A DNA stretch of 62,470 nucleotides, the filler included, from Candidatus Huberarchaeum crystalense (lineage in GTDB: Archaea; Huberarchaeota; Huberarchaeia; Huberarchaeales; Huberarchaeaceae): NCBI GenBank assembly GCA_002790315.1. It is 9 parts of 9 records of this genome, joined end to end, with 100 filler letters (N's around TTAATTAATTAA, not from the genome) between each part and the next. Parts side by side here need not be neighbours in the genome. Positions count along the whole stretch, not along the records: positions 39,230 to 42,525 come from PFUW01000031.1; 8 more parts are not named here. The stretch is one strand, 5' to 3'. The position numbers were made by a program, and so were the translations under genes. Shown here one piece after another: positions 1 to 62,470 of this stretch. Under the pieces are notes generated by a model. The model did no database searches and had not been told where the DNA came from. It was given only the letters and a program-made list of their open reading frames with translations. Within the stretch, counting starts at the first letter, position 1. Every line of letters begins with the position of its first letter.

Positions 1-1842
1 TTTATAAACATCATAAACAGACAAAGGAATGCTATCATCCACATTTTTTAGTAAGTATTTTATAGAAAGTTCATCACCTTCAACTTCTCTTGAAATCTTA
101 AATTTACAATTATTTTTTACATATTCTTCAAACTTTTTGATATCTTTTTCATTTATCTCGCCATTTTTGTCAAGATCGCACGCACCCTTGCATAACCCAG
201 TCCAATTTTTAGATTCTACTGTTGCATTAAACAAGGCAACATCTACTTCATCAACAACCAAATTACCATCATAATCCATTCGCATGTCTGCGCCACCATT
301 AAAAGTACAACCAATGCTGCGATTGTCTGTTATTGGCAATTCTTGTTTTAGTTTTTCAAAACTAACTTTTTGTACTTTAAATATCTCATTTCCAGTATAA
401 GTAAAGCCAATTTTTCCACCTTCACTCCAACCAGAAGCACTGTTTCCTGCATTCCCTGAGCCAGAAGTTTGATTGCTGTTTCTAACAAATAAATCAAAAG
501 TATGCCCTACTATCACATTTGCAGTAATGTTGTTAAAAGTTGAAGACATAATGTTTACTCCATAGCTTATGCTTGTTGTTGTTTTGTTACCACAGGTTTG
601 ATATGCTGTGTTGTTCTTAATATTATTGTTTATTATAGTATTATTTGAAGTGTTATCCAGCGAAATGCCATATTTTAGAGCAATACAGCAAGAATCGCCT
701 TCCTTAGCAATGCAACCAGCGATATTTGAATAAATCATATTGTCTTGCAACAAATTTTCAGAAGAATTTGAAATTATAATATCATAAGACGACGCAATAT
801 TTCCTTCTGAGTTTGGATTGTTGCTAATGCCTTTATTGTTTGTTATGGTGTTGTTATATATTGTGGTTTTATTAGAATATTCTATTAAAATTATAATTGG
901 TTGCCTGATATTATTTTGCGAATCACAAGTTGTATTTGCAAAGATGTTGTTTTTTATAAACAATTCTTCTGAATCAGCAATGCGCATCGCTATACAAGAT
1001 TGAATTTGTTGCAAATTGCCTGGCACTAAAGAATAAATTTTGTTGTTTTCAAATGTTAAATTGCTGATTTTTTGCGCTGAAATGCCTGATGAAACTGCGT
1101 GAATGCTTGAATTTTTGACAACTATATCTGAGGAATTTACCATAGCAATTGCTTCTCCAACATCTGAAAAATCGCTTCTAAGTAGAATTATATTTTGAGA
1201 ATTTGATATATTTACACCAACAAAAGAAGCAAGCGATGCGTTTGCTCCTATATGTGAAGCATTAACAACAGAAGCTGTTGATGGTTTTTTCTTGTCGCTG
1301 CTAATATTTAAATTCTTCAAAGAAATGTTATTGCTATTATATATTCTTATTCCATATCCTCTAACAACAAGCTGTATGTTGCTTATTTCGCTATTTCTAA
1401 TATTTTCAAACACAAACGCGTTTTTGCTTTTTATATTACAATTTTTAATCGCAATATTTTGCGCATCCTTTATCTCTAACCCCATTTCACTATCTATTGT
1501 GTGTGCCTTGCAATCTAAGGTTTTGCCATTAATTGGGTTGTCTCTGCCAGCTGATATGATTGGGGGTGGTTTTACGCAGCAAGTGCCATTTATAAAAGAT
1601 AGGTCTTTTTTTAGCATCACAACTTTGCAATTATTGTTCTCCCACAACATTTGACTGCATGAAGCACAATCGCTGCATTCGCAAGTTATATTTGTATCAA
1701 AAACAACATAACCTGTTGCTGTTTTCATTCCAAAAAATGCCAAAATATCATCAAAGCTAAATGCAAATATAGGAGTAATGCTTAAAAATACAATAAACAA
1801 CACACAAAAAAGTGCCCTAAATAACTCTTGTGATTTAACCAT
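1..1842 (-). CDS. Secreted right-handed beta-helix (NosD/pectin-lyase-like) surface protein, 3' end outside window
   Basis: Not in the ORF track because it runs off the edge. Hand translation from ATG at 1842: MVKSQELFRALFCVLFIVFLSITPIFA (signal peptide), CECSDCASC, then Asn/Ile-rich repeats (NIAIKNCNI, YGIRIYNSNNISLKNLNI). Confidence 0.75.
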   Translation of the reverse strand, partial: MVKSQELFRALFCVLFIVFLSITPIFAFSFDDILAFFGMKTATGYVVFDTNITCECSDCASCSQMLWENNNCKVVMLKKDLSFINGTCCVKPPPIISAGRDNPINGKTLDCKAHTIDSEMGLEIKDAQNIAIKNCNIKSKNAFVFENIRNSEISNIQLVVRGYGIRIYNSNNISLKNLNISSDKKKPSTASVVNASHIGANASLASFVGVNISNSQNIILLRSDFSDVGEAIAMVNSSDIVVKNSSIHAVSSGISAQKISNLTFENNKIYSLVPGNLQQIQSCIAMRIADSEELFIKNNIFANTTCDSQNNIRQPIIILIEYSNKTTIYNNTITNNKGISNNPNSEGNIASSYDIIISNSSENLLQDNMIYSNIAGCIAKEGDSCCIALKYGISLDNTSNNTIINNNIKNNTAYQTCGNKTTTSISYGVNIMSSTFNNITANVIVGHTFDLFVRNSNQTSGSGNAGNSASGWSEGGKIGFTYTGNEIFKVQKVSFEKLKQELPITDNRSIGCTFNGGADMRMDYDGNLVVDEVDVALFNATVESKNWTGLCKGACDLDKNGEINEKDIKKFEEYVKNNCKFKISREVEGDELSIKYLLKNVDDSIPLSVYDVYK

Positions 1843-2065
1843 ATATTATTTATATAATTGAATATAATTATTTAAAAAGTGTATAAATAAAAAAAATAAT
1901 ATTTTAGACCAAAAATATTAATAATAAAAAGCATTGAAGTATTGAGGTATGCGCACATATTATCAAAAAATTTCTTTAATTTTTATATTTTGAGTTTTAG
2001 ATAAAAACAAGATGGCGCGCTCCTTTTTTCCTTACCTTATTCACATCTATATCCAAAAACTTTAA

Positions 2066-2139
2066 GGGGTTGTAGGATAACTTGGTTAGTCTTCTGGCTT
2101 TGGGAGCCAGCGATCCCGGTTCAAATCCGGGCAATCCCA
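2066..2139 (+). tRNA. tRNA-Pro(TGG)
   Basis: Acceptor GGGGTTG/CAATCCC, anticodon arm CTGGC-TT-TGG-GA-GCCAG, T arm CCCGG-TTCAAAT-CCGGG. Confidence 0.95.
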
Positions 2140-2202
2140 CCTATTACTTTGCTTTATAATGTCTTGCCTTCACAATTCTCAGTATATAACTAAAAACAAA
2201 CT

Positions 2203-2883
2203 ATGTCTCAAAAATTTGCGCAGATCATTAAAAAACTCAAAATATCTGCCAATCCTCTAACAATTAAAGGAATGACTCGATTTGGCATTTCAGGAAATAA
2301 TATGCTTGGTGTTAAGGTGCCTATTCTTCGAAAAATGGCGCGCAAACTTGGCCACAACCATCAACTTGCTCTTGAACTTTGGGAGTCAGGCATTCATGAG
2401 GCGCGCATATTAGCGAGTATGATTGATGAGATAAAAAAAGTTAGTGAAAAACAGATGGATATATGGGTAAAGGATTTTGATTCTTGGGATGTTTGCGATC
2501 AAGTTTGCTTGAATTTGTTTTGGCAACACAGGTCAGCTTATAAAAAGGCAATTAAATGGACAAATGCTAAAAACGAGTTTGAAAAAAGAGCAGGATTTGC
2601 GCTAATAGCAGTCCTTGCAGTCAAAGATAAAAAAGCCAATGATTCAAAATTTGAAGAGTTTTTGACTGTCATTGAAAGAGCACCAACAGACAAAAGAAAT
2701 TTTGTTAAAAAAGCAATGAATTGGGCACTTCGCCAAATTGGAAAACGCAACAAAGAGCTGAACAAAAAAGCAATTGCAACTGCAAAAAAAATACAAAAAA
2801 CAAACTCTAAAATTGCAAAATGGATTGCAAACAATGCAATAAAAGAGTTAGAGAGTGATATAGTTCAAAATAAATTAAACTAA
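2203..2883 (+). CDS. alkD: DNA alkylation repair protein, AlkD family
   Basis: LGVKVPILR, LWESGIHEARILA, FDSWDVCD, DKRNFVKKAMNWALRQIGKRN motifs. Confidence 0.9.
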   Translation: MSQKFAQIIKKLKISANPLTIKGMTRFGISGNNMLGVKVPILRKMARKLGHNHQLALELWESGIHEARILASMIDEIKKVSEKQMDIWVKDFDSWDVCDQVCLNLFWQHRSAYKKAIKWTNAKNEFEKRAGFALIAVLAVKDKKANDSKFEEFLTVIERAPTDKRNFVKKAMNWALRQIGKRNKELNKKAIATAKKIQKTNSKIAKWIANNAIKELESDIVQNKLN

Positions 2884-2903
2884 AAAACACCTTCAAAAAA
2901 TAT

Positions 2904-4247
2904 ATGAACCTTTTTGAGTTGCAAAAACTAAACGAAAAATACAAATGTTTTATAACTATTAACAAAAACTTTGAGCAAGAAGCAGAATTGTCAAAATCAA
3001 CACAAAAACCCTTGAGTAAATGGTATTTTTCAGTTAAAGATAATATTTGCACAGCAGGCTTACAAACCACAGCTGGCTCTAAAATTCTCGAAAATTATAT
3101 TCCTTCTTTTGATGCGACTGCAATTAAGAGAATAAAAAATGCAGGCGGGATTATTATTGGAAAAACAGCTCAGGATGAATTTGGATTTGGAAGTTTTTCA
3201 ACAAACTGCGCTTTTGGCGCGCCAAAAAATCCACATTCTCTTGAAAGAGTAACAGGTGGCTCGTCTGGTGGTGGTGCTTGTGCTACTGCTTTGCTTGAAG
3301 ACAATCATATTGCAATCGTTGAATCAACAGGCGGTTCAATTTCTTGTCCTGCTAGTTTTTGTGGTGTAATAGGATTAACTCCAACTTATGGGAGAGTTTC
3401 GCGCTTTGGTTTGATTGATTATGCATCTTCACTTGATAAAATAGGAATTATGGCTAAAAGTATTGAAAAAATTGCTCTAACTCTACAGATTATTGCAGGA
3501 AAAGACGAAAAAGAAGCAACAAGCTCTGAATTGCCTGTTCCAAACTATCTTGAAAAATTAAAAAAACCACCAAAAAAATTTAAAATCTGCCTGCCAAAAG
3601 AATATGTTGAGGGAATTGACCCCAAAATCGTTGAAATCATAAAAAACACTTTAAAAAAAATCAGTGATTTTGTTGAAGTTGAGGAAATTAGTTTACCTAT
3701 GACAAAATATGCCTTGCCTGTTTATTATATTTGCGCTATGGCAGAAGCAAGTACTAATTTGGCAAAATTCTGTGGATTGCGTTATGGTATGGAAAGCGAA
3801 AAAAAGGACAAAAAATACGACGCTTATTTTACAGAAATAAGAAGCAAATATTTTGGTGAAGAAGCCAAACGTCGCATTATTTTAGGAACATTCATACGGT
3901 CTGAGGGTTATGAGAGAAAATTTTATTTGCGCGCAATGAAAATTCGAACTTTGATTATTAATGAATTCAAAAACGCTTTTAAAAAATGCGATTTAATTAT
4001 TGCACCAACAATGCCATTTATTGCTCCATGCTTTGATGAAGTTGAAAAATTAACACCTCTTCAAAATTATCAAGCAGATATTCTTACAGTTGCTCCAAAT
4101 CTCGCAGGAATTCCAATGATTTCTTTACCTGTTGAGAAAATTAGTGGCTTGCCTGTTGGACTTCACGCAATGGCAAATTTTTTCAATGAAGAAAAACTGT
4201 TGCAATTTGCACAACTTCTTGAGAAAGAGAAATTGTTGGTATTTTAG
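2904..4247 (+). CDS. gatA: Asp/Glu-tRNA amidotransferase subunit A
   Basis: Amidase signature VKDNI, GGSSGG, STGGSI; NLAKFCGLRYG; FGEEAKRRIILGTF. Confidence 0.92.
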   Translation: MNLFELQKLNEKYKCFITINKNFEQEAELSKSTQKPLSKWYFSVKDNICTAGLQTTAGSKILENYIPSFDATAIKRIKNAGGIIIGKTAQDEFGFGSFSTNCAFGAPKNPHSLERVTGGSSGGGACATALLEDNHIAIVESTGGSISCPASFCGVIGLTPTYGRVSRFGLIDYASSLDKIGIMAKSIEKIALTLQIIAGKDEKEATSSELPVPNYLEKLKKPPKKFKICLPKEYVEGIDPKIVEIIKNTLKKISDFVEVEEISLPMTKYALPVYYICAMAEASTNLAKFCGLRYGMESEKKDKKYDAYFTEIRSKYFGEEAKRRIILGTFIRSEGYERKFYLRAMKIRTLIINEFKNAFKKCDLIIAPTMPFIAPCFDEVEKLTPLQNYQADILTVAPNLAGIPMISLPVEKISGLPVGLHAMANFFNEEKLLQFAQLLEKEKLLVF

Positions 4248-4281
4248 GGTAGATTAAAACAAAAATAATTATAATTTAATT

Positions 4282-5241
4282 TTAACTTTTANNNNNNNNN
4301 NNNNNNNNNNNNNNNNNNNNNNNNNNAACATTTTTAAGTTTTGTGCGAAGTTTTTCCTGTGTTTTTTCAACTTCTTTTTCTGCTTTTTTAATTATTTCGC
4401 TTACTTTATTGTGCAAATCCTCATAATGCTTTGCTGAAAAATTGAATTTATTTGCCTCTTTCTCTATTTTTTTATAATCTTGAAAAAGCTCTTCAATTGT
4501 TGCGATATCTTGTTCTGAAAACAAAGTTATGTTTTTCTTCATATTTTTTAATATTTGTGGGGTATCCTTAGGCAATCCAGGATAAATATTTTTAGAAAGA
4601 ATGACTGCTTGCACTGCTTTGATCATTGCCCAATATAGCGCGTCAATTGCTTCTTTAATTTTGTGCTGACTCATTTCCATAAATCCTTTTCCTACATAAA
4701 ACATGTTTATAATTCCTTCTTCTGAAGGTATAATTTCTCCGCGCAACAAGAGTTCTTTAAAAGGTACAAAGAAACCTGTTTCATAAATTGCAATGCCTGA
4801 ACGCAAAACATTTATAACAACAGGATCTGTGTTTTTTACTCCTTTCCAAAATTCAGTTAGCCCAACAACATTTGAGTGAATTGGTCGCTGTGTTTTTGTC
4901 TCAACAAGCACTTCTGCTTTGTATTTTTCAACACCAAGATCAAAAGAGCTTTTTATAGATGAGGTAAATGGAATGTTTATGTCATTTACAATAATCAACA
5001 CATCAATATCACTATCAGCAGTGTGTTTGTCTGTAGTAAATGACCCAAAAAGAATGACTGCTTGAACAAAATTATGATATGATTCTACTAATTTTTCTGC
5101 GAATTTATGAATAACAATCCCTTCTTTTATTCTAAGAACTTCGCTTGACACAGGTGATTGAGGCACACTAAACTCTAAATTTTCTTTTTTTGGTCTTTTA
5201 GTTTCCTTTTTTTTAACTATATTTTCAACCTTTTCAATCAT
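4282..5241 (-). CDS. Minimal nucleotidyltransferase fused to a HEPN-like helical domain
   Basis: ILFGSF..DSDIDVLII pol-beta motif, then AIDALYWAMIKAVQAVIL helix. The C-terminus crosses an N gap. Confidence 0.75.
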   Translation of the reverse strand: MIEKVENIVKKKETKRPKKENLEFSVPQSPVSSEVLRIKEGIVIHKFAEKLVESYHNFVQAVILFGSFTTDKHTADSDIDVLIIVNDINIPFTSSIKSSFDLGVEKYKAEVLVETKTQRPIHSNVVGLTEFWKGVKNTDPVVINVLRSGIAIYETGFFVPFKELLLRGEIIPSEEGIINMFYVGKGFMEMSQHKIKEAIDALYWAMIKAVQAVILSKNIYPGLPKDTPQILKNMKKNITLFSEQDIATIEELFQDYKKIEKEANKFNFSAKHYEDLHNKVSEIIKKAEKEVEKTQEKLRTKLKNVXXXXXXXXXXXXKS

Positions 5242-5464
5242 ATAATATTTATTATAGTATTTATAATTATAATTTATACAAAAATAAATATAACTTTGTG
5301 AATATTTTATTTTGTGTTTTGCTTTGTTAGCATAAAAAATACATTGCTTAAACCTTGTGAAAAAAAGGTGAATATTTTATTTTGTGTTTTGCTTTGAAAA
5401 ATACTTCTTTAACTATTGGTTTTAATAAACTATTCTAAAACATAGTATTTGAAAATTCTTTTGA

Positions 5465-6829
5465 TTAATTTTTAATATTTTTTACAACTTCTGTAAAAGA
5501 CAACATTTTTTCATCCTTTGAATCCAAATTTCTAAGAGTATATTTGTTTTCTCTCAACTCTTTTTCTCCAACAATTAGTGCAAACGGAATCTGCTCTTTA
5601 TTAGCATAGTCAAGCGCGCCTTTGAGTGATTTCTCAAACTCAATAATACATTTTATTCCTTCTTTTCGCAGCAAGGTTGCGATCTCTAAGCATTTTTTCT
5701 GGGTGTTGATAGAAATTATTAAAATTTTTGGAATTTTATCCTTGCTATTGATAAATATTTTTAAGCCCTTTTCTTTTAATGCTGTGAAAATTACATCTAA
5801 TCCGAAAGTTAGTCCTGTTGCTGGGTATTCTCTTTCACTTTGCAAAAATTTGCTTATCATTTTATCCCATCTACCGCCAGCAGAAATTGAACTCTTGATT
5901 TTAGAATTCTTTAAAAAAACCTCGCACACAAAGCCAGTATAATAACCAAGTCCGCGCGCCAAAGTTGGAGTGAAAATAATATCCTTATTTATGCCAAAAT
6001 AAGAACAATATTTAAAGAAATTTTGAAGATCTTCAAGCCCTTTCTGAGCTAAAGTATTATTTAATTTTTCTTTGAAAAAAATCAGTTTATCTTTGTTTGT
6101 CTGTTTTGTATTTGCAGTTTTAAGCAATAAAAATAAGGTATTAACCACATTTTCTGAAATTTCTTTTTCAAACAATTCTTTTTTAACATATTCCTCGCCA
6201 AACTTCTCAAGTTTGTCCAAAGAAAGAGCAACACCTGCAAACTTTTCAGACCCAACCCCACAAAATTCAAACAATCCAAAAAGAAAGTTTTTGTCGCTAA
6301 TTTGAACAAAAATAGGCAAGCACAGTTCATCAAAAACACTAAAAATTAAAGATATAAGTTCAGCGTCTGCTATTACTGATTTTATCCCAACAACATCAAC
6401 ATCACACTGTGTAAATTCTCTAAGTCGCCCTGGTTTTATTGGTCCGTCTCTAAAAACTTTTCCTATTTCATATCTTTTGAAAGGCAGTCTAAGGTTAGGA
6501 TTTAAGCCAAAAAGTTTTGCGAGTTTAAATGTTAATTCATATCTTAAGCATAATTCGCGCGCGCCTTGATCTTTAAGGTTATATGTCTCTTTTAGAATTT
6601 CTTCGCCACCCGCGTATTTGTTTGCCGCAACGTTGTAGTATTCTAAAATGCTTGTTTCAATTGGCTTAAACCCATAAATTTTGAAATTCTTTTTTAGAAT
6701 ATCTATAATCTTTTCCCTAACTATTTGCTCTTCTGGCAAGTACTCAGGAGTTCCTTTAAGTTGTTGTAATCGCTGATTTTTTTCAAAACTTTGAGTTGTA
6801 CAAAAATCATTATTTTCACTCTTTTCCAT
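5465..6829 (-). CDS. hisS: Histidine--tRNA ligase
   Basis: KGTPEYLP, LRYELT, VFRDGPIKPGRLREFTQCDVD, ARGLGYYTG, GGRWD. Start moved to ATG 6829 because the longer ORF overlaps tRNA-His. Confidence 0.95.
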   Translation of the reverse strand: MEKSENNDFCTTQSFEKNQRLQQLKGTPEYLPEEQIVREKIIDILKKNFKIYGFKPIETSILEYYNVAANKYAGGEEILKETYNLKDQGARELCLRYELTFKLAKLFGLNPNLRLPFKRYEIGKVFRDGPIKPGRLREFTQCDVDVVGIKSVIADAELISLIFSVFDELCLPIFVQISDKNFLFGLFEFCGVGSEKFAGVALSLDKLEKFGEEYVKKELFEKEISENVVNTLFLLLKTANTKQTNKDKLIFFKEKLNNTLAQKGLEDLQNFFKYCSYFGINKDIIFTPTLARGLGYYTGFVCEVFLKNSKIKSSISAGGRWDKMISKFLQSEREYPATGLTFGLDVIFTALKEKGLKIFINSKDKIPKILIISINTQKKCLEIATLLRKEGIKCIIEFEKSLKGALDYANKEQIPFALIVGEKELRENKYTLRNLDSKDEKMLSFTEVVKNIKN

Positions 6830-6929
6830 TTTTAACCTCTTGTGAAAAATGTTTTGAAAAACTATTTTTCCCGATCTTGTTTTTTTCTCTGAAAGGACTA
6901 TTTTTCCCATTTTCTCTTTTTTCTTTAAG

Positions 6930-7001
6930 GGCAAACGGCGAGAATTGAACTCGCTTCACAAGAGCCACAATCTTGTATGTTACCAATACACTACGTCTGC
7001 C
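6930..7001 (-). tRNA. tRNA-His(GTG) with encoded G-1
   Basis: Reverse complement G-GCAGACG...CAAGA-TT-GTG-GC-TCTTG...GCGAG-TTCAATT-CTCGC-CGTTTGC-C. Confidence 0.93.
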
Positions 7002-7256
7002 ACTATTTAATGATTTGAACTCCATTAATGTTTTTTTAATATTTCTGCGAATGAAATTGAATACAATACTTATAATTATAGATTTAAAAATTTCAGAAAT
7101 AAACTTAAAAAATGTTTTATTGATGAACACAGCCAGCAGTTATCCTGCTAGCGTTCTCCGAACTTAATAAAATTGTTGCTATCATAATATATTTAGCAAA
7201 TAGTTTAAAAAGAACAAACAAAAATCAAAACTTAGATTTATTTACCACAAACAAGA

Positions 7257-7356
7257 NNNNNNNNNNNNNNNNNNNNNNNNNNNNNNNNNNNNNNNNNNNN
7301 TTAATTAATTAANNNNNNNNNNNNNNNNNNNNNNNNNNNNNNNNNNNNNNNNNNNN
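7257..7356. other. Artificial contig spacer (N44-TTAATTAATTAA-N44)
   Basis: The same 100-nt spacer occurs at 13000-13099, 21851-21950, 39130-39229, 42526-42625, 46361-46460, 50530-50629 and 58102-58201. The 12-mer places stops in all six frames. Confidence 0.97.
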
Positions 7357-7393
7357 TTTAAAATAAATTGTTTGTGCTAACTATAAAAAATAT

Positions 7394-7666
7394 ATGCTTC
7401 AACAAGAGAAAAAACGCCAGCAAGCATTACAAATCCTAAAAACAAATTTTATAAATTCTTTTTTAGAAAATAAATTACACCCCCAAATAAAAGGGCGGGT
7501 TATTAACGAGACAAAAAATTCCTTTCTTGTTGAAACAAATCAAGGAGAAAAGCGCACACTAAAGCAAAACAATATTTTTACTTTTACTTTCCAAGACAAG
7601 AAAAAATATAAAATCAATGGAAATTTGTTGGTTGGCAATATTTGGGAGCGCCTAAAAAAATATTGA
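7394..7666 (+). CDS. rnp1: RNase P protein Rpp29/Pop4
   Basis: IKGRVINETKNSFLVET and INGNLLVGNIWERLKK match the archaeal Rpp29 pattern. Confidence 0.82.
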   Translation: MLQQEKKRQQALQILKTNFINSFLENKLHPQIKGRVINETKNSFLVETNQGEKRTLKQNNIFTFTFQDKKKYKINGNLLVGNIWERLKKY

Positions 7667-7672
7667 AAATAG

Positions 7673-8044
7673 ATGTTTTATAAAAAAATTATGGAAAAAC
7701 TAATTTTATATACAGGGGTGCATTGTCCAAAATGTCTGCGCGCAAGAAAGATAGTTAGAAGCTTTGCAGATGCAAACAATTTAAAAGAAGGTATTGATTT
7801 TGTTGAGAAATTGATTGATGGTGAAAATCTGCCAATAGGCGAAATAGAACTCGAAAATATGAAACTAAAAATTGTAAGCAATGAAAGTCAAGTAAATGGA
7901 AAATTTTGTGTTGTGGCAAACCCAGATGTATTTTTAGAAGCGCTTCAATACCAAATAGCAAGTGTGCCTGCAATATATTATAAAGGCATTATTGTTTTTG
8001 GTGATGATATTTGCGAAGAAAAATTAAAAGAAATATATAAATAA
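7673..8044 (+). CDS. Thioredoxin/glutaredoxin-fold protein
   Basis: LYTGVHCPKC (CxxC) and EALQYQIASVPAI cis-Pro motif. Start may be ATG 7691. Confidence 0.8.
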   Translation: MFYKKIMEKLILYTGVHCPKCLRARKIVRSFADANNLKEGIDFVEKLIDGENLPIGEIELENMKLKIVSNESQVNGKFCVVANPDVFLEALQYQIASVPAIYYKGIIVFGDDICEEKLKEIYK

Positions 8045-8633
8045 TAGCATTTGAAAAAGAAAATTATAAAAAAGTTAATGGTTTTTAAATATCCTTATAT
8101 AATAATTTATGCTCTCTTTTAGAAAAAAGGAGAGGGCGCGATGTTAAGCCATTTTTTGGAGATTAATATGCTTCGTTTAGTCATTTTTTCCCCCAACATA
8201 TGTGTTTGCTATTCGCGCCCAAGCCTGCTTTTGCTATATTTTTAGCAAAAAACTATAAAATATATATTTTGTTGTTTTTGAACAACAAATATATTTAATT
8301 CTGAACATCAATCAAACAGCAGTTAAATTTTAAAAAATTTTCATTCTGCTTTGCTTAGGCAAAAATAGTAAAACCTTTATGCAAAGGCATCCAAACAAAT
8401 GTTTGACTCTTTGCTAAAAGCAAAGGCATCTTTGTTTTAATGCATGTTTGTCTTTGTCCGTTCTGAGAACAGGTATACCTTTGCTCTTTCATAATTGTTT
8501 TATAATAGGTTATTTAAAAAGCCCAACAATATATTGAAAGGTGTGTTGTTTTTATATTTAATTCTTCAAATTTTATATTTAATTCTTCAAATAAAGCGCG
8601 CTATTTTTTCACTTAATTATTCAAACAAAAATT

Positions 8634-9401
8634 ATGATTAGTAAACTTTTATGGGCAGGAATGCTTGATTTTTCTACTGTTGATTATCCTGGAAAACTGT
8701 GTGCTGTTATATTTTTGGGGGGATGTCCATTTCGTTGTCCCTGGTGCCATAGTCCTGAACTTGCGACTGCAGATACGCAGACATGCAAAGAAAAAAGTGT
8801 TAGTGAAATTGTTAAGCAGTTAAAGCAAAACTTTGTAATTGACGCAGTATCAATAACTGGTGGAGAACCCTTATTACAACCATCAACAATAAATTTATTA
8901 GAAACAATCAAAAATCAAACGACTTTACTGACAAAAATAGACACTACTTGCTTTTTTCCCGAGCAATTGGAAAAGGCGTTGCCGTTTCTTGACGCGATTT
9001 CAATAGACATAAAAGCACCACTCAACGAAAAATATAGTAAAGCAACAGGCAGAAATGATTGGGAGCTTGTTATAAATAATTTGAAGCGCGCGCACAATAT
9101 TTTAAAAAATTGGAAACGCAGCAACCCTTCTTTTATGCTTGAAGTAAGAACTACAATTGTACCAGAAATAAACAATAAAACAGAAGATATCGAGCAAATC
9201 AGCCACCAAATTGCGTATTTGAATGCTGATATATATACTCTTCAACAATTCAGACCAACAAAAACCCTTGACAAAGCATATGAAGCAAAAGAACAGATTA
9301 GTCGAGAGAAAATAGTTGAATGGGCTAAGATAGCAAAAACTATTCTGCCAAACACAAAAGTCAGACTTATAACAAAAGAAAAAGGATTTGAATATATTTA
9401 A
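8634..9401 (+). CDS. Anaerobic ribonucleotide reductase-activating radical SAM protein (NrdG/PflA-like)
   Basis: STVDYPGK, GCPFRCPWCHSPEL (CxxxCxxC), ITGGEPLLQ, DIKAP, EVRTT. Confidence 0.88.
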   Translation: MISKLLWAGMLDFSTVDYPGKLCAVIFLGGCPFRCPWCHSPELATADTQTCKEKSVSEIVKQLKQNFVIDAVSITGGEPLLQPSTINLLETIKNQTTLLTKIDTTCFFPEQLEKALPFLDAISIDIKAPLNEKYSKATGRNDWELVINNLKRAHNILKNWKRSNPSFMLEVRTTIVPEINNKTEDIEQISHQIAYLNADIYTLQQFRPTKTLDKAYEAKEQISREKIVEWAKIAKTILPNTKVRLITKEKGFEYI

Positions 9402-9419
9402 TTTATCTATAAACAGCAC

Positions 9420-9625
9420 CCCTTTGAACAACAATTTATTATTTCTTGTTTTGCCTATTAATTTGATCTTTTTTTGAGCAGTTTTTCAAAGAATTTCTCA
9501 ATTGCGCGGTTTGCTTTTCCTTTTTATGGCAGCTCTTTTATAGATAAAAAAAATCTGTTGTTTTGAATCTTGGAAATCTCTGTTTTGTTTGCATTTGACT
9601 TAACTTTAAGATTTATATAAATCCT
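9420..9625 (-). pseudogene. DUF167/YggU-family pseudogene
   Basis: Hand translation IYINLKVKSNANKTEISKIQNNRFFLSIKELP*KGKANRAIEKFFEKLLKK, then a frameshift to KIKLIGKTRNNKLL. Matches the DUF167 pattern (VKPNA...PPxxGKAN...SRNK). Confidence 0.7.
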
Positions 9626-9871
9626 TGAAAATCCAGCAAAATGTTAATAATTTGGATTATTTCTTCTTCAGAGTTTATATTTTTTGTAAATTAAAGGTTA
9701 ATTGGTTTGCTTTGTCTTTAAAGACCTATTTATTTACTAAATATTGTGTTTTTTCTCTTAGCAAAGAATCTTGTCTTTGTCTTTTTTCATATTTTTTTGT
9801 TAATTTTACTAATATTTTGCAACAACACAATAAGCAACAGTATTTTTTATTTGCATTTATATTATGTTTGT

Positions 9872-11173
9872 TTAAAAAGGAAACACACTTTGAATAAACA
9901 AAACAAACGCAAAAAACTGCTGATTAAAAATGTTCGCTAAAAGCAATGCAAAAACCAAAAAATAAATAGAAAATTTAAGATAATGTATTGCTTTTGTATT
10001 TTTCACGAGCAGATTTAGCAAATCCTCACAAATATAGCCACCATCTAATGGCTTTAGAGGAAGAAGATTAAACAAACCAACAAACAAATTAATAACAAAT
10101 AACCAACAAAGCAAGAAAAAAACATTGTTCTCAAATGTTGGCGCATAATATCCATATTTTAGCAAAGGTAAATTCAAATGCAAATTAAAAAAATTAACAA
10201 CATTCATAACAAGCGTGTTTTTGTCTGAAAAAAGTGAAAACATTATCCCTATGCTTGTTTTATTTGTTGTTGGGTTTTTTATAAAAGAAAAATTATATTC
10301 GCCAGCAGATGTTAGTAATGTTGCGTTTTGTCCTGGTTTAAATTTACTTGTGCTGTTATACAAACTTGCATAATCAGAGATTTGATACTCTTGTTCGTTG
10401 CAGCGCAATTTGTAAATCACCACATTTTGCGACACATTTAAACCATCTAAAGATGGATTGCAAATTGTATTATGGGGTTGCTCTGATTCTAATTGCTCAA
10501 TGTTTTCGCAATATGTCACATTTGAAATAAGAACACCCTGGGGACTAATACTAGATATTGCAGCAAACAATGTTATAAAAACAAAAGTTAGCATGCCTAT
10601 AATTAAGATGTTTGCTCCAGGACCTGCTGCAAAAATCCGCATTCTATTCAAAATTGTTGTTTTAGCCACTTGTTTTTCGTCAGGTGCTGTAAAAGCTCCA
10701 ATAGGACCAATAGGAACAGGACCTATACCTATAAATGCAAGACCTAACTCCCTTACTTTAATTTTTTGTGCTGTTGCTACAAAAGCGTGCGCAAGCTCGT
10801 GAAAAATAAGCAGCAAAACAATACAAATAAGAAAGATGTGCCAAGAAATAGAAAGTACATACGGCGAATCAACTTCAATAGGCAACAATATTTTAACAGC
10901 AGGCCCTGCAATTTCAGGGTGACTAAAATAAATTTGAAGATTCAATATTAACAAATAAACCATAATAACACTGCAAACAATCCCAACAACAATTGAAACA
11001 TTGCCAAACCATTTAAAAAATTTACTGTGTTTTTGTCCAAATTGTTTTATAAAATTAGTTCCTTTTTTTGTAGGAAGAAGTAAGAAAATACCTTCTTTCC
11101 GCCAAGATTTACGCGTCAAAAAATAAATCGCTGTAAATAGTGCAACCCAACCAAGCAGATAAAGCCAAGACAT
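9872..11173 (-). CDS. Site-2 protease (M50 intramembrane metalloprotease) with PDZ-like insert
   Basis: HELAH, AAGPGAN, FNLLPLKPLDGG, several TM segments. Start at MSWLYLLG (11173). Confidence 0.92.
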   Translation of the reverse strand: MSWLYLLGWVALFTAIYFLTRKSWRKEGIFLLLPTKKGTNFIKQFGQKHSKFFKWFGNVSIVVGIVCSVIMVYLLILNLQIYFSHPEIAGPAVKILLPIEVDSPYVLSISWHIFLICIVLLLIFHELAHAFVATAQKIKVRELGLAFIGIGPVPIGPIGAFTAPDEKQVAKTTILNRMRIFAAGPGANILIIGMLTFVFITLFAAISSISPQGVLISNVTYCENIEQLESEQPHNTICNPSLDGLNVSQNVVIYKLRCNEQEYQISDYASLYNSTSKFKPGQNATLLTSAGEYNFSFIKNPTTNKTSIGIMFSLFSDKNTLVMNVVNFFNLHLNLPLLKYGYYAPTFENNVFFLLCWLFVINLFVGLFNLLPLKPLDGGYICEDLLNLLVKNTKAIHYLKFSIYFLVFALLLANIFNQQFFAFVLFIQSVFPF

Positions 11174-11261
11174 AAACTTATTTGTAAGATTATAAAAAGT
11201 TGGTTTAGAGCTTTGTATAAACTTTTTACAGAGCAAAAAATGCGATTGTAGTGGTCTGTTT

Positions 11262-12019
11262 ATGATTTTATAAATTGCTTTTATAACCCTGTCTTTAATT
11301 TTAAAACACCTAACTCTCGAAGCTTTGGAAATTATTAAGGCGTGCGACAAAGTTTTTTTAGAGAAATATACTTTAGATATTAGTTATGATTTTGACGCTT
11401 TGACTAAGCTGACTGGAAAAAACATCAAATTAATTGAAAGAAAAGATGTTGAATCATACTCTTTTTTGCCTCTTTCTGAAGAAAAAGATAAAAAAACAAA
11501 TAAAAATGTGGCTTTGCTTGTTTTTGGAGACCCTTTAATAGCTACAACACACACAGAATTGCTTTTAGAAGCAAAACAACGTGGCCTTGAAACCCGAATA
11601 ATTCACAATATTTCTATTCTTAATGTTATAAGCAGAACTGGCTTGCAACCATACAAATTCGGAAAAATAGCTTCTATTCCTTTTTGGCAAGAAAACATTG
11701 AATATAGGCCCTGCGGATTTTATAATTTGCTTGAACAAAATCAAAAAATCGGCGCTCACACGCTTTTTTTGTTAGATTTAAATCCAATAGACAACAAATA
11801 TTTAAGCCCTGGCCTCGCAATCGAGATGCTGATAAAATGCGAGATGTTGAAAAAAAAGCAAATTATTAATGAAGACACTTTGTTTATTGTTTGCTCTCGC
11901 CTCTGCTCAAATACAGAAAAAATTGTTGTTGGAAAATACAATAAAATAAAATCAATAGGGTTTGGTCTTCCACCCCACTGCATAATTATTCCCAGCCCAC
12001 CACATTTTAAAGAACAAGA
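11262..12019 (+). CDS. dph5: Diphthine synthase (5' end irregular, 3' end in gap)
   Basis: LTLEALEIIKACDKVFLEKYT, GDPLIATTH, TGLQPYKFGKIASIPFW, HTLFLLD, FGLPPHCIIIP. The in-frame ATG at 11262 is followed by TAA at 11271. Confidence 0.85.
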
Positions 12020-12133
12020 NNNNNNNNNNNNNNNNNNNNNNNNNNNNNNNNNNNNNNNNNNNNNNNNNNNNNNNNNNNNNNNNNNNNNNNNNNNNNNNNN
12101 NNNNNNNNNNNNNNNNNNNNNNNNNNNNNNNNN

Positions 12134-12999
12134 GTATAACACCAAGCACAAACCAACAGATGTAAGAAAAAAAGAAATTGCTCCGAGCAACAAAATGCGT
12201 CGCATATAGATTCCTGAAAGAATGGGTTTATCTTTAAAAACCTTGTAACTTATTCCCAAAAATACAGCAGATGCGACAAAGAAAATAAACCACAGCCAAG
12301 AATAATCACTTTTTTTGTCATCTGCTAAAAACATGCCAGATAGTGTGTTGTTTTGCTGCGAGATATTAATTAAGCTAACCAAACTTGAATTTATTGTGCT
12401 GTTATTGATAATCAAGCTAATGTTTGCTTGTTCATTGTTTTTGCCAAATTTTGTAACATCAAATATAATATTTTTCTCTTCATTTGCATTCAAAAACACA
12501 AATGTTTTGTTTGGTGAAAAACCCCAAGTTGCAGATTTAATATTCAATTCAGCAGAGCCACTGCAATTATTTGAATGTAAGGTTACAACCACGCGCATTG
12601 TTTTGTTGTCTTGCTCAACTACACTTACATTCCATAAAGAAATATTAAATTCACAAATAGGTTTTTGATATTTTAAATATAGCACACAACTATTTGCATA
12701 TGATATTGTAGGCGTTGCAGTAATTGTACATTGTTCAGAATCTAACAAAGAAATAATTAACCCGCCCTCACTTGTTGCGTTTTCATCTGCAAGTGAAACT
12801 TTTGCTCCACAATTAGAGGTAAATTTATATGTTTTTATGTATTTTGACGCAGTTATAGAAAAATTAAACATTGGATTTGATACATTAACTAAGTAAAAAC
12901 CATCAGATAATTTTGGATAATATGTCAAGTTAATAAAACTACATTCTGTTTGAACATGACTTTGTAATGTTTTAATAGGTTGTGTTTGTTGTGAGCTTG
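12134..12999 (-). CDS. Fragment of an extracellular Asn-rich protein with C-terminal membrane anchor
   Basis: Frame is open between two gaps; many N-x-S/T sequons; two TM helices (WLWFIFFVASAVFLGI; ILLLGAISFFLTSVGLCLVLY). Confidence 0.65.
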
Positions 13000-13155
13000 N
13001 NNNNNNNNNNNNNNNNNNNNNNNNNNNNNNNNNNNNNNNNNNNTTAATTAATTAANNNNNNNNNNNNNNNNNNNNNNNNNNNNNNNNNNNNNNNNNNNNA
13101 TTTGATTGTAATTCCTTGCTACAACCACAACACACAACCTTTATTTTTTCTTTAT

Positions 13156-14073
13156 TTATTGTTTAATTTTGAATAGTTTAAATTTAACAAGCACAAGTAA
13201 GGCAAGTAAAACCATAAACAGCGGAATCAAAGACAGTATTGAAAGAATTCCTGGTTTTTGGATTTCTGTTGCATCACTCATTTTTTTGTAAATATTTTGT
13301 TCAGTTAGTTGGTGCGCGCAAAGTTGATTAAAATAACTCTTAACACCTGACAAATGTCCTGCACCAAGAACAACAAGAACTTTTTGGTTTGTTGGGTTTT
13401 GTTGAAAAATTTGAAAAAGACGAAATGCAATAAAAAAATCGCGCTCTTCAACAAATGCGCGGTACATATACGGAGCTTCCTTTTTAAGCAAAGTGATTAT
13501 CTCTTCAAGTTGCGAAGAATTATTAAGAATATTGCTATCTATCTTAGGAACTGCTATTTTTTTCGGAAAAAAAAGGTTTAGCTTTTCTCTCCAAGGTATT
13601 GAAATAAAATGATTCATTGTTATGTATATGTGTCTGTCAATTAATTTTAACGGAAGATTGTGTTGCTTGGCTTGCTGAATTGCTGTTAGCATATCAACTC
13701 CTGGCTCTAAATCAAAGCTCAAAGATTTTTGAAGTGAGGCAAAAAGCCAATTTAGCAGACCAATAACTGATAAATTAAAGTGGCGCGCAACCTTCTTATT
13801 TTTTGTTTTTTCAAGCAAATATTTATATCTATCTTCATCAAGTTCAACTGCAACAATCGTTGGATGCTCTTTTTTTACTGCTTTTTTAATGTCTTCCACA
13901 CTTTTTTTAAAAATATGCCCTGTTCCAACAAAGATAAATTTAGTTAAAGTAGTAGGTGTAATGTTACTTATATTATTAGTTGCAGATATTGTAGAATCTT
14001 TACCTATTATATAAATATAATTAGATATGTATTTTGTTTCAGTTTTGGTTTTGTATTTAGCTTTGTGTTCCAT
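13156..14073 (-). CDS. TraB/PrgY (Tiki-like) family protein
   Basis: VGTGH, VAVELDEDR, PGVDM, LIDR, EERD, VVLGAGHLSG, C-terminal TM. Start uncertain. Confidence 0.88.
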   Translation of the reverse strand: MEHKAKYKTKTETKYISNYIYIIGKDSTISATNNISNITPTTLTKFIFVGTGHIFKKSVEDIKKAVKKEHPTIVAVELDEDRYKYLLEKTKNKKVARHFNLSVIGLLNWLFASLQKSLSFDLEPGVDMLTAIQQAKQHNLPLKLIDRHIYITMNHFISIPWREKLNLFFPKKIAVPKIDSNILNNSSQLEEIITLLKKEAPYMYRAFVEERDFFIAFRLFQIFQQNPTNQKVLVVLGAGHLSGVKSYFNQLCAHQLTEQNIYKKMSDATEIQKPGILSILSLIPLFMVLLALLVLVKFKLFKIKQ

Positions 14074-14081
14074 AAGATGTA

Positions 14082-14191
14082 TTTGGTTTTATATTTATGT
14101 ATTTATTTTGGTTTTATATTTATGTATTTATTTTGGTTTTATATTTATGTATTTATTTTGGTTTTATATTTATGTATTTATTTTGGTTTTA
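14082..14191. repeat. 25-bp tandem repeat, about 4.4 copies
   Basis: Unit TTTGGTTTTATATTTATGTATTTAT at 14082, 14107, 14132, 14157 and partial at 14182. Confidence 0.95.
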
Positions 14192-14209
14192 AGTATTTTG
14201 TGTTTATCT

Positions 14210-15373
14210 TCATGTTTCATAAATTTTTCTGTTTTTATTTATTTTCTCTTCGCTATACAAAAACTCATTTACTCTTGGCTGAATTGCTTCGCGCTGCTGT
14301 CTAAATTTTTCCAAAAAATCATTGATTTTCTTAATTGTATAGATTTTTAGTTCACTTGTGAGCATTTTTCCACTTTTATAATTATTATAAATTTCTTGCA
14401 ATTTTGCATTGTCTGGCTCAAAGAATAATTTTAAGTATTGAAAACAAGTATCGATGTCAGGATTTCCACCCTTTATTCGATGCTCCTCAATTGTTGGCTG
14501 GCCTCCAGAAAAAGCATATTTTTTTATTTTATTTGCAACTTCTTCGGGCGTATCGTCAAGAAAAATTGCACTGCTTGAATCGCTTGAACTCATTTTTCCA
14601 GTAGGACCTTGTAAGCCAGGCAAAAATACGCCAGCAAGGCAAACTGGCTTATAAAAGCCCATTTTCTCATTTATATCTCTTTGCAACCTAAAATATGGGT
14701 CTTGGTCAATGCCATAAGGAATTAAACAAAGTATGTTTTTTTTGTAAATTTTAGAGGGCAACACAGCTAAAACCATTTGAACAGCAGGATAAAAAATTGC
14801 ACCAATATTTGTCTTATTATTAAATCCAAATGTTGCTTTTACATTTGAAAAGTTTAGTTTTTTTGCAATTTCGCAGGCTGTTTCATACATTACACTTATA
14901 TGTTTAAAATCACTAACAATAATTGTTTTCTCAGAATCAAAACCAACAGCTAAAATATTTAAAATATCAATTTCTGCTTGTTTTTTAATTTGGTCAATGG
15001 TTTTTTCTTTGAATAAAAATTTTTCGTCATCTGAAATCTGAATCCACACTTCACACCCAAATTTATCTTGTAACCACTTTACAAACACAAATGGAAGCAG
15101 ATGTCCAAGATGCATATCCTGCGATGGACCGCGCCCAGTATATATATAAAACTTCTCACCTTTTTCATAAGCATCAAGAAGTTTATCTAAATCGCGATGA
15201 GCAAAGAATATTCCTCGCTCTAAATAAGGATGAAGTTCGCCGCCAGTGTGCTTTTTGATGCGTTCAAGCAACTTTGTGTCTATAACATTAATCCCAAATT
15301 CTTCAATTAATTTACCATAATCTACTTCTCCTTCAACTTCCCAAGGTGTTACTTTAAAATTTTCAGATACCAT
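14210..15373 (-). CDS. trpS: Tryptophan--tRNA ligase (archaeal type)
   Basis: VTPWEV, YTGRGPS, MHLGH, DQDPYFR, KMSSS, KYAFSGG. Confidence 0.97.
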   Translation of the reverse strand: MVSENFKVTPWEVEGEVDYGKLIEEFGINVIDTKLLERIKKHTGGELHPYLERGIFFAHRDLDKLLDAYEKGEKFYIYTGRGPSQDMHLGHLLPFVFVKWLQDKFGCEVWIQISDDEKFLFKEKTIDQIKKQAEIDILNILAVGFDSEKTIIVSDFKHISVMYETACEIAKKLNFSNVKATFGFNNKTNIGAIFYPAVQMVLAVLPSKIYKKNILCLIPYGIDQDPYFRLQRDINEKMGFYKPVCLAGVFLPGLQGPTGKMSSSDSSSAIFLDDTPEEVANKIKKYAFSGGQPTIEEHRIKGGNPDIDTCFQYLKLFFEPDNAKLQEIYNNYKSGKMLTSELKIYTIKKINDFLEKFRQQREAIQPRVNEFLYSEEKINKNRKIYET

Positions 15374-15418
15374 AATCTATTTGTAATGAGGTGAATAATA
15401 ATGATTAAAACTTAAAAA

Positions 15419-16000
15419 CTAAATTTGCTTTATCAAATCTTCAGCAGTTTCTATTTTTTGCTTAAATACTTTCAGTGCACTTTTCAAAATTTCTTCTGCT
15501 GTAAGTTGTCCTATAGACACAATTCGCAATGTGAAAGTTCTACTCTTCTCATCATAGTTATAATATACGTGCGATGCTTTTGCTTTTGTGTGTTGTTCGC
15601 CTGTGCTTATTTTGCAAGTTCCTTCTAATTTTATTGTCTCGCTGTCGCGCAATTTAATAATCATGATATTTGGATAAGCTATATTAATGCCTTTGATGTC
15701 GCTTGCGTGAACAGTGCGCGGACCATCAACATCAAGGGTGAATTTTATAGCAGAAACATCAGACTGGTTTTCAATATCTTTAAGTGTTTGTTTTATAGGG
15801 CATAGGCCAATGCGGTGCGCTAACCATTCTTCAATATATGTTATTTTTGTTTTTCCAAAAATAGAAACACTATCAACAACAATTATAGGAATTTCGTTCA
15901 TTAAAATTCTTCGAAGGCTGTTGACAAACGCAGGAGATGTATTTTTAAGCTGACAAACAACCTCTCCATCACTTTTTTTAAGAATTTCAAGCCCCACCAT
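15419..16000 (-). CDS. rpoD: RNA polymerase subunit Rpo3 (D)
   Basis: FVNSLRRILMNEIP, EEWLAHRIGLCP, GPRTVHASDI; follows S13-S4-S11. Confidence 0.92.
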   Translation of the reverse strand: MVGLEILKKSDGEVVCQLKNTSPAFVNSLRRILMNEIPIIVVDSVSIFGKTKITYIEEWLAHRIGLCPIKQTLKDIENQSDVSAIKFTLDVDGPRTVHASDIKGINIAYPNIMIIKLRDSETIKLEGTCKISTGEQHTKAKASHVYYNYDEKSRTFTLRIVSIGQLTAEEILKSALKVFKQKIETAEDLIKQI

Positions 16001-16006
16001 ATTTTA

Positions 16007-16612
16007 TTATACTTTTCTCCCTCTTCTCCCATATTTTAGCTTTTTGCCATAATAAATTGGCATTACATCTTTTAAATGAATGATTTCATATTTGTCGTGG
16101 CTAAGCATTTTAAGAATTATTTGCGCTGCTTGCCCTATTCTGTCACTCTTTATTCCCCCTTTTCCACGCACTCTAACAATCAACCTACTAATTTTGTGCG
16201 TTGCCAGAACATTTTCAACAACCTGCACCATTCCAATAGCAGCAGCTTGCTCATCACGGTGCGCTTTGTTTTTTGTAAGCATTCCTCCAGATGCCTTTGC
16301 CAATATTTCACTGCCAGTTATATCTGTAAGTGTGATATGTGTGTTGTTTTTTGATGACTGAATATAAATAATTGCTGCGCGCAAAGGAGTTTTTATCTTT
16401 TTTACATCTGCTTGTTGTTTTTGACTTAATTGCTTTGCTTCTACTGTTTTCCTATCTATCAGTTCTTCTTGTTTTTCTTGTTCTATTTCTTTTATTATTT
16501 CGCGCTTAACTTCTTTAATTTCTTGTTTTAACTTTTCAGCATCTACTTTTTTGTTATCTTTTGATTTTTTGGTAAATGTTTGCTCGCTAATATTTGTTTT
16601 TTGATTAAGCAT
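16007..16612 (-). CDS. rps11: Ribosomal protein uS11 with long charged N-terminal extension
   Basis: SSKNNTHITLTDITGSE, ASGGM, VRGKGG, GRRGRKV. Confidence 0.92.
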   Translation of the reverse strand: MLNQKTNISEQTFTKKSKDNKKVDAEKLKQEIKEVKREIIKEIEQEKQEELIDRKTVEAKQLSQKQQADVKKIKTPLRAAIIYIQSSKNNTHITLTDITGSEILAKASGGMLTKNKAHRDEQAAAIGMVQVVENVLATHKISRLIVRVRGKGGIKSDRIGQAAQIILKMLSHDKYEIIHLKDVMPIYYGKKLKYGRRGRKV

Positions 16613-17132
16613 TGCTTTTTATCTCCTTAATTTCTTGTGTTATTTGACTTGTTTTTNNNNNNNNNCCAACAACAATGTCTACTGTCATTTGCTTTTCTTC
16701 TTCAAGAGTCACAGGATAAGAAGGAATATCTATAACTTTATCTTTGATTTTTATTTTGCGATGCGTAACGCTTTGTCTCGCTTGCTTAATTGTTTTTGCT
16801 ATTTTGTGCTTAAACACAACTGTTTGAAGCCGACGAGAAAGCACCTTTTCAACATTTATGTCAAGCACATCGCCTAATGTTGAAGTCCCAGATATATAAC
16901 CTTTCTCTTTTATTTTAGTTAAAAACTTCGCCTCCTCATCGAGGTTTTTTTGTGCAATCAATCGTTTCGCTGCATCTCTTATTTTCTTAACAATTCCTTG
17001 CGCAACATAAATTTCTTTTTTGTTTTTTAACCCAAAAGTTTTAACAATAACCTTTTCTTCGGCAATACGGGCCTTATCCCATTTCTGCGTTGGCCGTAAA
17101 TATATTTTATGTGATTTTCTTGTTAATCCCAT
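16605..17132 (-). CDS. rps4: Ribosomal protein uS4
   Basis: FGLKNKKEI, RRLQTVV, AKTIKQARQ, IPSYPV. Confidence 0.93.
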   Translation of the reverse strand: MGLTRKSHKIYLRPTQKWDKARIAEEKVIVKTFGLKNKKEIYVAQGIVKKIRDAAKRLIAQKNLDEEAKFLTKIKEKGYISGTSTLGDVLDINVEKVLSRRLQTVVFKHKIAKTIKQARQSVTHRKIKIKDKVIDIPSYPVTLEEEKQMTVDIVVXXXXKTSQITQEIKEIKSNA

Positions 17133-17186
17133 TATTTTTTTCCTTGAACAAATAATATCTTAAAACTTTGTTTTAATCCCATTTAA

Positions 17187-17756
17187 TTATTTATTTCTTG
17201 TGCGGTCTTTTGTTGGTTGATTTGCTTGTTTTGCTGATGATTTTTCTACACCATCTTTTGCACTAAACTTTCGATGTCTTAGATCTTTTTTTCTTGTTTG
17301 CTGTTTTATTCGATTAATTCTGCCAGAAGTGTGGGTTTTTTGTCCTCTTACTGTAAGTTTGCGTGATCTTCTTATAGCTTTTCGTGACTTGCTTTCCAGT
17401 TCAGCATCAAGAATTTGCTTTTCAAAAAAATCCAAGTCAGACATAATAATATGCTCGTTTTTTCCTGTAAATGGTTGGATACGCTTGTTCATTAGCCACA
17501 CCGGAATTTTTCTCAAATCTGCGCGTATCTTATCCTCTAACATAGTAATTTCATCAACAGAAAACTCTCCTATTTTTTTAGCTACAATATCCTTATTCAT
17601 CTGCATTAAAGCATTTCCAATAGCATAAGACACGCCTTTAATAGTTAGGAATGCGCGCGCCAAGGTTATATCTCCTCGTATGTCTCGCCCAAAAAAGCGC
17701 GCTCTTAGTTGAAATTCGTTTTTGACAGGATTTTTTTGTGTTGTTGTGTTGTTCAT
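17187..17756 (-). CDS. rps13: Ribosomal protein uS13
   Basis: IKGVS, IPVWLMNKR, VRGQKTHTSGR; operon context. Confidence 0.92.
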   Translation of the reverse strand: MNNTTTQKNPVKNEFQLRARFFGRDIRGDITLARAFLTIKGVSYAIGNALMQMNKDIVAKKIGEFSVDEITMLEDKIRADLRKIPVWLMNKRIQPFTGKNEHIIMSDLDFFEKQILDAELESKSRKAIRRSRKLTVRGQKTHTSGRINRIKQQTRKKDLRHRKFSAKDGVEKSSAKQANQPTKDRTRNK

Positions 17757-17765
17757 ATTCTTTTT

Positions 17766-19208
17766 ATGAAAGAGTTAAATATAAAAATTATGGATATTGA
17801 CAAGAAAGCGAATTTCTCAGAATGGTATGACGAAGCACTCAAAGAGAGCGAAATTTTGGATTCGCGCTATAATTCAAAAGGAATGTTTATTTGGTTGCCT
17901 TATGGATTTAAAATTATGCGCAGAATAAAGGAAATGTGGGATAAATTGTTTCAGGACGCAGGAATTCAAGAATGCTATTTCCCTCAATTAGTTCCAATAG
18001 AGTATGCCGAGCAAAATAAAAGTTGGTGGGAGGGGTTTAAAGAAGAAGGTTATTTAATGGTTACAGGCAAGAACAAAGAGGTTCAAGGCATTATAAGACC
18101 AACAGGTGAGCCAGCAATATATCCAATGTATAAATTATGGATTCGCACTTTTAGTGATTTACCTCTTCGTCTTTACCAAACAACCAGCTCCTTTCGCTAT
18201 GAATCAAAAAGCACGCGCCCCTTAATTAGGGACAGGGAAATCACTATGTGGCACGAAATTCACACTGCTCACGCAACAAAAGAAGAAGCTGAAAAAGAAG
18301 TTGATTTACATATAAAACTTTGGGATAAACTTTGGGACAAATTAGCTTTGCCTGTTTGGAAAGTAAGAAAGCCACAATGGGAGTGTTTTGCAGGCGCTGT
18401 TGGAGCAATTGAATATTATACACTTTTTCCTTCAGCTAGGGTTATGGAAACTGGTTCTGTGAATAATTTAGGACAGGCCTATGCAAAGGAATTTGACATT
18501 AAATTCAAAGATACTGACGAAAAAGAGCACTTTGTTTGGCAGGTTTGCACAGGTGTTGGTGCTCGTCTTCTCGCAGCAATTATATCAATTCACGGAGATA
18601 GAAAAGGAATTATAGTTCCTCCTGAAATTGCGCCAACAAAATGCGTCATTGTCCCAATTATGTTTAAAGGAAAAGAGCAAATTATTCTCAAAAAAGCAAA
18701 AGAAATAGAAAGCATGCTAAAAAAGGAAAATATTAGTGTTTTTATTGATAGTCGTGATGAAATTGCAGCTGGTCGAAAGTTTTATGAGTGGGAAGCAAAG
18801 GGAATTCCTTTAAGAATTGAAATTGGTCCGCGCGATTTGGAAAAAAACCAAATCACAATTGTTAGGCGTGACAGCAATGAAAAAGTTGCTATAAATGAAA
18901 GCAAAGTTATTGAAAAAGTGCGCGAACTGTTAGACAATATTCAAAAAAGTTTGTTAAAAGAAGCAGAACACGAATTAAAAAAAAGCATAGTTGATGTGAT
19001 TACATTTCACGACATTAAAAAAGCAATTAAAAATAAAAAAGTTGCGCGCGTCTTTTGGTGCAAATCAAGAGATTGCTATGATATATTTGGCGGGATAGGT
19101 GATGGGATAGAGGGAATAGGCACAGATCTTGACGAAAAAACAAATGGAAAATGTATTGTTTGCGGAAAAGAAACAAAAGCGCGCTTGTTTATTGGAAAGA
19201 GTTATTAA
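17766..19208 (+). CDS. proS: Proline--tRNA ligase (archaeal/eukaryotic type)
   Basis: FSEWY, RPTGE, FRYE, TRPLIRDREI, GIPLRIEIGPRD, C-terminal CIVCG...KSY. Start is 17766 or 17790. Confidence 0.96.
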   Translation: MKELNIKIMDIDKKANFSEWYDEALKESEILDSRYNSKGMFIWLPYGFKIMRRIKEMWDKLFQDAGIQECYFPQLVPIEYAEQNKSWWEGFKEEGYLMVTGKNKEVQGIIRPTGEPAIYPMYKLWIRTFSDLPLRLYQTTSSFRYESKSTRPLIRDREITMWHEIHTAHATKEEAEKEVDLHIKLWDKLWDKLALPVWKVRKPQWECFAGAVGAIEYYTLFPSARVMETGSVNNLGQAYAKEFDIKFKDTDEKEHFVWQVCTGVGARLLAAIISIHGDRKGIIVPPEIAPTKCVIVPIMFKGKEQIILKKAKEIESMLKKENISVFIDSRDEIAAGRKFYEWEAKGIPLRIEIGPRDLEKNQITIVRRDSNEKVAINESKVIEKVRELLDNIQKSLLKEAEHELKKSIVDVITFHDIKKAIKNKKVARVFWCKSRDCYDIFGGIGDGIEGIGTDLDEKTNGKCIVCGKETKARLFIGKSY

Positions 19209-19547
19209 ATAAGTGTTTAGATTGTTTGAATAAAGTTTATTTGTGAGTAGGTGTGTAAGAAATATACTTATATTTGGATTTTTGCAGTTTTATATCTAAA
19301 AGTTATATGCTTTTACAAAATGCAGCTTTTTTTAAATATAATATGGTAGAGTTTTTATCTAAAAAAACATAAACAACAACATTTTAACTCTTTAAAACAA
19401 AATATAATTTTTGTCATCAAAAAAGTTTTACAAAATAAATACTACAAAATCCTTTTTCAAAAATAACTAATTTATAGCAAACCCTACCAAATCAACCAAA
19501 CATAAAGAACACTAAATTCAAGTAAGAATTTATTTTTTATTTTTATT

Positions 19548-19712
19548 TTATTCAATTGCAGCCATAGGACAAATCTCAACACATCTGCCGCACTTCTTGC
19601 ACTTTTTCTGATCAATCACAAGATTTCTGTTTTTTAAAGAAATCGCGCCAAAAAAACAAACACTCAAGCACGCTCTGCACCCAACGCATTTTTCAAAATT
19701 TATTTTAAGCAT
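19548..19712 (-). CDS. 2x[4Fe-4S] ferredoxin
   Basis: CVGCRACLSVC and CKKCGRCVEICP motifs. Confidence 0.9.
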   Translation of the reverse strand: MLKINFEKCVGCRACLSVCFFGAISLKNRNLVIDQKKCKKCGRCVEICPMAAIE

Positions 19713-19728
19713 AATTTTTTTAGTAGAG

Positions 19729-20444
19729 TTAAACAATTTTAAATTCAATACAAATCTGATCTTCTTTCGGCGAATGAGGAAGCACTCTCCTCTGCGTTAA
19801 AAATTCAATTTGAACTTTGGCTTTTTCAGCAGCAGATTTTATCTTTTGATTTGCTGTCTCAAAATCACCTATATTTGCAAAGGTGTAAAAAACCACTCTT
19901 CCACTTTTTTTCGCTGCAAAAAACACAATATTCAAAAAATCTTCTGAAATCTTTGGGCCTGGCATAAGCACTAAATCAAATGATTTTGGCAGAAGTTTTT
20001 TAACCTCTTGGCACGCATCTCCACAAATTAATTTAACTTGGTCTTTAACTTTATTTAATTTTACATTTTCTTGCGCGAGTTTGTGTGCATTAGGATTTAA
20101 TTCAATAGCTGTAATCTTAATTGCTTTGTGTTTTTTTGCAATGTTAATTGGAAATGGCGCAACTCCTGAAAACAAACATAAAATCTCTTTTTCTTGCTGT
20201 TGGATTGAGTTAGCGATTTTCAATCGCTCTGTTCCTTGGCGCGAATTAAAAAATACTTTAGCAATATCAACAAAAAACAGACACTTATTTTCNNNNNNNN
20301 NATTTCTTTTGCATATTTCTGAGTTTCTGGTTCAAGTTTGACCACAACAAGATCTCCAATTACATCATATGCGCGCGGAATCACCTCTCTTGGAATTTTA
20401 GGATGCTTTGAAATGACAAGTTCTACAAAATTTTTAAGATTCAT
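19729..20444 (-). CDS. trm5: tRNA methyltransferase Trm5/Tyw2 family (split by N gap)
   Basis: PRAYDVIGD before the gap; FFVDIAKVFFNSRQGTER, LFSGVAPF, IELNP, ICGDA after it. Confidence 0.85.
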
Positions 20445-20588
20445 AGATTTTTTAATAAAGATAGATACTTATTAATATTATTAATATTTATGATTTTTAA
20501 GATTCATAGATTTTTTAATAAAGATAGATACTTATTAATATTATTAATATTTATGATTTTTAAGATTCATAGATTTTTTAATAAAGAC
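20430..20588. repeat. 63-bp tandem repeat, about 2.5 copies, spanning the HD-gene stop and trm5 start
   Basis: ATTTTTAAGATTCATAGATTTTTTAATAAAGA at 20430, 20493, 20556. Confidence 0.95.
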
Positions 20589-21199
20589 AAATATTTATTA
20601 ATATTTGTGCGGGCTTGCATTTCATATTTATTATAAAAATAATCAGAATAATAAATTCTTTTTTTATCCACCATTTTTTGGAAAAATTTAGACATTTTTT
20701 GATAAAATTGTTTATCTGAACTGTGAATATTTTCTTTTCTAATATTTTGAGCGTATCTTTCAAACTCTTCCCATTGGTGTCCTAAAGTTGATAAATCTAT
20801 ATCTATTATTATTTTTTCAATAGTTGTTTTTGGTTCTTTTAGATGGGATGTCATAAGAATTAATTCTTGAACTTCTTTAGCAAATTCATTGTTAAGCCCA
20901 TTTTCTATGCAAACTTTGTGAGCTAAATCAGCGCTGTCTTTTTCGTTTGTTTTTGAGTTTTCATTGTATATTATGTCATGATACCACAAAGCAAATTCTA
21001 TTTTGTCAGAGTTTTTTAACAAATGTTTTACTTCAGAAAGCCTATTTAAACTACCTATAATATGATATATGCCATGGTGAAATCTGTTTTTTGAATACTG
21101 TGCTATTATATAATTATAATATTTTCGCGCGTCACCCTTTGCTCCTATTCTACGCCACAATGCTTTAAATTCACTATATAAATTACTTATAGTAAGCAT
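20567..21199 (-). CDS. HD-superfamily metal-dependent phosphohydrolase
   Basis: RFHHGIYHI, ALWYHDIIY, NEKDSA, IDIDLSTLG, EMQARTNI. Confidence 0.88.
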   Translation of the reverse strand: MLTISNLYSEFKALWRRIGAKGDARKYYNYIIAQYSKNRFHHGIYHIIGSLNRLSEVKHLLKNSDKIEFALWYHDIIYNENSKTNEKDSADLAHKVCIENGLNNEFAKEVQELILMTSHLKEPKTTIEKIIIDIDLSTLGHQWEEFERYAQNIRKENIHSSDKQFYQKMSKFFQKMVDKKRIYYSDYFYNKYEMQARTNINKYLSLLKNL

Positions 21200-21343
21200 A
21201 ATATATTTAATAAATCTTTGTGAAAAATTGGGGGATTTTGTAGAAGCATATGACGATTTTTGGGTATAAAAACCACAAAAAAACAAGCATTTTACAAAGT
21301 TTAGGGATTTTATTATATCGATATACTAGGGTGATATAATTAA

Positions 21344-21461
21344 CTATTTCCCGCGATTACCCTTTGCAGCCAAGCTTGGTCTTTGTCTTTCAGCTCCAAA
21401 TCCTTTGTTTCTCAAACCTCTGCTTTTTTTCCTGCGCTTGTCAAACCTCTAAAAACTCTGC
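21344..21461 (-). pseudogene. rpl15e: Orphan 3' fragment of ribosomal protein eL15
   Basis: Hand translation RVFRGLTSAGKK(frameshift in A7)SRGLRNKGFGAERQRPSLAAKGNRGK*, the characteristic eL15 C-terminus. No start and no N-terminal part. Confidence 0.82.
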
Positions 21462-21469
21462 TTAATAAT

Positions 21470-21850
21470 TTATAATTTTATAGATTGGTTAAATAATTTT
21501 TCATATAAACCCTCATTTAATTTATTATATATTATACCTAAATTTTCATAACAGTTTGACTCGCCTGCTTTATCCCCAATTTCTTTAGCAATTTTCAGGG
21601 AATTTTCAAGAAATACTATTGCTTTTTTGAAATCACCTAAATCATCATAAGCAACACCTAAATTTGTATAACATTTTGACTCGCCTGCTTTATCTCCGAT
21701 TTCTTTCTTAATTTTTAGGGAATTTTTATGGTATTCAATTGCTTTTTTGAAATCACCTAAATAATAGTAAGCAATACCTAAATTTGTATAACACATTGAC
21801 TCATTTGGTTTATCCCCTATTTTTTTAAAAATTTTCAGGGAAATATTATA
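21470..21850 (-). CDS. Tetratricopeptide-repeat protein, 5' end in gap
   Basis: 40-aa (120-bp) repeats GDKAGESKCYTNLG...LGDFKKAI. Confidence 0.9.
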   Translation of the reverse strand, partial: YNISLKIFKKIGDKPNESMCYTNLGIAYYYLGDFKKAIEYHKNSLKIKKEIGDKAGESKCYTNLGVAYDDLGDFKKAIVFLENSLKIAKEIGDKAGESNCYENLGIIYNKLNEGLYEKLFNQSIKL

Positions 21851-21950
21851 NNNNNNNNNNNNNNNNNNNNNNNNNNNNNNNNNNNNNNNNNNNNTTAATT
21901 AATTAANNNNNNNNNNNNNNNNNNNNNNNNNNNNNNNNNNNNNNNNNNNN

Positions 21951-22378
21951 TCTTTTTTGTCTACTTTTATTTCTTTTTTCACTTTTTTAATTTTGATTTT
22001 TCTATTGATTTTTGGGTTGAATATTTTTATCTTTTTTTTCTTTGCATCTTCGACAATTTTTGTTTTTAATTTTGCTCCAATTTGAGCAGCAACATAAATT
22101 CCTTGTGTTTTTGGATCAACTTTTTCGAGTTCTTTCAAATTGTGAATCCAAATAGGTCGCAAACCAGAAGGATGCAGGCCTCTTAAATTTTCTGGCTGTT
22201 TGTATCCAATATTTGGCCTATTATGAGGAAATTCTGTTTTTCTGCGAAAATGGCTATGAATTCCTGGCAATCTCCATTTTTCATCCAATCTTCCATGCGA
22301 TGAAGATATTCCTACGCGCATAAATCGCGGTTTTCTTATTCCTGTTTTTAAAATTTTTGCCTTATTTCTTAAAGACAT
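21951..22378 (-). CDS. rpl32e: Ribosomal protein eL32 (3' end in gap)
   Basis: KPRFMR, KWRLPGIHS, PNIGY, RGLHPSG. Confidence 0.92.
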
Positions 22379-22920
22379 TATTTACCCTCCACAATATAAA
22401 TACCATCTTGAAATACTCTGCGGTCTTTGTTTAGAATCTTTGTTGCTTTTTCAATGTTTGCTGCTGTGCATCCTACATCTTCTTTATTATTTCCTCTGAC
22501 TATAATGTCAGCACCCTTGACTTCAACTGTTGTTCCTTTTGTTATTTTTGCTGATCTTGGAGATCGTTCGCCCAAAAAGTTTGATATTATTACTATATTT
22601 CCTTGCTGTTTTAGTTGTATTGGAAAGTGCTGGTATATGATTTTTAATTTCTTTTCCCAACCTTCTTGGACTCCACGAAGCATATTTTTTATGTGAGCTG
22701 TTGTTGTTTTGAGCGCGCACTTACCTTTTTTTGTTTTTTGTATAGATTCAATCGTTAAAACAGAATCATTAACATTAAACTTTATATTTAGATGAGCAAA
22801 ATTTCTTGAACTTTTGGTGTTTTTGCCTGTTATTTCTATAATTCTGCTGTCTTCTTTTATTTGAACGCCAGACGGAATTACAATTTTTGTTATCATCTTT
22901 TTTTCCTGTTTTTCTACCAT
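22378..22920 (-). CDS. rpl6: Ribosomal protein uL6
   Basis: AHIKNMLRGV, HFPI, NFLGER, KDRRVFQDGIYI. Confidence 0.96.
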   Translation of the reverse strand: MVEKQEKKMITKIVIPSGVQIKEDSRIIEITGKNTKSSRNFAHLNIKFNVNDSVLTIESIQKTKKGKCALKTTTAHIKNMLRGVQEGWEKKLKIIYQHFPIQLKQQGNIVIISNFLGERSPRSAKITKGTTVEVKGADIIVRGNNKEDVGCTAANIEKATKILNKDRRVFQDGIYIVEGK

Positions 22921-22927
22921 TTTTTTC

Positions 22928-23311
22928 CTAATATACAACAGCGACTACAATGCCGCCGATTCCTTTTTGTTTTGCTTGAATGTGAGTAATTATGCCCCGA
23001 GATGTTGATAAAATAATCCTTCCAAGATCTTTTGCAAGAAGATACCTCTGTTCCCACCAAATATAATTTTGTTTGTTGAAGGGTGATCTTGGTTTTATTG
23101 AGGCACAATAATTAATTTTTCCTGCTAATGTAACTTTTGCAAATTCTCCGCGTGTGGTCTTTGTTAATTCATAATCTTTAATATATTTTTCTTCTTTTAA
23201 AACCAGCAAAATTTCTTTAAGAAGGCCGTTAACTTGAATCAGAACTTCGTTTTGTTTTTGCAAATCAGCGTTCTTGATTTTTGTTAACATATTTGCTACT
23301 ATATCTGTCAT
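22928..23311 (-). CDS. rps8: Ribosomal protein uS8
   Basis: DIVANMLTKIKNA, GKINYCASIKPR, ILSTSRGIITH. Confidence 0.95.
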   Translation of the reverse strand: MTDIVANMLTKIKNADLQKQNEVLIQVNGLLKEILLVLKEEKYIKDYELTKTTRGEFAKVTLAGKINYCASIKPRSPFNKQNYIWWEQRYLLAKDLGRIILSTSRGIITHIQAKQKGIGGIVVAVVY

Positions 23312-23515
23312 TTAATCCACCTTATCAAATCCAAGTTCATAGGCATTGTCGCGCATACAATTTCTGCATATTCTTAGCCCGTATTTTTTGATCACACCTT
23401 TTTCTCTTACTCCGCAAAAAATGCATGCTTTATCTTTTGCATCCATTATTTTGTTAGTTTTTTTGACTTTTGCGTTTGCAGGCGTATTTTTGACTTTTAA
23501 AGTTATATGAGCCAT
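23312..23515 (-). CDS. rps14: Ribosomal protein uS14 (Zn type)
   Basis: CIFCG...KKYGLRICRNCMR...LGF. Confidence 0.93.
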   Translation of the reverse strand: MAHITLKVKNTPANAKVKKTNKIMDAKDKACIFCGVREKGVIKKYGLRICRNCMRDNAYELGFDKVD

Positions 23516-23541
23516 ATATTTTTGTTGTTAATTTTGTTAAT

Positions 23542-23652
23542 TTAATTGTTTTGGTTTTTTAGCACATTTTTGACTAAATTAAAAATCATCTTATGACCAT
23601 CAGTATTTGGGTGAAGAACATCATCCAAGGTTTTAATATATTCTGAAGACAG
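23542..23652 (-). pseudogene. Relic C-terminus of an SGNH/GDSL hydrolase
   Basis: Hand translation EYIKTLDDVLHPNTDGHKMIFNLVKNVL*, resembling block V (DxLHPNxxGH). Stop immediately upstream, no N-terminal blocks. Confidence 0.55.
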
Positions 23653-23866
23653 TTAACCATAATCTTTTTATCATCAAATAAAACTCACATAGCCTATCCG
23701 CAAAGTAAAAGTTAAATCACTTTGTCAAGAATGAAGTGAAAATTTTAAATCACAACATGTAGTTTATTTATTTATACTTTTTATTTATTTTTATAAAAAA
23801 TTTATTTTACATCATAAAAAGTTATAATGCAATTTTTATAAATATTTTTACTTTGCAAAATACCTT

Positions 23867-25462
23867 ATGGTCTTTAAATTTAAACAACAAGCAAAACCAC
23901 ATCCTGTTTGCGAAATGATTGAAAAAATAAGACAAACATTTTTAAAGTTTGGACTTAGTGAAGTTATAAACCCTATGATAATTGAAGAATCAGAAATTTA
24001 TAAACAATATGGGCCAGAGGCAGCGGTTATTTTGGACAGATGCTTTTATCTCGCAGAACTTCCGCGACCAGAAATAGGACTTAGTAACAAAAAACTTGAT
24101 AAAATAGATAAAATTGCTCCCATGTGGAGAGAAGAAATATGCTCAGAATACAGCAAAAGCAGCTGTTGTTATTGCAGTCAAAATTTGGATACAAATTCAG
24201 AAACAATTCTTAAAACTCTGTTGCGCGAGTATAAAAAAGGCAATATTGAAGGCGACAATATGCTTGAAGAGATGGTAAAACAACTAAATATATCAGCACA
24301 GCAAGCTAGCTGCATTCTTGACGAAGTTTTTACAGAGTTAAAAGAAATCAAACCACAACCAACAACAAAAACACTTCGCTCCCATATGACTTCTGCGTGG
24401 TTTTCTGTTCTTGCAAAAGCACACAAAAAATCAGAAATTCCTATTGGATTTTTTTCAATAGGTCCAAGATTTAGGCGCGAGCAAAAGTTAGATGCAACCC
24501 ATCTTTACGAATCAACAACTGCCTCAGCAGTTGTGATGGCTCAAGAATTTTCAGAGACAGAAATTTTTAGTTTTGTAGAAAAGTTATGCAATAATTTGGG
24601 TTTCAAAAAAATAAATATTATCAGAAAAAAAGCAACAGCTCAATATTATGAAAACAACAAAGAATGGGAGGTTTATGCTTTGATAAACGGCAATGATGTT
24701 GAAATTGCTGACTTTGGTTTGTACTCAAAAAGAGCATTAAAGAGTTATAAGATAACTCACTCTGTTTTTAATATAGGATTTGGAGTAGAGCGACTTGCAA
24801 TGCTATCAACAAAAAACAATGACATAAGAAATCTTGTTTATTGGCATATGCAAGAAGGCGTTTCTTTTTCAGACAAAGAACTCATAAAACAAATTGAAAT
24901 AATTGAGAAACCTAACACAGAACAAGGATTAAAACTCAAAGAATTAATTGCAAAAACCGCAAAAAAATATGCTTTTGAAAAATCACCTTGTAGATTTAAT
25001 GTGTTTGAGGACAAGTTTTTAGGAAAAAAGATAAAGGTCTCTGTTGTTGAAAAAGAAGAAAACACAAAATTGCTCGGTCCTGCCTGTTTAAATAACATTT
25101 ATGCGTTTGAGGGCAGCATATATGGCATTCCTCCTAAAAATTCATTTAAAGGAACAAACAACATAAAGAACAAGGGAATCAAAGCAAACTTTAATTTTTT
25201 AGACGCTATTTCCTCTTATTTTGCGGCAAAAATAGAAGAGCGAGTTTTGCAAGAGTTAAAAAAGACCAATTTACCAAAAGCAAATGACAAATATGGCAAA
25301 AACAACAAGAAAACAAACTTTTGGCAGTTAAAAATGGCAAAAACACCTGCAGAAGTCAATATAAAAATAAGCGAGCCAGCAAACAGATTTATTACCTCTA
25401 ACAACAAAAAAATAATGCTTAGAGGGCCAATTTTTATGGGTATTGAATTAAAAATAGAGTAA
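23867..25462 (+). CDS. sepS: O-phosphoserine--tRNA(Cys) ligase (SepRS)
   Basis: KQYGPEAAVILDRCFYLAELPRP, TLRSHMTSAWF, FRREQ, GFGVERLAM, EKEENTKLLGPA, RGPIF. Confidence 0.96.
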   Translation: MVFKFKQQAKPHPVCEMIEKIRQTFLKFGLSEVINPMIIEESEIYKQYGPEAAVILDRCFYLAELPRPEIGLSNKKLDKIDKIAPMWREEICSEYSKSSCCYCSQNLDTNSETILKTLLREYKKGNIEGDNMLEEMVKQLNISAQQASCILDEVFTELKEIKPQPTTKTLRSHMTSAWFSVLAKAHKKSEIPIGFFSIGPRFRREQKLDATHLYESTTASAVVMAQEFSETEIFSFVEKLCNNLGFKKINIIRKKATAQYYENNKEWEVYALINGNDVEIADFGLYSKRALKSYKITHSVFNIGFGVERLAMLSTKNNDIRNLVYWHMQEGVSFSDKELIKQIEIIEKPNTEQGLKLKELIAKTAKKYAFEKSPCRFNVFEDKFLGKKIKVSVVEKEENTKLLGPACLNNIYAFEGSIYGIPPKNSFKGTNNIKNKGIKANFNFLDAISSYFAAKIEERVLQELKKTNLPKANDKYGKNNKKTNFWQLKMAKTPAEVNIKISEPANRFITSNNKKIMLRGPIFMGIELKIE

Positions 25463-25546
25463 ATAATAATACCAAATAATTATTAATTATTGTTACTCAG
25501 TTACTCATAATTAAAGAAGTTAGATTTGCTAACTATTATTAGTATT

Positions 25547-25720
25547 GATATTATTTATTAAAACAAATAAGTATTAACAAGGATATTATTTATTAAAACA
25601 AATAAGTATTAACAAGGATATTATTTATTAAAACAAATAAGTATTAACAAGGATATTATTTATTAAAACAAATAAGTATTAACAAGGATATTATTTATTA
25701 AAACAAATAAGTATTAACAA
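25547..25720. repeat. 35-bp perfect tandem repeat x5
   Basis: GATATTATTTATTAAAACAAATAAGTATTAACAAG head-to-tail with no spacers, ending just before the iscU ATG. Confidence 0.97.
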
Positions 25721-25726
25721 AAAGTT

Positions 25727-26155
25727 ATGCACAATAAGACACTTTTATCTCACTTTTTTCACCCAAAAAATATGGGAAAAATGAAAAAACCAAGTGGATA
25801 TGGGCGCGCAGGAAACCCTGTTTGCGGCGATATAATGGATTTTTATTTGAAAATAAAAGATGAAAAAAGTAAAGCAACCATTAAAGATGTCAAGTGGGAA
25901 ACCTTAGGATGTCCTGTTGCATTGGCTAATAGTTCAGTTCTTAGTGAAATGGTAAAAGGAAAGGCACTAAAAGATGCTGAAAAAATTACGCAGAAACAAA
26001 TTATTAAAAAGCTCGGCGGCGAAATTCCCCATCAAAAACTTCATTGTTCAATGCTGGCACTTGATGCTTTTCATCAGGCTATTAACTATTATAAAAAGAA
26101 AAGGAAGATTATTGAACTTAAAACAAAACCAAAAACCAAGCATAACTTCAATTAA
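25727..26155 (+). CDS. iscU: Fe-S scaffold IscU/NifU-N
   Basis: HFFHPKNMG, GNPVCGD, GCPVALA, KLHCS. Confidence 0.93.
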   Translation: MHNKTLLSHFFHPKNMGKMKKPSGYGRAGNPVCGDIMDFYLKIKDEKSKATIKDVKWETLGCPVALANSSVLSEMVKGKALKDAEKITQKQIIKKLGGEIPHQKLHCSMLALDAFHQAINYYKKKRKIIELKTKPKTKHNFN

Positions 26156-26352
26156 ATCCAATATTATAACAAAATCACTAAATGCAAATTATTCTTAACT
26201 TAAATAAATATATAGATTATTAACTAACTTAACACTTGTTTTTTTTAATAAAAGTGCGCAAACCTTTTTATATAATTGCTTGTTTTTACAAACAAATCAT
26301 CTGATAAATGCTTGGTTAATTTATTTTATAAAAATAAACCAAATTCTAAAAA

Positions 26353-26423
26353 AGTAGGGGAAGAGAGTCGAACTCTTTTAAACCGGTCTGCAGCCGGACG
26401 CGTGGCCGTTCCGCCACCCCTAC
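26353..26423 (-). tRNA. tRNA-Cys(GCA)
   Basis: Reverse complement GTAGGGG...CCGG-CT-GCA-GA-CCGG...AAGAG-TTCGACT-CTCTT-CCCCTAC-T; G37 and U73. Confidence 0.93.
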
Positions 26424-26447
26424 ATAAATTTTTAAAAAATTTATAGT

Positions 26448-27459
26448 TTATTTTATTTTAGCAATCTCCTTAAACGCTCCTATTATTTTGTCAATTTCCT
26501 TTCTTGTTAATCCAAATGTGCTCAGTTTAAAATTCTTTGTCAACCCGGGTTTAATACCAGTAATCCCGCGCGCCTTCAATTCGTCGTACAAAAAAAAGCC
26601 CCTGCGCTTGTGTGTCGTGGAAATCTCATAAAAAACCAATGTCTCAAAAGCCATCAAGTCGTGATTATGCGGCTGCTCCCCTATTGCTTTAATTCCTCTA
26701 ATTTTTGTGATTTCATCTGAAAAATAGCGCGCATTTTCAACCTCTTTGTCCCAATTTGCGACTCTTTTGATAACATAAGGAAACGACGCCATCAATGAAA
26801 TTATCGANNNNNNNNNNNGCCAACAATAAAGTCAGCGCCAATTTCTTTTAAATTAATAGGCATTCTTCCAACAGCATAAGCGCCGTTGATTATAAGTGGA
26901 ACTTCAGCATTTCTGCAGATTTCTGCAACTTTTTTTGCGTCAGGTAAGTTTCCATAATTACCATCAGGATAAGTAAGTAGTGCTAGTTTTGGCTTTCTTC
27001 CTGCTGTTTCCATTTCCTTAATCTTTGACGCAAAATCTGTCTCATTTATTTTGTGTTCAGGAGCACTAGTTTTTGGTGTTTTTTCAATATTTAGTCCTGC
27101 TCTTTCTGCTGCTACAAAAGTCGAATAATGCGCGTTTACATCAATTAAAATCCAGTCTCCTTTTTCGCAGATGGTGTGCATAATCATAAATTTTCCCTCT
27201 CGCGCACCATTTGTTATTCGCACCTCGTCGCATCCCAAAAATTTAGGTAGAGTTTTGTGAACAAATGTTTCAATCGGTGGTCTTTGTATCTTATCAAGAC
27301 AGCCCCTGCAAAAGTCGCAGACAGAATAGCCGTCAAGCCATTGGTTAAGGATTGCGCGTGTTTCTAGCGGAATAATACCTCCTCGCTGAAGTGGGTTAAG
27401 GTTAATTAATCCAAGATTTTCACGATTTAGATTTATCTTGTTATGATTTTCCTGGTTAT
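26448..27459 (-). CDS. pscS: Sep-tRNA:Cys-tRNA synthase (SepCysS); start and an internal part fall in gaps
   Basis: Hand translation INLNPLQRGG..DGYSVCDFC..PPI, then TNGAREGK, YPDGNYGN, NGAYAVGRMP, MASFP, HKRRGFFLY, GIKPGLTK. Confidence 0.95.
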
Positions 27460-27696
27460 NNNNNNNNNNNNNNNNNNNNNNNNNNNNNNNNNNNNNNNNN
27501 NNNNNNNNNNNNNNNNNNNNNNNNNNNNNNNNNNNNNNNNNNNNNNNNNNNNNNNNNNNNNNNNNNNNNNNNNNNNNNNNNNNNNNNNNNNNNNTTTTTA
27601 TTTATTTCTTTTTGCTTTTTTGCTTAATAAATATCATATTGTTTTTAAGATTTTACTTATTAATTTGTGGGGTTGTATTATTTTTAGTGTTATTTT

Positions 27697-28332
27697 TTAA
27701 TTTCTGTTTTTTATTTGTTTCTTTTTGCTTTTTTGCTTAATTAATGTTTTGTGTGTGAATANNNNNNNNNNNNNNNCAAATCCAAGAATTATAATTATAT
27801 CTATAATCTGACTGTATTTGATAATTTCTGACCAATTGTTTTTCAATGAAAATCCAATATATACTAAAAAGGTGTTCCAAATTCCTGCTCCAATTATAGT
27901 AAAAACTGAAAATTTTAACAGATTCATTTTTCCAATTCCTGCAGGTATTGAAATAAAATGACGAACAACAGGAATAAATCCGCCAACAAAAACAGTTATT
28001 TCGCCGTGCTTTTTAAAAAATGTTTCGGTTAGATTGAGGTGGTGGTTGTTAAGAAAAACATACTTGCCGAATCGTTTTATAAAATGCCTTCCACCAAAAG
28101 CGCCAATATAATATGAAATCAAAGAGCCAATTAAACTTCCAAGTGTGCTAAAAAATACAACTCCTATAAAGGAAAATTTTTCGTGCGCAATCAAAAATCC
28201 AGCAAAAGGCAGAACTGCCTCGCTTGGAACAGGAAAAATCGTACCTTCCATTGCCATCAAAACAACAAGGCCTGCATAGCCTGCGCCTGCTATAAAATTT
28301 ACAATACTTTCTACTAATATCTCTGTTAACAT
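27697..28332 (-). CDS. dedA: DedA family membrane protein
   Basis: FPVPSEAVLPFAGF, GSLISYYIG, FIPVVRHFISIPAG. Confidence 0.92.
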   Translation of the reverse strand: MLTEILVESIVNFIAGAGYAGLVVLMAMEGTIFPVPSEAVLPFAGFLIAHEKFSFIGVVFFSTLGSLIGSLISYYIGAFGGRHFIKRFGKYVFLNNHHLNLTETFFKKHGEITVFVGGFIPVVRHFISIPAGIGKMNLLKFSVFTIIGAGIWNTFLVYIGFSLKNNWSEIIKYSQIIDIIIILGFXXXXXXFTHKTLIKQKSKKKQIKNRN

Positions 28333-28472
28333 ATTTTTATTTGAATATATTTTTTTAGATTAACAATTACCCCCTATTATTTTTCATATTTATGTTTGCT
28401 CTTTTTTAGATTAACAANNNNNNNNTTAATTTTTATATCTTATTTTTTATAATATATTTATTTATAATTTAC

Positions 28473-29550
28473 CTATTTAAGTGGGCTTATATTTCTCAAT
28501 TTTTCAATAAATTTTGGCAAAACGCTTAAAAAATAATCTATTTCTTTGTTTGTTGTGTATTTGCTTATTGTAATGCGAAGCGATCCGTGAGTTTGCTCTG
28601 GACTTAAACCAAGCGCGCGCAAAACATGGCTTGGTTCTAATGATTTTGAAGCACAAGCAGAACCAGTTGAAACAGCAATTCCTAAATTATCTAAATGCAT
28701 TAGCAATGACTCGCCTTCAATCTTGTCAAATCGCACATTTATGTTGTTGCATGCTCGTTGCGTCAACGACCCGTTTAAATGACTGCCTTTGATTTTTAAG
28801 ATTTCTTTTATTGTTTTGTTTCGAATTTCTGTCATTTTTTTAATATCTTCTGGCTTTATAACATCAACTGCTGCGCCAAAACCAATAATTCCGGGAATAT
28901 TTTGAGTGCCCCCTCGCAGACCATCTTCCNNNNNNNNNNATTTTGTGCGCACTTATTGTAACTAAATCTAAAAAATATTTGTCAACATTGAGAGGAACTT
29001 TTGTAAAACTTTGGCATGCGTCTGTGTGAAAATAAATTCCTTTTTCACGGCAAATTTTTCCAATCTCACAAATCGGCTGTATTGTTCCAATTTCATTATT
29101 TACATGCATAACTGAAACCAAAATTGTATCTTTGCGAATAGCTTTTTTTAGCGCGCCAACATCAACAATTCCTTCTTTGTTAACATCCAAATAAGTTATT
29201 TCAAACCCTTGTTTTTCTAACCATTTGCAACTTTCAAGCACGCAACTATGCTCTATTTTAGATGTGATAATGTGTTTCCCTTTGTTGCGATTAGCAAAGG
29301 CAACTCCTTTAATTGCGAGATTGTTTGATTCAGAACCGCAACCAGTAAAGACCAAAATACCTCTTTTAGCACCCAATTTTTCTAAAATGCGTTTGCGCAC
29401 CATTTCAATTGCCTTTGCTGGCTCTCTTCCAAACAGATGAATGGAGTTAGGATTTCCAAATTTTTTAGTTAAATATGGCTTCATTGCTTTCAAAACTTCA
29501 GGTGCAATTTGCGTTGTTGCTCCATTATCTAAATAAATAGTGTTAGTCAT
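28473..29550 (-). CDS. iscS: Cysteine desulfurase IscS/NifS (split by N gap)
   Basis: IYLDNGATT, FGNPNSIH, NNEIGTIQP, SAHK, RGGTQN, STGSACAS. Confidence 0.95.
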
Positions 29551-29618
29551 ATTTTTTTGTTGCGTTTATAAATTTTGTGCTGGGTTGCTCTTTTTCTTTT
29601 AAATATATTATAAATATT

Positions 29619-30149
29619 ATGGATAAACATAAACTTACTGATGTTGAACAATTTATCAAAAAATTCCACGAAGACAAAAAGCAAAACAAACTCGATTTAT
29701 CCCTTGATGAAGATTTATCAATAGCAATTATGAATCTGGTGAGTATTGAAGAACACTTCTTTTTTACAGCTGAAAAAACAAAGAAAAGAAAGTACTTTGA
29801 TTTGCTGAAAGAGGTGCGCGAAATGCGAAAGAGCTTGTTGAAAAAAATTGTAAAAAATCAAGAAGGTGAAATATGGTGCATTTCAAAGCATTTATTAGCA
29901 TCTTCTATGCGGCTAATGGAAGTAGGGACAAAACTTTTAAAAGAGGACAGAAAAGACGAAGCATATGACTTGTTTGATAACTCATACAAACTTTACACTT
30001 TATTTTGGGCATTGAATTTAAAATTAATTGATGTTGGTGAGATAAAGGAACTGCATGGTAGCGCGCTCAACAAAACAGACAAAAACAAAAGTATTTTTCA
30101 GAAAATTGGGAATATTATTGATAAAACATTAGATTGTTGTAAAGAGTAA
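29619..30149 (+). CDS. Hypothetical helical protein ending in CCKE
   Basis: Clean ORF with EDLSIAIMNLVSIEEHF and WCISKHLL motifs; function not recognised. Confidence 0.75.
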   Translation: MDKHKLTDVEQFIKKFHEDKKQNKLDLSLDEDLSIAIMNLVSIEEHFFFTAEKTKKRKYFDLLKEVREMRKSLLKKIVKNQEGEIWCISKHLLASSMRLMEVGTKLLKEDRKDEAYDLFDNSYKLYTLFWALNLKLIDVGEIKELHGSALNKTDKNKSIFQKIGNIIDKTLDCCKE

Positions 30150-30376
30150 ATTTTTAGATATTATTGATAAAACATTAGATTNNNNNNNNNNNNTTTTCAG
30201 GTTTTTTAAATAATTATATTTACTCTGACTTTTTTAAATAAGATATAATAACTAAGTTAAATTAAACATAGTTTTTTAGAGGATTTTTACAAAGCAAGAT
30301 TTATATAAAAAATTCCACAAAGACAAAAAGCAAAGTTAATTGTAGTTCAACTTCTTAGATTAATTATAAAAATCTT

Positions 30377-31339
30377 ATGCAAAAACTCATTGTAATATCT
30401 GATCTTCACGGCGCATTTGACAATCTGGAAAAAGTGCTTAAATATGCTATTGAAACCAAGCAAAACATTCTTTTTTGCGGTGATGTAATTGGATATCCTA
30501 ATGAAGAAGATATTCCTGGAGATAAAAATAAAAAGGAACAACTAATTTTGTTTAAACAATATGCAAAAAAGCAATGGAAAACATTTGTCGAAGTTTGCGA
30601 AAAATACCCGCAAGTTCAGATTTTTAGTGTTCTGGGAAATTATGATTTTAAATCGTTTGTTAAAGATAAAAAATTTGCAAAAAACAACTTCAATGTTGAA
30701 GCAAACTCTAAGAATATTCAAAATTTAAAGATATGTGGGTGTGGTGGCGCAGATTATATTGTTAGTTTTTTACGAAGATGGGGCTATGTTAGAAATATAT
30801 CTTTAAAAAATTTGCGTACAAATTGCGATATTTTTATATCTCACGAGCCAGTGTTCGGCTATGGCGATATTTCCTCTTTTATAATTATAGGGGGTGGAAA
30901 AATTATTGTATTTCCTATGAAAAAAGATATTGAAGCCCTAAAAAAACTTGCGCCTGATGATTCGCTTGTTGATTTGTTAATTGATATTGGCGACTTAGAA
31001 AAAGAAGATCTTAAAAAGAAAAAACAAAGCGACAAAGAGCAAAAGATAATTGATTTTTTAAAAAATTTAAAGAAAAAAGATGTTCAGCAAACCCATATTG
31101 GAAAACATATTCTTAAAAAATTTATTGAAAATAACAAAAAAATAAAATTATTTGTAGCAGGACATATTCATTCTGAGCAATCAGCAACAGAAGTTAGAAC
31201 TATGGCTAAAATCAAGCCTGGCGAAACAATTTACACCACTCTTGTGTTAAATCCAGGACCATTGATGGAAGGCAATTTTGCAGAAGTGGAAATTAGTAAA
31301 AGAAAAGTTAGGTTTGTAGGGTTTGGTAAAATTGAATAA
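30377..31339 (+). CDS. Calcineurin-like metallophosphoesterase
   Basis: SDLHG, CGDV, GNYD, SHEP, GHIH, NPG. Confidence 0.88.
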   Translation: MQKLIVISDLHGAFDNLEKVLKYAIETKQNILFCGDVIGYPNEEDIPGDKNKKEQLILFKQYAKKQWKTFVEVCEKYPQVQIFSVLGNYDFKSFVKDKKFAKNNFNVEANSKNIQNLKICGCGGADYIVSFLRRWGYVRNISLKNLRTNCDIFISHEPVFGYGDISSFIIIGGGKIIVFPMKKDIEALKKLAPDDSLVDLLIDIGDLEKEDLKKKKQSDKEQKIIDFLKNLKKKDVQQTHIGKHILKKFIENNKKIKLFVAGHIHSEQSATEVRTMAKIKPGETIYTTLVLNPGPLMEGNFAEVEISKRKVRFVGFGKIE

Positions 31340-31394
31340 AAATATATTTTTATTTTAAGGAGTGTAAATTTAGATTTAATTATCAAAAAATATA

Positions 31395-32600
31395 TTATTT
31401 ACTGCTTAAAATCTCAATTACATCTCCATTGTTAAGCACTGTTTCTCGCCCAATTTTTTGTTTTTTCTTTACATCAATTGCACCAATAAAATTATCTCCA
31501 AAATCAGTGTGAAGTTTGTAAGCAAAATCAAGCGTCGTGGCATTTGGCGGCATTAAAAATGCATCGGGCATTACATTTCCCTTAGAATCCTCTAGTTTGT
31601 TTACTCCCCCAGGAAAAATTATTTTATATTTGAGAAGGTTAAAGACAGCGAAATTAAGTGTTTGTTGAACACCTGTTCCATTGACTTTTTGCATTATTGT
31701 TCTTATTTTCTCTATCCCTTGTTTTTGCTGGTCTGTTAGTTTGTTTGGCTCTAAAATCTGAAAATCGTTGTCCCCTGGAACATATTTTATTATTTTTTGT
31801 TTTTCTGCAAATCTAAGTTGAATTTCTGCGAGCGCGCAGGTCGGAATAAAAGAATATTGCGGAAATGTAGAAACAAGGCGGTTAAAATTGCTTTCTGAAC
31901 TTTTAATATCTATTTTATTTGCTGCGAAAACCATTGGTTTGGATATTAAACGAAGATTTTTTGTAAAGGTTTTGTATTCGTCGTCTGACCAAAGTGTAAT
32001 CAATTTTCCTTTTAAATTTGACTTTGTTATAGCATCTATAACTTGTTTTTCGCGGACATTTAACCCACTAAAATGTTCGGCAATGAATTTCTCAACAGGT
32101 GTGTCTGTTGCCATTAAACGAAGTTGACGCTCTATCTTTGTTTTTCCGCGCATAAAAATATTAAAATACCAATCATCTAACTCTTTTTCAATGAATTTTA
32201 CATCTTCTACAGGATCATTTTTTCCAACCTCAATAATTTCCCCTTGCATATTTGTTGAACCTGAAATATCAATGATATGAATCAAAGCATCAACATTTGA
32301 CAAATCATCTAAAAACAGATTTCCTAATCCTTTTCCTTCTGCAGCACCAGGAACCAAGCCAGCAACATCAACTAATTCAAAAGGAACAAATCTTTGTCCA
32401 TCAATGCAAAACCCGTGTTGTGGATTGCATTTGACTTTAAAAAAGTTTTCAGCAGGACATTCTGCGCGCACATATGCCACACCAATATTTGGCTTAATTG
32501 TTGTAAAAGGATAATTTTGAATTTCAATGTCTGTCATTGTCGCTGCTTTGAAGAAAGATGATTTTCCTATATTTGGTTTTCCAATGATTCCTATTTTCAT
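31395..32600 (-). CDS. ychF: Obg-family ATPase/GTPase YchF (archaeal) with TGS domain
   Basis: GKPNIGKS, YPFTTIKPN, DVAGLVPGA..GKGLGN.FLDD, ANKID, HTDFG. Confidence 0.93.
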   Translation of the reverse strand: MKIGIIGKPNIGKSSFFKAATMTDIEIQNYPFTTIKPNIGVAYVRAECPAENFFKVKCNPQHGFCIDGQRFVPFELVDVAGLVPGAAEGKGLGNLFLDDLSNVDALIHIIDISGSTNMQGEIIEVGKNDPVEDVKFIEKELDDWYFNIFMRGKTKIERQLRLMATDTPVEKFIAEHFSGLNVREKQVIDAITKSNLKGKLITLWSDDEYKTFTKNLRLISKPMVFAANKIDIKSSESNFNRLVSTFPQYSFIPTCALAEIQLRFAEKQKIIKYVPGDNDFQILEPNKLTDQQKQGIEKIRTIMQKVNGTGVQQTLNFAVFNLLKYKIIFPGGVNKLEDSKGNVMPDAFLMPPNATTLDFAYKLHTDFGDNFIGAIDVKKKQKIGRETVLNNGDVIEILSSK

Positions 32601-32774
32601 AAATTGTTTTAATAAACTAAAAATAAACAATAACTTAAAATATAACTTATTAAAAATTCGCTTTAATAATGCAATATACAAAGTTTACTTTATAAACTAT
32701 TTATAATTTTCTTGTTCTGCAAGAAATTACAGTTTATAGCAACTTTTTATAGTTAGGCTTTGCATAAATAACAT

Positions 32775-33515
32775 ATGGCATTTAGTATGGGTGAAAAGAT
32801 TAGAAAAATAGAGATTAAAAACGCTGTAAAAGTAAATTATAAAAAAGCAGAATATTCTTTTGAAATTTTGGCAAAACCAAACGCAATTGAAAAGATAAAA
32901 TCAGCAGAAACAGATAAAGATATAAGTGGTTTAAAACTTGAAGATATTTTGGTAGTCAGTGAAATATATTTAAATGCAGATGCAGGAAACATTGCAAAAA
33001 AAGAAGGTTTAACTCGTACTTTTGGCACTGAAAATAAGCGCGAAATTGCTATTATTATGATTAAAGAAGGAATTGTTGAAATTACAGTAGAACAAAAAAG
33101 AAAAATAATGAATCAAAAATTGGCGCAACTTGTTACCGCAATTCAGCGAAACGCAGTTGATTCTGTTACAAAAACAATAATTCCTACTGAACGCATTGAA
33201 TTAGCAATAGACCAAGTTAATTTTAAAATAGATTTATATCAACCGCTTGAAAAGCAAATTCAAGTAGTAGTGAAAAAAATCCAGCCAATTCTTCCCCTTT
33301 CTTTTGAGAAAATTAAACTACTTATTGTTATTTCTCCAGAATATGCTCCGCGCAGTTACGGTATTTTAAAAAAGTTTCAATCACAAAAGTTTGAATATCG
33401 CAATGATGGTTCTCTCGAAGCAACAGTTGAATTAACAGCTAACCAAAAAATAGAATTTCTCTCACAAATTAACAAGTTAACAAAAGGATCTGCTAATATT
33501 ACTGAAATCTCTTAG
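32775..33515 (+). CDS. Ribosome maturation factor SBDS/Sdo1
   Basis: FEIL, EIY.NADAG, FGT, PTERIELA, ILPLSFE, three-domain layout. Confidence 0.9.
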   Translation: MAFSMGEKIRKIEIKNAVKVNYKKAEYSFEILAKPNAIEKIKSAETDKDISGLKLEDILVVSEIYLNADAGNIAKKEGLTRTFGTENKREIAIIMIKEGIVEITVEQKRKIMNQKLAQLVTAIQRNAVDSVTKTIIPTERIELAIDQVNFKIDLYQPLEKQIQVVVKKIQPILPLSFEKIKLLIVISPEYAPRSYGILKKFQSQKFEYRNDGSLEATVELTANQKIEFLSQINKLTKGSANITEIS

Positions 33516-33594
33516 AGTTTGATAAAATCTTTCAAATATCTTTGGGTTTATGCAAATCAAACTTTTGAGTGTTATATTAAAAACACAATAATTT

Positions 33595-34363
33595 ATGGCC
33601 AAAACAATGTCTTTTTCAAAAAACCAAGGAAAATATTCAAAAGTCACTAAAAAACCAAAACCTGAAAAACAAGAATTAAGAAAAGATATTGGAAAAATAA
33701 AACCTGAAAAACAAGAATTAAGAAAAGATATTGGAAAAATAAAACCTGAAAANNNNNNNNAAAAAATCAACTGCAAAAATTGTTTTAAAAAAAGAAATAT
33801 TGCAGCCAGAAACTTATACTTTTCCTAAAAAACATACAAAAACACCTGCTAGTTTAGAAGCATTGAAACACATTAAGTATTTTTTAAAAAGTGTTTTAGG
33901 TGAAGAATGTGCTGATTTTTTATATAAATTAAAATTAGACTTTGTTTATGAAGATTCTTGTTTGAAAGTAGATTATGAGCGGAGGATAGCTTGTAAGTAT
34001 TTGTATATTCTTCAAAGCAAAGGAATTGCTGAATATATAAAAAAAGAGCGTGTAGAAGAAAAGGCGAGATTTGATTTTTTATGGGCAGTTAAAAGCGAGG
34101 AAATTTTAAGGCAAACTCATCTGTTTTATGTAAACAAACTTAATAAAATTAATGTAATTTTAGATATTATATCTACACAGGAAGCATATGTTGATTCAGC
34201 AGAAAAGATTTATAGTTTTGATGAAGCAGTTGAATGCAATTTTGTGGGCGAAGATGGCGCAGAACTAAAGCACTGCAATCTTCAAAAGCTACTTAAAGAA
34301 AAACACACACTTGAAAGAATTATTACTTCTTTAACAGATGTTCAGATAACTTCGCTTGTTTAA
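33595..34363 (+). CDS. tfe: Transcription factor E (TFE/TFIIE-alpha-like) with repeat-derived N-terminal extension
   Basis: Winged helix (KYLYILQSKGIAEY...FDFLW) and degenerate Zn-ribbon region (YSFDEAVECNF...GAEL). The frame is open on both sides of the N gap at 33753-33760; 42-bp repeats encode KPEKQELRKDIGKI. Confidence 0.65.
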
Positions 34364-34497
34364 GTTTATGGTTCTGTCTCAAAAGATTTAAAACAATATT
34401 ATGTAAATTAAATTTATAGTTGCAAATTATGTTAAACTCAATTTAATATGTTTGCTTTTCTTCGTGTTTATATTGTGTTTTGTGTAAAAATCATAAG

Positions 34498-34554
34498 CAC
34501 AAATGATGAAAGATAGGCGGTCTGAACTATGATGATAACTTACATTCTGATGTG
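34498..34554 (+). ncRNA. Box C/D guide sRNA 1
   Basis: CACA stem, C box ATGATGA 34503-09, 12-nt guide, D' CTGA 34522-25, C' ATGATGA 34529-35, 11-nt guide, D CTGA 34547-50, closing TGTG. Confidence 0.88.
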
Positions 34555-34872
34555 TTGTTATTAGGCGCTTTTTGATGTTTTGATAAAGTGCTTTGTTTTT
34601 TGTTAAAAAATTTTTGCAGAATTATTTTCATAGTTTTGAAGAATCGTGCTGTTAAAAATTTTTATAATGTTATTGTATATTCTTTTTTTATTATTATTTT
34701 TTAAGTTCAATAAAAAGCAACCACTTCAATGCTTTTAATGTTTTATGTTTTTAGACCTTTTAAGGTTTATATAACCAAGACTTTCTGAAAGTGTTTGTTA
34801 AAGAATTATTTTGTTTTTTAATTTTTTTGTGTTGTATTTCTTATTTTTATAATAGGTATTGAATCTAAATTT

Positions 34873-35016
34873 GCGTTCTTTGATGTGAAAAATAATATTA
34901 AATTGTGAATTCTTAACAAAAAATAATATTAATTCGCGCTCCTTGATGTGAAAAATAATATTAAATTGTGAATTCTTAACAAAAAATAATATTAGATTGT
35001 GAATTCTTAACAAAAA
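34873..35016. repeat. 63-bp tandem duplication with internal subrepeat
   Basis: TTGATGTGAAAAATAATATTAAATTGTGAATTCTTAACAAAAAATAATATTA at 34880 and 34943, plus a third partial copy. Confidence 0.9.
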
Positions 35017-35158
35017 TATGATGTTAACACTCGCAAATATCTTTAAATTTCGCAAGACACAAACACATTTGCTTCCTTTTTAAATCTAATTATCTACTAT
35101 ATATCTTAACAATTCATATAAAAATATAGGGGTTTTTAAATCCCTTACTAAATATGTT

Positions 35159-35434
35159 ATGGCAGAAGAAGTTTCCACTAGATCACTTTCATATTTGTTT
35201 GGACGCAAAGTTTATCTAAACAACGGAGTATATGTAGGAACTATTGAGGATTTAATCATCACAAGTGACTCAATTCATAAAATAGAAGTTCGCGCAGGAA
35301 GTTCGCGCATTCAGGCACTTATTAGTAGCTCTACAAAAGGTATTAAAATACCCTACAATAGCGTCAATGCAATAAAGGATGTTGTTATTATTGATAATAT
35401 TATTGGTTTGCCTGCAACTGACAAAGAATCTTAA
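35159..35434 (+). CDS. PRC-barrel domain protein
   Basis: LFGRKVYLNNGVYVGTIEDLII...IPYNSVNAIKDVVII. Confidence 0.88.
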   Translation: MAEEVSTRSLSYLFGRKVYLNNGVYVGTIEDLIITSDSIHKIEVRAGSSRIQALISSSTKGIKIPYNSVNAIKDVVIIDNIIGLPATDKES

Positions 35435-35730
35435 GTTTGCTGAGTAAAATAAAAAATGTTTGATTATTGGTAGTAGTTAATATTTTGCGCATTCTTTATC
35501 TCTAACCTTATTCCACTCTCTATTAGGTGTTTCTTACACTCTAAAAATTTACTATAGTTTATTAACTAACCTTTAACACCCATTTATCAAAATAGCTAAC
35601 AACAGTTGGTATAAAGACAACATATTAAAATAATTTATGTGTGTTTGTTTTATTAGTGTAGGGATAGTTAAAAAAATATTTTAAGTAAAAGGTAAAGATA
35701 AAAATAGTGAAGCTTCGCAACAAAACCAAA

Positions 35731-38700
35731 TTAAATAACTCTCAACACCTTGCCATCTAAGTCAAGAATTATTTCATGTTTTTTATCTTTTGTTAAAACG
35801 CGAATATATTGTTTGCTTTGATAATCAAATTGGCTCGCAACTAAATCAGATGTTGAGACCTTAATACCTTTTGATGCAAGGGCAGATGCAGCGATTGTGA
35901 TTAATTTTGTTCGATCTAAAACAGAAGCAGTTTTATCAGTAGATTTGTCTACTCCTTTTTTTGTAAGTTTTGCTATTGTGTTGTTTAATGCATCTTTGAT
36001 TTTTCCAATTGATAGTGCTTTATTATTTATAAATTCTTTTATTCCTCCTCTTTCTTTTATCTTCTCTATCAAAGACAACGCTCCAAGAATTGCCCCAAAA
36101 ACCAAAGCCAAAATAATTATAATCTGCGAAAGCAAACATACACTTATAATTATCGCAGCTATCAAAGGAACAATTAAAACAGCGAGAAGTATTGCAATAT
36201 AAGGAATATTCTCTTTTTCAAATAAATTTGCAATCGCCTGTTTTGGATTTGATTTTAGATCTTCAAAAGAAATAGGCAAACTGAAGTTCGCTTTTTTCTT
36301 TATTAACAAATATGCAAAAAATGTTGATAAGAGTGTAAAAATGAGCAACAAAATCCAAGCAAGGGTATTAGGAATACAAGCAAATATTAGATAATTACAT
36401 TTATCGCACTCGCTAGTTTTATCTCTTCCTACCAAACCATCTGTACCACAATCTACCACACAAAAACTTTTTTCATCTTCATCGCATATACCGTCGCCGC
36501 AATATTTTCCATCTATTTTACAAAAACCGCAATCAACAGTACAAGTTTTACAACTTTCTCCAACAGAATAATCACATTTTCCGTCGCCNNNNNNNCCGTC
36601 GCCGCAATAAGAACCACTACAATCACCACAATCAGATGGACAACTTCGACAGCTTTCTACCCCTAAATCACAAATCCTATTACCACACAAAAAGGCTCTT
36701 TGTTGTTCTAAAAGTTGCTGAAGTTCGCCTGCTGATATTGTTCCTCCTCTTGTAGTTGCACTATCTCCTCCAATCTCTTCTGTCTTTGGTTTGCAATCCT
36801 TAGGACAATCTTCATTTATACCACAAATTCCATCGCCGCAAATACAAGAAATAGAAGTAATTGTAAACATAACACCACACTCTCCTGAATCATCACTGAC
36901 TTTGCAATAATTCTCACCCCCACAACTTTTGTTAAGTTTAATATTATAAGTATTTACACTATTTATATAGAACTTTCCGCCAAGATATAAAGATTCCCAC
37001 TTTATATTGCTGCCCACTTTCCACCAACCATCTATTGCAGATGATTCTGCTTTTATTGAAAATAATGTTGTTTGTCCTACTGCTTTTTCTGCAATTTCTT
37101 CTATATTAGCATAAGTAGCAACACAAACTAAAAAAGATGCACTTTGACTTTGTGAGACACATTTAGGATTTACATCTTTATTGTTAGCATATGTACAAAT
37201 TTCATAAGTGGTTTTCTTACAAGATGTTGAGCAAGTTGATTCTTGACTATCTATTATTCCATTGCAGTTATTATCTAGATTGTTATTACAATTTATTGGT
37301 TGTGGATTTTTGCCAATGCAAGGGCCCCAAATCCCATCCGCACAAGTTTGAATTCCATCCTTACATATACCTTGTTTTGTTGTATCTGTGCAATTTCGAT
37401 GTTCTTTGTTCTTACATTCGCATCCTTCATCTATTGTTCCATTACAGTTATCATCTACTTCATTGCAGATTTCTGTTGCTCCTGGATGAATTGATGCATT
37501 GCTATCATCGCAGTCTGTGTTGTCTGTTGTATATCCTGATGAGCAAGCAGAAATGGTTTGAGCTATTGAATCTGTTGCGTTTCCATAGCCGTCGTTGTCA
37601 GCATCTTTGTAGCAAGTATAAGTATGAGGTTTACCAAGGTCACAATTTTCATCAACTCTACCATTGCAGTTATCATCTATAACATTGCAATTACTATCTT
37701 CACTGCTTGATCCAGGATATATAGTACTAGAACTATCATCACAATCAGTATTATCTCTTACATATCCACTTGGAATTGTTGCATTGTTGATTTGAGTTGT
37801 GTTAATAAATGGATTTCCATAGCTGTCATTATCAGCATCTCTATAAAATATATAAATTATATTTATCTGTGCCTTTGATACCTCACTTGTTTCATTAGTA
37901 TAAGTAGATGTTGCGTTCGCTGCATATGTTTTGACTGCTTCAGTATTGTTGGCTTCAAAAATTGTTTGTGTTTTTATAATTATATTACAATTTGTTAAAC
38001 TAGCCAGAGAAAGATTCCAATTGCATTTATTTGTTGTTGTATTGCAACCACCAACAAAATTAGCACAAGTAGAAGATATATTTATTATATCTAATTTAAA
38101 GTCATACATATCCCTTATTGTCAAATCATCTGCTATATCACCATTATTTTTCAAAGTAATATTATAAATTATCTCATCTCCAACTTTTACTGGCTCAGAA
38201 GAATAAGTAATATTTTTTGTTAATGTTGTGTTCGGGCTATTTACATCCAATATACTTATCCCGCTTGCTGAAATGATTGGGTTAAACTGACCTGTTGCAA
38301 TAACAACATTAATTATTTTATTTATAGGTAATACATCTTGCTGCTGTTGATTTAGATCTATTTTTTCCTTTAATAAAGAGATACTATTTTTTTTCTTATT
38401 GTTATCAGCAATTGTATCAAGTTGCTTATCTATTTTATCTTCTATTATTTCTTTTGTTTTCTTATCGCTATTTTTATATTTGGTCGCAGAAAGATCATTA
38501 TATTTTACAGTATAATTGACTTCAAAAGTGGTGCTTTTGCTCGCATTTAAGCGCGCGATGTTCTGAGACCAATTAAGCAAACCGTCAACAACAGTAATAT
38601 TTGTTAATGGAACATTGCCTGTGTTATTTATCTTAATAGTATAAGTAATATTTCCCCCAACTTTTGCTTTTTGTTTATCAGCTGTTTTTAAAATATTAAG

Positions 38701-39129
38701 ACCTAAATTAGCAACAATTATTGTATTATTTGGCGTACAATAATAAGTTCCATTATTGCCCTTTCCGTCGTTCATTGGCGAGTCAGCGCAAGGGCATTCC
38801 CACTTTGCTGGCGCACATTTTTGTTTATAAAATTCCCCTGAACCATCAAAACAACGATCTGCTAATGATATGTTTATGCAGTTCTTGTTTTGACATTCAT
38901 AATTTGCTGTGCAGGTGTTATCATCTGCTTTCTTTGTCTTAATTTTATGACTTGAATCACAGTAATGTGTTGAGTTGTATTCTGCAGTTGCATTAACGCA
39001 TTCCCAACTGCTTGGATGACATTTTCCATCATTCATGCAGTTGTTGCTTGTGCATTGCTCGTTTGCTGTGCAAGTTGAGTTATTTGGTTTTTTTGCTTGG
39101 CAAGTATGAGATGTGTTGCAGAATTGAGT
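35731..39129 (-). CDS. Giant Cys-rich membrane-anchored surface protein (DUF11-like Ig modules, DCDD...IHPGA.E.C repeats, CGDGxC repeats); 5' end in gap
   Basis: Frame is open to the contig edge; ITYTIKINNTGNVPLTNITVVD; YRDADNDSYG; DCDDSNASIHPGATEICNEVDDNCNG; three C-terminal TM helices. Confidence 0.85.
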   Translation of the reverse strand, partial: TQFCNTSHTCQAKKPNNSTCTANEQCTSNNCMNDGKCHPSSWECVNATAEYNSTHYCDSSHKIKTKKADDNTCTANYECQNKNCINISLADRCFDGSGEFYKQKCAPAKWECPCADSPMNDGKGNNGTYYCTPNNTIIVANLGLNILKTADKQKAKVGGNITYTIKINNTGNVPLTNITVVDGLLNWSQNIARLNASKSTTFEVNYTVKYNDLSATKYKNSDKKTKEIIEDKIDKQLDTIADNNKKKNSISLLKEKIDLNQQQQDVLPINKIINVVIATGQFNPIISASGISILDVNSPNTTLTKNITYSSEPVKVGDEIIYNITLKNNGDIADDLTIRDMYDFKLDIINISSTCANFVGGCNTTTNKCNWNLSLASLTNCNIIIKTQTIFEANNTEAVKTYAANATSTYTNETSEVSKAQINIIYIFYRDADNDSYGNPFINTTQINNATIPSGYVRDNTDCDDSSSTIYPGSSSEDSNCNVIDDNCNGRVDENCDLGKPHTYTCYKDADNDGYGNATDSIAQTISACSSGYTTDNTDCDDSNASIHPGATEICNEVDDNCNGTIDEGCECKNKEHRNCTDTTKQGICKDGIQTCADGIWGPCIGKNPQPINCNNNLDNNCNGIIDSQESTCSTSCKKTTYEICTYANNKDVNPKCVSQSQSASFLVCVATYANIEEIAEKAVGQTTLFSIKAESSAIDGWWKVGSNIKWESLYLGGKFYINSVNTYNIKLNKSCGGENYCKVSDDSGECGVMFTITSISCICGDGICGINEDCPKDCKPKTEEIGGDSATTRGGTISAGELQQLLEQQRAFLCGNRICDLGVESCRSCPSDCGDCSGSYCGDXXXGDGKCDYSVGESCKTCTVDCGFCKIDGKYCGDGICDEDEKSFCVVDCGTDGLVGRDKTSECDKCNYLIFACIPNTLAWILLLIFTLLSTFFAYLLIKKKANFSLPISFEDLKSNPKQAIANLFEKENIPYIAILLAVLIVPLIAAIIISVCLLSQIIIILALVFGAILGALSLIEKIKERGGIKEFINNKALSIGKIKDALNNTIAKLTKKGVDKSTDKTASVLDRTKLITIAASALASKGIKVSTSDLVASQFDYQSKQYIRVLTKDKKHEIILDLDGKVLRVI

Positions 39130-39452
39130 NNNNNNNNNNNNNNNNNNNNNNNNNNNNNNNNNNNNNNNNNNNNTTAATTAATTAANNNNNNNNNNNNNNN
39201 NNNNNNNNNNNNNNNNNNNNNNNNNNNNNTGCGTTCTCTATTGTATTATATGTATTATATCCTGTTTTGTATAACATTTTGTTTTTCCTTAGGGAAAGAT
39301 TTTTACTTTCCCATAAAATATTTAATATATTAAACATAGTTATTCAAAAAAGATAATAACTTAAAACCTCAAATCTTGTATAAATAATATATATGATGTC
39401 TTTTATCAGAGATGATAATTGACTGAGTTTAGATATACATTTATCAATGAAG

Positions 39453-42401
39453 CAAATACATCTATATATACACATATAACATTTTCTAAAAAATGTTTAT
39501 ATAATTTACACGAAGTGTAAAATGTGCATATAAAAGTTTGTAAAACAAACTTTTCTCGTTAATTTCTGCAAAGCTGTTTGTTGGATTGTTAGGTTTATGC
39601 AACGATGAAGGGCGTGGCAAGCTGCGATAAGCTGAGAGAAGGTGCAAGCAACCTATAATTCTCAGATTCCTGAATAAGCATACTTATACTCATTGAGTAT
39701 ATTTCGTAAGAAAAGTCAACGCACAGAATTGAAATATCTTAGTACGTGCAGGAAAAGAAATCAAAAGAGATGCTGTAAGTAAGTAGACTGAAATCAGCAC
39801 AGGGCAAACTGAATCTGAAAAGAGATGTGGTGAGACATAAGGAAAACACAAGAATAATAAACTTGTTTGGAACAACAGATGATACAGGGTGATAATCCCG
39901 TAATTATTTGCGTGTTTTTCTGTCTTAAAGAGTATATTTGGTTTGAATTCCAGATAGAATGGGGGTTATTAACCTCCAACCCTAAAAATTAGCATAAAAC
40001 CGATAGCAAAAAGGTAGCGTGAGCGAAAACTGAAAAGATCTCTTGGTAGAGGGTGAAAAGTACATGAAAGCAAGCAGTGATAGTAAGTCAAAGTATGAAA
40101 GAGAATGTAAAATTCTCAATATTTTGGCGTTCGTTCTGGATAACGAGGCAAGGACTTGGTCTTAGCGGCAAGCTGAAAAGCGTAGCGAAAGCAAGTGTGA
40201 AAGTGCGTTTAGTCGTTAGGGCCTGACCTGAAGCCGGGCGATCTATTCTTGAGTAAGATGAATGGGAGTATATAACTTCCTTGAGGTCTGAAGGTATTTC
40301 TAGGGAGATGCTATAACTTAAGAATAGGAGCAAAATACCAATCGAGCTCGGCGATATCTGGGTCCATCTGAAAGATCCCATAGGATCGTTTTATTGTAGA
40401 ATTATTTTTGTAGAGAAACTGATTGAGTCGCCTCGGAGAGAAATCTCTAGCACTCTGTCAAACTCCGAATAGAATAATTTGTTCAATAGAAAGGAGGCGT
40501 TCGGGATAAACTTGAACACCAAAAGTGGAACAAAACACCCTAAAGTTAAGGTCCCAAAATAGCATCTAAGTGAAAAAGATTTTATTTTTCTAAAACAGCG
40601 AGGATATAAGCTCAGAAGCAGCTATTATCTAAGGAGTGCGTAACAGCTCACTCGTCTAGAAAAATAAAATCGACAACGGGACTAAGGTGCTTACCGATAC
40701 TTTAGTTCTTTTGCTGTAAAGCAATTGAAGATAGGATGGCGTGGTGATGGGGGAGAAGTTGGGTCGTAAGATCCAATAGACCTGTCACTAGTGAAAATCT
40801 TGCCGATAGTAGCAGAAATTAGCGTGAGAATCGCTAAGGTCTTAAGGGATAGGATTTCTTCCCAATGATCATCAAGGAAGAGTTAGTCGGTCTTAAGAAA
40901 AGGCATAATTTGCCGTATCAAAAAGGAAATAGGTTAATATTCCTATACTTGTGCACTACACGCGGCAACGCAAGGTGTAGTTTTGACAAATTAGGCAACC
41001 CTTTTGCAAACGCATTTGATAATACTCTGGAGAGTTGCAATAACGAGAAGGAGTAAAAAATAATGTGGCCTCGCAAGAGGTATAGGGTGCGCCAAGTTTT
41101 CTTAAAAAGAAACTGCGCAAGAATGTGCATAAACCGTACCAAAACCTTTACAGGTTCCCTGGCTGAGAATGCTAAGACCGTCGTGTTAATTTTGCAGAAG
41201 GAAATAAGCAAAATAGTTCTGTATCTTAGGTATAAAGAATGCCCTTGCTTGCGAAAGTGAGGGTCTATGTAAAAAGATCTGCTGGACTGTTTAACAAAAA
41301 CACAGGTGGCTGCTAAGTAGTAATGCTTTGTATAGCCGCCGACGTCTGCCCAGTGGGAGTGTGTTAAAGCTGGTTTCAACCAGCCTAAGCCCTTCTAAAC
41401 GGCGGGATTATTTTTGAGTCTCTTAAGGTAGCGAAATCCATTGTTATTTGATTGATGACATGTCTGAAGACGTAACAAGGTAGATGCTGTCTTCTGCATA
41501 AACGCGGTGAACACACTTTTTCATGTGTAAAAGCTGAAGAATTTCGATGGGACGAGAAGACCCCATGGAGCTCTGCGGCAATCTGATGTTATAAATTGTT
41601 CTTAGGTGTTTAGAATAGGAAGAAAGCTTCGAAGCAATTTCGCTAGAAATTGTAGAGCTGACAGTGTAATACTTCCCACTTAAGAACAGTTTGTTTATCC
41701 AGAAATGGAAACAGCTTTAGATGGGCCGCTCGACTGGGGCGGGAAACTGTTAAAAAGATATCAACAGTGTCCAAAGGTCAGCTTAAGAGGTTTAGAAATC
41801 CTCTGAAAAGTACAAAGGCAAAAGCTGATTTGACAGGATTCTGCATAGTAAGGAATCCTGGGACGAAAGTCCGGCTTAGAGAACGGTATGTGTATATTAA
41901 TAATTGCATACCCTAACAGAAAAGCTACCCTGGGGATAATTAGGCTGTCTTGGGAGAGAGTACATATCGACCCCAAGGATTGCTGTTTCGCCTTCAACTC
42001 TGAGTTTCCTGGCAGTGCAGTAGCTGCCAAGGGTGCGGGTGCTAACCAATTAAAACTCATCGTTAGTCGGGTTCATAACGGCGCGAGCCAGTTAGGTTTC
42101 TATCTGTCGAGATTGTAGTTATCTGAGAGTAACGGAATCATAGTACGAAAGGAACAGATTCTGGACGCCAACTGTGTATTGGTCATCGAAAGGTGTTTTG
42201 CCAAGTAGCAGCGCGTTATATGAATAAGAACTGAAAGCATCTAAGTTCGAAGTCATCCTTAAAAATAGATAACTGAGATCCTTGTAAATGACGAGGTTAA
42301 TAGGACACGAGTGTAAATATTGTAAGATATTAAGCTAAGTGTTACTAAGTTCTCAAATAAATTAACGAGATTTACATATGCAGTATATATAGATGTATTT
42401 G
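39453..42401 (+). repeat. Long-range inverted repeats flanking 23S (processing stem)
   Basis: 39453-39471 pairs perfectly with 42383-42401 (19 bp); 39525-31 with 42376-82; 39554-65 with 42359-70. Confidence 0.85.
39560..42365 (+). rRNA. rrl: 23S rRNA, divergent, not linked to 16S or 5S
   Basis: GATGAAGGGCGTGGCAAGCTGCGATAAGC near the 5' end, GTPase centre AGAAGCAGC..GCGTAACAGCTCA, TAAGGTAGCGAAA, P-loop GACTGGGGCGG, GAGTACATATCGAC, CTGAAAGCATCTAAG. Ends approximate. Confidence 0.97.
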
Positions 42402-42626
42402 TGAAGATGAATTATTTTTACAGAATAAGTAGAGTTGACACTTTTCTTTAATTGCTATTATCTATTTTATCTAAATATGATTAAAGTTTTTTATTGCTTA
42501 CAATACTTATATTGTCATTGTTGTTNNNNNNNNNNNNNNNNNNNNNNNNNNNNNNNNNNNNNNNNNNNNTTAATTAATTAANNNNNNNNNNNNNNNNNNN
42601 NNNNNNNNNNNNNNNNNNNNNNNNNA

Positions 42627-43163
42627 GGACCTAATAATAAAAATATAACAGGATACTCTGTTTCTTTTACTGATATAAAGAAGGGTAAAAAAACTATATA
42701 TTATGTTAAGAATAATAAAACAAATATATTTCCTTTTGAGCATTTTGAGCAGGGAGATGAGCCGGGATATTTAGTACCTACAGAACCTATGTTGGGATTT
42801 CCTGATGGGATAGAAACAAAAGATAAAGAAGGTGGTAACACCTCAGTTTTTTCTCCTGTTATAGAAAAAGGTAGTGACATATCGACACGTACTTATTGTT
42901 ATAGAAGTGGTAGTTGTAAAACAGACTCAGACAAAACACAGGACAAGATAACACCAGACAATACAGGGTTTGGAAATGAAACAACAGGGTATCAGGGACC
43001 TCCAGATAAAAACAATGTAGATATAAATAATTCAAATAGAGAAGGAGGGATAACACTAGACAATACAGAGTTTGGAAATGAAACAACAGGGTATCAGGGA
43101 CCTCCAGATAAAAACAACGTAGATATAAATAATTCAAATAGAGAAGGAGGGATAACACTATAA
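42627..43163 (+). CDS. C-terminal fragment of a probable extracellular protein with a 34-aa (102-bp) duplication
   Basis: Frame open from the contig edge; DNTxFGNETTGYQGPPDKNNVDINNSNREGGITL twice (42956, 43058). Confidence 0.65.
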   Translation, partial: GPNNKNITGYSVSFTDIKKGKKTIYYVKNNKTNIFPFEHFEQGDEPGYLVPTEPMLGFPDGIETKDKEGGNTSVFSPVIEKGSDISTRTYCYRSGSCKTDSDKTQDKITPDNTGFGNETTGYQGPPDKNNVDINNSNREGGITLDNTEFGNETTGYQGPPDKNNVDINNSNREGGITL

Positions 43164-43171
43164 AAGTAAAA

Positions 43172-46100
43172 ATGGCTGAAGAAAAATTTTTAAAAAATTT
43201 CGTGCTTTTTGTGGCTTGCTTGTTAGTTTTAGCTTTTTTTTCACAGGCAGCAAGTGCATATTACAATACTACAAATTATTTTATTGATGCTAACACAAAT
43301 CAATCAATAAATAATGTGACAATTATTGTTTATAACTGTTCAAATATAAATTGTAGTGTTCTTGGTAATAAGCTACTAGATAGAAATATAAATAACGGTT
43401 TTCAAATAAACTATTCATTTAATAATATACCTTATGGTTATGCAGTTTATCTTATAAAAGAAGGTTATTTACCTCTAGGAATAAATGGAAAAAATAGAAC
43501 AGATGGAACATATACTACAACCCCTATTTTATTTAAAGAATATTATAAAGAACAATATGTTGGTAATGTTAATGGAACTTTTTACAAAACTTTTGATACT
43601 TGCGCATCTCCTATTCAAAATAATTATATAATTCTTTCAAACACAAGTCCATCAATAGGACAATCGATTCAAATAAATGCAACTATTAAAAGCGCGCGCA
43701 CAGACACAACCCCCCGTTATCCAGAACCACCAGAACTTTTTTCATATTACTCAGCACCAGTCAATGTAACCCTAAACATTAAAAATTCAACAGGCAACAT
43801 TATTTACACAAATCAAACAACAACATCACCAATTTACCAAGACACTAACCTAACAATCTCATTTAATTATGTTATCCCTTCAACTGCTGCTCCAGGAACT
43901 TACACAGCAGAAATTGTGACTTTACCTATTGATTCTGCTTGTTTAACTCCGCAAACAAGAACAGCCAGCACAACTTTTACAATTCAAAGTGTTTGTGGAG
44001 ATAGTATTTGTAGTAGTGATGAGACAACTTTAACTTGCCCTGCTGATTGTGGATGCCCAAATAATCAAATCTTTGTCAACGGAGTTTGTGTTGATAATTG
44101 CATTGATGCTGATGGCGATGGTTATGGTGTTTGTCCAAATTGTAACACAACAAGCGGATGCACTTATGATGGAAACGATTGCGATGATAACAATGCAAGC
44201 ATTCATCCAGGAGCAACAGAAATCTGCAATGGGGTAGATGACAACTGCAATGGTCAAATAGATGAAAACCTAGCTCAAATATGCACAGCACCAAACAATT
44301 GCATAGGAACACAAACATGCACAGTAGGAAAATGGTCAAATTGCATAACAACACTCAACAACTGTGACACAAACTGCGATGGCATAAATGACATCTGCCA
44401 AGAAAATGCGTGCACACTATGCAACTGCACAACAGGACAAACACAAAATTGCCCACTACAACAAGGAGTTTGCGCAGGAGCACAACAAACATGCACACAA
44501 GGAGTATGGGGTATTTGTGATTATGGATCTAAGTATAATGAAACAGAGATTTGCGGCGACAATTTAGATAATAACTGTAATGGTGAAATTGACGAAAGAT
44601 GTATTTCTGCTAAAATTGAATCAATAGCAATTACTCCCGCTATTTCTATTTGTAAGGGTATATCTCCTGAAATTCAGATTTGCATAAGAAATACTGGAAT
44701 AGGGCAAGATTGGTTTAGTATAGGTCTTACTTTATATTCTCCAAATAACCTATCTGCAAAAATAGATATTCAATCCCAAATTATTGAAAATGTTAACTCA
44801 AATGTTGTTTGCAAATCTTTTACAAGTCAAAATGCTGATTTTTTGATATATAATAGTGAAAATCCAAATTATCAAAATAATAGTATTGTTGATTTTAATG
44901 AAATTGGAACTTGGAAATATGTTATAAAGTTGTGGCCACAAGATCCAGAAAACAATCCAGACCAAGTTCATCTTGACAACGCAACAGAAAGCATATTTTA
45001 TAAATGGGACAATAGCTGCCTTGGTTTTTGCCAAAATGAGTGTGCTGATAAAGGAACAAAAGCATGTGGACTTGAAAATGGACAACCAATAATTTTGGAA
45101 TGTCAAGCAGACAACAAGGGCTGTTTAACTTATGTTAAAATTCAAAACTGCTCGCAACTCCAATGTGATTCTGCACAAACAGAAAATAGTTGCTCTGGAA
45201 CTAACTTTACAAGTATAATTACCCCCACATTTCCCGCTTGCAGGGCTGCAAATATTTTAATTAGTGAAACAAATCCACAACTCATACTTGAAGTTGATGC
45301 TTCCTTATCAGCTTGTTTTTGCACAACAGGAGCTCCCCAAACAACAATTATTCATTGCGATGATGGTTTATTTTGCAATGGCCAAGAAACATGCGATTCA
45401 ACAAAAGGATGTCAAGCAAATAATACTCCTGTATGTAGTGAAGGTTATATATGCAATGAAACCTCAGATTCTTGTGTACAAATAGGAGAATGTGTTTCTG
45501 ATAGTGATTGTATATCTATGAGTAACTCTTGCAACACAGGAATTTGCAACCAAACAATATGGCGATGTCAAGCAAATCCAAAACCAGCAGGAACAACATG
45601 CAATGATGGCTTATTCTGCACAATAAATGATACTTGCAACAGTGAAGGAATATGTACAGGAACACAAAGAGACTGCTCAGATAACATTGACTGCACAGTT
45701 GATATTTGCAATGAAAGTATGGGTTCTTGCATTAACACAGAAAATAACTCTTTATGCAGCGCAGGACAAGTTTGTGACAAATCCCGAGGTGGATGTGTTT
45801 GCATTCCTCACTCATCGCAAAAATGCATTGAAAATGTTATTTATTGGTTTAACTCTTGCGAAACACAGGAAACTTTAAACAAAACTTGTCAAGGACCTTA
45901 TTGCAATAACTGGGGCGCAAATTACTGCAAAAATAATAATATTTATCAAAATAGAACTTGCTTTGCAGGCCAGCAATGTACTGAAAGTGAAAACACCGCT
46001 CATTGTGTGAGCTTGTCTGCAACAGATTTTGAAGAACAAAAATTGCAAGTTTGTAAATATGGTTGTTTGAATGGCGAGTGTCTTGCTTGTGTTGTCAATT

Positions 46101-46360
46101 TAACAAACACAAGTTGGACCTTAATTTCAAGTTCAGCTTGTTTGTGTAGTAATCTAATTGAGCACAATTACACAAGAACGCAATATGACAGCAACTTTTG
46201 TAATATAGTGGAAAATCAGACATTTGCAAAGACAAATTACACATTCTGTGATTTCTGCACTCCGAACATGACAAACACATCATGGAGTGAATGGTACAAC
46301 ATAACAACATGCAATTCATCTGATCAATTAATTCAGCAAAGAAACCGCACTGAATATGAT
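43172..46360 (+). CDS. Giant secreted Cys-rich protein; 3' end in gap
   Basis: Signal peptide, Ig-like segments, DADGDGYG, DCDDNNASIHPGATEICNGVDDNCNGQIDE, CDDGLFCNG and CNDGLFCT repeats. Confidence 0.85.
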
Positions 46361-46724
46361 NNNNNNNNNNNNNNNNNNNNNNNNNNNNNNNNNNNNNNNN
46401 NNNNTTAATTAATTAANNNNNNNNNNNNNNNNNNNNNNNNNNNNNNNNNNNNNNNNNNNNTACTTAATAATTTTTGGTTTATTTGGAAGAGTTTATGCCC
46501 AGAGCCAAAGCAATAAATAAAACATATTTATGAGTGGATATGATTGATGATAAATTGACTGGTTTTAACTATATGTAGTATATTAACTAATTTTTAATAT
46601 TTGTTTCTTTAATAAAGGTTTGCTTTTATTTTTTATGTTAGCTTGTTTAATTTTACAAATGTCAAAGCAAAGAAATTATTTTTAACTTAATATTATCCTG
46701 TTTTTTGCTCTAAAATAATTTAAG

Positions 46725-48065
46725 ATGACTTTTATCAAAAATTTTGAATATGTGCTTGGTAGAGATAAGAAAGAAATAAATAAATTTGGAAAAATTGGTT
46801 GTGGGTATTTAGGTAAGACGATTGTGCAGATGGGCGCGACATTTTCTTTGACTAACAATATTTATATGGATTTGGCAAAACCACATATTGTTTTGGTTTG
46901 TGGAAAGCGTGGAACAGGAAAATCATATACTCTATCTGTCATCGCAGAAGAAATTACTTTGTTTTCTAAGCAAATAGGAAAAAATATTGCAGGAGTAATG
47001 TTTGACACTATGGGGATTTTTTGGAGTATGCTATATCCAAATTATCAAGATGCAGATCTTGTCAAAAGTTCGGGGTTGCAGCCACAAGGAGTGCCTGTTA
47101 ATATCTTTATAAACGAGAAATCTATTGAAAAATACAATAGCTTAGGTATTAAATATAAAGGACTTATAAAACTTGCAGTAGGCGAGCTTAGTGTAGTTGA
47201 TTGGGCATTAATTTTTAGGTTAGATATAAATTCAGAAGAAGGTATTTTACTTCAAAAGGTTTTAGCAAATATTATTGACAAAAAAAAGGAATTTGATTTA
47301 GATAATATTATTGCAGCTATTGAAAAAACAAAAGCAAATGAAAAGGCAAAACTATTATTAGCAAACTTATTTGAAGGAGCAAAGGGGTGGGGGCTGTTTG
47401 ATAGCAAAGGCACGCCGATTGATCAAATAGTTTTGCCTGGAGAAGTGGCTATTGTTGATGTTAGCACATTTGAGTTTTTATATGGTTGGAGTGTGCGCGC
47501 TTTGGTTATTGGATTAATCTTACGAAAAATTTTTGATGCGAGAGTAACTGCGCGCAAAATCGACGAAAGTGAGCAAATGAGTCATTATATTCCAAATGTA
47601 AAGCCGCCGACAATGGAAAAGTTCAAATATTTGCCTCAGGTTGTGGCTCTGATTGATGAAGTGCACGAATTTATTGCTTCTGATACTGAAACACCTGCAA
47701 CAAAACCGCTTTTGCAATGGATTAGAGAAGGAAGGCAGCCAGGTTTAACTTTAATTATGGCTACACAAGAGCCAGGAATTTTGTCACCAACAGTACTATC
47801 ACAGGTTGATATTGTTATCTCGCATCTTTTGACATCTAAAAAAGACATTGAAGCATTGCGCAGTGTTGCACAAACATATATGCATTATGACATTGCAGAA
47901 TATTTTTCAACACTGCCAAGAGTAAAAGGTGTTTGCTTGATTCTTGATGATAACTCTGAAAAGCTTTACACGCTTCGCGTCAGACCAAAATTAAGCTGGC
48001 ACGCAGGAGCATCACCAAATATTTTAGATAAAGAAATAAATAAAGATAAATTTATATATAAATAA
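46725..48065 (+). CDS. HerA/FtsK/VirB4-superfamily ATPase (DUF87-like)
   Basis: Walker A GKRGTGKS, FDTMG, Walker B LIDEVHEF, REGRQPG, ATQEP. Confidence 0.88.
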   Translation: MTFIKNFEYVLGRDKKEINKFGKIGCGYLGKTIVQMGATFSLTNNIYMDLAKPHIVLVCGKRGTGKSYTLSVIAEEITLFSKQIGKNIAGVMFDTMGIFWSMLYPNYQDADLVKSSGLQPQGVPVNIFINEKSIEKYNSLGIKYKGLIKLAVGELSVVDWALIFRLDINSEEGILLQKVLANIIDKKKEFDLDNIIAAIEKTKANEKAKLLLANLFEGAKGWGLFDSKGTPIDQIVLPGEVAIVDVSTFEFLYGWSVRALVIGLILRKIFDARVTARKIDESEQMSHYIPNVKPPTMEKFKYLPQVVALIDEVHEFIASDTETPATKPLLQWIREGRQPGLTLIMATQEPGILSPTVLSQVDIVISHLLTSKKDIEALRSVAQTYMHYDIAEYFSTLPRVKGVCLILDDNSEKLYTLRVRPKLSWHAGASPNILDKEINKDKFIYK

Positions 48066-48100
48066 AATGCTGTTTAGTGAATGTAAATAAATATGTTCTA

Positions 48101-48199
48101 TTTTTATATTTATAATTTATTCTAATCACTTCAAATCTATTGTTAGAATTTTTATATTTATAATTTATTCTAATCACTTCAAATCTATTGTTAGAATTT
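48101..48199. repeat. 48-bp tandem duplication
   Basis: TTTTTATATTTATAATTTATTCTAATCACTTCAAATCTATTGTTAGAA at 48101 and 48149. Confidence 0.93.
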
Positions 48200-48300
48200 A
48201 GATTTATTATTTTTAGCAAGGGTGTTTTATTTAATTTATCGCGCGCTTTTGCAAACCAAGTATTTGGTTAAATATATATTTGCAAAATCACAAAAATTTT

Positions 48301-49593
48301 ATGACTAAAATTCGAAGTTTTTTCATCAAAACATATGGTTGCAGCCACAATATTTCTGATTCTGAGCGAATGGTTTCTTTGTTTTTGAACGCTGGCTATA
48401 ACCATGCTAATTCTGAAAAATCAGCAGACCTACTTATTGTCAATACTTGTGTTGTAAAAATACCAACAGAGCAGAAGATTTTGAGTTATTTGCGCGAAAT
48501 TGAAAAACTTAAAAAGCCAATAATTGTCGCTGGATGCATGCCCCAAAGCAATAGAGAAAAAGTTAGCAAGGAGTTGAAAAATTTTTCAATGATTGGAACA
48601 AATACTATTAATAAAATAGTTGAAGTTGCTGAAAAAGCATTGGTTGGCAAAAGGGTTGTTGTTATTAGCAATGAAAAAGAAGCATACAAATCAGCAGATT
48701 TTCAAAATAATCCTTTTGTTAAAATAATTCCGATTAGTTCTGGTTGTTATGAATCTTGCACATATTGTAAAACAAAGTTTAGCCGCGCACACTTAAAATC
48801 GCGCAAAATTAAAGATATTGTATCTGAAATCAAACAATTTTTAAAAAAAGGCATTTACGAATTTTGGCTTACATCAGAAGATTGCGGCGCTTATGGCCAA
48901 GACCTTAGGGTTAATATTTTGGATTTATTAAAGTGTGTTGAAAAAATAAAAGGGAATTTTAAAGTAAGATTAGGAATGGCAAATCCTAAGCATATTTACT
49001 TGTTGCGCGCTCAAATTGCTGACTTTTTCAGCCATACTCAAAAATTTTACAAATTTCTTCACATTCCAGTGCAATCTGGAAACAACAATATTTTAAAAGC
49101 AATGAACCGAAAATATTCTGTTGAAGAATTTAGTGAATTGATAAAAATTTTGCGGCTAAAAAATCCAGATTTAACACTCTCTACTGATATTATTTGCGGT
49201 TTTCCAGGCGAGACAAATGAGCAATTTTTGGATTCTATTAACCTAGTTAAAGACCTATTATTTGATGTTTTGAATATTTCGAGATTTTGGCCTATGCAAG
49301 GAACATTAGCTGCAAAAATGCCAAACCAAATCAATGATATTATAAAAGCAAAACATTCAAAACTAGCGCGCACTTCATTTGAAAAATTCGCTTTGATTAG
49401 AAATAAAATTTGGAAAAATTGGACTGGCAAGATTTTTGTTGATGAAAAAAAAGCCAGATGTGTTTTTGTTGGAAGAAACTATGCATATAAACCAATTGTT
49501 GTTTATAGTAAGAAAAATCTGCTTGGAAAAACCATAAATGTAAAAATTAGTGAAATTAATCCTTTGTTTTTAAAAGCCCAAATTCTCAATTAA
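48301..49593 (+). CDS. mtaB: tRNA t6A37 methylthiotransferase (archaeal MtaB/CDKAL1 type)
   Basis: TYGCSHN, NTCVVK, AGCMP, GCYESCTYC, SEDCGAYG, HIPVQSG, TDIICGFPGE, TRAM domain. Confidence 0.92.
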   Translation: MTKIRSFFIKTYGCSHNISDSERMVSLFLNAGYNHANSEKSADLLIVNTCVVKIPTEQKILSYLREIEKLKKPIIVAGCMPQSNREKVSKELKNFSMIGTNTINKIVEVAEKALVGKRVVVISNEKEAYKSADFQNNPFVKIIPISSGCYESCTYCKTKFSRAHLKSRKIKDIVSEIKQFLKKGIYEFWLTSEDCGAYGQDLRVNILDLLKCVEKIKGNFKVRLGMANPKHIYLLRAQIADFFSHTQKFYKFLHIPVQSGNNNILKAMNRKYSVEEFSELIKILRLKNPDLTLSTDIICGFPGETNEQFLDSINLVKDLLFDVLNISRFWPMQGTLAAKMPNQINDIIKAKHSKLARTSFEKFALIRNKIWKNWTGKIFVDEKKARCVFVGRNYAYKPIVVYSKKNLLGKTINVKISEINPLFLKAQILN

Positions 49594-49654
49594 AAATTAT
49601 TGGTGAAATTAAATCCCTTGTCTCTAAAAGCCCAAATTCTCAATTAAAAAGATT

Positions 49655-50074
49655 ATGACTGAAAAAACCGAGCAACAAAAAGAGCAAAAATATAAAAAAA
49701 TTGCGCTTGTTCTTATCTCATTATTAATTATAGTAACTTGCTTTATTATCCTTTTTCCACAAAAATCTCCACTACCGCAAGATTTAGAGCAACAAGCAAC
49801 AGCATTTCTTCTTGAAAAATATAAGCCTGGCTCTTGCTATGGAATGCCTAGAGTGATTCATAAAGGTGAGACTTTGCCAAAGCCAAAAATCGAGATATCT
49901 GATCATTGCATAACTATGGGTAGAACTTGCGCGCCTTTTGAATATATTTTTGATTATGAAATTTGGGACGGACATTGTTGCAGCATCATAATTTACAAAG
50001 GTGTTTTAACTTATTTAGATGGAAATTTTACTGATAATTTAATTTCAAACAAAACAGAGAATGTGCCATGCTAA
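49655..50074 (+). CDS. Membrane-anchored Cys-containing hypothetical protein
   Basis: N-terminal TM, CYGMP, GHCC, terminal VPC. Confidence 0.7.
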   Translation: MTEKTEQQKEQKYKKIALVLISLLIIVTCFIILFPQKSPLPQDLEQQATAFLLEKYKPGSCYGMPRVIHKGETLPKPKIEISDHCITMGRTCAPFEYIFDYEIWDGHCCSIIIYKGVLTYLDGNFTDNLISNKTENVPC

Positions 50075-50529
50075 TGAAAAAACAAATATTGTTCTTTGGA
50101 ATTTTTGCATTGTTTTTTGTTTTTGCAGTTCAGGCTGCAAATGTTCAAAGCCAAGATATAAATAGTGCTGATGAGTTAAAAAGTTATATTGTTGTGGTTG
50201 AGACAAAAAACTACACAAAAGTTATGTCTGTTTTGAATAATGAGACGCAAAACAATGTTGGCATTCAACAAATTTCATCAATATCTCAACCAAAAGCAAT
50301 TTCAATGCTTTCTGATCTGAAAAAAAAGCCAAACCAGCAGATCAAACAATTAGATATTATTCACGGTTTTGCGGCAAAAATGAGTGCGCGCAAAGCAGAG
50401 GATTTAAGGCAGCAAGGATATAAAGTTTATCTTGACAGAGTTTTCCACATCTTGCTTCAAAACAGCACAATTCAAGTTGGAGCAAATGATGCGTGGCTGA
50501 TGATGAACACAAGTGGCTCAAACCTAACA
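50068..50529 (+). CDS. Probable subtilisin-like (S8) protease, N-terminal part only
   Basis: Signal peptide, I9-like propeptide (SYIVV...IIHGFAAKM...VYLDRVFH), LQNSTIQVGANDAW..NLT. Catalytic domain is in the gap. Confidence 0.7.
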
Positions 50530-50867
50530 NNNNNNNNNNNNNNNNNNNNNNNNNNNNNNNNNNNNNNNNNNNNTTAATTAATTAANNNNNNNNNNNNNNN
50601 NNNNNNNNNNNNNNNNNNNNNNNNNNNNNTTGCAAACTTTATAAATCTCCTGCCTTACAGGGGATTTAATACAGAAAAGTAAAAACTCTTCTATAATGTC
50701 TTTTAGCAAGGTAGTTTAAAAAGGGCGCGCAATTTAGAGATGCATTACGAAAACAGCATCATTTTTAGATAAATTATGCTAATATTTACATTTAAAAACA
50801 TCATATTTTGAATCCAAAACAAAAACATATCTTTGCATTTCTTTTTAAAAACTGCAAAAAACACAAA

Positions 50868-51407
50868 CTACTCTAATTTCTGTAAATTAAATGTTGCTTT
50901 AACTTCTTCATAAACTTTGCGGCCTTGCTCAATAAGTATTTTTTTATATTTTTCTTTAAGTGGGTTGAGCACGCAAACATTATAAACTCCTTGCTTCATT
51001 TCATAAACTCCTCTACCCATAGCGCGTCCAACAGCACTTATATCATCATCAATATATTCTTTTCTGTCAAATATAAATTTTCCCTTAATTTCAACTTCAA
51101 CATTACCTGTTTCTGTTGGCTGGCCTTGTGGTACTGGTTGTCTCTTTAAATTACCTTCTATTTTAACACCTATTTCATTTGCTATTTCTTTTATACAAAT
51201 ATCTTCTTCAGACAGTTTTTTTTTTGATTTTAATTCTATTTTAAACCAAAAATCAGTTGGGCTTCGCTGTTTGAAAGTGTATGTTTCGCTAATATCTCCA
51301 AAAGTGCTAAACAGTGATTTTACTTTTCCTGTTTTATATACCTTCATTGGATCATCGCCTTCATAAGTAATTATCTGCTTAAATACTTCTATTTCTTGCT
51401 TAGCCAT
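50868..51407 (-). CDS. Hypothetical protein
   Basis: 179-aa ORF starting 3 nt after the CBS gene stop. Confidence 0.7.
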   Translation of the reverse strand: MAKQEIEVFKQIITYEGDDPMKVYKTGKVKSLFSTFGDISETYTFKQRSPTDFWFKIELKSKKKLSEEDICIKEIANEIGVKIEGNLKRQPVPQGQPTETGNVEVEIKGKFIFDRKEYIDDDISAVGRAMGRGVYEMKQGVYNVCVLNPLKEKYKKILIEQGRKVYEEVKATFNLQKLE

Positions 51408-51410
51408 TTA

Positions 51411-51992
51411 TTAATTACCTCCATTTTCACCTTTCATAGCAACGCAATGTTCGCAAATCCATACTCCATCAACTAATTGTAAATTTTCTGAAAGATTATG
51501 ACACTCCTCACAATAACCTTCAATTGATTTATTTTTAATTCCTTTCTTTCTATCAAGTCCTCTTATTTTAATCATTTCGCGCTTTTTTATAATCTCTTCA
51601 GGTTTAGTGCGCAAAATATCACGGTATGTAATCAAGCCAACAATCACTTTATCTTTTTCAACAGGAAATCTTTTAACATTTTTTTTAAACATAAGATTTG
51701 TTGCTTCTGTTACGGTTGTATTTAAATTGACAGTGATTAAATCTTTAGTCATAATATCTCCTGCTTTTAGCACATAAATATTATGCCTTGGAATTGCTGA
51801 GATAATGTCGCTTTCAGTTATTATGCCTATAATATTTTTTTTTGTATCTTCAATTAACAAGGTTCCAACGCGATTTTTTTTCATAATTTTAATACAATCC
51901 ACAGCAGAAGTACTTACTGGTGCTGAAATCAATTTATATGACATTATATCTTCTACGCAAAGCTCATGGAAAAAGAAAGGCAGATTAACCAT
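51411..51992 (-). CDS. CBS-pair protein with C-terminal Zn ribbon
   Basis: VEDIMS, IGIITESDI, VGLITYRDI, CEEC...CEHC. Confidence 0.9.
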   Translation of the reverse strand: MVNLPFFFHELCVEDIMSYKLISAPVSTSAVDCIKIMKKNRVGTLLIEDTKKNIIGIITESDIISAIPRHNIYVLKAGDIMTKDLITVNLNTTVTEATNLMFKKNVKRFPVEKDKVIVGLITYRDILRTKPEEIIKKREMIKIRGLDRKKGIKNKSIEGYCEECHNLSENLQLVDGVWICEHCVAMKGENGGN

Positions 51993-52012
51993 AATATATT
52001 TGTAATAATTTG

Positions 52013-52148
52013 GTTGATGTGTGAATTGTAAAATTAGTGTAAACTAAAATTAGTTGGTGCGTAAATTGTAAAATTAGTTAGTTGATGTGTGAATTGTAAA
52101 ATTAGTGTAAACTAAAATTAGTTGGTGCGTAAATTGTAAAATTAGTTA
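52013..52148. repeat. 68-bp tandem duplication built of AAAATTAGT subrepeats
   Basis: Copies start at 52013 and 52081 and fill the region between divergent genes. Confidence 0.92.
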
Positions 52149-52187
52149 TGGTGTAAATTATGGTTGTTAGTAGCATCTAAAAATATT

Positions 52188-53012
52188 ATGTTGTTAGAGA
52201 TTCCTTATATTATAGCTTTGACATTTGCATTGCTTTTTGCATATTATGACTTAAAAAAAGGTGAAGTTGAAAATTGGGTGTCCTATTTACCCCTGGCTTT
52301 GGGTATTATGTATTGGTTTGTTGTGTTATGGCTATTCTACGAAAATTATTTATTTAATGCAATTGGAGGAGCAATATTACTTTATTTTGTTGGTCTTTTG
52401 CTTTATTATTTTGCGGGTCTTGGGGGTGCAGATGTGAGGTTTTTGGCTGGGCTGGCTGTGCTTCTTCCTGCAACACCACAAACAAACTTGTTATTTGCTG
52501 TTCCCCTTGTTTTGCTCTATAATTTCTTTATTTTATTGGTTTTTTTGGTTTTAGGACACATAGTTTATCATTTGCGCGACAACAACAAACAAATATTTGC
52601 AAATTTTAAGAGTTTTTGCCAAAAAAATTTTATTTTGGCAGGAGCAATGACTATTTATGCAGTTATTTACTTGTTTTTATTTATTTACTTTAACTTATTC
52701 GCATTTTTGCTCGGATTTATTCTTGTTTGCTCAACACTCATAGCAATGTCACAACAAGACCTATTTACAGCAAAAATTAATGTTAAAACAGCAAAATACG
52801 CTAATTTGAAAGGTAAAGAACTCAGCCAGGCTATTATAAAAAATGGAAAAATCATCGCGCCCGCATGGTCAAAAATAACCCCTTTTTTATTGAATTTATT
52901 AAAGCAAGAAAAGGTGAACTTTATTTTTATAAAAAGCTCGTCTTTGCCAGTAGGAATTATTTTTCCATTGCTTGTGATATTTACTTATTTTTTTGGGGCA
53001 ATTGGTTTCTAA
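52188..53012 (+). CDS. Prepilin/preflagellin peptidase (A24)
   Basis: YYDLKKGEVEN and LGGAD catalytic Asp motifs, multiple TM segments. Confidence 0.88.
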   Translation: MLLEIPYIIALTFALLFAYYDLKKGEVENWVSYLPLALGIMYWFVVLWLFYENYLFNAIGGAILLYFVGLLLYYFAGLGGADVRFLAGLAVLLPATPQTNLLFAVPLVLLYNFFILLVFLVLGHIVYHLRDNNKQIFANFKSFCQKNFILAGAMTIYAVIYLFLFIYFNLFAFLLGFILVCSTLIAMSQQDLFTAKINVKTAKYANLKGKELSQAIIKNGKIIAPAWSKITPFLLNLLKQEKVNFIFIKSSSLPVGIIFPLLVIFTYFFGAIGF

Positions 53013-53126
53013 AAAGAATATGGCTGTCTTACACTTTTCTCTAAATATTGGTTTCTAAAAAGAATATGGCTGTCTTACACTTTTCTCTAAATATTGGTTT
53101 CTAAAAAGAATATGGCTGTCTTACAC
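53001..53126. repeat. 46-bp tandem repeat, about 2.7 copies, starting in the peptidase 3' end
   Basis: ATTGGTTTCTAAAAAGAATATGGCTGTCTTACAC at 53001, 53047, 53093. Confidence 0.95.
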
Positions 53127-53219
53127 CTTCCTCCTAAAATCATTGCTATTATTATTTTTGTGATTATAGTTTTTAGTTTTTGCTTGTATGTACTTTTATC
53201 TCACTTTTTATAAAACAAT

Positions 53220-53450
53220 ATGGCTGATGAAAAAAATGATATTGTTCTGGTTCTTGTAGTGTTAGTAATTATAGTAATATTATTATTTATTCTTATTAAT
53301 TTCCTCAACAATACTGCGCCAGGATTTATAAAGTTTGTTTTGTATAGTATTAATGGTCTTTTTACAACCATAATAAATATGTTTGGCGCAGGTTTAGGAG
53401 TATTGAAGACAATTGTAGATATTATTACTTGGCCATTTAAACAATTTTAG
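53220..53450 (+). CDS. Small membrane protein, possibly pilin-like
   Basis: N-terminal hydrophobic helix; lies between the peptidase and the ATPase. No clear class III cleavage site. Confidence 0.55.
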   Translation: MADEKNDIVLVLVVLVIIVILLFILINFLNNTAPGFIKFVLYSINGLFTTIINMFGAGLGVLKTIVDIITWPFKQF

Positions 53451-53477
53451 ATAATTGCAAATATCTAAAAAAATTAA

Positions 53478-53548
53478 GCGCGCATAGTCTAGTGGTAAGA
53501 CATCACCTTGCCAAGGTGGGGACACGGGTTCGAGTCCCGTTGTGCGCA
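53478..53548 (+). tRNA. tRNA-Gly(GCC)
   Basis: GCGCGCA/TGTGCGC acceptor, CACC-TT-GCC-AA-GGTG, ACGGG-TTCGAGT-CCCGT. Confidence 0.95.
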
Positions 53549-53566
53549 TAAAAACATAAAATACTT

Positions 53567-55939
53567 ATGGAAGATGAAAAAGAAAAACAAAACACTCTTA
53601 AAAATAAAAATTTATCCCAGGGTTCTAAAAGTTCTATGTCTGATGTTGTAAAGTCCAGTATAGATTCGCTCCAAGTCCCGCAAACAGATATTTTGCAAAT
53701 ATTACCATATATTATCGAAAAAGACAAATCAGGTGCAATTCTAAAAATAAATTTTCACAATACTTTTCAATTTGCTTCAATTGAACATTCTGATTTTGCA
53801 ATGGAACAAGTGCTTCGCATTCTTGAATTAGTAGGCAGTGTTAGCAAGATTGTACTTTCAAAGCAAATGGAATTTGAATATCCTCCAGAGCAAACAGCAA
53901 TGCTAAATGATTTTATAGATGTAATTAATTATTTAAAAAAATCATATAATGTTCTCGATCTAATACCACAGTACCAAACCCAACCAGAATATCTTGTATT
54001 GTTTTTTCAATTTCGCCACATCCTTGAAAAAATCATATATTCACATCCCATAATTGCATACACACACATCAACAAGATGCGACGAGATATAATCTACAAA
54101 GTTCAATATACAAAAGATGAGTTTAAAGATATGCATTTAGCATTTATAGACAAACACTTAACACCTTCCCTAAATCTTTTAGAAAAAACGCAAATAATTA
54201 AAAAAATAAAAGATTCTTTGCCTGGTTATGTTGGTTCGCGGGACATCTATACTACTATTTTTCATCCGCTCATAAGGCCAAGCTTTATATACACAAATAT
54301 CCAACTTAAGCCTTCTGAAGATGCTATAGAAATAAATAGCTATTCAGTTGACAATGTTAAAGTGTCAATATATAAAATTAAAGATGATATCAATTATATT
54401 TATTCAATCGAGCCGCAAGAGTATTTTTTAAGCGACACAGAATATAATATTTTAAACGAAGCCCGCAGAATCATTAGCGAATATAAACCTTTTGAAAAAA
54501 GTAGCAATGTTCAATCTGAAATGAGAAATATATTTTCTAGCATAATTTTGAATGTGTTAATTGAGCTAAATAAAAAATATAATTCATCATTCTCTTACGA
54601 AAATTTGTTAAAATTAAGAGCTATTTTGGTGCGCGAAACAGTTGGTTTTGGGATTATAGAAGTAATTTCAAATGACCCTAAAATCCAAGACATATATATA
54701 AATGCTCCTGCTGGAACTAAGCCAATATATGTTAACCACTCAATATATGGCGAATGTAAAACAAATATAGTCCCAACTATTTATGATCTGACTGCATGGG
54801 TTACTAAACTAAAAATGTTGTCAAACCGCCCGCTTGATGAATCAGTCCCAACACTCGATACATATCTTAACTTTCCTCCAAATACAAGAGTAAGAATAGC
54901 TGTTACCCACCCTCCTTTAAATGCTTATGGTATAGGATTAACCATACGTCGCCATAGAAGTAATCCTTGGACTTTGCCTTTATTTATAAAAAATAAGATG
55001 ATTAATTCTTTAGGTGCTGCGATTATTTCTTTTTTTGTGGATTATTCATCAACTTTTTTAGTTGCAGGAACGCGTGGAAGCGGAAAAACATCTTTTTTAT
55101 CATCAATGATTTTTCAAGTGTTGAACAAACATCGATTTATTATTGTAGAAGATACACGCGAAATTGATGTTGACACTATGCGAAAAAATGGTTATAATGT
55201 TGAAAGTTTGCAAGCACAATCACCTATTATTCAAACAGGCACAGAGTTGCCGGTTTCATCTGCCATAAGAGTATCTTTAAGGTTGGGTGATTCTGCGTTG
55301 ATACTTGGAGAAGTCAGAAGTGAAGAAGCAATCACATTATATGAGGCAATGCGCGTAGGTGCTCTTGCAAATATTGTCGGCGGAACAATCCATGGAGATT
55401 CTCCTTATGGTGTTTTTGACAGGGTAGTAAATGACTTGCACGTGCCAATTACAAGTTTTAAAGCAACAGACATAATTGTGATTACTAGTATAATAAAATC
55501 ACCTGGCGGACTAAAAAAAGAACGGCGCGTAACACGAATTACAGAAGTGAGAAAACGATGGACAACAGACCCTGTAAAAGAAAACGCTTTTGTTGATTTG
55601 ATGGTGTATAACGCAGAAACCGACGAGCTTGAGCCAACAGATGCGCTGCAATCAGGAGATAGTGAAATTATAAAAAGAATTTCAAGCAATGTTGTTGTGT
55701 GGAAAAATGATTGGAATTTTGTTTGGGGGGACATTATGCTTAGAAAAGCGTGGTTTGATGAACTTGTAAAAATAGGCAACTTATCCCCTGAAATGTTAGA
55801 ATCTAATTTTTATGTAACTGCTAATAGCGCTTTTCACAATATTTATGAAAATAAAACAACAGCATTGGGCTATATTAATTATGATGAAATTTTTAGAGAT
55901 CTAATGCACTGGTTAGAGTTAAAAAAGGAAAAGACATAA
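53567..55939 (+). CDS. Type II/IV secretion (pilus assembly) ATPase, VirB11/TadA family
   Basis: DPKIQDIYIN, GTRGSGKT, VEDTRE, LRLG...GEVRSEEA, GTIHG, RRVTRITEV. Confidence 0.92.
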   Translation: MEDEKEKQNTLKNKNLSQGSKSSMSDVVKSSIDSLQVPQTDILQILPYIIEKDKSGAILKINFHNTFQFASIEHSDFAMEQVLRILELVGSVSKIVLSKQMEFEYPPEQTAMLNDFIDVINYLKKSYNVLDLIPQYQTQPEYLVLFFQFRHILEKIIYSHPIIAYTHINKMRRDIIYKVQYTKDEFKDMHLAFIDKHLTPSLNLLEKTQIIKKIKDSLPGYVGSRDIYTTIFHPLIRPSFIYTNIQLKPSEDAIEINSYSVDNVKVSIYKIKDDINYIYSIEPQEYFLSDTEYNILNEARRIISEYKPFEKSSNVQSEMRNIFSSIILNVLIELNKKYNSSFSYENLLKLRAILVRETVGFGIIEVISNDPKIQDIYINAPAGTKPIYVNHSIYGECKTNIVPTIYDLTAWVTKLKMLSNRPLDESVPTLDTYLNFPPNTRVRIAVTHPPLNAYGIGLTIRRHRSNPWTLPLFIKNKMINSLGAAIISFFVDYSSTFLVAGTRGSGKTSFLSSMIFQVLNKHRFIIVEDTREIDVDTMRKNGYNVESLQAQSPIIQTGTELPVSSAIRVSLRLGDSALILGEVRSEEAITLYEAMRVGALANIVGGTIHGDSPYGVFDRVVNDLHVPITSFKATDIIVITSIIKSPGGLKKERRVTRITEVRKRWTTDPVKENAFVDLMVYNAETDELEPTDALQSGDSEIIKRISSNVVVWKNDWNFVWGDIMLRKAWFDELVKIGNLSPEMLESNFYVTANSAFHNIYENKTTALGYINYDEIFRDLMHWLELKKEKT

Positions 55940-56078
55940 CACTAACACAAGTGTCGCAGTAGCTTCAGCAGACTAATATATATAAATCCTGTATCTCTTG
56001 GGTTGAGTGGNNNNNNNNNGAATTTGGCTCATTGCTCTTGTTATCTTATTTAAAGATGCTAACCTTCTATAAAAACAT

Positions 56079-56140
56079 TAAGCATATGATGAAATTAACA
56101 CCCGCTGACAAATGATGAGAAGGGTAGCTGCTGATGCTTA
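56079..56140 (+). ncRNA. Box C/D guide sRNA 2
   Basis: TAAGCA/TGCTTA stem, C ATGATGA 56086-92, guide AATTAACACCCG, D' CTGA 56105-08, C' ATGATGA 56112-18, guide GAAGGGTAGCTG, D CTGA 56131-34. Both guides match this window's 23S. Confidence 0.92.
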
Positions 56141-56151
56141 TATCAAAATTC

Positions 56152-56550
56152 TCAGATAGTATCCAAGATTTTGCCACGCTTCCAAGCAATTATTTTGGCT
56201 CCAATATATTTGGCGCGCGCCTGCAAATCTTTGTCATTTGTAACCAAAACAATCTCTTTGTTTTGGCGGCGTAAGTTTTTAATTAGGTCAATAATGTTAG
56301 AATCAATATCTTGATTAGAGTTAGTTTCAGTTATTTTTAATTTTCTAATTTTAATAAGATCTAAAGCAATTTTTGCCGCCTGTTTGTCTTTGCCTTTTTT
56401 GGTTTTTTTTGCAACTTTGATTAGTTCTTCACAGATAAAAGATGAAACAAGCAACTCATATTCGCCAAACAAACGATTCAATTCTCTAAAAATATCAACT
56501 TTCTGACGAACTCCTGCAATCCACGCATTTGTATCTATTATAATTAACAT
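56152..56550 (-). CDS. PIN-domain protein (Fcf1/Utp24-like)
   Basis: IIIDTNAW, VDIFREL, EEL, DIDSNI, VTNDKDL. Confidence 0.88.
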   Translation of the reverse strand: MLIIIDTNAWIAGVRQKVDIFRELNRLFGEYELLVSSFICEELIKVAKKTKKGKDKQAAKIALDLIKIRKLKITETNSNQDIDSNIIDLIKNLRRQNKEIVLVTNDKDLQARAKYIGAKIIAWKRGKILDTI

Positions 56551-56671
56551 ATTTTTTTTATTTGATCTACTACCACGACCAACCAACACAACCAAGCCAA
56601 ATTATTTATAAGTTTTTCAGAGGATTTTTATAGAACTTACTGACTAACTAACTTAATTAATTAACTTATTA

Positions 56672-56772
56672 TTAAGATGATTTTTGTATTTTTAAACAAA
56701 TTTTAGGTAAAATAAATCTTTGTATTTTTAAGATGATTTTTGTATTTTTAAACAAATTTTAGGTAAAATAAA
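56672..56772. repeat. Tandem duplication, period about 56 bp
   Basis: TTAAGATGATTTTTGTATTTTTAAACAAATTTTAGGTAAAATAAA at 56672 and 56728. Confidence 0.9.
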
Positions 56773-56856
56773 CTCTTATTTTTCAAAAAACAAACAATAA
56801 CATCTATATTTAAATAAACTGTTCCTTCCTTTTTAAACATCTCTCAAAACAATATT

Positions 56857-57156
56857 ATGGGGATGGAAACAATTTATGCAGCATTGCTTTTGCACGAGGT
56901 CAAACAACCAGCAAATGAAGAAAATCTGAAAAAAGTTCTTCAAGCAACTGGCGCGCAAGTAGACAACGCAATTGTAAAAGCAACAGTCGCAAGCTTAGAA
57001 AATGTGAATATTGAAGAGGCAATCGCAAACGCGAGTGTCGTAGCAGCTCCGGCAGTAGCAGCAAGTGCATCTCCTGCATCTTCTGAAAAAAAGAAAGAAG
57101 AAAAAAAAGAAGTTGGTGATGAAGCAGCAGCTGGTTTGAGCGCGCTCTTTGGATAA
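56857..57156 (+). CDS. rpl12p: Ribosomal stalk protein P1 (L12p)
   Basis: IYAALLLH...Ala-rich hinge...[10 protein letters not shown]. Confidence 0.96.
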
Positions 57157-57314
57157 ATTTAATGTAAAGTTGTGCAGTATTCAAATAAATTAATATTGTT
57201 GTGTGCTATTTAAATAAATTTAATGTAAAGTTGTGCAGTATTCAAATANNNNNNNNCAGAACAATATAAGAAAGCACAACAAAAGACAATCAAATAATAT
57301 AATGCTTAAACCAG

Positions 57315-57530
57315 CTAAGCTTCGGTCCTTGTCTCAACCAAGCGAACAAGCATGCCTTTTTCCACAGGTCCTGACACATTTCTATTTATAATTTTATCTT
57401 TATCTCGCCCACTCAAAATTTTTACTTTAACAAATGTTACATTCTTTCCACTGCCCGCGCCCTTATCTCCAACTTCAATAATCTCACCTAACGAAGGAAA
57501 TTCTTGTTGTTGGGGGTTTGGTGCAGCCAT
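57315..57530 (-). CDS. rps28e: Ribosomal protein eS28
   Basis: VKVKILSGRDKDKIINRNVSGPVEKG..L.ET..EA; follows L7Ae. Confidence 0.92.
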   Translation of the reverse strand: MAAPNPQQQEFPSLGEIIEVGDKGAGSGKNVTFVKVKILSGRDKDKIINRNVSGPVEKGMLVRLVETRTEA

Positions 57531-57531
57531 T

Positions 57532-57930
57532 TTATTGAGTTTGTTCTTGCTGTGGTTTTGATGTCTCTGCACTAAGAGTTGTTATTTTTTGTGTAAATTT
57601 TTTAAGTTCGTCTTCTAATTTTCCAGCTTCAACAACTGCTATTGACGCAGAACCTACACTTATACCTGCTGCAATTCCAAGATTTTTTTTAGTGTTTATA
57701 AATATATATGGAACCTTTTTTTCATTACACAAAGGAGGCAAGACAGCCACAATTTCTTCAGGAGAGACATCCATCGCTATATAAACAATTTTTGCTTGGC
57801 TACGCTCAATCGCTTTTATAACCTCATTAGTGCCTTTTTTTATATTTCCTGTTTTCGCTATTTGTTGAAGAAGATTTAGTGCTTCTTTTTGCGTGTCCTC
57901 AGGAACTTCAAAGGTTTGATAGTTTAACAT
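57532..57930 (-). CDS. rpl7ae: L7Ae (eL8), K-turn binding protein
   Basis: IKKGTNEVIKAIER, DVSPEEIVAVLPPLCNEKKVPY, LGIAAG. Confidence 0.96.
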   Translation of the reverse strand: MLNYQTFEVPEDTQKEALNLLQQIAKTGNIKKGTNEVIKAIERSQAKIVYIAMDVSPEEIVAVLPPLCNEKKVPYIFINTKKNLGIAAGISVGSASIAVVEAGKLEDELKKFTQKITTLSAETSKPQQEQTQ

Positions 57931-58233
57931 AATATATTGTGTAAATTTTCACATAAAATATTTTAAGTATTTTTCTTTGATTAGATGCGCGGTTGTGTAT
58001 AGCGTATTTATACAATATATGTTAAATAGGCGCGGCAAAAAAAGACAAAAAATCACAAGAAGTTTCTGCACAACAAGTATTTAAAAATAAGGCGCGCGCC
58101 CNNNNNNNNNNNNNNNNNNNNNNNNNNNNNNNNNNNNNNNNNNNNTTAATTAATTAANNNNNNNNNNNNNNNNNNNNNNNNNNNNNNNNNNNNNNNNNNN
58201 NTGTAAGCAATAAAAAACTTAATCCTACTCAAA

Positions 58234-58306
58234 TGAGGCAGGTGGGAGTTGAACCCACGACTTCTAGATCTTCAGTCTAGCACTCTCCCAGCTGAGTTAC
58301 CGCCTC
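58234..58306 (-). tRNA. tRNA-Phe(GAA)
   Basis: Reverse complement GAGGCGG...CTAGA-CT-GAA-GA-TCTAG...GTGGG-TTCAACT-CCCAC-CTGCCTC-A. Confidence 0.95.
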
Positions 58307-58414
58307 ATAAACTATAATATTTTTATAGTTTTGTTTTATATTTTATGTTTTATATTTTCAGCATTTGATTTGTAAATTGCAAAGTTTGTTTGATTTTACA
58401 AAATCAAAAAGTTT

Positions 58415-60987
58415 ATGGTTTATCTCTCAAAACTTACAATAAAAAATTTCAAATCGTTTGCAGGAGTGCATGAAATTCCTATTGACAACAACTTTACATT
58501 GTTTGTTGGGCCAAACGGCTCAGGAAAAAGCAATATAATCGACGCGCTTTGCTTTGTTTTAGGAAAAAGTTCGGCAAAATCAATGCGCGCAGACCAACTT
58601 GACAAACTTATTAATCAGAACCCTGCAATAAAAGATGCGAGTGTCTCAATTGATTTAGACAATAGTGACCTACTTTTGCCCTTTGACGAAAAAACAATCG
58701 TAATTAAACGAACAATCAACAGGAACAAAGAAAGCAAATATTTTTTAAATGGAAAAAAGGAGCAGCGTCAGAAAATTCTTGAAATTTTGAACATAGCAAA
58801 CATAGATCCAGATGGGCATAATATTGTACTTCAAAATGATCTTTTGAGAATAATTTTGCTTTCAGACCTTGAAAAACGAAAAATTATTGAAGACCTTTGT
58901 GGAATTGCAACTTTTGATGGAAAAATCGAGATATCTAGAAAAAAACTTGATTGTGTAGAGCAAAATTTGCGTGAAGTTAACATAATCCTGCGAGAAAGGC
59001 AAAAAATTGTGGAAAACTATGAGAAGGAGCGCGCAAAATTTGAAAAGCACCAAAAATTAATGAGCGAACTCAAAAAAATCGATTTGACCCTTGCAAAAAT
59101 TGAATTAATTGATATAAAAAAAGAACAAATAACAAAAAAAAAAGAAATAGAAGAACGGCAAAAAAATCTTGAAAAAATAGATCTAACCTTAAAAGAAAAA
59201 GACATTGAAGCAGACAAAATTCGCCAAAAAATAGATAATCTGAACATTCAAATTAAAAAGAAATTTTCAGGCAAAGAGACATCAGGAAATAAAGCAATTG
59301 AATTCAAATACAAACTTGAAAACAATGAAAAAGAAATTCAAAGAAAAAAAGAAAGAATTGATGAATTAAAAGATATTCAAGCCACGCAAACAATACAACA
59401 AGTGCTTCCTGAAAGTTCAATTTCTAAGGAACTGAAAAAAATTGTTGAAGGATATTATGGAACTGTTGGAGAATTGTTGCGTTTTGATTCTCAATACACT
59501 CTTCCTTTAAAAATGGTGATAGGCAGGCAAATTAATAATATTGTTGTTGAGCGCGACCTTGACGCAAAGAAAGTTATTGAATGGCTAAAACAAAACCGTA
59601 TGCGCGCAACTATTTTGCCAATGTCACTCATAAAACCACAACCTCATCATCCTAATGAAAAGAACTTATCTATGCAGGCAATAGGTTTGTGCCGCGATTT
59701 TGTCAATTGCGACCCCTATTTTGGCAAACTTGTTGATTTTTTGTATGGCTCAACATTAATTGTAACTGACTTTGATGGCGGTTGTAAAATTGGCATTGGA
59801 AAAATAAGAATGGCTGCACTTGATGGGACTTTGTTCAGCACAAGTGGCGCAATTTCAGGAGGTTTTGCAGAAACATCAAAAAAAGCGCAAAACCAACCAA
59901 AACAGGTCAATTATGATGAAGAAATTAAAAAATTAGAAAGCAATATTATTTCACTTGAAAAAGAAAACTCTCAAATATTTAAGCAAATCGAGACATTGCA
60001 AAAAACAAACCAAACTCAAACAAAAGAAGATCAGCAACTTTTTGATCAGCAAGCACAACTCCAATTTGAAAGAGATGAAATTTTGAAGCAAAAAGATAGC
60101 ACTTTTTCTAAGAAAATGGAGTTCCATAGAGAGATTAATGAAAAAAAATTCAGGGTTGAAGAAATTGAAAATCAGATAAAACACCTGTTGATTGATGTAA
60201 ATAAAGATGTTAAAGATGTTGCTNNNNNNNNAATAAAGATGTTAAAGATGTTGCTGATGTAAATAAAGATAACAATTTAAAAGAAGAAGACACTAGCAAC
60301 ATAGATATAAATTCATTAAAACTGCAGCGCCTGCAATTAAATATAGAACTTTCACAATTAGGTTCTATAAACAGTGTTGCTAGTCAAGAATGCGAAGTAT
60401 ATGTGGCAAAATACCAAGAAATTATTGAGAATAAAAAACAAATTGAAGAAGAAAAAAAAGAGGTTTTAAATATAATTTCTGATATTTCATTGCGTAAAAA
60501 AAATATATTTATGCAAGCATTTAACAAAGTTTCTAAATTATTTACTAAAATTTTAAATGAAATCAGCTTTTTTGAAGGAGAAATTCAATTAAAAAATGAA
60601 CAAGATCCTTTTTTAGATGGGCTTTCTTTTGTAATCTCAAAAAAAGGAAATATTTTTGGAATTAACGCATTTTCAGGTGGAGAAAAGTCACTTGTTGCGA
60701 TTGCGTTGATCTTTGCGCTCCAAGGATATAAGCCATCTCCTTTTTACATTTTTGATGAAATTGATGCTGCTCTTGATATGAAAGTCAGCGACAAATTAGG
60801 TGAATATTTAACAAAAAAAGCAAATACTAAATTTGATGAGACAAACCAAGAAATAGAAGACATACATCATCCTCAAATCATTCAAATATCCCATAACCGC
60901 AACCTTGTTGAGTACGCTAGCAAGGTATATGGAGTCACAATGATCAACAAAGTCAGTCAAATATATGAACTCCCAAATGGAAAATAA
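58415..60987 (+). CDS. smc: Chromosome segregation protein SMC (split by N gap; short arms)
   Basis: NFKSF, GPNGSGKSNI, hinge GYYGTVGELL...LDG..SGAISGG, LGSIN, SGGEKS, PSPFYIFDEIDAALD, ISH. Frame after the gap at 60224-31 is open to 60987. Confidence 0.93.
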
Positions 60988-61782
60988 AAAACTAACCAAA
61001 TATATGAACTCCCAAATAGAGAATGAGCCATTATTTAATTCTAAACAAAACTTAATAAAGTTAATTACTAAAAGTAAAGAGCAAAAAGAGTACAAAACAA
61101 CACAAAGTTATGAACAAAATCCAAAAGAATTAATCAATTTAAGAACCCAGACCGAAAGAGAAATCCTTGATAAGTTAGGTGAAGATAAAGATGCAGTTGA
61201 ATTGGCAAAGAGCATTGTCGAAGAAATTGATAAATATGCGCACGAGGAATTAGGCCTTTATGGAAAGGTAATTTTGGTTGCTGCTATATATTTGGAAATA
61301 AAATCAAGTGATTTAGTTTCGCACGCGCACCAAACAATAAATGAAAGCAATGGCAAACCAGATGAACAAGCAAGCGAGGAGTATATTGCAGAAGAAATTT
61401 GCAATTATGATGAGTTTCAAGAGCAAGATGCTTGTGAAATTGTCTTACAACCTAAAGTAATCGCGCGCAGAGAAGTAATCCTACAAGATGTCTTAAACCT
61501 TTTGAGTAAATTCAAACACCACAACATATTAGCAAATGAGCAAGCAACCAGTGAAAATGAACTTAGAGATATGTTTAAAGTTGATACAAAAGCAAACATA
61601 TTAAAAAATATTGGAGATTTTTATGTTTGGTTAAAATCATTAAAATCACAAGAAGTTTCTGCACAACAAGTATTTAAAAATATGGGGCGCGCCCAATGCC
61701 TTGATAATTTTATTTACTGTCTTTACCTTTGCCAAGACCAAAAGATAGAATTGCAAGGTAAAAACTTAATTTTAGAAAAAAT
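60965..61782 (+). CDS. scpA: Probable kleisin ScpA (divergent); 3' end in gap
   Basis: Directly after smc; GKVILVAAIYLEIKSSDL, RREVILQDVL, NFIYCLYLCQDQKIELQ. Confidence 0.72.
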
Positions 61783-61875
61783 NNNNNNNNNNNTTTGTGT
61801 TATCAACACCATCTCTTTCTTTTTAAATTTCTCTAATAGAATCCCACTCAGAACCCCGCCCCTTAAACTCCCCCC

Positions 61876-62376
61876 TCACATCTGTATTTTTTGGAGGTCC
61901 GTCACTGTCTCTAATATATTTTCTATAACAAGCTCCGCAATATTACTTTTGTCAATGTTATATTCTTCTCTTGTTGGGATTCCTGCTCCTGTTAAGATTT
62001 CTACTCTCGTTGGGAACTTTAATCCAATATCAATAGACATACCTGTTTGTTCCTTATATTCTTTTGTTAGTATCTCAACTAATTTTTTAATATCCTTTAG
62101 GCTATAAATTACACAAGGTGTATATACTAAATATAATGCTTTTTCTTTTCTCACATAATTATAGCTAAAGTGGCCTATTGTACCATGCATATTAGATATA
62201 TTTTGTCTTTTTATAAAATTAATCACATCTACAATATTTTCTGAGGTAGCTCTTATAATTCTTTCTCTTCCCCCCGGATTTCCATCTCCAAGGCCTGTTG
62301 GGCGATTTTTACATATAAGATATATTATATCTACCTCACCGCCCGTTCCACGACGATATTGATCTTTGATTTCCAT
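61876..62376 (-). CDS. Hypothetical protein
   Basis: 166-aa ORF with ATG start; family not recognised. Confidence 0.6.
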   Translation of the reverse strand: MEIKDQYRRGTGGEVDIIYLICKNRPTGLGDGNPGGRERIIRATSENIVDVINFIKRQNISNMHGTIGHFSYNYVRKEKALYLVYTPCVIYSLKDIKKLVEILTKEYKEQTGMSIDIGLKFPTRVEILTGAGIPTREEYNIDKSNIAELVIENILETVTDLQKIQM

Positions 62377-62470
62377 AATATTATTTAATAGGGTATTTAA
62401 AAACCCCTAAAAAATAATAAAAAAACAAACGCAAGGAGTTATATTTCAAATTTTAAAAATGCGCGTTTTC

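Follow-up and report, generated by a model that had tools for sequence, protein, structure and literature searches.

How much of the peptidyl-transferase centre (PTC) can be replaced in a natural ribosome? No functional RNA in biology is considered more conserved than the PTC, and its positions 2452, 2503-2505 and 2576 (E. coli numbering is used throughout) define the binding site of several classes of antibiotics. The question is raised by a 23S rRNA gene in DNA assigned to Candidatus Huberarchaeum crystalense, for which an earlier note had described a rewritten PTC within a working gene. The window, meaning the whole stretch of 62,470 nucleotides that was analysed, consists of MAG contigs joined by N linkers, so that the large-subunit (LSU) gene is not physically linked to the genes beside it there. 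The contig that carries the LSU gene has the following layout:

39230..42525, no strand: contig bearing the LSU, 3296 nt, with artificial N44-TTAATTAATTAA-N44 linkers on both sides (39130-39229 and 42526-42625)
39452..39565, + strand: arms of the processing stem in the 5' flank, and helix 1 (39452-39471, 39525-39531, 39554-39565)
39557..42367, + strand: archaeal large-subunit (23S) rRNA gene, 2811 nt, 40.4% G+C, Rfam RF02540
39604..42364, + strand: span found in metatranscriptome contigs (X19, X21) without differences, approximating the mature rRNA
42359..42402, + strand: arms of the processing stem in the 3' flank (inverted repeats I3 and I18; cofold)

The gene is a full-length match to the Rfam model LSU_rRNA_archaea (RF02540; model positions 1-2987, 1929.9 bits, cut-off 50). 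This model outscored the other LSU models of its clan, and three weaker clan matches were set aside. The core of the molecule has no large deletions. The flanks of the gene are joined by an intact processing stem of 20+7+12 bp, in which 39452-39471 pairs with 42383-42402, 39525-39531 with 42376-42382, and 39554-39565 with 42359-42370 (cofold energy -68.9 kcal/mol).

The window is stitched together from a MAG and contains many runs of N, which might point to an artefact of assembly or sequencing, or to a chimera. However, the same sequence is present in six JGI metagenome contigs (L003-L008), which are 100% identical to the LSU contig across all 3296 nt, and in Logan contigs from DNA and RNA runs, four in all, that stem from four studies. 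No difference from it occurs in the contigs of the DNA runs X10 and X7 (each 3164 nt long) or of the RNA runs X19 (39605-42364) and X21 (40928-42295, depth 1213). At the changed PTC positions no alternative letter occurs in any of the four runs, which were compared as contigs and not as raw reads, a procedure that hides minority variants and makes depth a rough figure. The bases thus have the support that the earlier note had set as a test, and the artefact reading is refuted for practical purposes.

E. coli K-12 rrlH (L001:260-3163) served as the reference for numbering. Positions 41888-42138 align to it without a gap after E. coli 2432, reproducing the gapless alignment and the offset proposed previously (E. 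coli position = window position minus 39488). The regions of the PTC and of other functional centres that matter here are:

41410..41416, + strand: H69 loop, with A1913U, C1914U and A1916U
41530..41555, + strand: second-shell positions G2032A (41530), A2055C (41553) and C2057A (41555; pairs with U2611 at 42099)
41935..41942, + strand: PTC strand 2447-2454, GAUAAUUA, with C2452U, A2453U and G2454A
41985..41997, + strand: PTC strand 2497-2509, with eight changes; U2500, C2501, G2502, U2506 and C2507 kept
42035..42049, + strand: helix 92 and A loop, 2547-2561; U2552, G2553 and U2555 kept, U2554C and C2556A changed
42063..42068, + strand: 3' strand of H90, 2575-2580, with G2576U; U2579 pairs with A2509, and C2580 is opposite A2508
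42074..42094, + strand: U2586C and helix 93, with compensated pairs U2588-A2606 and G2593-C2600; A2602 kept
42147..42150, + strand: sarcin-ricin tetraloop, GAAA and not GAGA (G2661A at 42149)

Every substitution listed in the note is present, and alignment to the covariance model agrees: C2452U (41940); A2497G, C2498U, C2499U, A2503C, U2504C and G2505U (41985-41993); G2508A and G2509A (41996-41997); and G2576U (42064). The list can be extended by A2453U, G2454A, G2032A, A2055C (the archaeal reference has A), C2057A with G2611U, U2554C, C2556A, G2557A, U2586C and U2580C and, outside the PTC, by the changes in the H69 and sarcin-ricin loops. The core residues A2450, A2451, U2506, G2553, U2585, A2602 and G2251-G2253 are kept, as had been said, and so are G2061, A2062, C2063, G2447, U2500, C2501, G2502, U2552, U2555, G2583 and U2584. 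All the catalytic and CCA-binding residues (A2451, U2506, U2585, A2602, G2251/2252, G2553 and G2583) are therefore present. Because the length between the anchors UCG (2500-2502) and CUC (2510-2512) is unchanged, the gapless reading is the most economical one, with the caveat that an insertion plus a deletion within 2503-2505 would yield identical letters.

These changes are part of a divergence that extends over the entire molecule. Two canonical archaeal LSUs, from Natrinema thermotolerans (L010) and Halomicrobium mukohataei (L011), both plasmid-borne, belong to the same family, have the same architecture and contain all the domain V helices, but their PTC rings are canonical. The LSU studied here is 56% identical to these haloarchaeal molecules, compared to 59% for E. 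coli, and scores 1930 bits against RF02540, compared to 2814 and 2823 for the haloarchaea. Among 1495 columns that are identical in E. coli and the two haloarchaea, 429 are changed, 254 of them from GC to AU and 74 from AU to GC. The PTC ring accounts for 12 changes in 35 such columns, and the rest of the molecule for 417 in 1460 (Fisher p=0.45). Thus the description of the PTC as rewritten stands in so far as the changes are real and the A-site pocket is remodelled, but the pocket has not been rewritten selectively. Judged from these columns, the whole LSU is on a very long branch, its divergence global and not local. Four of the 12 ring changes oppose the A+U bias, so that drift alone may not explain the changes in the ring.

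The base composition also bears on the source organism. The LSU has a G+C content of 40%, the contigs have 31-34%, and the source runs are from aquifers or groundwater. The rRNA of hyperthermophiles is as a rule rich in G+C. The low G+C of the gene and contigs, together with the origin of the runs, argues against a hyperthermophilic source. Among similar proteins, the HisRS of the MAG gave no more than a weak hint of Woesearchaeota, and the RtcB beside the LSU resembled bacterial or viral clusters.

The altered positions are ones that seldom vary in reference sets. In Table 3 of PMC7345174, C2452 is conserved at 100% and 100% in two reference sets, A2503 at 99.59% and 98.31%, and U2504 at 99.59% and 98.43%. 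The exact pattern with CCU at 2503-2505 has 0 true matches in 185,579 species genomes, its sole match being a chance one (L002, which has no rRNA). In 241 million metagenome records it was found in six contigs, all identical to the LSU, and in the same chance match. The CCU state is thus not common, which answers a question left by the earlier note, although relatives with partial states would be missed by an exact pattern. A relaxed PTC pattern gave four chance matches in viral contigs, all without rRNA, and a blastn search of E. coli genomes with domain V gave no match. Contigs of other organisms with 80% likeness end at about 41984-42001, short of the relatives' PTC states. A literature search, with supplementary files outside its scope, returned no PTC divergence in DPANN and no natural changes at 2503, 2505 or 2576.

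It is possible, if somewhat short of an even chance, that these features are a clade trait, the same or intermediate states being ordinary in a wider, poorly sampled archaeal lineage; this would be compatible with the reading preferred below, of a working rRNA that has evolved very fast. The long branch of the whole molecule suggests an old divergent lineage, and the closest recorded RtcB to the one encoded beside the LSU is 79% identical, so relatives exist. Many MAGs are without rRNA genes, which makes absence from databases weak evidence. Nevertheless, a trait of this kind has to be set against the lack of true matches among the species genomes and the confinement of the pattern to contigs identical to the LSU in the metagenome records.

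The secondary structure of domain V is preserved. Its helices can form, with 39 of the 43 pairs in H89-H93 being canonical. Eighteen pairs differ on both sides from those of Natrinema and 15 of these are still paired, where compensation was judged on one sequence against three references (E. coli and the two haloarchaea). The three compensatory pairs pointed out in the note, A2509-U2579, U2588-A2606 and G2593-C2600, are real. The pair 2057-2611 is A-U here, compared to C-G in both haloarchaea and G-C in E. coli. G2454-C2498, which does pair in crystal structures (PMC3488215, PMC4690841), is replaced by A-U, and C2452 and U2504, which are hydrogen-bonded in H. marismortui (PMC4652758), are swapped to U and C. 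G2576 stacks on G2505 in other ribosomes (PMC11700844). A G2505-C2610 pair was not used, since the literature consulted did not confirm it.

The weak point of the structure is helix 92, which has two canonical pairs out of five, whereas the haloarchaea keep four; it is closed by G.A (2551-2557) and has C.A at 2548-2560. Furthermore, A2453-U2500 has become U.U and G2508.U2580 has become A.C. These features, together with the changes in H69 and the sarcin-ricin loop, look degenerate and uncompensated. Taken as a whole, the LSU is apparently under structural selection, its helices having been kept by means of compensatory changes.

The gene is present as RNA. Record 9 of run X19 spans 39605-42364, while records 18 and 24 of X21 span 39604-40200 and 40928-42295, and the depth over the gene in X21 is 1213-6428. 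At 39230-39559 and 42420-42525 the depth is 0 in both RNA runs, compared to 154-482 and 35-90 in the DNA runs. Since the flanks are missing from the RNA but present in the DNA, the LSU signal comes from RNA and not from carried-over DNA. Of the 24 runs listed, six are RNA; these contain 0.38-0.40 of the sampled words, in agreement with the proportion of the 7-kb query that is LSU. Stable LSU RNA thus accumulates in two RNA runs. Its abundance shows accumulation, and is not proof of a place in translating ribosomes.

The LSU might instead be a non-translating variant or a decaying copy, whether a pseudogene or an rRNA with a regulatory or specialised role, with a canonical LSU at work elsewhere in the genome. 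Binning alone places the 3.3-kb contig in the MAG, unusual changes occur in helix 92, H69 and the sarcin-ricin loop, and a repressor role has been proposed for an rRNA variant in Plasmodium (bioRxiv 10.64898/2026.06.17.732804). Such a copy is nonetheless improbable in view of the high RNA depth over the gene and zero depth over its flanks, the pairing retained after most double changes, and the intact processing stem. As indirect evidence on copy number, the Logan contigs of the two DNA runs are of even depth (153.7 and 35.5) and show no branching across the PTC, although a canonical LSU too divergent to co-assemble would escape this. In addition, an Rfam search of the 62-kb window found no second archaeal LSU. 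What was found is not the uncompensated loss of pairing, combined with lack of a stable transcript, that marks an rRNA pseudogene. The claim of a working gene is borne out to the extent that the gene looks functional, with abundant RNA that lacks the flanks, compensated helices and a processing stem.

The nearest known parallel is the divergent PTC of Thermoprotei and Methanomethylicia (Nissley et al., bioRxiv 10.1101/2024.11.12.623245), with as many as six altered positions in 2447-2453 and 2500-2504. That work deals with hyperthermophiles and uses a cryo-EM structure of the Pyrobaculum calidifontis ribosome to explain the changes. As far as the accessible text goes, both cases concern a natural archaeal ribosome changed at supposedly near-invariant PTC positions, both share U2504C, a change at 2453 and the A-loop change U2554C, and in both the changes match known resistance mutations while the catalytic bases are intact. 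The differences are considerable. In this LSU the differences extend to 12 ring positions, among them 2452, 2454, 2497-2499, 2503 and 2505, in addition to 2576 outside the ring. Positions 2447, 2500 and 2501 vary in the work of Nissley et al. but are all canonical here; of the conserved positions in the two stretches named above, 2452, 2453, 2503 and 2504 are changed in this LSU, and 2447, 2448-2451 and 2500-2502 are unchanged. Position 2453 is U here and not C. Rare A-loop variation, U2554C/U2555C, has been described in Thermoprotei (PMC9976906); U2554C is common to both, but here U2555 is kept, C2556A and the G.A closing pair are extra, and the variation is not tied to heat. The genome behind this LSU has 31% G+C, comes from aquifer metagenomes and is known from sequence, in contrast to the hyperthermophiles of Nissley et al. 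In their case a short loop of uL3 makes room for rearranged 2504 and 2572; here, uL3 is absent from the window and from L003-L008. The terms 2503, 2505, 2576 and DPANN are absent from the searchable text of that paper, whose supplementary alignments might contain similar sequences.

Several of the bases found here as wild type are known from resistant mutants. In H. halobium, resistance to sparsomycin results from C2452U and from C2499U (PMC13462262). Selection with tiamulin yielded C2452U in T. thermophilus, the same authors having obtained it earlier through chloramphenicol selection (PMC7345174). U2504C is associated with resistance to linezolid and chloramphenicol (Nissley et al., section 9), mutation of G2576 is the main site of linezolid resistance (PMC11700844), and G2032A with a change at 2499 causes linezolid resistance in H. 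marismortui (PMC4652758). An in vitro screen in E. coli found A2497, A2503, U2504, G2505, U2586, U2554 and C2556 to be mutationally flexible (PMC7049736). The LSU carries the resistance-conferring bases C2452U, C2499U, U2504C, G2576U and G2032A. The laboratory mutants of Halobacterium, Haloarcula, Thermus and Staphylococcus have the same bases at the same positions, but they are single or double mutants, whereas at least five such changes occur here together, along with A2503C, G2505U and A2453U. Laboratory PTC resistance mutations usually bear a fitness cost. By its identity with the published mutations, the pocket may be insensitive to the drugs, as the earlier note proposed.

The identity with resistance mutations, and the four ring changes that run against the A+U bias, could mean that the pocket was selected to escape natural PTC inhibitors or toxins of a host or competitor, the divergence elsewhere being incidental. 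This is unlikely, because ring changes are no commoner than those in other conserved columns and because unrelated centres (the H69 loop, the sarcin-ricin loop and the A-loop stem) are altered too. Moreover, neither a resistance phenotype nor an inhibitor producer is known here.

The LSU is probably a working, very fast-evolving archaeal rRNA whose A-site pocket has been compensated and remodelled. According to this preferred reading, the rRNA of a low-G+C, uncultured archaeon from groundwater would have evolved exceptionally fast, and the acceleration would have reached the PTC. The bases responsible for chemistry and for binding the CCA end (A2451, U2506, U2585, A2602, G2251/G2252, G2553, G2583 and A2450 with C2063) are unchanged, while the shell of the A-site cleft and tunnel entrance was presumably rebuilt around them in linked steps. 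In these steps C2452-U2504 would have been swapped to U-C, the helix 89 extension pair G2454-C2498 converted to A-U, G2505 and its stacking partner G2576 both converted to U, and A2503 to C, with the second-shell bases 2032 and 2055 changing as well. The ribosome would translate with the remodelled pocket. The changes may be mainly A+U-biased drift followed by compensation, and not selection on the pocket; as a by-product, inhibitors of the A-site cleft (phenicols, oxazolidinones, anisomycin, sparsomycin and pleuromutilins) would then bind less tightly.

There is about an even chance that this is the most divergent natural PTC yet found in a free-standing cellular ribosome that accumulates as rRNA, and that it functions while 2503-2505 and 2576 are pyrimidines and 2452 and 2504 are swapped. 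About twice as many changes occur together here as the five or six described in hyperthermophilic archaea in the accessible text of Nissley et al., and they involve different positions; the organism comes from cold water and has a low G+C content, and its rRNA is abundant in metatranscriptomes. If the PTC does function in this way, the A-site cleft and tunnel entrance are open to wholesale rebuilding round an unchanged catalytic core, and the LSU would be a natural template for engineered active sites and for ribosomes insensitive to all A-site-cleft inhibitors. Should the ribosome translate, it would reveal which of the pocket's parts a ribosome really cannot do without and would provide natural examples of coupled changes that offset deleterious single ones (2452/2504, 2454/2498 and 2505/2576). 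It would also mean that filters against 'pseudogene-like' rRNA, and universal probes and primers for the PTC region, may overlook such lineages.

An rDNA array beside the LSU was at first suggested by 102-nt tandem repeats and a duplicated leader in five of the JGI contigs (L004-L008). The 102-nt repeats turned out to be TPR repeats of a protein gene, and the 'duplicated leader' is a promoter-like element that is repeated ahead of a gene of the L7Ae/L30e family.

The window holds a single large-subunit (LSU) rRNA gene, matched over the whole Rfam model LSU_rRNA_archaea at 39557-42367 on the plus strand (1929.9 bits). Residues are numbered after E. coli K-12 rrlH (L001:260-3163), to which the gene aligns without gaps from E. 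coli position 2432 to past 2629. This alignment bears out the offset of the earlier note, E. coli position = window - 39488. The substitutions which that note had read as a rewritten peptidyl-transferase centre (PTC), C2452U, A2497G, C2498U, C2499U, A2503C, U2504C, G2505U, G2508A, G2509A and G2576U, are all found in both the rrlH and the covariance-model alignments, and the residues that it had given as kept (A2450, A2451, U2506, G2553, U2585, A2602 and the P-loop) are indeed kept. G2061, A2062, C2063, G2447, U2500-G2502, U2552, U2555, G2583 and U2584 are also unchanged. Several changes had gone unlisted: A2453U and G2454A on the C2452U strand, the second-shell changes G2032A, A2055C and C2057A (with G2611U), the A-loop changes U2554C, C2556A and G2557A, U2586C, A1913U, C1914U and A1916U in the helix 69 loop (41410-41416), and GAAA in place of GAGA (G2661A) in the sarcin-ricin tetraloop (42147-42150). 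Both of these loops are normally extremely conserved; the helix 69 loop, as bridge B2a, contacts the decoding centre.

In helices H89-H93, 39 of the 43 pairs of the Rfam consensus structure are canonical. Eighteen pairs are changed on both sides relative to the Natrinema LSU and 15 of them still pair, including the three compensatory pairs reported earlier (A2509-U2579, U2588-A2606 and G2593-C2600). G2454-C2498, described as a pair extending helix 89 in known structures (PMC3488215, PMC4690841), is A-U. C2452 and U2504, reported to be hydrogen-bonded in H. marismortui (PMC4652758), are swapped to U and C, and G2505 and G2576, the latter described as stacking on the former (PMC11700844), are both U. 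Uncompensated changes turn A2453-U2500 into U.U and G2508.U2580 into A.C, and helix 92 has two of five canonical pairs, versus four in the two haloarchaeal LSUs used for comparison. The LSU shows no large core deletions, its losses being of 6-37 nt in peripheral helices, and a long processing stem (20 + 7 + 12 bp) forms between its flanks.

A 7-kb query listed 24 public runs, all from aquifers or groundwater (22 coded studies). Eighteen are DNA runs (word share 0.91-0.93) and six are metatranscriptomes (0.38-0.40, which is the LSU's portion of the query). For two of the DNA runs and two of the RNA runs, contigs were placed on the LSU contig. Each DNA run gave a contig of 3164 nt without differences, at depth 153.7 in one and 35.5 in the other. 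RNA run X19 gave one contig over 39605-42364 and RNA run X21 five, one of them covering 40928-42295 at depth 1213, all with 0 differences. No alternative letters at the changed PTC positions were reported among the contigs of the four runs, from which minority variants are not readable. The sole variants within 41935-42100, at 41950-41956, lie on low-depth contigs with 11-16 mismatches per 66-83 nt, which come from other organisms. A sequence artefact is practically excluded by these 0-difference DNA and RNA contigs and by six metagenome contigs carrying the identical LSU. The flanks 39230-39559 and 42420-42525 have zero depth in both RNA runs and are covered in both DNA runs; the RNA signal is therefore transcript and not carried-over DNA. 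The LSU gene is real, it occurs as RNA, and pairing maintains its structure; the observation of the earlier note was correct. Exact copy number is not readable from contigs, and the LSU might be a non-translating variant copy; beside a single gene in the window, a transcript and maintained pairing, this is very improbable. At window position 40626, another normally conserved rRNA position altered in this lineage, the LSU has T, and most other organisms' contigs in all four runs have C (8907 of 9061 depth in DNA run X10).

The Rfam score of 1930 bits compares with 2823 and 2814 for two haloarchaeal LSUs, taken from plasmid records, and 2877 for E. coli with the bacterial model. When the four sequences are aligned, the window LSU has 54.5% identity with E. 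coli and 56% with the haloarchaea, versus 59% between E. coli and these haloarchaea. E. coli and the two haloarchaea agree in 1495 columns; the window LSU departs from them in 429 of these (254 GC>AU, 74 AU>GC, 75 neutral, 26 deletions), and the changed columns are evenly distributed across the six domains (per-domain figures from the first alignment). The PTC ring (2057-2063, 2447-2456, 2494-2507, 2582-2588 and 2606-2611) has 12 of its 35 conserved columns changed, versus 417 of 1460 elsewhere (Fisher p=0.45), 'conserved' being a proxy from three reference sequences; the figures for a few such positions in Table 3 of PMC7345174 are much stricter. The PTC is not specially rewritten: its ring was unspared by a molecule-wide, A+U-biased acceleration, with which the helix 69 and sarcin-ricin loop changes are consistent. 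The gene probably serves as the only working LSU of a groundwater archaeon of low G+C that evolves very fast, and coupled changes would have rebuilt the shell around a catalytic core left unchanged.

Among known cases, those of a 2024 preprint (10.1101/2024.11.12.623245) come closest. It describes up to six variable positions within 2447-2453 and 2500-2504 in some Thermoprotei and Methanomethylicia, reports rearranged base triples in the P. calidifontis ribosome as solved by cryo-EM, and argues that a shorter archaeal uL3 loop permits PTC variation. With the PTCs described there, the window LSU has in common U2504C, A-loop U2554C and an altered 2453; otherwise it differs in affecting other positions, and more of them (12 in the ring, and also 2576 and 2032), in another setting. 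The main text of the preprint, as distinct from its supplementary alignments, has zero occurrences of 2503, 2505, 2576 or DPANN, and no description of a PTC of this sort in DPANN, or of natural changes at 2503, 2505 or 2576, was found in the literature searched. The window PTC is a new and more extreme form of this recently described natural divergence.

The natural states C2452U, C2499U, U2504C, G2576U and G2032A are identical to mutations published as conferring resistance (10.1101/2024.11.12.623245, PMC4652758, PMC13462262, PMC7345174, PMC11700844). Insensitivity to A-site-cleft inhibitors, predicted solely from this match, would probably be a by-product of the rebuilt shell. The PTC changes could instead have been driven by selection to escape drugs, a reading that would draw on the same match; beside a ring changed no more than expected from the rest of the molecule, it is unlikely. 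An E. coli in vitro screen places A2497, A2503, U2504, G2505, U2586, U2554 and C2556 among the more tolerant positions (PMC7049736), which makes a working ribosome plausible.

Rarity was assessed with an exact pattern, CCU at 2503-2505 flanked by conserved anchors, one before and one after, which misses partial states in relatives. One genome per species from 185,579 species gave one match, a chance one without rRNA; 241 million metagenome records gave seven, the six identical LSUs and the same chance contig. The earlier note had allowed that the altered states might be common across archaea. For CCU at 2503-2505 they are not: in the collections scanned, which hold many MAGs without rRNA genes, it belongs to one sequence type. 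Relatives exist: for the RtcB adjoining the LSU, an NCBI contig of 76 kb carries a homologue with 79% identity. This RtcB (5729-6901 of metagenome contig L006) shows 62-70% identity to 118 of the best 120 listed proteins, the exceptions being itself and the one at 79%; the three among them that bear an NCBI organism name are bacterial (Patescibacteria, Parcubacteria, Actinobacteria). Either the enzyme is very conserved, or CPR bacteria and the source archaeon have exchanged it.

The window consists of nine blocks separated by an artificial linker, N44-TTAATTAATTAA-N44, with stops in all frames:
7257-7356, linker
13000-13099, linker
21851-21950, linker
39130-39229, linker
42526-42625, linker
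46361-46460, linker
50530-50629, linker
58102-58201, linker
Sixteen shorter N runs lie inside the blocks. Since the window is not one molecule, synteny arguments across linkers are void. The LSU is alone on a 3296-nt block (39230-42525), so that the large surface-protein genes flanking it are not real neighbours:
35731-39036, minus strand, ~1100-aa protein with MopE-type metal-binding motifs
43172-46408, plus strand, ~1100-aa protein with MopE-type metal-binding motifs
One of the two also has DUF11/DUF7507. A 90-nt stretch is 87% identical between the genes (37426-37515 and 44177-44266), and they probably encode paralogous surface proteins on separate MAG contigs. The MAG is archaeal, judging from its S13-S4-S11-RpoD cluster and aminoacyl-tRNA synthetases. 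Assignment of the LSU to it rests on binning only, to which the G+C of the downstream flank (30.7%, versus 30.6-34.3% in the MAG blocks) lends weak support.

The six metagenome contigs (L003-L008) are 100% identical to the LSU block over exactly 3296 nt and then extend further. Downstream of the LSU they carry genes for a TPR-repeat protein and an L7Ae/L30e-family protein, the latter with an LSU leader copy in front of it, then a small ORF and RtcB. The ~255-nt region upstream of the LSU (L006 1-255) recurs, 95% identical, at L006 4520-4774, upstream of the L7Ae/L30e-family gene that lies 1.2 kb beyond the LSU. In run X10 its first 95 nt (window 39230-39324) have in total ~3x the LSU depth (287.5 exact + 155.9 variant vs 153.7). 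The repeated region may be a shared promoter/leader for the rRNA and a ribosomal-protein gene. The flanks of L004 and L008 diverge from those of L006 and L007. A tRNA lies close to the LSU tail/leader copy in L004 (176-248) and L008 (607-681), where L006 has a 143-aa ORF, and L004 267-639 equals 4888-5260, an exact 373-nt duplication of the LSU tail and TPR gene end. Comparison of the contigs thereby suggests that strains differ by rearrangement around an LSU that itself does not vary.

Tandem repeats occur at three places in the window:
42947-43160, 102-nt repeats, within ORF 42789-43163
21536-21849, repeats of about 120 nt
52004-52148, 68-nt repeats
In L006, 102-nt repeats downstream of the LSU correspond to TPR units of 34 residues each in a 429-aa protein.

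Follow-up and report, generated by a model that had tools for sequence, protein, structure and literature searches.

Helix 69 and its counterpart in the window

Nucleotide A1913, at the tip of helix 69 (H69) of the large-subunit rRNA, is among the most conserved nucleotides of the ribosome and, as part of B2a, the central bridge between the subunits, adjoins the decoding adenines. To our knowledge, its role has until now been probed only by laboratory mutants. H69 comprises nucleotides 1906-1924 in Escherichia coli numbering, with pseudouridines at positions 1911, 1915, and 1917 (PMC2875026). The tip of the helix is described as forming bridge B2a and touching the A-site tRNA (PMC1190176). According to the same source, A1912G, A1919G, and Psi1917C strongly inhibit translation in E. 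coli, and A1913G and C1914A are without clear phenotypes. The C1914U substitution leads to more frameshifting and stop read-through (O'Connor and Dahlberg 1995, as cited in PMC1190176), and A1913U has an effect on how specific tRNAs are incorporated, with some of them accepted more slowly (Ortiz-Meoz and Green 2011, cited in PMC11156624). In these sources, the two mutants provide the only functional data on the substitutions considered here, being the same changes at the same positions. In each mutant, however, only one residue is changed and the bacterial ribosome is wild type elsewhere, whereas the archaeal ribosome considered here naturally combines both changes and differs at many further sites. 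Natural replacement of A1913 or C1914 in archaea is not described in the titles and abstracts that were listed for H69 variants.

In this study, a 62,470-nt stretch of DNA (hereafter, the window) from Candidatus Huberarchaeum crystalense, an ultra-small groundwater archaeon with a genome of at least 453 kb, was analyzed. It carries a complete 23S rRNA gene (Table 1), whose score, against a gathering score of 50, marks it as a full-length match to the archaeal LSU rRNA model, although a low one: the 23S of another archaeon, G123, scores 2606.5 bits. From 41399 to 41433, the gene reads ACGGC GGGAT TATTTTT GAGTCTC followed by TTAAGGTAGCG. The cmscan alignment sets GGGAUU-AUUUUUG-AGUCUC against the consensus GgGGGU-AACUaUG-ACCCuC with posterior probability "*". 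Window positions correspond to E. coli positions as follows: 41404 = G1906, 41409 = U1911, 41410 = A1912, 41411 = U1913, 41412 = U1914, 41413 = U1915, 41414 = U1916, 41415 = U1917, 41416 = G1918, 41417 = A1919, and 41422 = C1924. The same numbers were obtained from a bacterial 23S alignment calibrated at H69 (1906) and the sarcin-ricin loop (2654); the 2.9-kb record used as reference (L196) carries the label of an E. coli plasmid, and its 5' end appears unlike that of E. coli 23S, so numbers away from these two sites are approximate. The mutant names used for numbering are those of PMC1190176.

Table 1. Features of the 23S rRNA gene and its H69 in the window (E. coli numbering)
Feature	Position	Strand	Basis
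Complete 23S (LSU) rRNA gene, 2811 nt	39557..42367	+	RF02540, 1929.9 bits, model 1-2987
Helix 69 hairpin (1906-1924), GGGAU-UAUUUUUGA-GUCUC	41404..41422	+	cmscan consensus-structure alignment
Loop 1911-1917, UAUUUUU (canonical UAACUNU)	41409..41415	+	Sequence, cmscan, 3 metagenome and 2 metatranscriptome contigs
A1913U and C1914U	41411..41412	+	Columns invariant in 29 other archaea
U1916; A, C, or G in other archaea, naturally variable	41414..41414	+	Archaeal comparison
A1912 kept; described as essential in E. coli (PMC1190176)	41410..41410	+	cmscan
U1917, G1918, and A1919 kept; 1917 and 1919 described as essential in E. coli (PMC1190176)	41415..41417	+	cmscan

Similar to canonical H69 of 23S/28S rRNA, which forms bridge B2a, the helix of the window lies in domain IV directly 5' of the conserved UUAAGGUAGC and is a 19-nt hairpin with a 7-nt loop. 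It keeps U1911, A1912, U1915, U1917, G1918, and A1919, but has U instead of A and C at 1913 and 1914, and U also at 1916. The preliminary description had counted all three substitutions as changes of the loop; the first two do fall at conserved sites, but A1916U does not, because other archaea have A, C, or G there. The stem was also said to pair still, and the cmscan alignment bears this out: G-C, G.U, G-C, A-U, and U.G are followed by U1911-A1919, and the minimum-energy fold has six pairs and the 7-nt loop at 1906-1924. Two G.U pairs and one A-U pair replace G-C pairs of the canonical stem; the predicted hairpin energy is -2.5 kcal/mol, versus -6.9 kcal/mol for canonical archaeal and -6.4 kcal/mol for bacterial H69.

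The pseudouridine sites 1911, 1915, and 1917 are all U in the window, and the genome keeps a TruB/Cbf5-type pseudouridine synthase gene, so the U-rich loop could be modified. A whole-genome scan for H/ACA guide RNAs directed at this loop, which required a pair of 7-nt arms (wobble pairs permitted), a stem both below and above, and an ACA or ATA box at 13-16 nt, returned 25 candidates, all of them G.U-rich or of low complexity and none convincing.

Divergence of the 23S rRNA and probable drift of the loop

The 23S of the window is the most divergent among those sampled, with a best identity of about 60-62% to any sampled archaeon. Of the 237 columns without variation in 29 other archaea, 27 differ in the window (11.4%, compared with 4.5% for the next most divergent), and at a conservation threshold of 93% it deviates at 109 of 861 columns (next worst, 7.6%). 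Among columns conserved to at least 90%, 128 of 962 deviate, and 95 of these 128 changes run from GC to AT; A>T changes account for only five, A1913U among them. With 1.1 substitutions per site, its terminal branch in the 23S tree is 13 times as long as the median (0.084); in the 16S tree, the values are 0.72 for the branch and 0.11 for the median. RpoB is divergent as well: its identity to the listed matches from 400 other archaeal genomes is 34-39%. No other genome of the phylum is in the compared set. The GC content is 40% for the 23S and 31% for the genome.

With about 13% of conserved columns changed and a branch 13 times the median, two changes in H69 are no outlier. By our arithmetic, the probability of at least two changes among the five conserved loop positions is approximately 0.13 at 0.133 per conserved column. 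Tolerated drift in a reduced, AT-rich, fast-evolving lineage is the explanation that we consider probable. Relaxed purifying selection together with drift would be the most likely cause, AT pressure would add to C1914U, and the same process may have altered the roughly 13% of otherwise conserved 23S positions. The scaffold is retained (the stem, U1911-A1919, A1912, U1917, and a purine at 1918), that is, the parts whose mutation abolishes function in E. coli; the tip residues 1913, 1914, and 1916, which are mutable in E. coli, are now all U. U1913, the smaller base, is not expected to make the contacts of adenine with h44 and the A-site tRNA, and the weaker stem would soften bridge B2a. Decoding is therefore predicted to be less uniform, with a weaker B2a; by analogy with the C1914U and A1913U mutants of E. 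coli, either its uniformity or its accuracy is probably reduced, barring compensation elsewhere. AT pressure does not explain A1913U, which is an A-to-U transversion and in this respect counts against drift.

Natural variants of the tip and the decoding site of 16S rRNA

All of the approximately 30 sampled archaea have AACU at 1912-1915, and A1913 is present in all but two (the window and G123) of the 150 matches listed from 401 archaeal genomes. When 185,579 species were scanned with a restriction on the flanks, 14 other loci with such a change came to light; A1913 is far more conserved than the average conserved column, an observation that also tells against drift. Among natural variants in which A1913 is replaced, the loop is UAUCUAU in a Pacearchaeota MAG and an ANME-2 MAG, AAUUCUU in G634 (from the large DPANN phylum of G412), UAUUCUU in a Rickettsiaceae MAG, and UAUUCCU in a Halobacteriovorax MAG, the last two being candidates on single MAG contigs. 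A scan of metagenomes gave at least 117 rows, some of which may be organellar or eukaryotic; among the matches listed, the UACCUAU type was recurrent (52 of 117) and UAUUUUU came from the same organism only. These variants share with the window the replacement of A1913 but differ from it in that none is UAUUUUU, most are single substitutions, and several lie on short MAG contigs.

A further counterpart is the H69 of G123, a 600-kb archaeon, which (locus L194) lies on a 336-kb contig. It shares with the window the stem GGGAU/GAGUCUC, U1913, and U1914, but its loop is UAUUCCU (C1915 and C1916), its rRNA has 52% GC, and its 23S is far less divergent. This indicates that extreme divergence is not required for such a loop; the presence of the same stem and U1913/U1914 in this genome is a further point against drift. 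GTDB places G123 in another phylum, where the other nine members with a readable H69 are canonical. The two organisms may simply be kin. A clade of the window and G123 had p-AU values of 0.44 (23S) and 0.26 (16S), and quick trees neither showed nor rejected it; both fell within one nine-row clade with 96% support, and a clade of the window, G123, and G057 was 18.6 log-likelihood units better than a short free search. These tree results are unsafe because of long-branch effects. Among the 128 deviations of the window, 11 are also found in G123 and 10 each in L027 and L030.

The 16S gene lies beyond the window (G000:C20:5184-6644), and its h44 was read from a cmscan alignment of the 3' end. It keeps A1408, A1492, A1493, U1406.U1495, and C1407:G1494, and has A1409:U1491, a pair that many archaea possess. 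Directly beneath the A site, C1404:G1497 is replaced by U1404:A1497 and G1405:C1496 by A1405:U1496, both compensatory changes that leave the bases paired. In 27 other archaea these swaps occur singly (one and four times) and in none together, but the double swap is identical in G123, the only other sampled archaeon with U1913/U1914. The preliminary description had proposed an altered decoding interface, possibly with a partner change in h44. This holds in part: the tip, described as forming bridge B2a (PMC1190176), is changed at 1913/1914, and two h44 pairs are swapped with a match in G123, but the decoding nucleotides of h44 are canonical. The swap site varies widely across the phylum of G123, including in G224, whose H69 is canonical, and h44 is canonical in the Rickettsiaceae, gamma-proteobacterial, and ANME-2 MAGs despite a non-A 1913. 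Shared ancestry is thus at least as good an explanation as coupling for their joint occurrence. In family f113 of the phylum of G123 (five genomes, one with the same h44 swap), no match to the H69 region of the G123 23S was found.

A second reading is that A1912-UU-YY-U1917 is another workable tip for bridge B2a that has been selected, with matching adaptation in h44, in the tRNAs, in factors for release or recycling, or through additional pseudouridines, and that has arisen more than once in host-dependent lineages with reduced genomes. The segment 1912-1917 is AUUUUU in the window, AUUCCU in G123 and the Halobacteriovorax MAG, and AUUCUU in G634 and the Rickettsiaceae MAG, making five lineages. 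This recurrence of similar pyrimidine loops in unrelated lineages counts against drift and hints at a selected alternative. The stem and double swap shared with G123 and the TruB/Cbf5-type synthase, by which the loop could be modified, also speak for this second reading. However, no partner change is consistent across the lineages, given the three MAGs with canonical h44 and the canonical H69 of G224; kinship of the window and G123 is not rejected by the p-AU values; the bacterial examples are single MAG contigs; and the genome-wide scan gave no convincing H/ACA guide. We therefore regard it as unlikely that a pyrimidine-only tip evolved several times among Archaea and Bacteria that depend on hosts or have reduced genomes, with a remodelled h44 in the window and G123, and as less likely than drift. 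If the pyrimidine-tip reading is true, these ribosomes decode without the "universal" A1913 contact.

The loop offers a rare natural test of how much H69 matters. Since the only 23S of the genome has U1913 and U1914, natural ribosomes would be able to do without the A1913 contact, at least in the case of this tiny archaeon, which lives slowly and is probably host-dependent. The loop is in line with the view that even the central translation machinery becomes less constrained where genomes are extremely reduced, and its sequence is ready for transplantation into model ribosomes to examine the roles of A1913 and C1914 in fidelity, subunit joining, and termination.

Escape from an attacker of H69, either a nuclease or an antibiotic of the H69/h44 pocket, through change at 1913/1914 would be a third explanation. 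Aminoglycosides, capreomycin, and thermorubin are reported to bind H69/B2a, and one bacterial nuclease is reported to cut the H69 of eukaryotes (PMC13189344). Neither the genome nor the habitat gives a sign of such an attacker, however, and the change sits amid general rRNA divergence, making escape very improbable.

Authenticity and expression of the 23S gene

The loop UAUUUUU reported for this locus is genuine and fixed, and is no assembly error. Three further contigs from metagenomes and two from metatranscriptomes carry it letter for letter, so that six assemblies agree; neither a homopolymer error in the T run nor a canonical UAAC was seen among them. Illumina sequencing is not error-prone at a run of five T. 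Identity to the metagenome contigs is 100% over 2622 nt each for L061 and L126 and over 629 nt for L146. The two contigs from RNA runs cover 2784 nt over 39605-42364 (X19) and 1368 nt over 40928-42295 (X23), each with 0 other letters and 0 gaps; their k-mer depths are 76.8 and 1212.8, and they come from different studies and years. Because the supporting evidence consists of contigs, minor variants would be hidden. For the DNA runs X1 and X8, both with a share of 1.00 of the sampled 23S words, the contigs displayed were short pieces of other organisms without cover of H69; as a filter drops records, this counts neither for nor against the loop. Judging from these contigs in RNA libraries, the 23S rRNA is probably expressed.

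The gene stands alone on a 3296-nt contig (G000:C31) of a 453-kb MAG in 42 contigs that is 78% complete, in which it is the only 23S match. Several observations speak against a foreign or faulty contig. Its 3' end shares 90 identical overlapping bases with contig C38, and the sequence downstream of this overlap in L126 is AT-rich and resembles contig C2. A C/D guide RNA encoded on another contig has exact complements of 9 and 10 nt in this 23S, and the 16S, likewise divergent and AT-shifted, lies on a contig of 19.6 kb whose composition is typical. That the loop stems from faulty assembly or consensus, from mis-binning of the contig, or from a nonfunctional rRNA copy is the least credible reading and a very improbable one: it could draw on the isolation of the 23S on its short contig and on a comparison that rests on contigs, those displayed from sequencing runs over H69 being from RNA runs, but it is opposed by these observations, by the letter-identical assemblies, and by a full-length gene that is the only 23S of the genome and appears abundant in RNA libraries. 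At least half of the sampled 23S words were found in 24 runs, comprising 18 DNA runs (share 1.00) and six RNA runs (0.90-0.98), and the samples with this organism are dated from 2014 to 2020.

Helix 69 in the single 23S rRNA gene

The genome from which the window contigs derive (G000) is that of an archaeon, with 453 kb in 42 contigs, 78% completeness and 31% GC. One 23S rRNA copy was found in it, on a 3296-nt contig. In a structure-aware alignment, helix 69 (H69) of this gene is gapless against the consensus (GgGGGU-AACUaUG-ACCCuC; window GGGAUU-AUUUUUG-AGUCUC). In E. coli numbering, H69 spans nt 1906-1924 and contains three pseudouridines, at 1911, 1915 and 1917 (passages of PMC2875026); the mutant names used in PMC1190176 also underlie this numbering. 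The loop UAUUUUU with A1913U and C1914U, as read in the preliminary description, is confirmed by this alignment and by identical contigs. A1916U had been listed as a third change; the letter is indeed U, but other archaea have A, C or G at this site, so U1916 is unremarkable. The stem pairs described earlier (G-C, G.U, G-C, A-U, U.G) are all present, together with U-A. The stem is predicted to be far weaker than usual, with a hairpin energy of -2.5 kcal/mol versus -6.9 for a canonical archaeal and -6.4 for a bacterial helix.

Coordinates of the rRNA features
Feature	Location	Strand	Basis or remark
Complete archaeal 23S rRNA	window 39557-42367	+	RF02540, 1929.9 bits, model 1-2987
H69 hairpin	window 41404-41422	+	alignment and E. 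coli numbering
H69 loop U1911-U1917 (UAUUUUU)	window 41409-41415	+	alignment and E. coli numbering
A1913U	window 41411	+	genuine change
C1914U	window 41412	+	genuine change
16S rRNA	G000:C20:5184-6644		outside the window

A homopolymer or assembly error, the outcome that would have undone the variant, is dismissed by six assemblies that are identical over the loop. At least half of the sampled words of the window 23S occur in 24 public runs (20 study codes, dated 2014-2020, of possibly few campaigns), with a word share of 1.00 in 18 groundwater or aquifer DNA runs and 0.90-0.98 in six metatranscriptomes. The contig from RNA run X19 (2784 nt over 39605-42364, depth 76.8) contains no other letters and no gaps, and that from RNA run X23 (1368 nt over 40928-42295, depth 1212.8) has no differences; in both, more than 470 nt separate H69 from the contig ends. 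The two DNA runs compared alongside showed no contig over H69 in a table that filters records. Three metagenome contigs of other assemblies show 100% identity, H69 included, across lengths of 2622, 2622 and 629 nt. The T run likewise has no other letters in the RNA contigs, at a contig level that hides minor alleles. RNA and DNA sequences agree, so nothing suggests base-changing editing, the identity being that of assembled contigs from RNA libraries that may include DNA carry-over.

The 23S contig belongs to G000, as several observations all indicate. The last 90 nt of contig C31 (window 42429-42518) recur letter for letter where contig C38 ends (G000:C38:2379-2468), and an AT-rich, repeat-like continuation in metagenome contig L126 is 75% similar to G000:C2:26285-26359; this arrangement may reflect a gene present more than once or a branch point in the assembly. 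The 16S rRNA, whose 19.6-kb contig has a typical composition, diverges in the same way as the 23S. The two guides of a box C/D RNA (window 56079-56140) have exact complements in the window 23S (10 nt from 41183 and 9 nt from 41923), which ties the contig to the genome. The 1500 nt that follow the 16S contain no 23S, and the 327 nt preceding the 23S on its contig (window 39230-42525) contain no 16S; the two genes appear unlinked in G000.

Divergence of the rRNA and recurrence of related loops

The window H69 is a known element in a form rarely met in nature, and its best and a probable explanation is drift that was tolerated as this ultra-reduced archaeon evolved fast. At 23S columns invariant in 29 other archaea, the window deviates at 27 of 237 (11.4%; next worst 4.5%), and at a 93% threshold at 109 of 861 (next worst 7.6%). 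With G123, a 600-kb archaeon (91% complete), added, conservation reaches ≥90% in 962 columns, and the window deviates at 128 of them; 95 of these changes are GC to AT and just five are A>T, including A1913U. At 13.3% per conserved column, the probability of at least two changes in five conserved loop positions is ~0.13, indicating that H69 is no outlier within this 23S. The terminal branch of the window measures 1.1 substitutions per site in the 23S tree (median 0.084) and 0.72 in the 16S tree (median 0.11), and RpoB of G000 shares 34-39% identity with the matches listed. Several of the 128 deviations lie near the peptidyl-transferase centre, in approximate numbering. In domain V (window 41940-42070), deviations from columns conserved at ≥90% fall near 2454, 2457, 2498, 2505, 2508, 2556 and 2580, positions taken from a calibrated alignment with inexact E. 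coli numbers.

After H69, the otherwise invariant CCUUG reads CCAUUG in the window, with C>A at position 41440 (~E. coli 1942), and a Rickettsiaceae MAG with a UAUUCUU loop (L045) has the same A there. Insertions directly after H69, within or just after UUAAGG, occur in four sampled small-genome archaea (23S loci L015, L020, L030 and L031, of G051, G057, G008 and G043) and are probably rRNA introns. A circular 2.9-kb record labelled as an E. coli plasmid (L196, 2911 nt) consists of 23S rRNA only, with a 5' end that looks unlike E. coli 23S, and is probably an assembly artefact or contaminant.

Comparison across archaea upheld the canonical state of 1913 and 1914 elsewhere, about 30 sampled archaea all having A1912-A1913-C1914-U1915 and U1917, but the window is not alone. 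A pattern scan of 401 archaeal genomes, with only the flanks, A1912, U1917 and A1919 fixed, matched in 187 genomes. Among the 150 matches listed, which leave 70 further ones aside, A1913 is absent only in the window and G123; G266 has C1914A, three genomes (G095, G286, G370) have U1915C, and two matches, both in G356, look like chance. In the large DPANN phylum containing the Pacearchaeota match, 3 of 401 genomes have a non-A 1913. A scan of 185,579 species, one genome each, with the flank ACGSCGG...CYTAAGGTAGC, found at least 14 such loci, a lower bound since the pattern misses some lineages, including that of G123; none of the 14 has the UAUUUUU loop. In metagenomes, at least 117 rows have a non-A 1913 (UACCUAU at least 52, UAUCUAU at least 21, plus other loops), and the state is present in several environmental lineages. 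A recurrent environmental A1913C type (loci L048-L159) reads GGCCU-UACCUAU-AAGGGUC followed by GGAAUACCUUGGCCGUUAAAUG; UACCUAU accounts for 52 of the 117 rows listed, the majority with the GGCCU/AAGGGUC-GGAAUACCUUGGCCGUUAAAUG flank.

The main rival to drift is a selected alternative loop, which we consider unlikely. Loops with both 1913 and 1914 replaced tend towards A-UU-YY-U: AUUUUU in the window, AUUCCU in G123, AUUCUU in genome G634, and, as candidate cases each on a single MAG contig, AUUCUU in a Rickettsiaceae and AUUCCU in a Halobacteriovorax MAG. This recurrence is the basis for reading the loop as a second workable H69 tip. The genomes of the window organism, G123 and G634 measure 0.45-0.7 Mb.

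Helix 44 and the comparison with G123

A partner change in 16S helix 44 (h44) had been proposed; a double swap exists, but the decoding nucleotides are canonical. The G000 16S retains A1408, A1492, A1493, U1406, U1495 and C1407:G1494, and its A1409:U1491 is a common archaeal pair. Directly below the A site are two compensatory swaps, U1404:A1497 and A1405:U1496, found once and four times, respectively, among 27 other archaea and never together. G123 has exactly this double swap, and its H69 (GGGAU-UAUUCCU-GAGUCUC) is identical to the window in stem and U1913/U1914. Its rRNA is 52% GC, which rules out AT pressure as the cause there. In G123, 16S, tRNA, 23S and RNase P RNA are directly consecutive on a 336-kb contig (locus L194, G123:C1:5000-13000, at 2060-7043, minus strand).

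This co-occurrence is the sole result keeping the idea of H69-h44 coupling alive. Genome G224 has h44 variation with a canonical H69. A non-A 1913 goes together with a canonical h44 in three other lineages, namely ANME-2, Rickettsiaceae and a gamma-proteobacterial MAG. In G123's phylum (31 genomes), nine of ten readable H69 are canonical, and the h44 swap site is a hot spot: the 12 genomes with a match have UA (2), GA (3), CA (1) or CG (6), and one further match, in G184, has GC. Shared descent or a lineage habit is thus more likely than functional coupling. The trees neither establish nor reject kinship of the window and G123: G123 pairs with G057, which has a canonical H69, at 100% SH-aLRT; a window+G123 clade passes the AU test (p-AU 0.44 for 23S and 0.26 for 16S); a window+G123+G057 clade outscores the free quick tree search; and the 16S tree places both within one 9-row clade at 96% support.

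Possible consequences for decoding

The passages of PMC1190176 on H69 describe bridge B2a as nt 1913, 1914 and 1918 contacting h44, and nt 1913-1915 as contacting A-site tRNA. U1913 would be unable to replace the adenine contacts with h44 and A-site tRNA, and their loss, together with the weak stem, may soften bridge B2a. By analogy with E. coli alleles, decoding would be less uniform, with somewhat higher stop read-through and frameshifting unless compensated. Of the altered decoding interface suggested earlier, the changed tip is real, and the effect on decoding is one we infer from these alleles. Among the proteins retained by G000 are an eRF1-family factor and a pseudouridine synthase of the TruB/Cbf5 type; a search of the genome for a guide RNA aimed at the H69 loop gave no convincing candidate.

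A natural ribosome without A1913 and C1914 would surprise ribosome specialists, though less so in an rRNA that has decayed as a whole, and the window H69 permits a clean transplant experiment. According to PMC11156624, Ortiz-Meoz and Green (2011) reported that A1913U affects incorporation of tRNAs for specific codons, e.g. AUA. For C1914U in E. coli, increased frameshifting and stop read-through have been reported (O'Connor and Dahlberg 1995, cited in PMC1190176). Among the E. coli alleles in the H69 passages of PMC1190176, three (A1912G, A1919G and Psi1917C) cause strong inhibition of translation and a fourth, A1916G, a defect in 50S or 70S formation; Psi1911C, A1913G, C1914A, Psi1915C and A1918G are without clear phenotype. 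The window keeps exactly the residues that are indispensable in E. coli; its change at 1916 falls on a site variable among archaea, and those at 1913 and 1914 fall on residues dispensable in E. coli.

Follow-up and report, generated by a model that had tools for sequence, protein, structure and literature searches.

Does a short RNA gene of Candidatus Huberarchaeum crystalense direct methylation of the 23S rRNA A-loop, when one base of its guide faces a mismatch in that loop? An earlier note on this DNA had proposed a C/D sRNA aimed at U2438 and U2552 of the 23S rRNA (E. coli numbering), and this proposal is favoured by the anatomy of the RNA, by the presence of core protein genes and by homologous guides in other archaea. 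The window, that is, the whole stretch of 62,470 nucleotides analysed here, consists of concatenated contigs of one metagenome-assembled genome (453 kb in 42 contigs, about 31% G+C, 78% complete), the sole member of its phylum in the genome collection searched. Contig C34 (window 50630-58101) carries the sRNA, the 3.3-kb contig C31 (39230-42525) the 23S rRNA and contig C20 the 16S rRNA; the sRNA contig is present in 23 groundwater or aquifer DNA runs and in no RNA run among the matches listed.

A double-guide box C/D sRNA gene

Direct reading of the plus strand reveals an archaeal double-guide box C/D sRNA of about 60 nt at 56080-56139, in the order AAGCA-T-ATGATGA-AATTAACACCCG-CTGA-CAA-ATGATGA-GAAGGGTAGCTG-CTGA-TGCTT. 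Its parts are as follows.

56047-56056 (+): TATA-like, A/T-rich TTATTTAAAG, putative archaeal promoter, about 25-33 nt upstream of the RNA 5' end
56080-56139 (+): whole box C/D sRNA, recognised by direct reading, by its unique pattern and by sub-threshold Rfam matches
56080-56084 (+): terminal stem, 5' half AAGCA, reverse complement of 56135-56139
56086-56092 (+): box C, ATGATGA, an exact match to the RUGAUGA consensus (as given in PMC4644070)
56093-56104 (+): D' guide AATTAACACCCG, 12 nt, with position +5 at A56100
56105-56108 (+): box D', CTGA, exact consensus
56109-56111 (+): loop CAA, 3 nt, between box D' and box C'
56112-56118 (+): box C', ATGATGA, exact consensus
56119-56130 (+): D guide GAAGGGTAGCTG, 12 nt, with position +5 at A56126
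56131-56134 (+): box D, CTGA, exact consensus
56135-56139 (+): terminal stem, 3' half TGCTT, pairing with 56080-56084 to form a stem of 5 bp

The C/D and C'/D' boxes, terminal stem, short loop, spacers and length all fit archaeal C/D sRNAs, which are about 60 nt long with 12-nt spacers (PMC7229835). The box and spacer pattern matches once in the window and in none of 100 dinucleotide shuffles, and its strict form occurs only twice in the whole 453-kb assembly. The RNA motif is far beyond chance; the guide matches, taken by themselves, are not. The suggestion that an unannotated C/D sRNA resides at this locus is borne out by the perfect boxes, the 12-nt guides and the shuffles, and we regard 56080-56139 as almost certainly a functional C/D sRNA gene.

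No Rfam family reaches its gathering score on the sRNA in our Rfam search. Sub-threshold matches span 56082-56137 and belong to snoPyro_CD (RF00095, 32 bits, E-value 1.9e-5) and sR1 (RF01152, 26.8 bits). Boxes and spacing agree end to end with both models; however, both are lineage-specific families based on guides of Pyrococcus and Sulfolobus and, since both scores fall below the gathering score of 45, we did not place the sRNA in either of them.

The gene is intergenic, between an upstream T2SSE-type ATPase gene ending at 55939 and a convergent PIN-domain gene ending at 56152 downstream. The A/T-rich TTATTTAAAG sits at the place expected for an archaeal TATA box and may act as promoter; a similar ...ATAAAGATG is found at a comparable distance upstream of two homologues, L065 and L067, among those described below. 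On the minus strand, a 40-aa open reading frame (56067-56189) overlaps the RNA; we rejected this unsupported reading as a mechanical ORF.

The D guide and U2438

The D guide has its best site, among the 16S rRNA, the 23S rRNA and 39 tRNAs, in domain V of the 23S rRNA:

41922-41933 (+): predicted D target, 23S domain V; predicted methylated nucleotide 41926 (U2438)

Positions 2-10 of the guide form nine contiguous Watson-Crick pairs with 41923-41931 (duplex energy -16.9 kcal/mol), reproducing the 9 of 9 pairing and the +5 nucleotide, 41926, of the earlier note. Published assignments called for at least nine consecutive pairs to rRNA or tRNA including position +5 (PMC4644070), and such a run is present here. 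When the D guide was shuffled and compared with 16S and 23S rRNA, 9 of 10 pairs were attained by 155 of 3000 guides and nine contiguous pairs by 40 of 3000, so that complementarity alone supports the predicted D target moderately.

In the Rfam archaeal LSU alignment, 41926 falls within AAAAGcUACCC, directly before GGGGAUAAC, and 42040 is the first nucleotide of the helix-92 loop. We obtained the number U2438 by counting in the E. coli sequence of the 23S alignment that accompanies PMC4644070 (supplement 2), taking U2552 as the first A-loop nucleotide, as that paper has it. The numbering U2438 and U2552 proposed earlier agrees with both the Rfam alignment and this count. Methylation of U2438 by the D guide is predicted with good confidence.

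The D' guide, the A-loop and two competing sites

The assignment of the D' guide is less straightforward. Its predicted target is the following:

42036-42047 (+): predicted D' target, 23S A-loop (helix 92); predicted methylated nucleotide 42040 (U2552), mismatch at 42042 (C2554)

Guide and A-loop form nine Watson-Crick pairs, at guide positions 1-6 and 8-10, with an A.C mismatch at position 7, two nucleotides away from the target, where A56098 faces C2554 (42042), and a duplex energy of -10.3 kcal/mol. The pairing of 9 of 10 with 42036-42045, placing 42040 at +5, was thus found again as first described. Counted within positions 2-11, the 10 nt able to pair in the RNP according to PMC7229835, it amounts to 8 of 10. 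The earlier note had called four bases of this A-loop odd: this holds for C2554 and A2556, which are special to this rRNA, whereas G2551 and A2557 are common to the other DPANN 23S sequences examined and to Nanoarchaeum equitans.

Two other 23S sites tie with the A-loop by number of pairs. One, 39886-39897, forms nine pairs at positions 2-6 and 8-11 (-10.5 kcal/mol); the other, 41180-41191, forms nine contiguous pairs at positions 4-12 (-8.1 kcal/mol). The latter had been described as a weaker alternative, which by pair count it is not, and 39886-39897 had to be added as a further tie. At the A-loop, this guide qualifies only under the relaxed double-guide criterion, with its one mismatch; at 41180-41191, it has the nine consecutive pairs of the stricter rule. 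Among 3000 shuffled D' guides compared with 16S and 23S rRNA, 671 (22%) attain 9 of 10 pairs and 228 attain nine contiguous pairs. The D' target cannot, then, be decided by complementarity alone, and we chose the A-loop because of homology.

The predicted D' and D targets are 114 nt apart in domain V. Closely spaced targets are usual for double guides, and one mismatch is allowed for double guides with nearby targets (PMC4644070).

Homologous guides in DPANN and other archaea

We scanned species-representative genomes with a pattern fixing box D', box C', the D-guide core GGGTANCT-N and box D, while the D' guide was left free; the D-guide pattern having been derived from this sRNA, a match of the D guide is not independent evidence. 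The scan returned 26 loci, 24 of which are archaeal C/D sRNAs. The two bacterial loci (L049 and L059) have no box C, as chance predicts, and we treat them as chance hits. Record titles of the 24 archaeal loci name Altiarchaeota/Altiarchaeales, Micrarchaeota, Nanoarchaeia/Nanoarchaeota, Parvarchaeota, Woesearchaeota, Undinarchaeota, Archaeoglobaceae and 'uncultured archaeon'. In all 24, the D guide ...GGGTAGCT-N directly before box D has the same core and register as here, where U2438 falls at +5. The D' guides vary: 14 are of a (A/G)CCG(T/A)CCCA type, five are of other kinds and five are of the A-loop type.

The five loci with A-loop-type D' guides (L040, L042, L055, L057 and L058) have the same architecture and the same guide pair as the RNA studied here and are likely orthologues; their record titles name Nanoarchaeia, Parvarchaeota, Nanoarchaeota and Woesearchaeota. 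Their D' guides have the form NNTGAAYNCCNN, resembling AATTAACACCCG, and read AGTGAATACCCA, TGTGAATCCCGG, AGTGAACACCTT (twice) and AGGTGAACACCCT. In each of the five genomes, the D guide pairs with AAGCTACCCT and has U2438 at +5. A 23S rRNA could be located in four of the five genomes and, in each of the four, the D' guide pairs with the A-loop of its own genome in the register seen here, so that nucleotide 2552 lies at +5; the pairs number 10, 10, 12 and 11, against nine here. Compensatory changes accompany these pairings: genome G062 has G2552 and a guide C at +5, and genome G063 has A2549 and U2559 with guide U and A facing them. At guide position 9, the RNA here has U opposite A2556, where the four relatives have G opposite C2556. 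This position-9 U and the unmatched position 7 set the present RNA apart from the five DPANN loci, whose guides match canonical or G2552 A-loops.

A scan of metagenomes for the two-guide architecture gave four loci. Two are identical to the present RNA, flanks included, and stem from the same organism; the other two represent another DPANN type, ...GAATCCCGC, with C at +5; no closer relative with a variant guide was found among the four. When the 81-nt region was compared by a BLAST-type method with 60 further archaeal genomes, related at the level of the domain only, nothing but short matches with E-values of at least 0.006 emerged; one of these, L005, was rejected as a homologue, being a different sRNA with a D' guide AATTATCCCCGC like that of N. 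equitans sR03.

On sequence grounds, the sRNA is a member of a DPANN family carrying both predicted guides, D' for U2552 and D for U2438, on one RNA. Homologous D' guides that pair with their own A-loops in the same register favour the A-loop as D' target, and methylation of U2552 by the D' guide appears probable to us, somewhat less firmly than that of U2438.

Has the D' guide, however, left the A-loop in this particular organism? The D guide could methylate U2438 while the D' guide acted at 41184 or 39890 instead, served as a chaperone or decayed into an 'empty' guide. The two competing sites equal or better the A-loop by pair count, and where the guide departs from its relatives, at positions 9, 11 and 12, every change suits 41180-41191; among them, the A at position 11 has lost the relatives' pair with C2558 and improves the match to that site. 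Such a fate would have precedents, as PMC4644070 describes about one third of published archaeal sRNAs as lacking an rRNA match for some guide and mentions mismatched guides reported to bind without methylating. Against this, the guide is still recognisably the A-loop guide of its family, identical to the D' guide of L058 at 8 of 12 positions in the same register, and all six GC-rich pairs around the target nucleotide have been preserved. The A-loop duplex is also more stable than that at 41180-41191 (-10.3 versus -8.1 kcal/mol), and at the latter site positions 1-3, next to box D', are unpaired, which would leave the target nucleotide one pair from the end of the duplex. Published criteria, moreover, permit one mismatch for double guides with nearby targets (PMC4644070). 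We consider a loss of the A-loop as target unlikely, though this is the most serious of the alternatives, and retain U2552 as the predicted D' target.

Is the mismatch at 2554 genuine?

Another concern is that the A.C mismatch does not exist in the cell, either because the 23S contig comes from another strain or organism or because the rRNA is edited from C to U at 2554. The 23S rRNA and the sRNA stand on different contigs of a binned metagenome genome, the former on one of 3.3 kb, and rRNA contigs are often mis-binned in metagenome assemblies. Across sequencing runs, the 23S region 39295-42458 recurs with zero differences in single contigs of four runs from four studies (2014-2017), all holding the sRNA contig, for which they were picked. 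Contigs can hide rare variants, and the Logan contigs used drop them, so that this identity speaks for the consensus level, at which the C at 42042 is stable; strain variation, one of the explanations first offered for the mismatch, is not seen at contig level.

Contig C31 also ends in sequences 100% identical to the start of contig C14 (47 nt) and the end of contig C38 (90 nt), and its flanks are as A/T-rich as the genome. Finally, guide position 9 fits the rare A2556 of the very same 23S rRNA. Reproduction of the contigs, shared ends, A/T-rich flanks and compensation at position 9 together argue that the 23S rRNA and the sRNA belong together. As to editing, C-to-U editing of rRNA is not known to occur in archaea. 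An unreal mismatch is, in our view, very improbable.

Least credible of all is that the element is a chance motif or a dead, unexpressed gene, given four perfect boxes in an intergenic gap behind a TATA-like element, a pattern that none of 100 shuffles reproduces, two more metagenome records that contain the same RNA with unchanged flanks, and an architecture kept in 24 archaeal genomes.

Core proteins and the FtsJ family

The genes expected for a C/D RNP are present. The earlier note had pointed to fibrillarin and Nop5 as proteins whose genes should be sought, and both were found, as was L7Ae, in the vicinity of the sRNA:

57532-57930 (-): L7Ae gene, K-turn-binding core protein of the C/D RNP (Pfam PF01248, E-value 3.1e-24), 1.4 kb from the sRNA

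Fibrillarin is encoded on contig C19 (213 aa, 227 bits) and a Nop-domain protein, Nop5, on contig C14 (243 aa, 132 bits). The Nop5 open reading frame aligns solely to residues 117-354 of the 388-aa Sulfolobus solfataricus protein, hence the N-terminal, fibrillarin-binding domain is absent from it. Searched with PF08156, which describes this Nop5 N-terminal domain, the genome scored below the cut-off, as did the control genomes. Short Nop5 open frames of 223-251 aa also occur in three of five other DPANN genomes checked, so that the short Nop5 is not peculiar to this organism.

The A-loop uridine 2552 is methylated almost universally. In bacteria, Um2552 is made by RlmE/FtsJ, a stand-alone, protein-only methyltransferase, and the equivalent Um2921 of yeast involves snR52 and Spb1. 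The product predicted here is the same, a 2'-O-methyl group on the first A-loop nucleotide. The system differs from RlmE, a protein-only enzyme, and the search for rlmE that had been proposed revealed no FtsJ/RlmE-family gene in the 78%-complete assembly. The same search in five relatives gave weak, partial matches, the best scoring 53.8 bits over profile positions 2-100.

Relation to known guide RNAs

RNA-guided formation of Um2552 in archaea has been published before: for five of the seven archaeal species studied by Dennis et al. (2015, PMC4644070), an sRNA is predicted to guide methylation of the first A-loop nucleotide (E. coli U2552), and the review PMC7994747 treats A-loop methylation as conserved. 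Both guides have RNA-seq-supported counterparts in N. equitans, on the separate RNAs sR10 and sR14 (Randau 2012; PMC4644070).

The D' guide of sR10, AGTGAACACCCT, targets alignment position U2826, which is E. coli U2552 (PMC4644070); it shares 8 of 12 guide positions with the D' guide here, in the same register and the same D' slot. As given in that source, sR10 differs in its D guide, which targets alignment position U2880 (E. coli C2606) instead of U2438, and the N. equitans A-loop has the canonical sequence UGUUC, to which the guide pairs with no mismatch inside the duplex.

In sR14, on the other hand, it is the D guide, AAGGAGTAGCTG (supplement 1 of PMC4644070), that is the same guide as GAAGGGTAGCTG. 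By our reading of the published sequences, its positions 2-10 pair with AGCUACUCC of the N. equitans 23S rRNA (AAGCUACUCC), placing the same U at +5, and a G-to-A change at guide position 8 matches C2441U in the N. equitans rRNA. Unlike the RNA here, sR14 has, in that supplement, CAGA as box D and a D' guide, GAAAGCACAAT, that bears no relation to the A-loop.

Proposed mechanism

The guide mechanism of C/D RNPs is established in the literature (PMC7229835, PMC4644070). Taken as a whole, a double-guide C/D sRNA with proposed methylation of U2438 and U2552 is the best explanation of the locus and a reasonably likely one. The sequence data show the motif, the complementarity, the homologues with their covariation and the protein genes, from which we infer transcription, RNP assembly and both methylations. 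The RNA would be transcribed from its own A/T-rich promoter, and its C/D K-turn and C'/D' K-loop would be bound by L7Ae. A Nop5 dimer would then bridge the two motifs and bring in two fibrillarins, one for each guide-target duplex of up to 10 bp. Each 12-nt guide would pair with about 9-10 nt of nascent 23S rRNA, and fibrillarin would methylate the ribose of the nucleotide opposite the fifth guide position, counted upstream from box D or D'. Um2438 (window 41926) would thereby come from the D guide and Um2552 (window 42040) from the D' guide. In this organism, the D' guide would have followed its divergent A-loop in part: C2556A is matched by a G-to-U change in the guide, and U2554C is left unmatched.

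A second sRNA and the wider meaning

A second C/D sRNA, at 34495-34558, pairs 10 of 10 with ACCGCCTATC of the 16S rRNA, in the decoding centre; the C at its +5 position is what we take to be C1402. The guide of this second sRNA also tracks the divergent sequence of this organism. No convincing third sRNA emerged from a relaxed whole-sRNA pattern (five hits, three of which had badly matching boxes and no guide match longer than 7 nt) or from a half-mer scan (89 hits, nearly all coding or antisense to tRNA genes).

Could the partial fit of the D' guide capture a guide in the course of following its target? A far-reaching reading, which we hold to be doubtful, would be that the A-loop UGCUA, against the near-universal UGUUC, and its weakened helix 92 are being followed half-way by the guide, within a minimal methylome. 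If true, one of two rRNA changes has its counterpart in the guide and the other has none, a third change, in the guide, favours 41180-41191, and the locus would offer a natural example of guide and target co-evolving, or of a guide being retargeted, at the ribose methylation that is most conserved in the ribosome. The two C/D sRNAs (16S C1402; 23S U2552/U2438) would then constitute a minimal archaeal RNA-guided methylome in place of the bacterial enzymes RsmI and RlmE.

The locus reveals no new mechanism; its interest lies in the partial tracking of a divergent A-loop and in the very small complement of sRNAs. With it, a very small archaeal genome (about 0.45-0.6 Mb) gains a previously unannotated RNA gene, and the comparison indicates that the two guide halves are combined differently among DPANN lineages. 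That the guides track changes in the A-loop, including U2552G, supports the +5 rule in uncultured archaea. In both the peptidyl-transferase region and the decoding centre, predicted RNA-guided methylation appears to have been kept with only two detectable C/D sRNAs, which agrees with the view that a few ribose methylations are indispensable.

A second C/D sRNA in the genome

The genome also carries a second canonical box C/D sRNA, on contig C30:

Window 34495-34558 (C30:12545-12608), + strand: ATGATGA-AAGATAGGCGGT-CTGA-ACT-ATGATGA-TAACTTACATT-CTGA

Its D' guide forms 10 of 10 pairs with the host 16S sequence ACCGCCTATC (16S positions 1331-1340), thereby placing the +5 position on a C that we take to be the equivalent of E. 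coli C1402. The matched 16S is itself divergent, reading CCUAUC for the consensus CCCGUC, and the guide follows these changes. A scan of the genome's 16S, 23S and 39 tRNAs revealed no clear target for the 11-nucleotide D guide.

Upstream of the sRNA at 56080-56139, which is predicted to guide methylation of 23S U2552 and U2438, an Rfam search of the 140-nucleotide gap separating it from the ATPase gene returned no match. A masked run of nine Ns (window 56011-56019) lies 60 nucleotides upstream of this sRNA.

Host Nop5 and the 23S contig

Fibrillarin and nop5 are encoded on separate contigs:

L002:1348-2079 (contig C14 of the host assembly): nop5, 243 amino acids

The host protein aligns to residues 117-354 of the 388-residue Nop5 of S. 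solfataricus; this ORF thus lacks the N-terminal domain that binds fibrillarin. Similarly short Nop5 frames (223-251 amino acids) occur in three other DPANN genomes (G061, G063 and G064).

The ends of the 23S contig, C31 (window 39278-39324 and 42429-42518), exactly repeat the start of C14 (47 nucleotides) and the end of C38 (90 nucleotides), and it is at these repeats that the contigs end; in four runs, unitigs flanking the 23S had about twice the depth of its body. A C/D-like string lies about 130 nucleotides upstream of the mature 23S 5' end:

Window 39393-39426, 23S 5' leader: ATGATGT-CTTTTAT-CAGA-GATGATA-ATTGA-CTGA

Its spacers are too short for a guide RNA; it may be a K-turn or pre-rRNA processing element, or a chance occurrence.

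A divergent peptidyl-transferase region

In domain V of the host 23S (window 41900-42200), normally conserved peptidyl-transferase positions differ from the Rfam archaeal consensus, and helix 92 retains only two to three standard pairs.

Domain V changes, consensus to host (E. coli numbering by our own count)
2452-2454: GAUAACaG to GAUAAUUA
2503-2505 and 2508-2509: UCGAUGUCgG to UCGCCUUCAA
A-loop: UGUUC to UGCUA
Window 41900-42200: GGGUUUAG to GGGUUCAU

This divergence may be a wider DPANN trait, since another DPANN 23S (L063) also diverges at 2447-2454 and 2501-2506. In a further 23S, L062 (G065:C22, with a Woesearchaeota record title), the U2438 region lies at about locus position 692 and the A-loop at about 1324, a spacing of about 630 nucleotides versus 114 in the host. 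This spacing, with a departure in sequence immediately 3' of GGGGGUAAG, suggests that the peptidyl-transferase ring is interrupted by an insertion or intron of about 500 nucleotides.

Guide halves across lineages

Among 24 archaeal C/D sRNA loci sharing the U2438 D guide (L034-L058), the partner D' guides vary between lineages, a pattern that shows modular reshuffling of guide halves. In 14 of them, mostly with Altiarchaeota and Micrarchaeota titles, the D' guide is of an (A/G)CCG(T/A)CCCA type, which probably targets helix 91 near 2520-2530. The N. equitans sR04 D' guide listed in supplement 1 of PMC4644070, GGCTGTCCCAGG, resembles this type.

Some DPANN have G rather than U at A-loop position 2552 (ACGGGGGTTCACC, in L061, the 23S of G062). 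The D' guides of L042 (from the same scan) and of two metagenome loci of another DPANN type, L065 and L067, carry C at +5 (..GAATCCCGG/..GAATCCCGC). Given this G and its complementary C, the predicted modification in DPANN with G2552 would be Gm2552, in place of the 'universal' Um2552.
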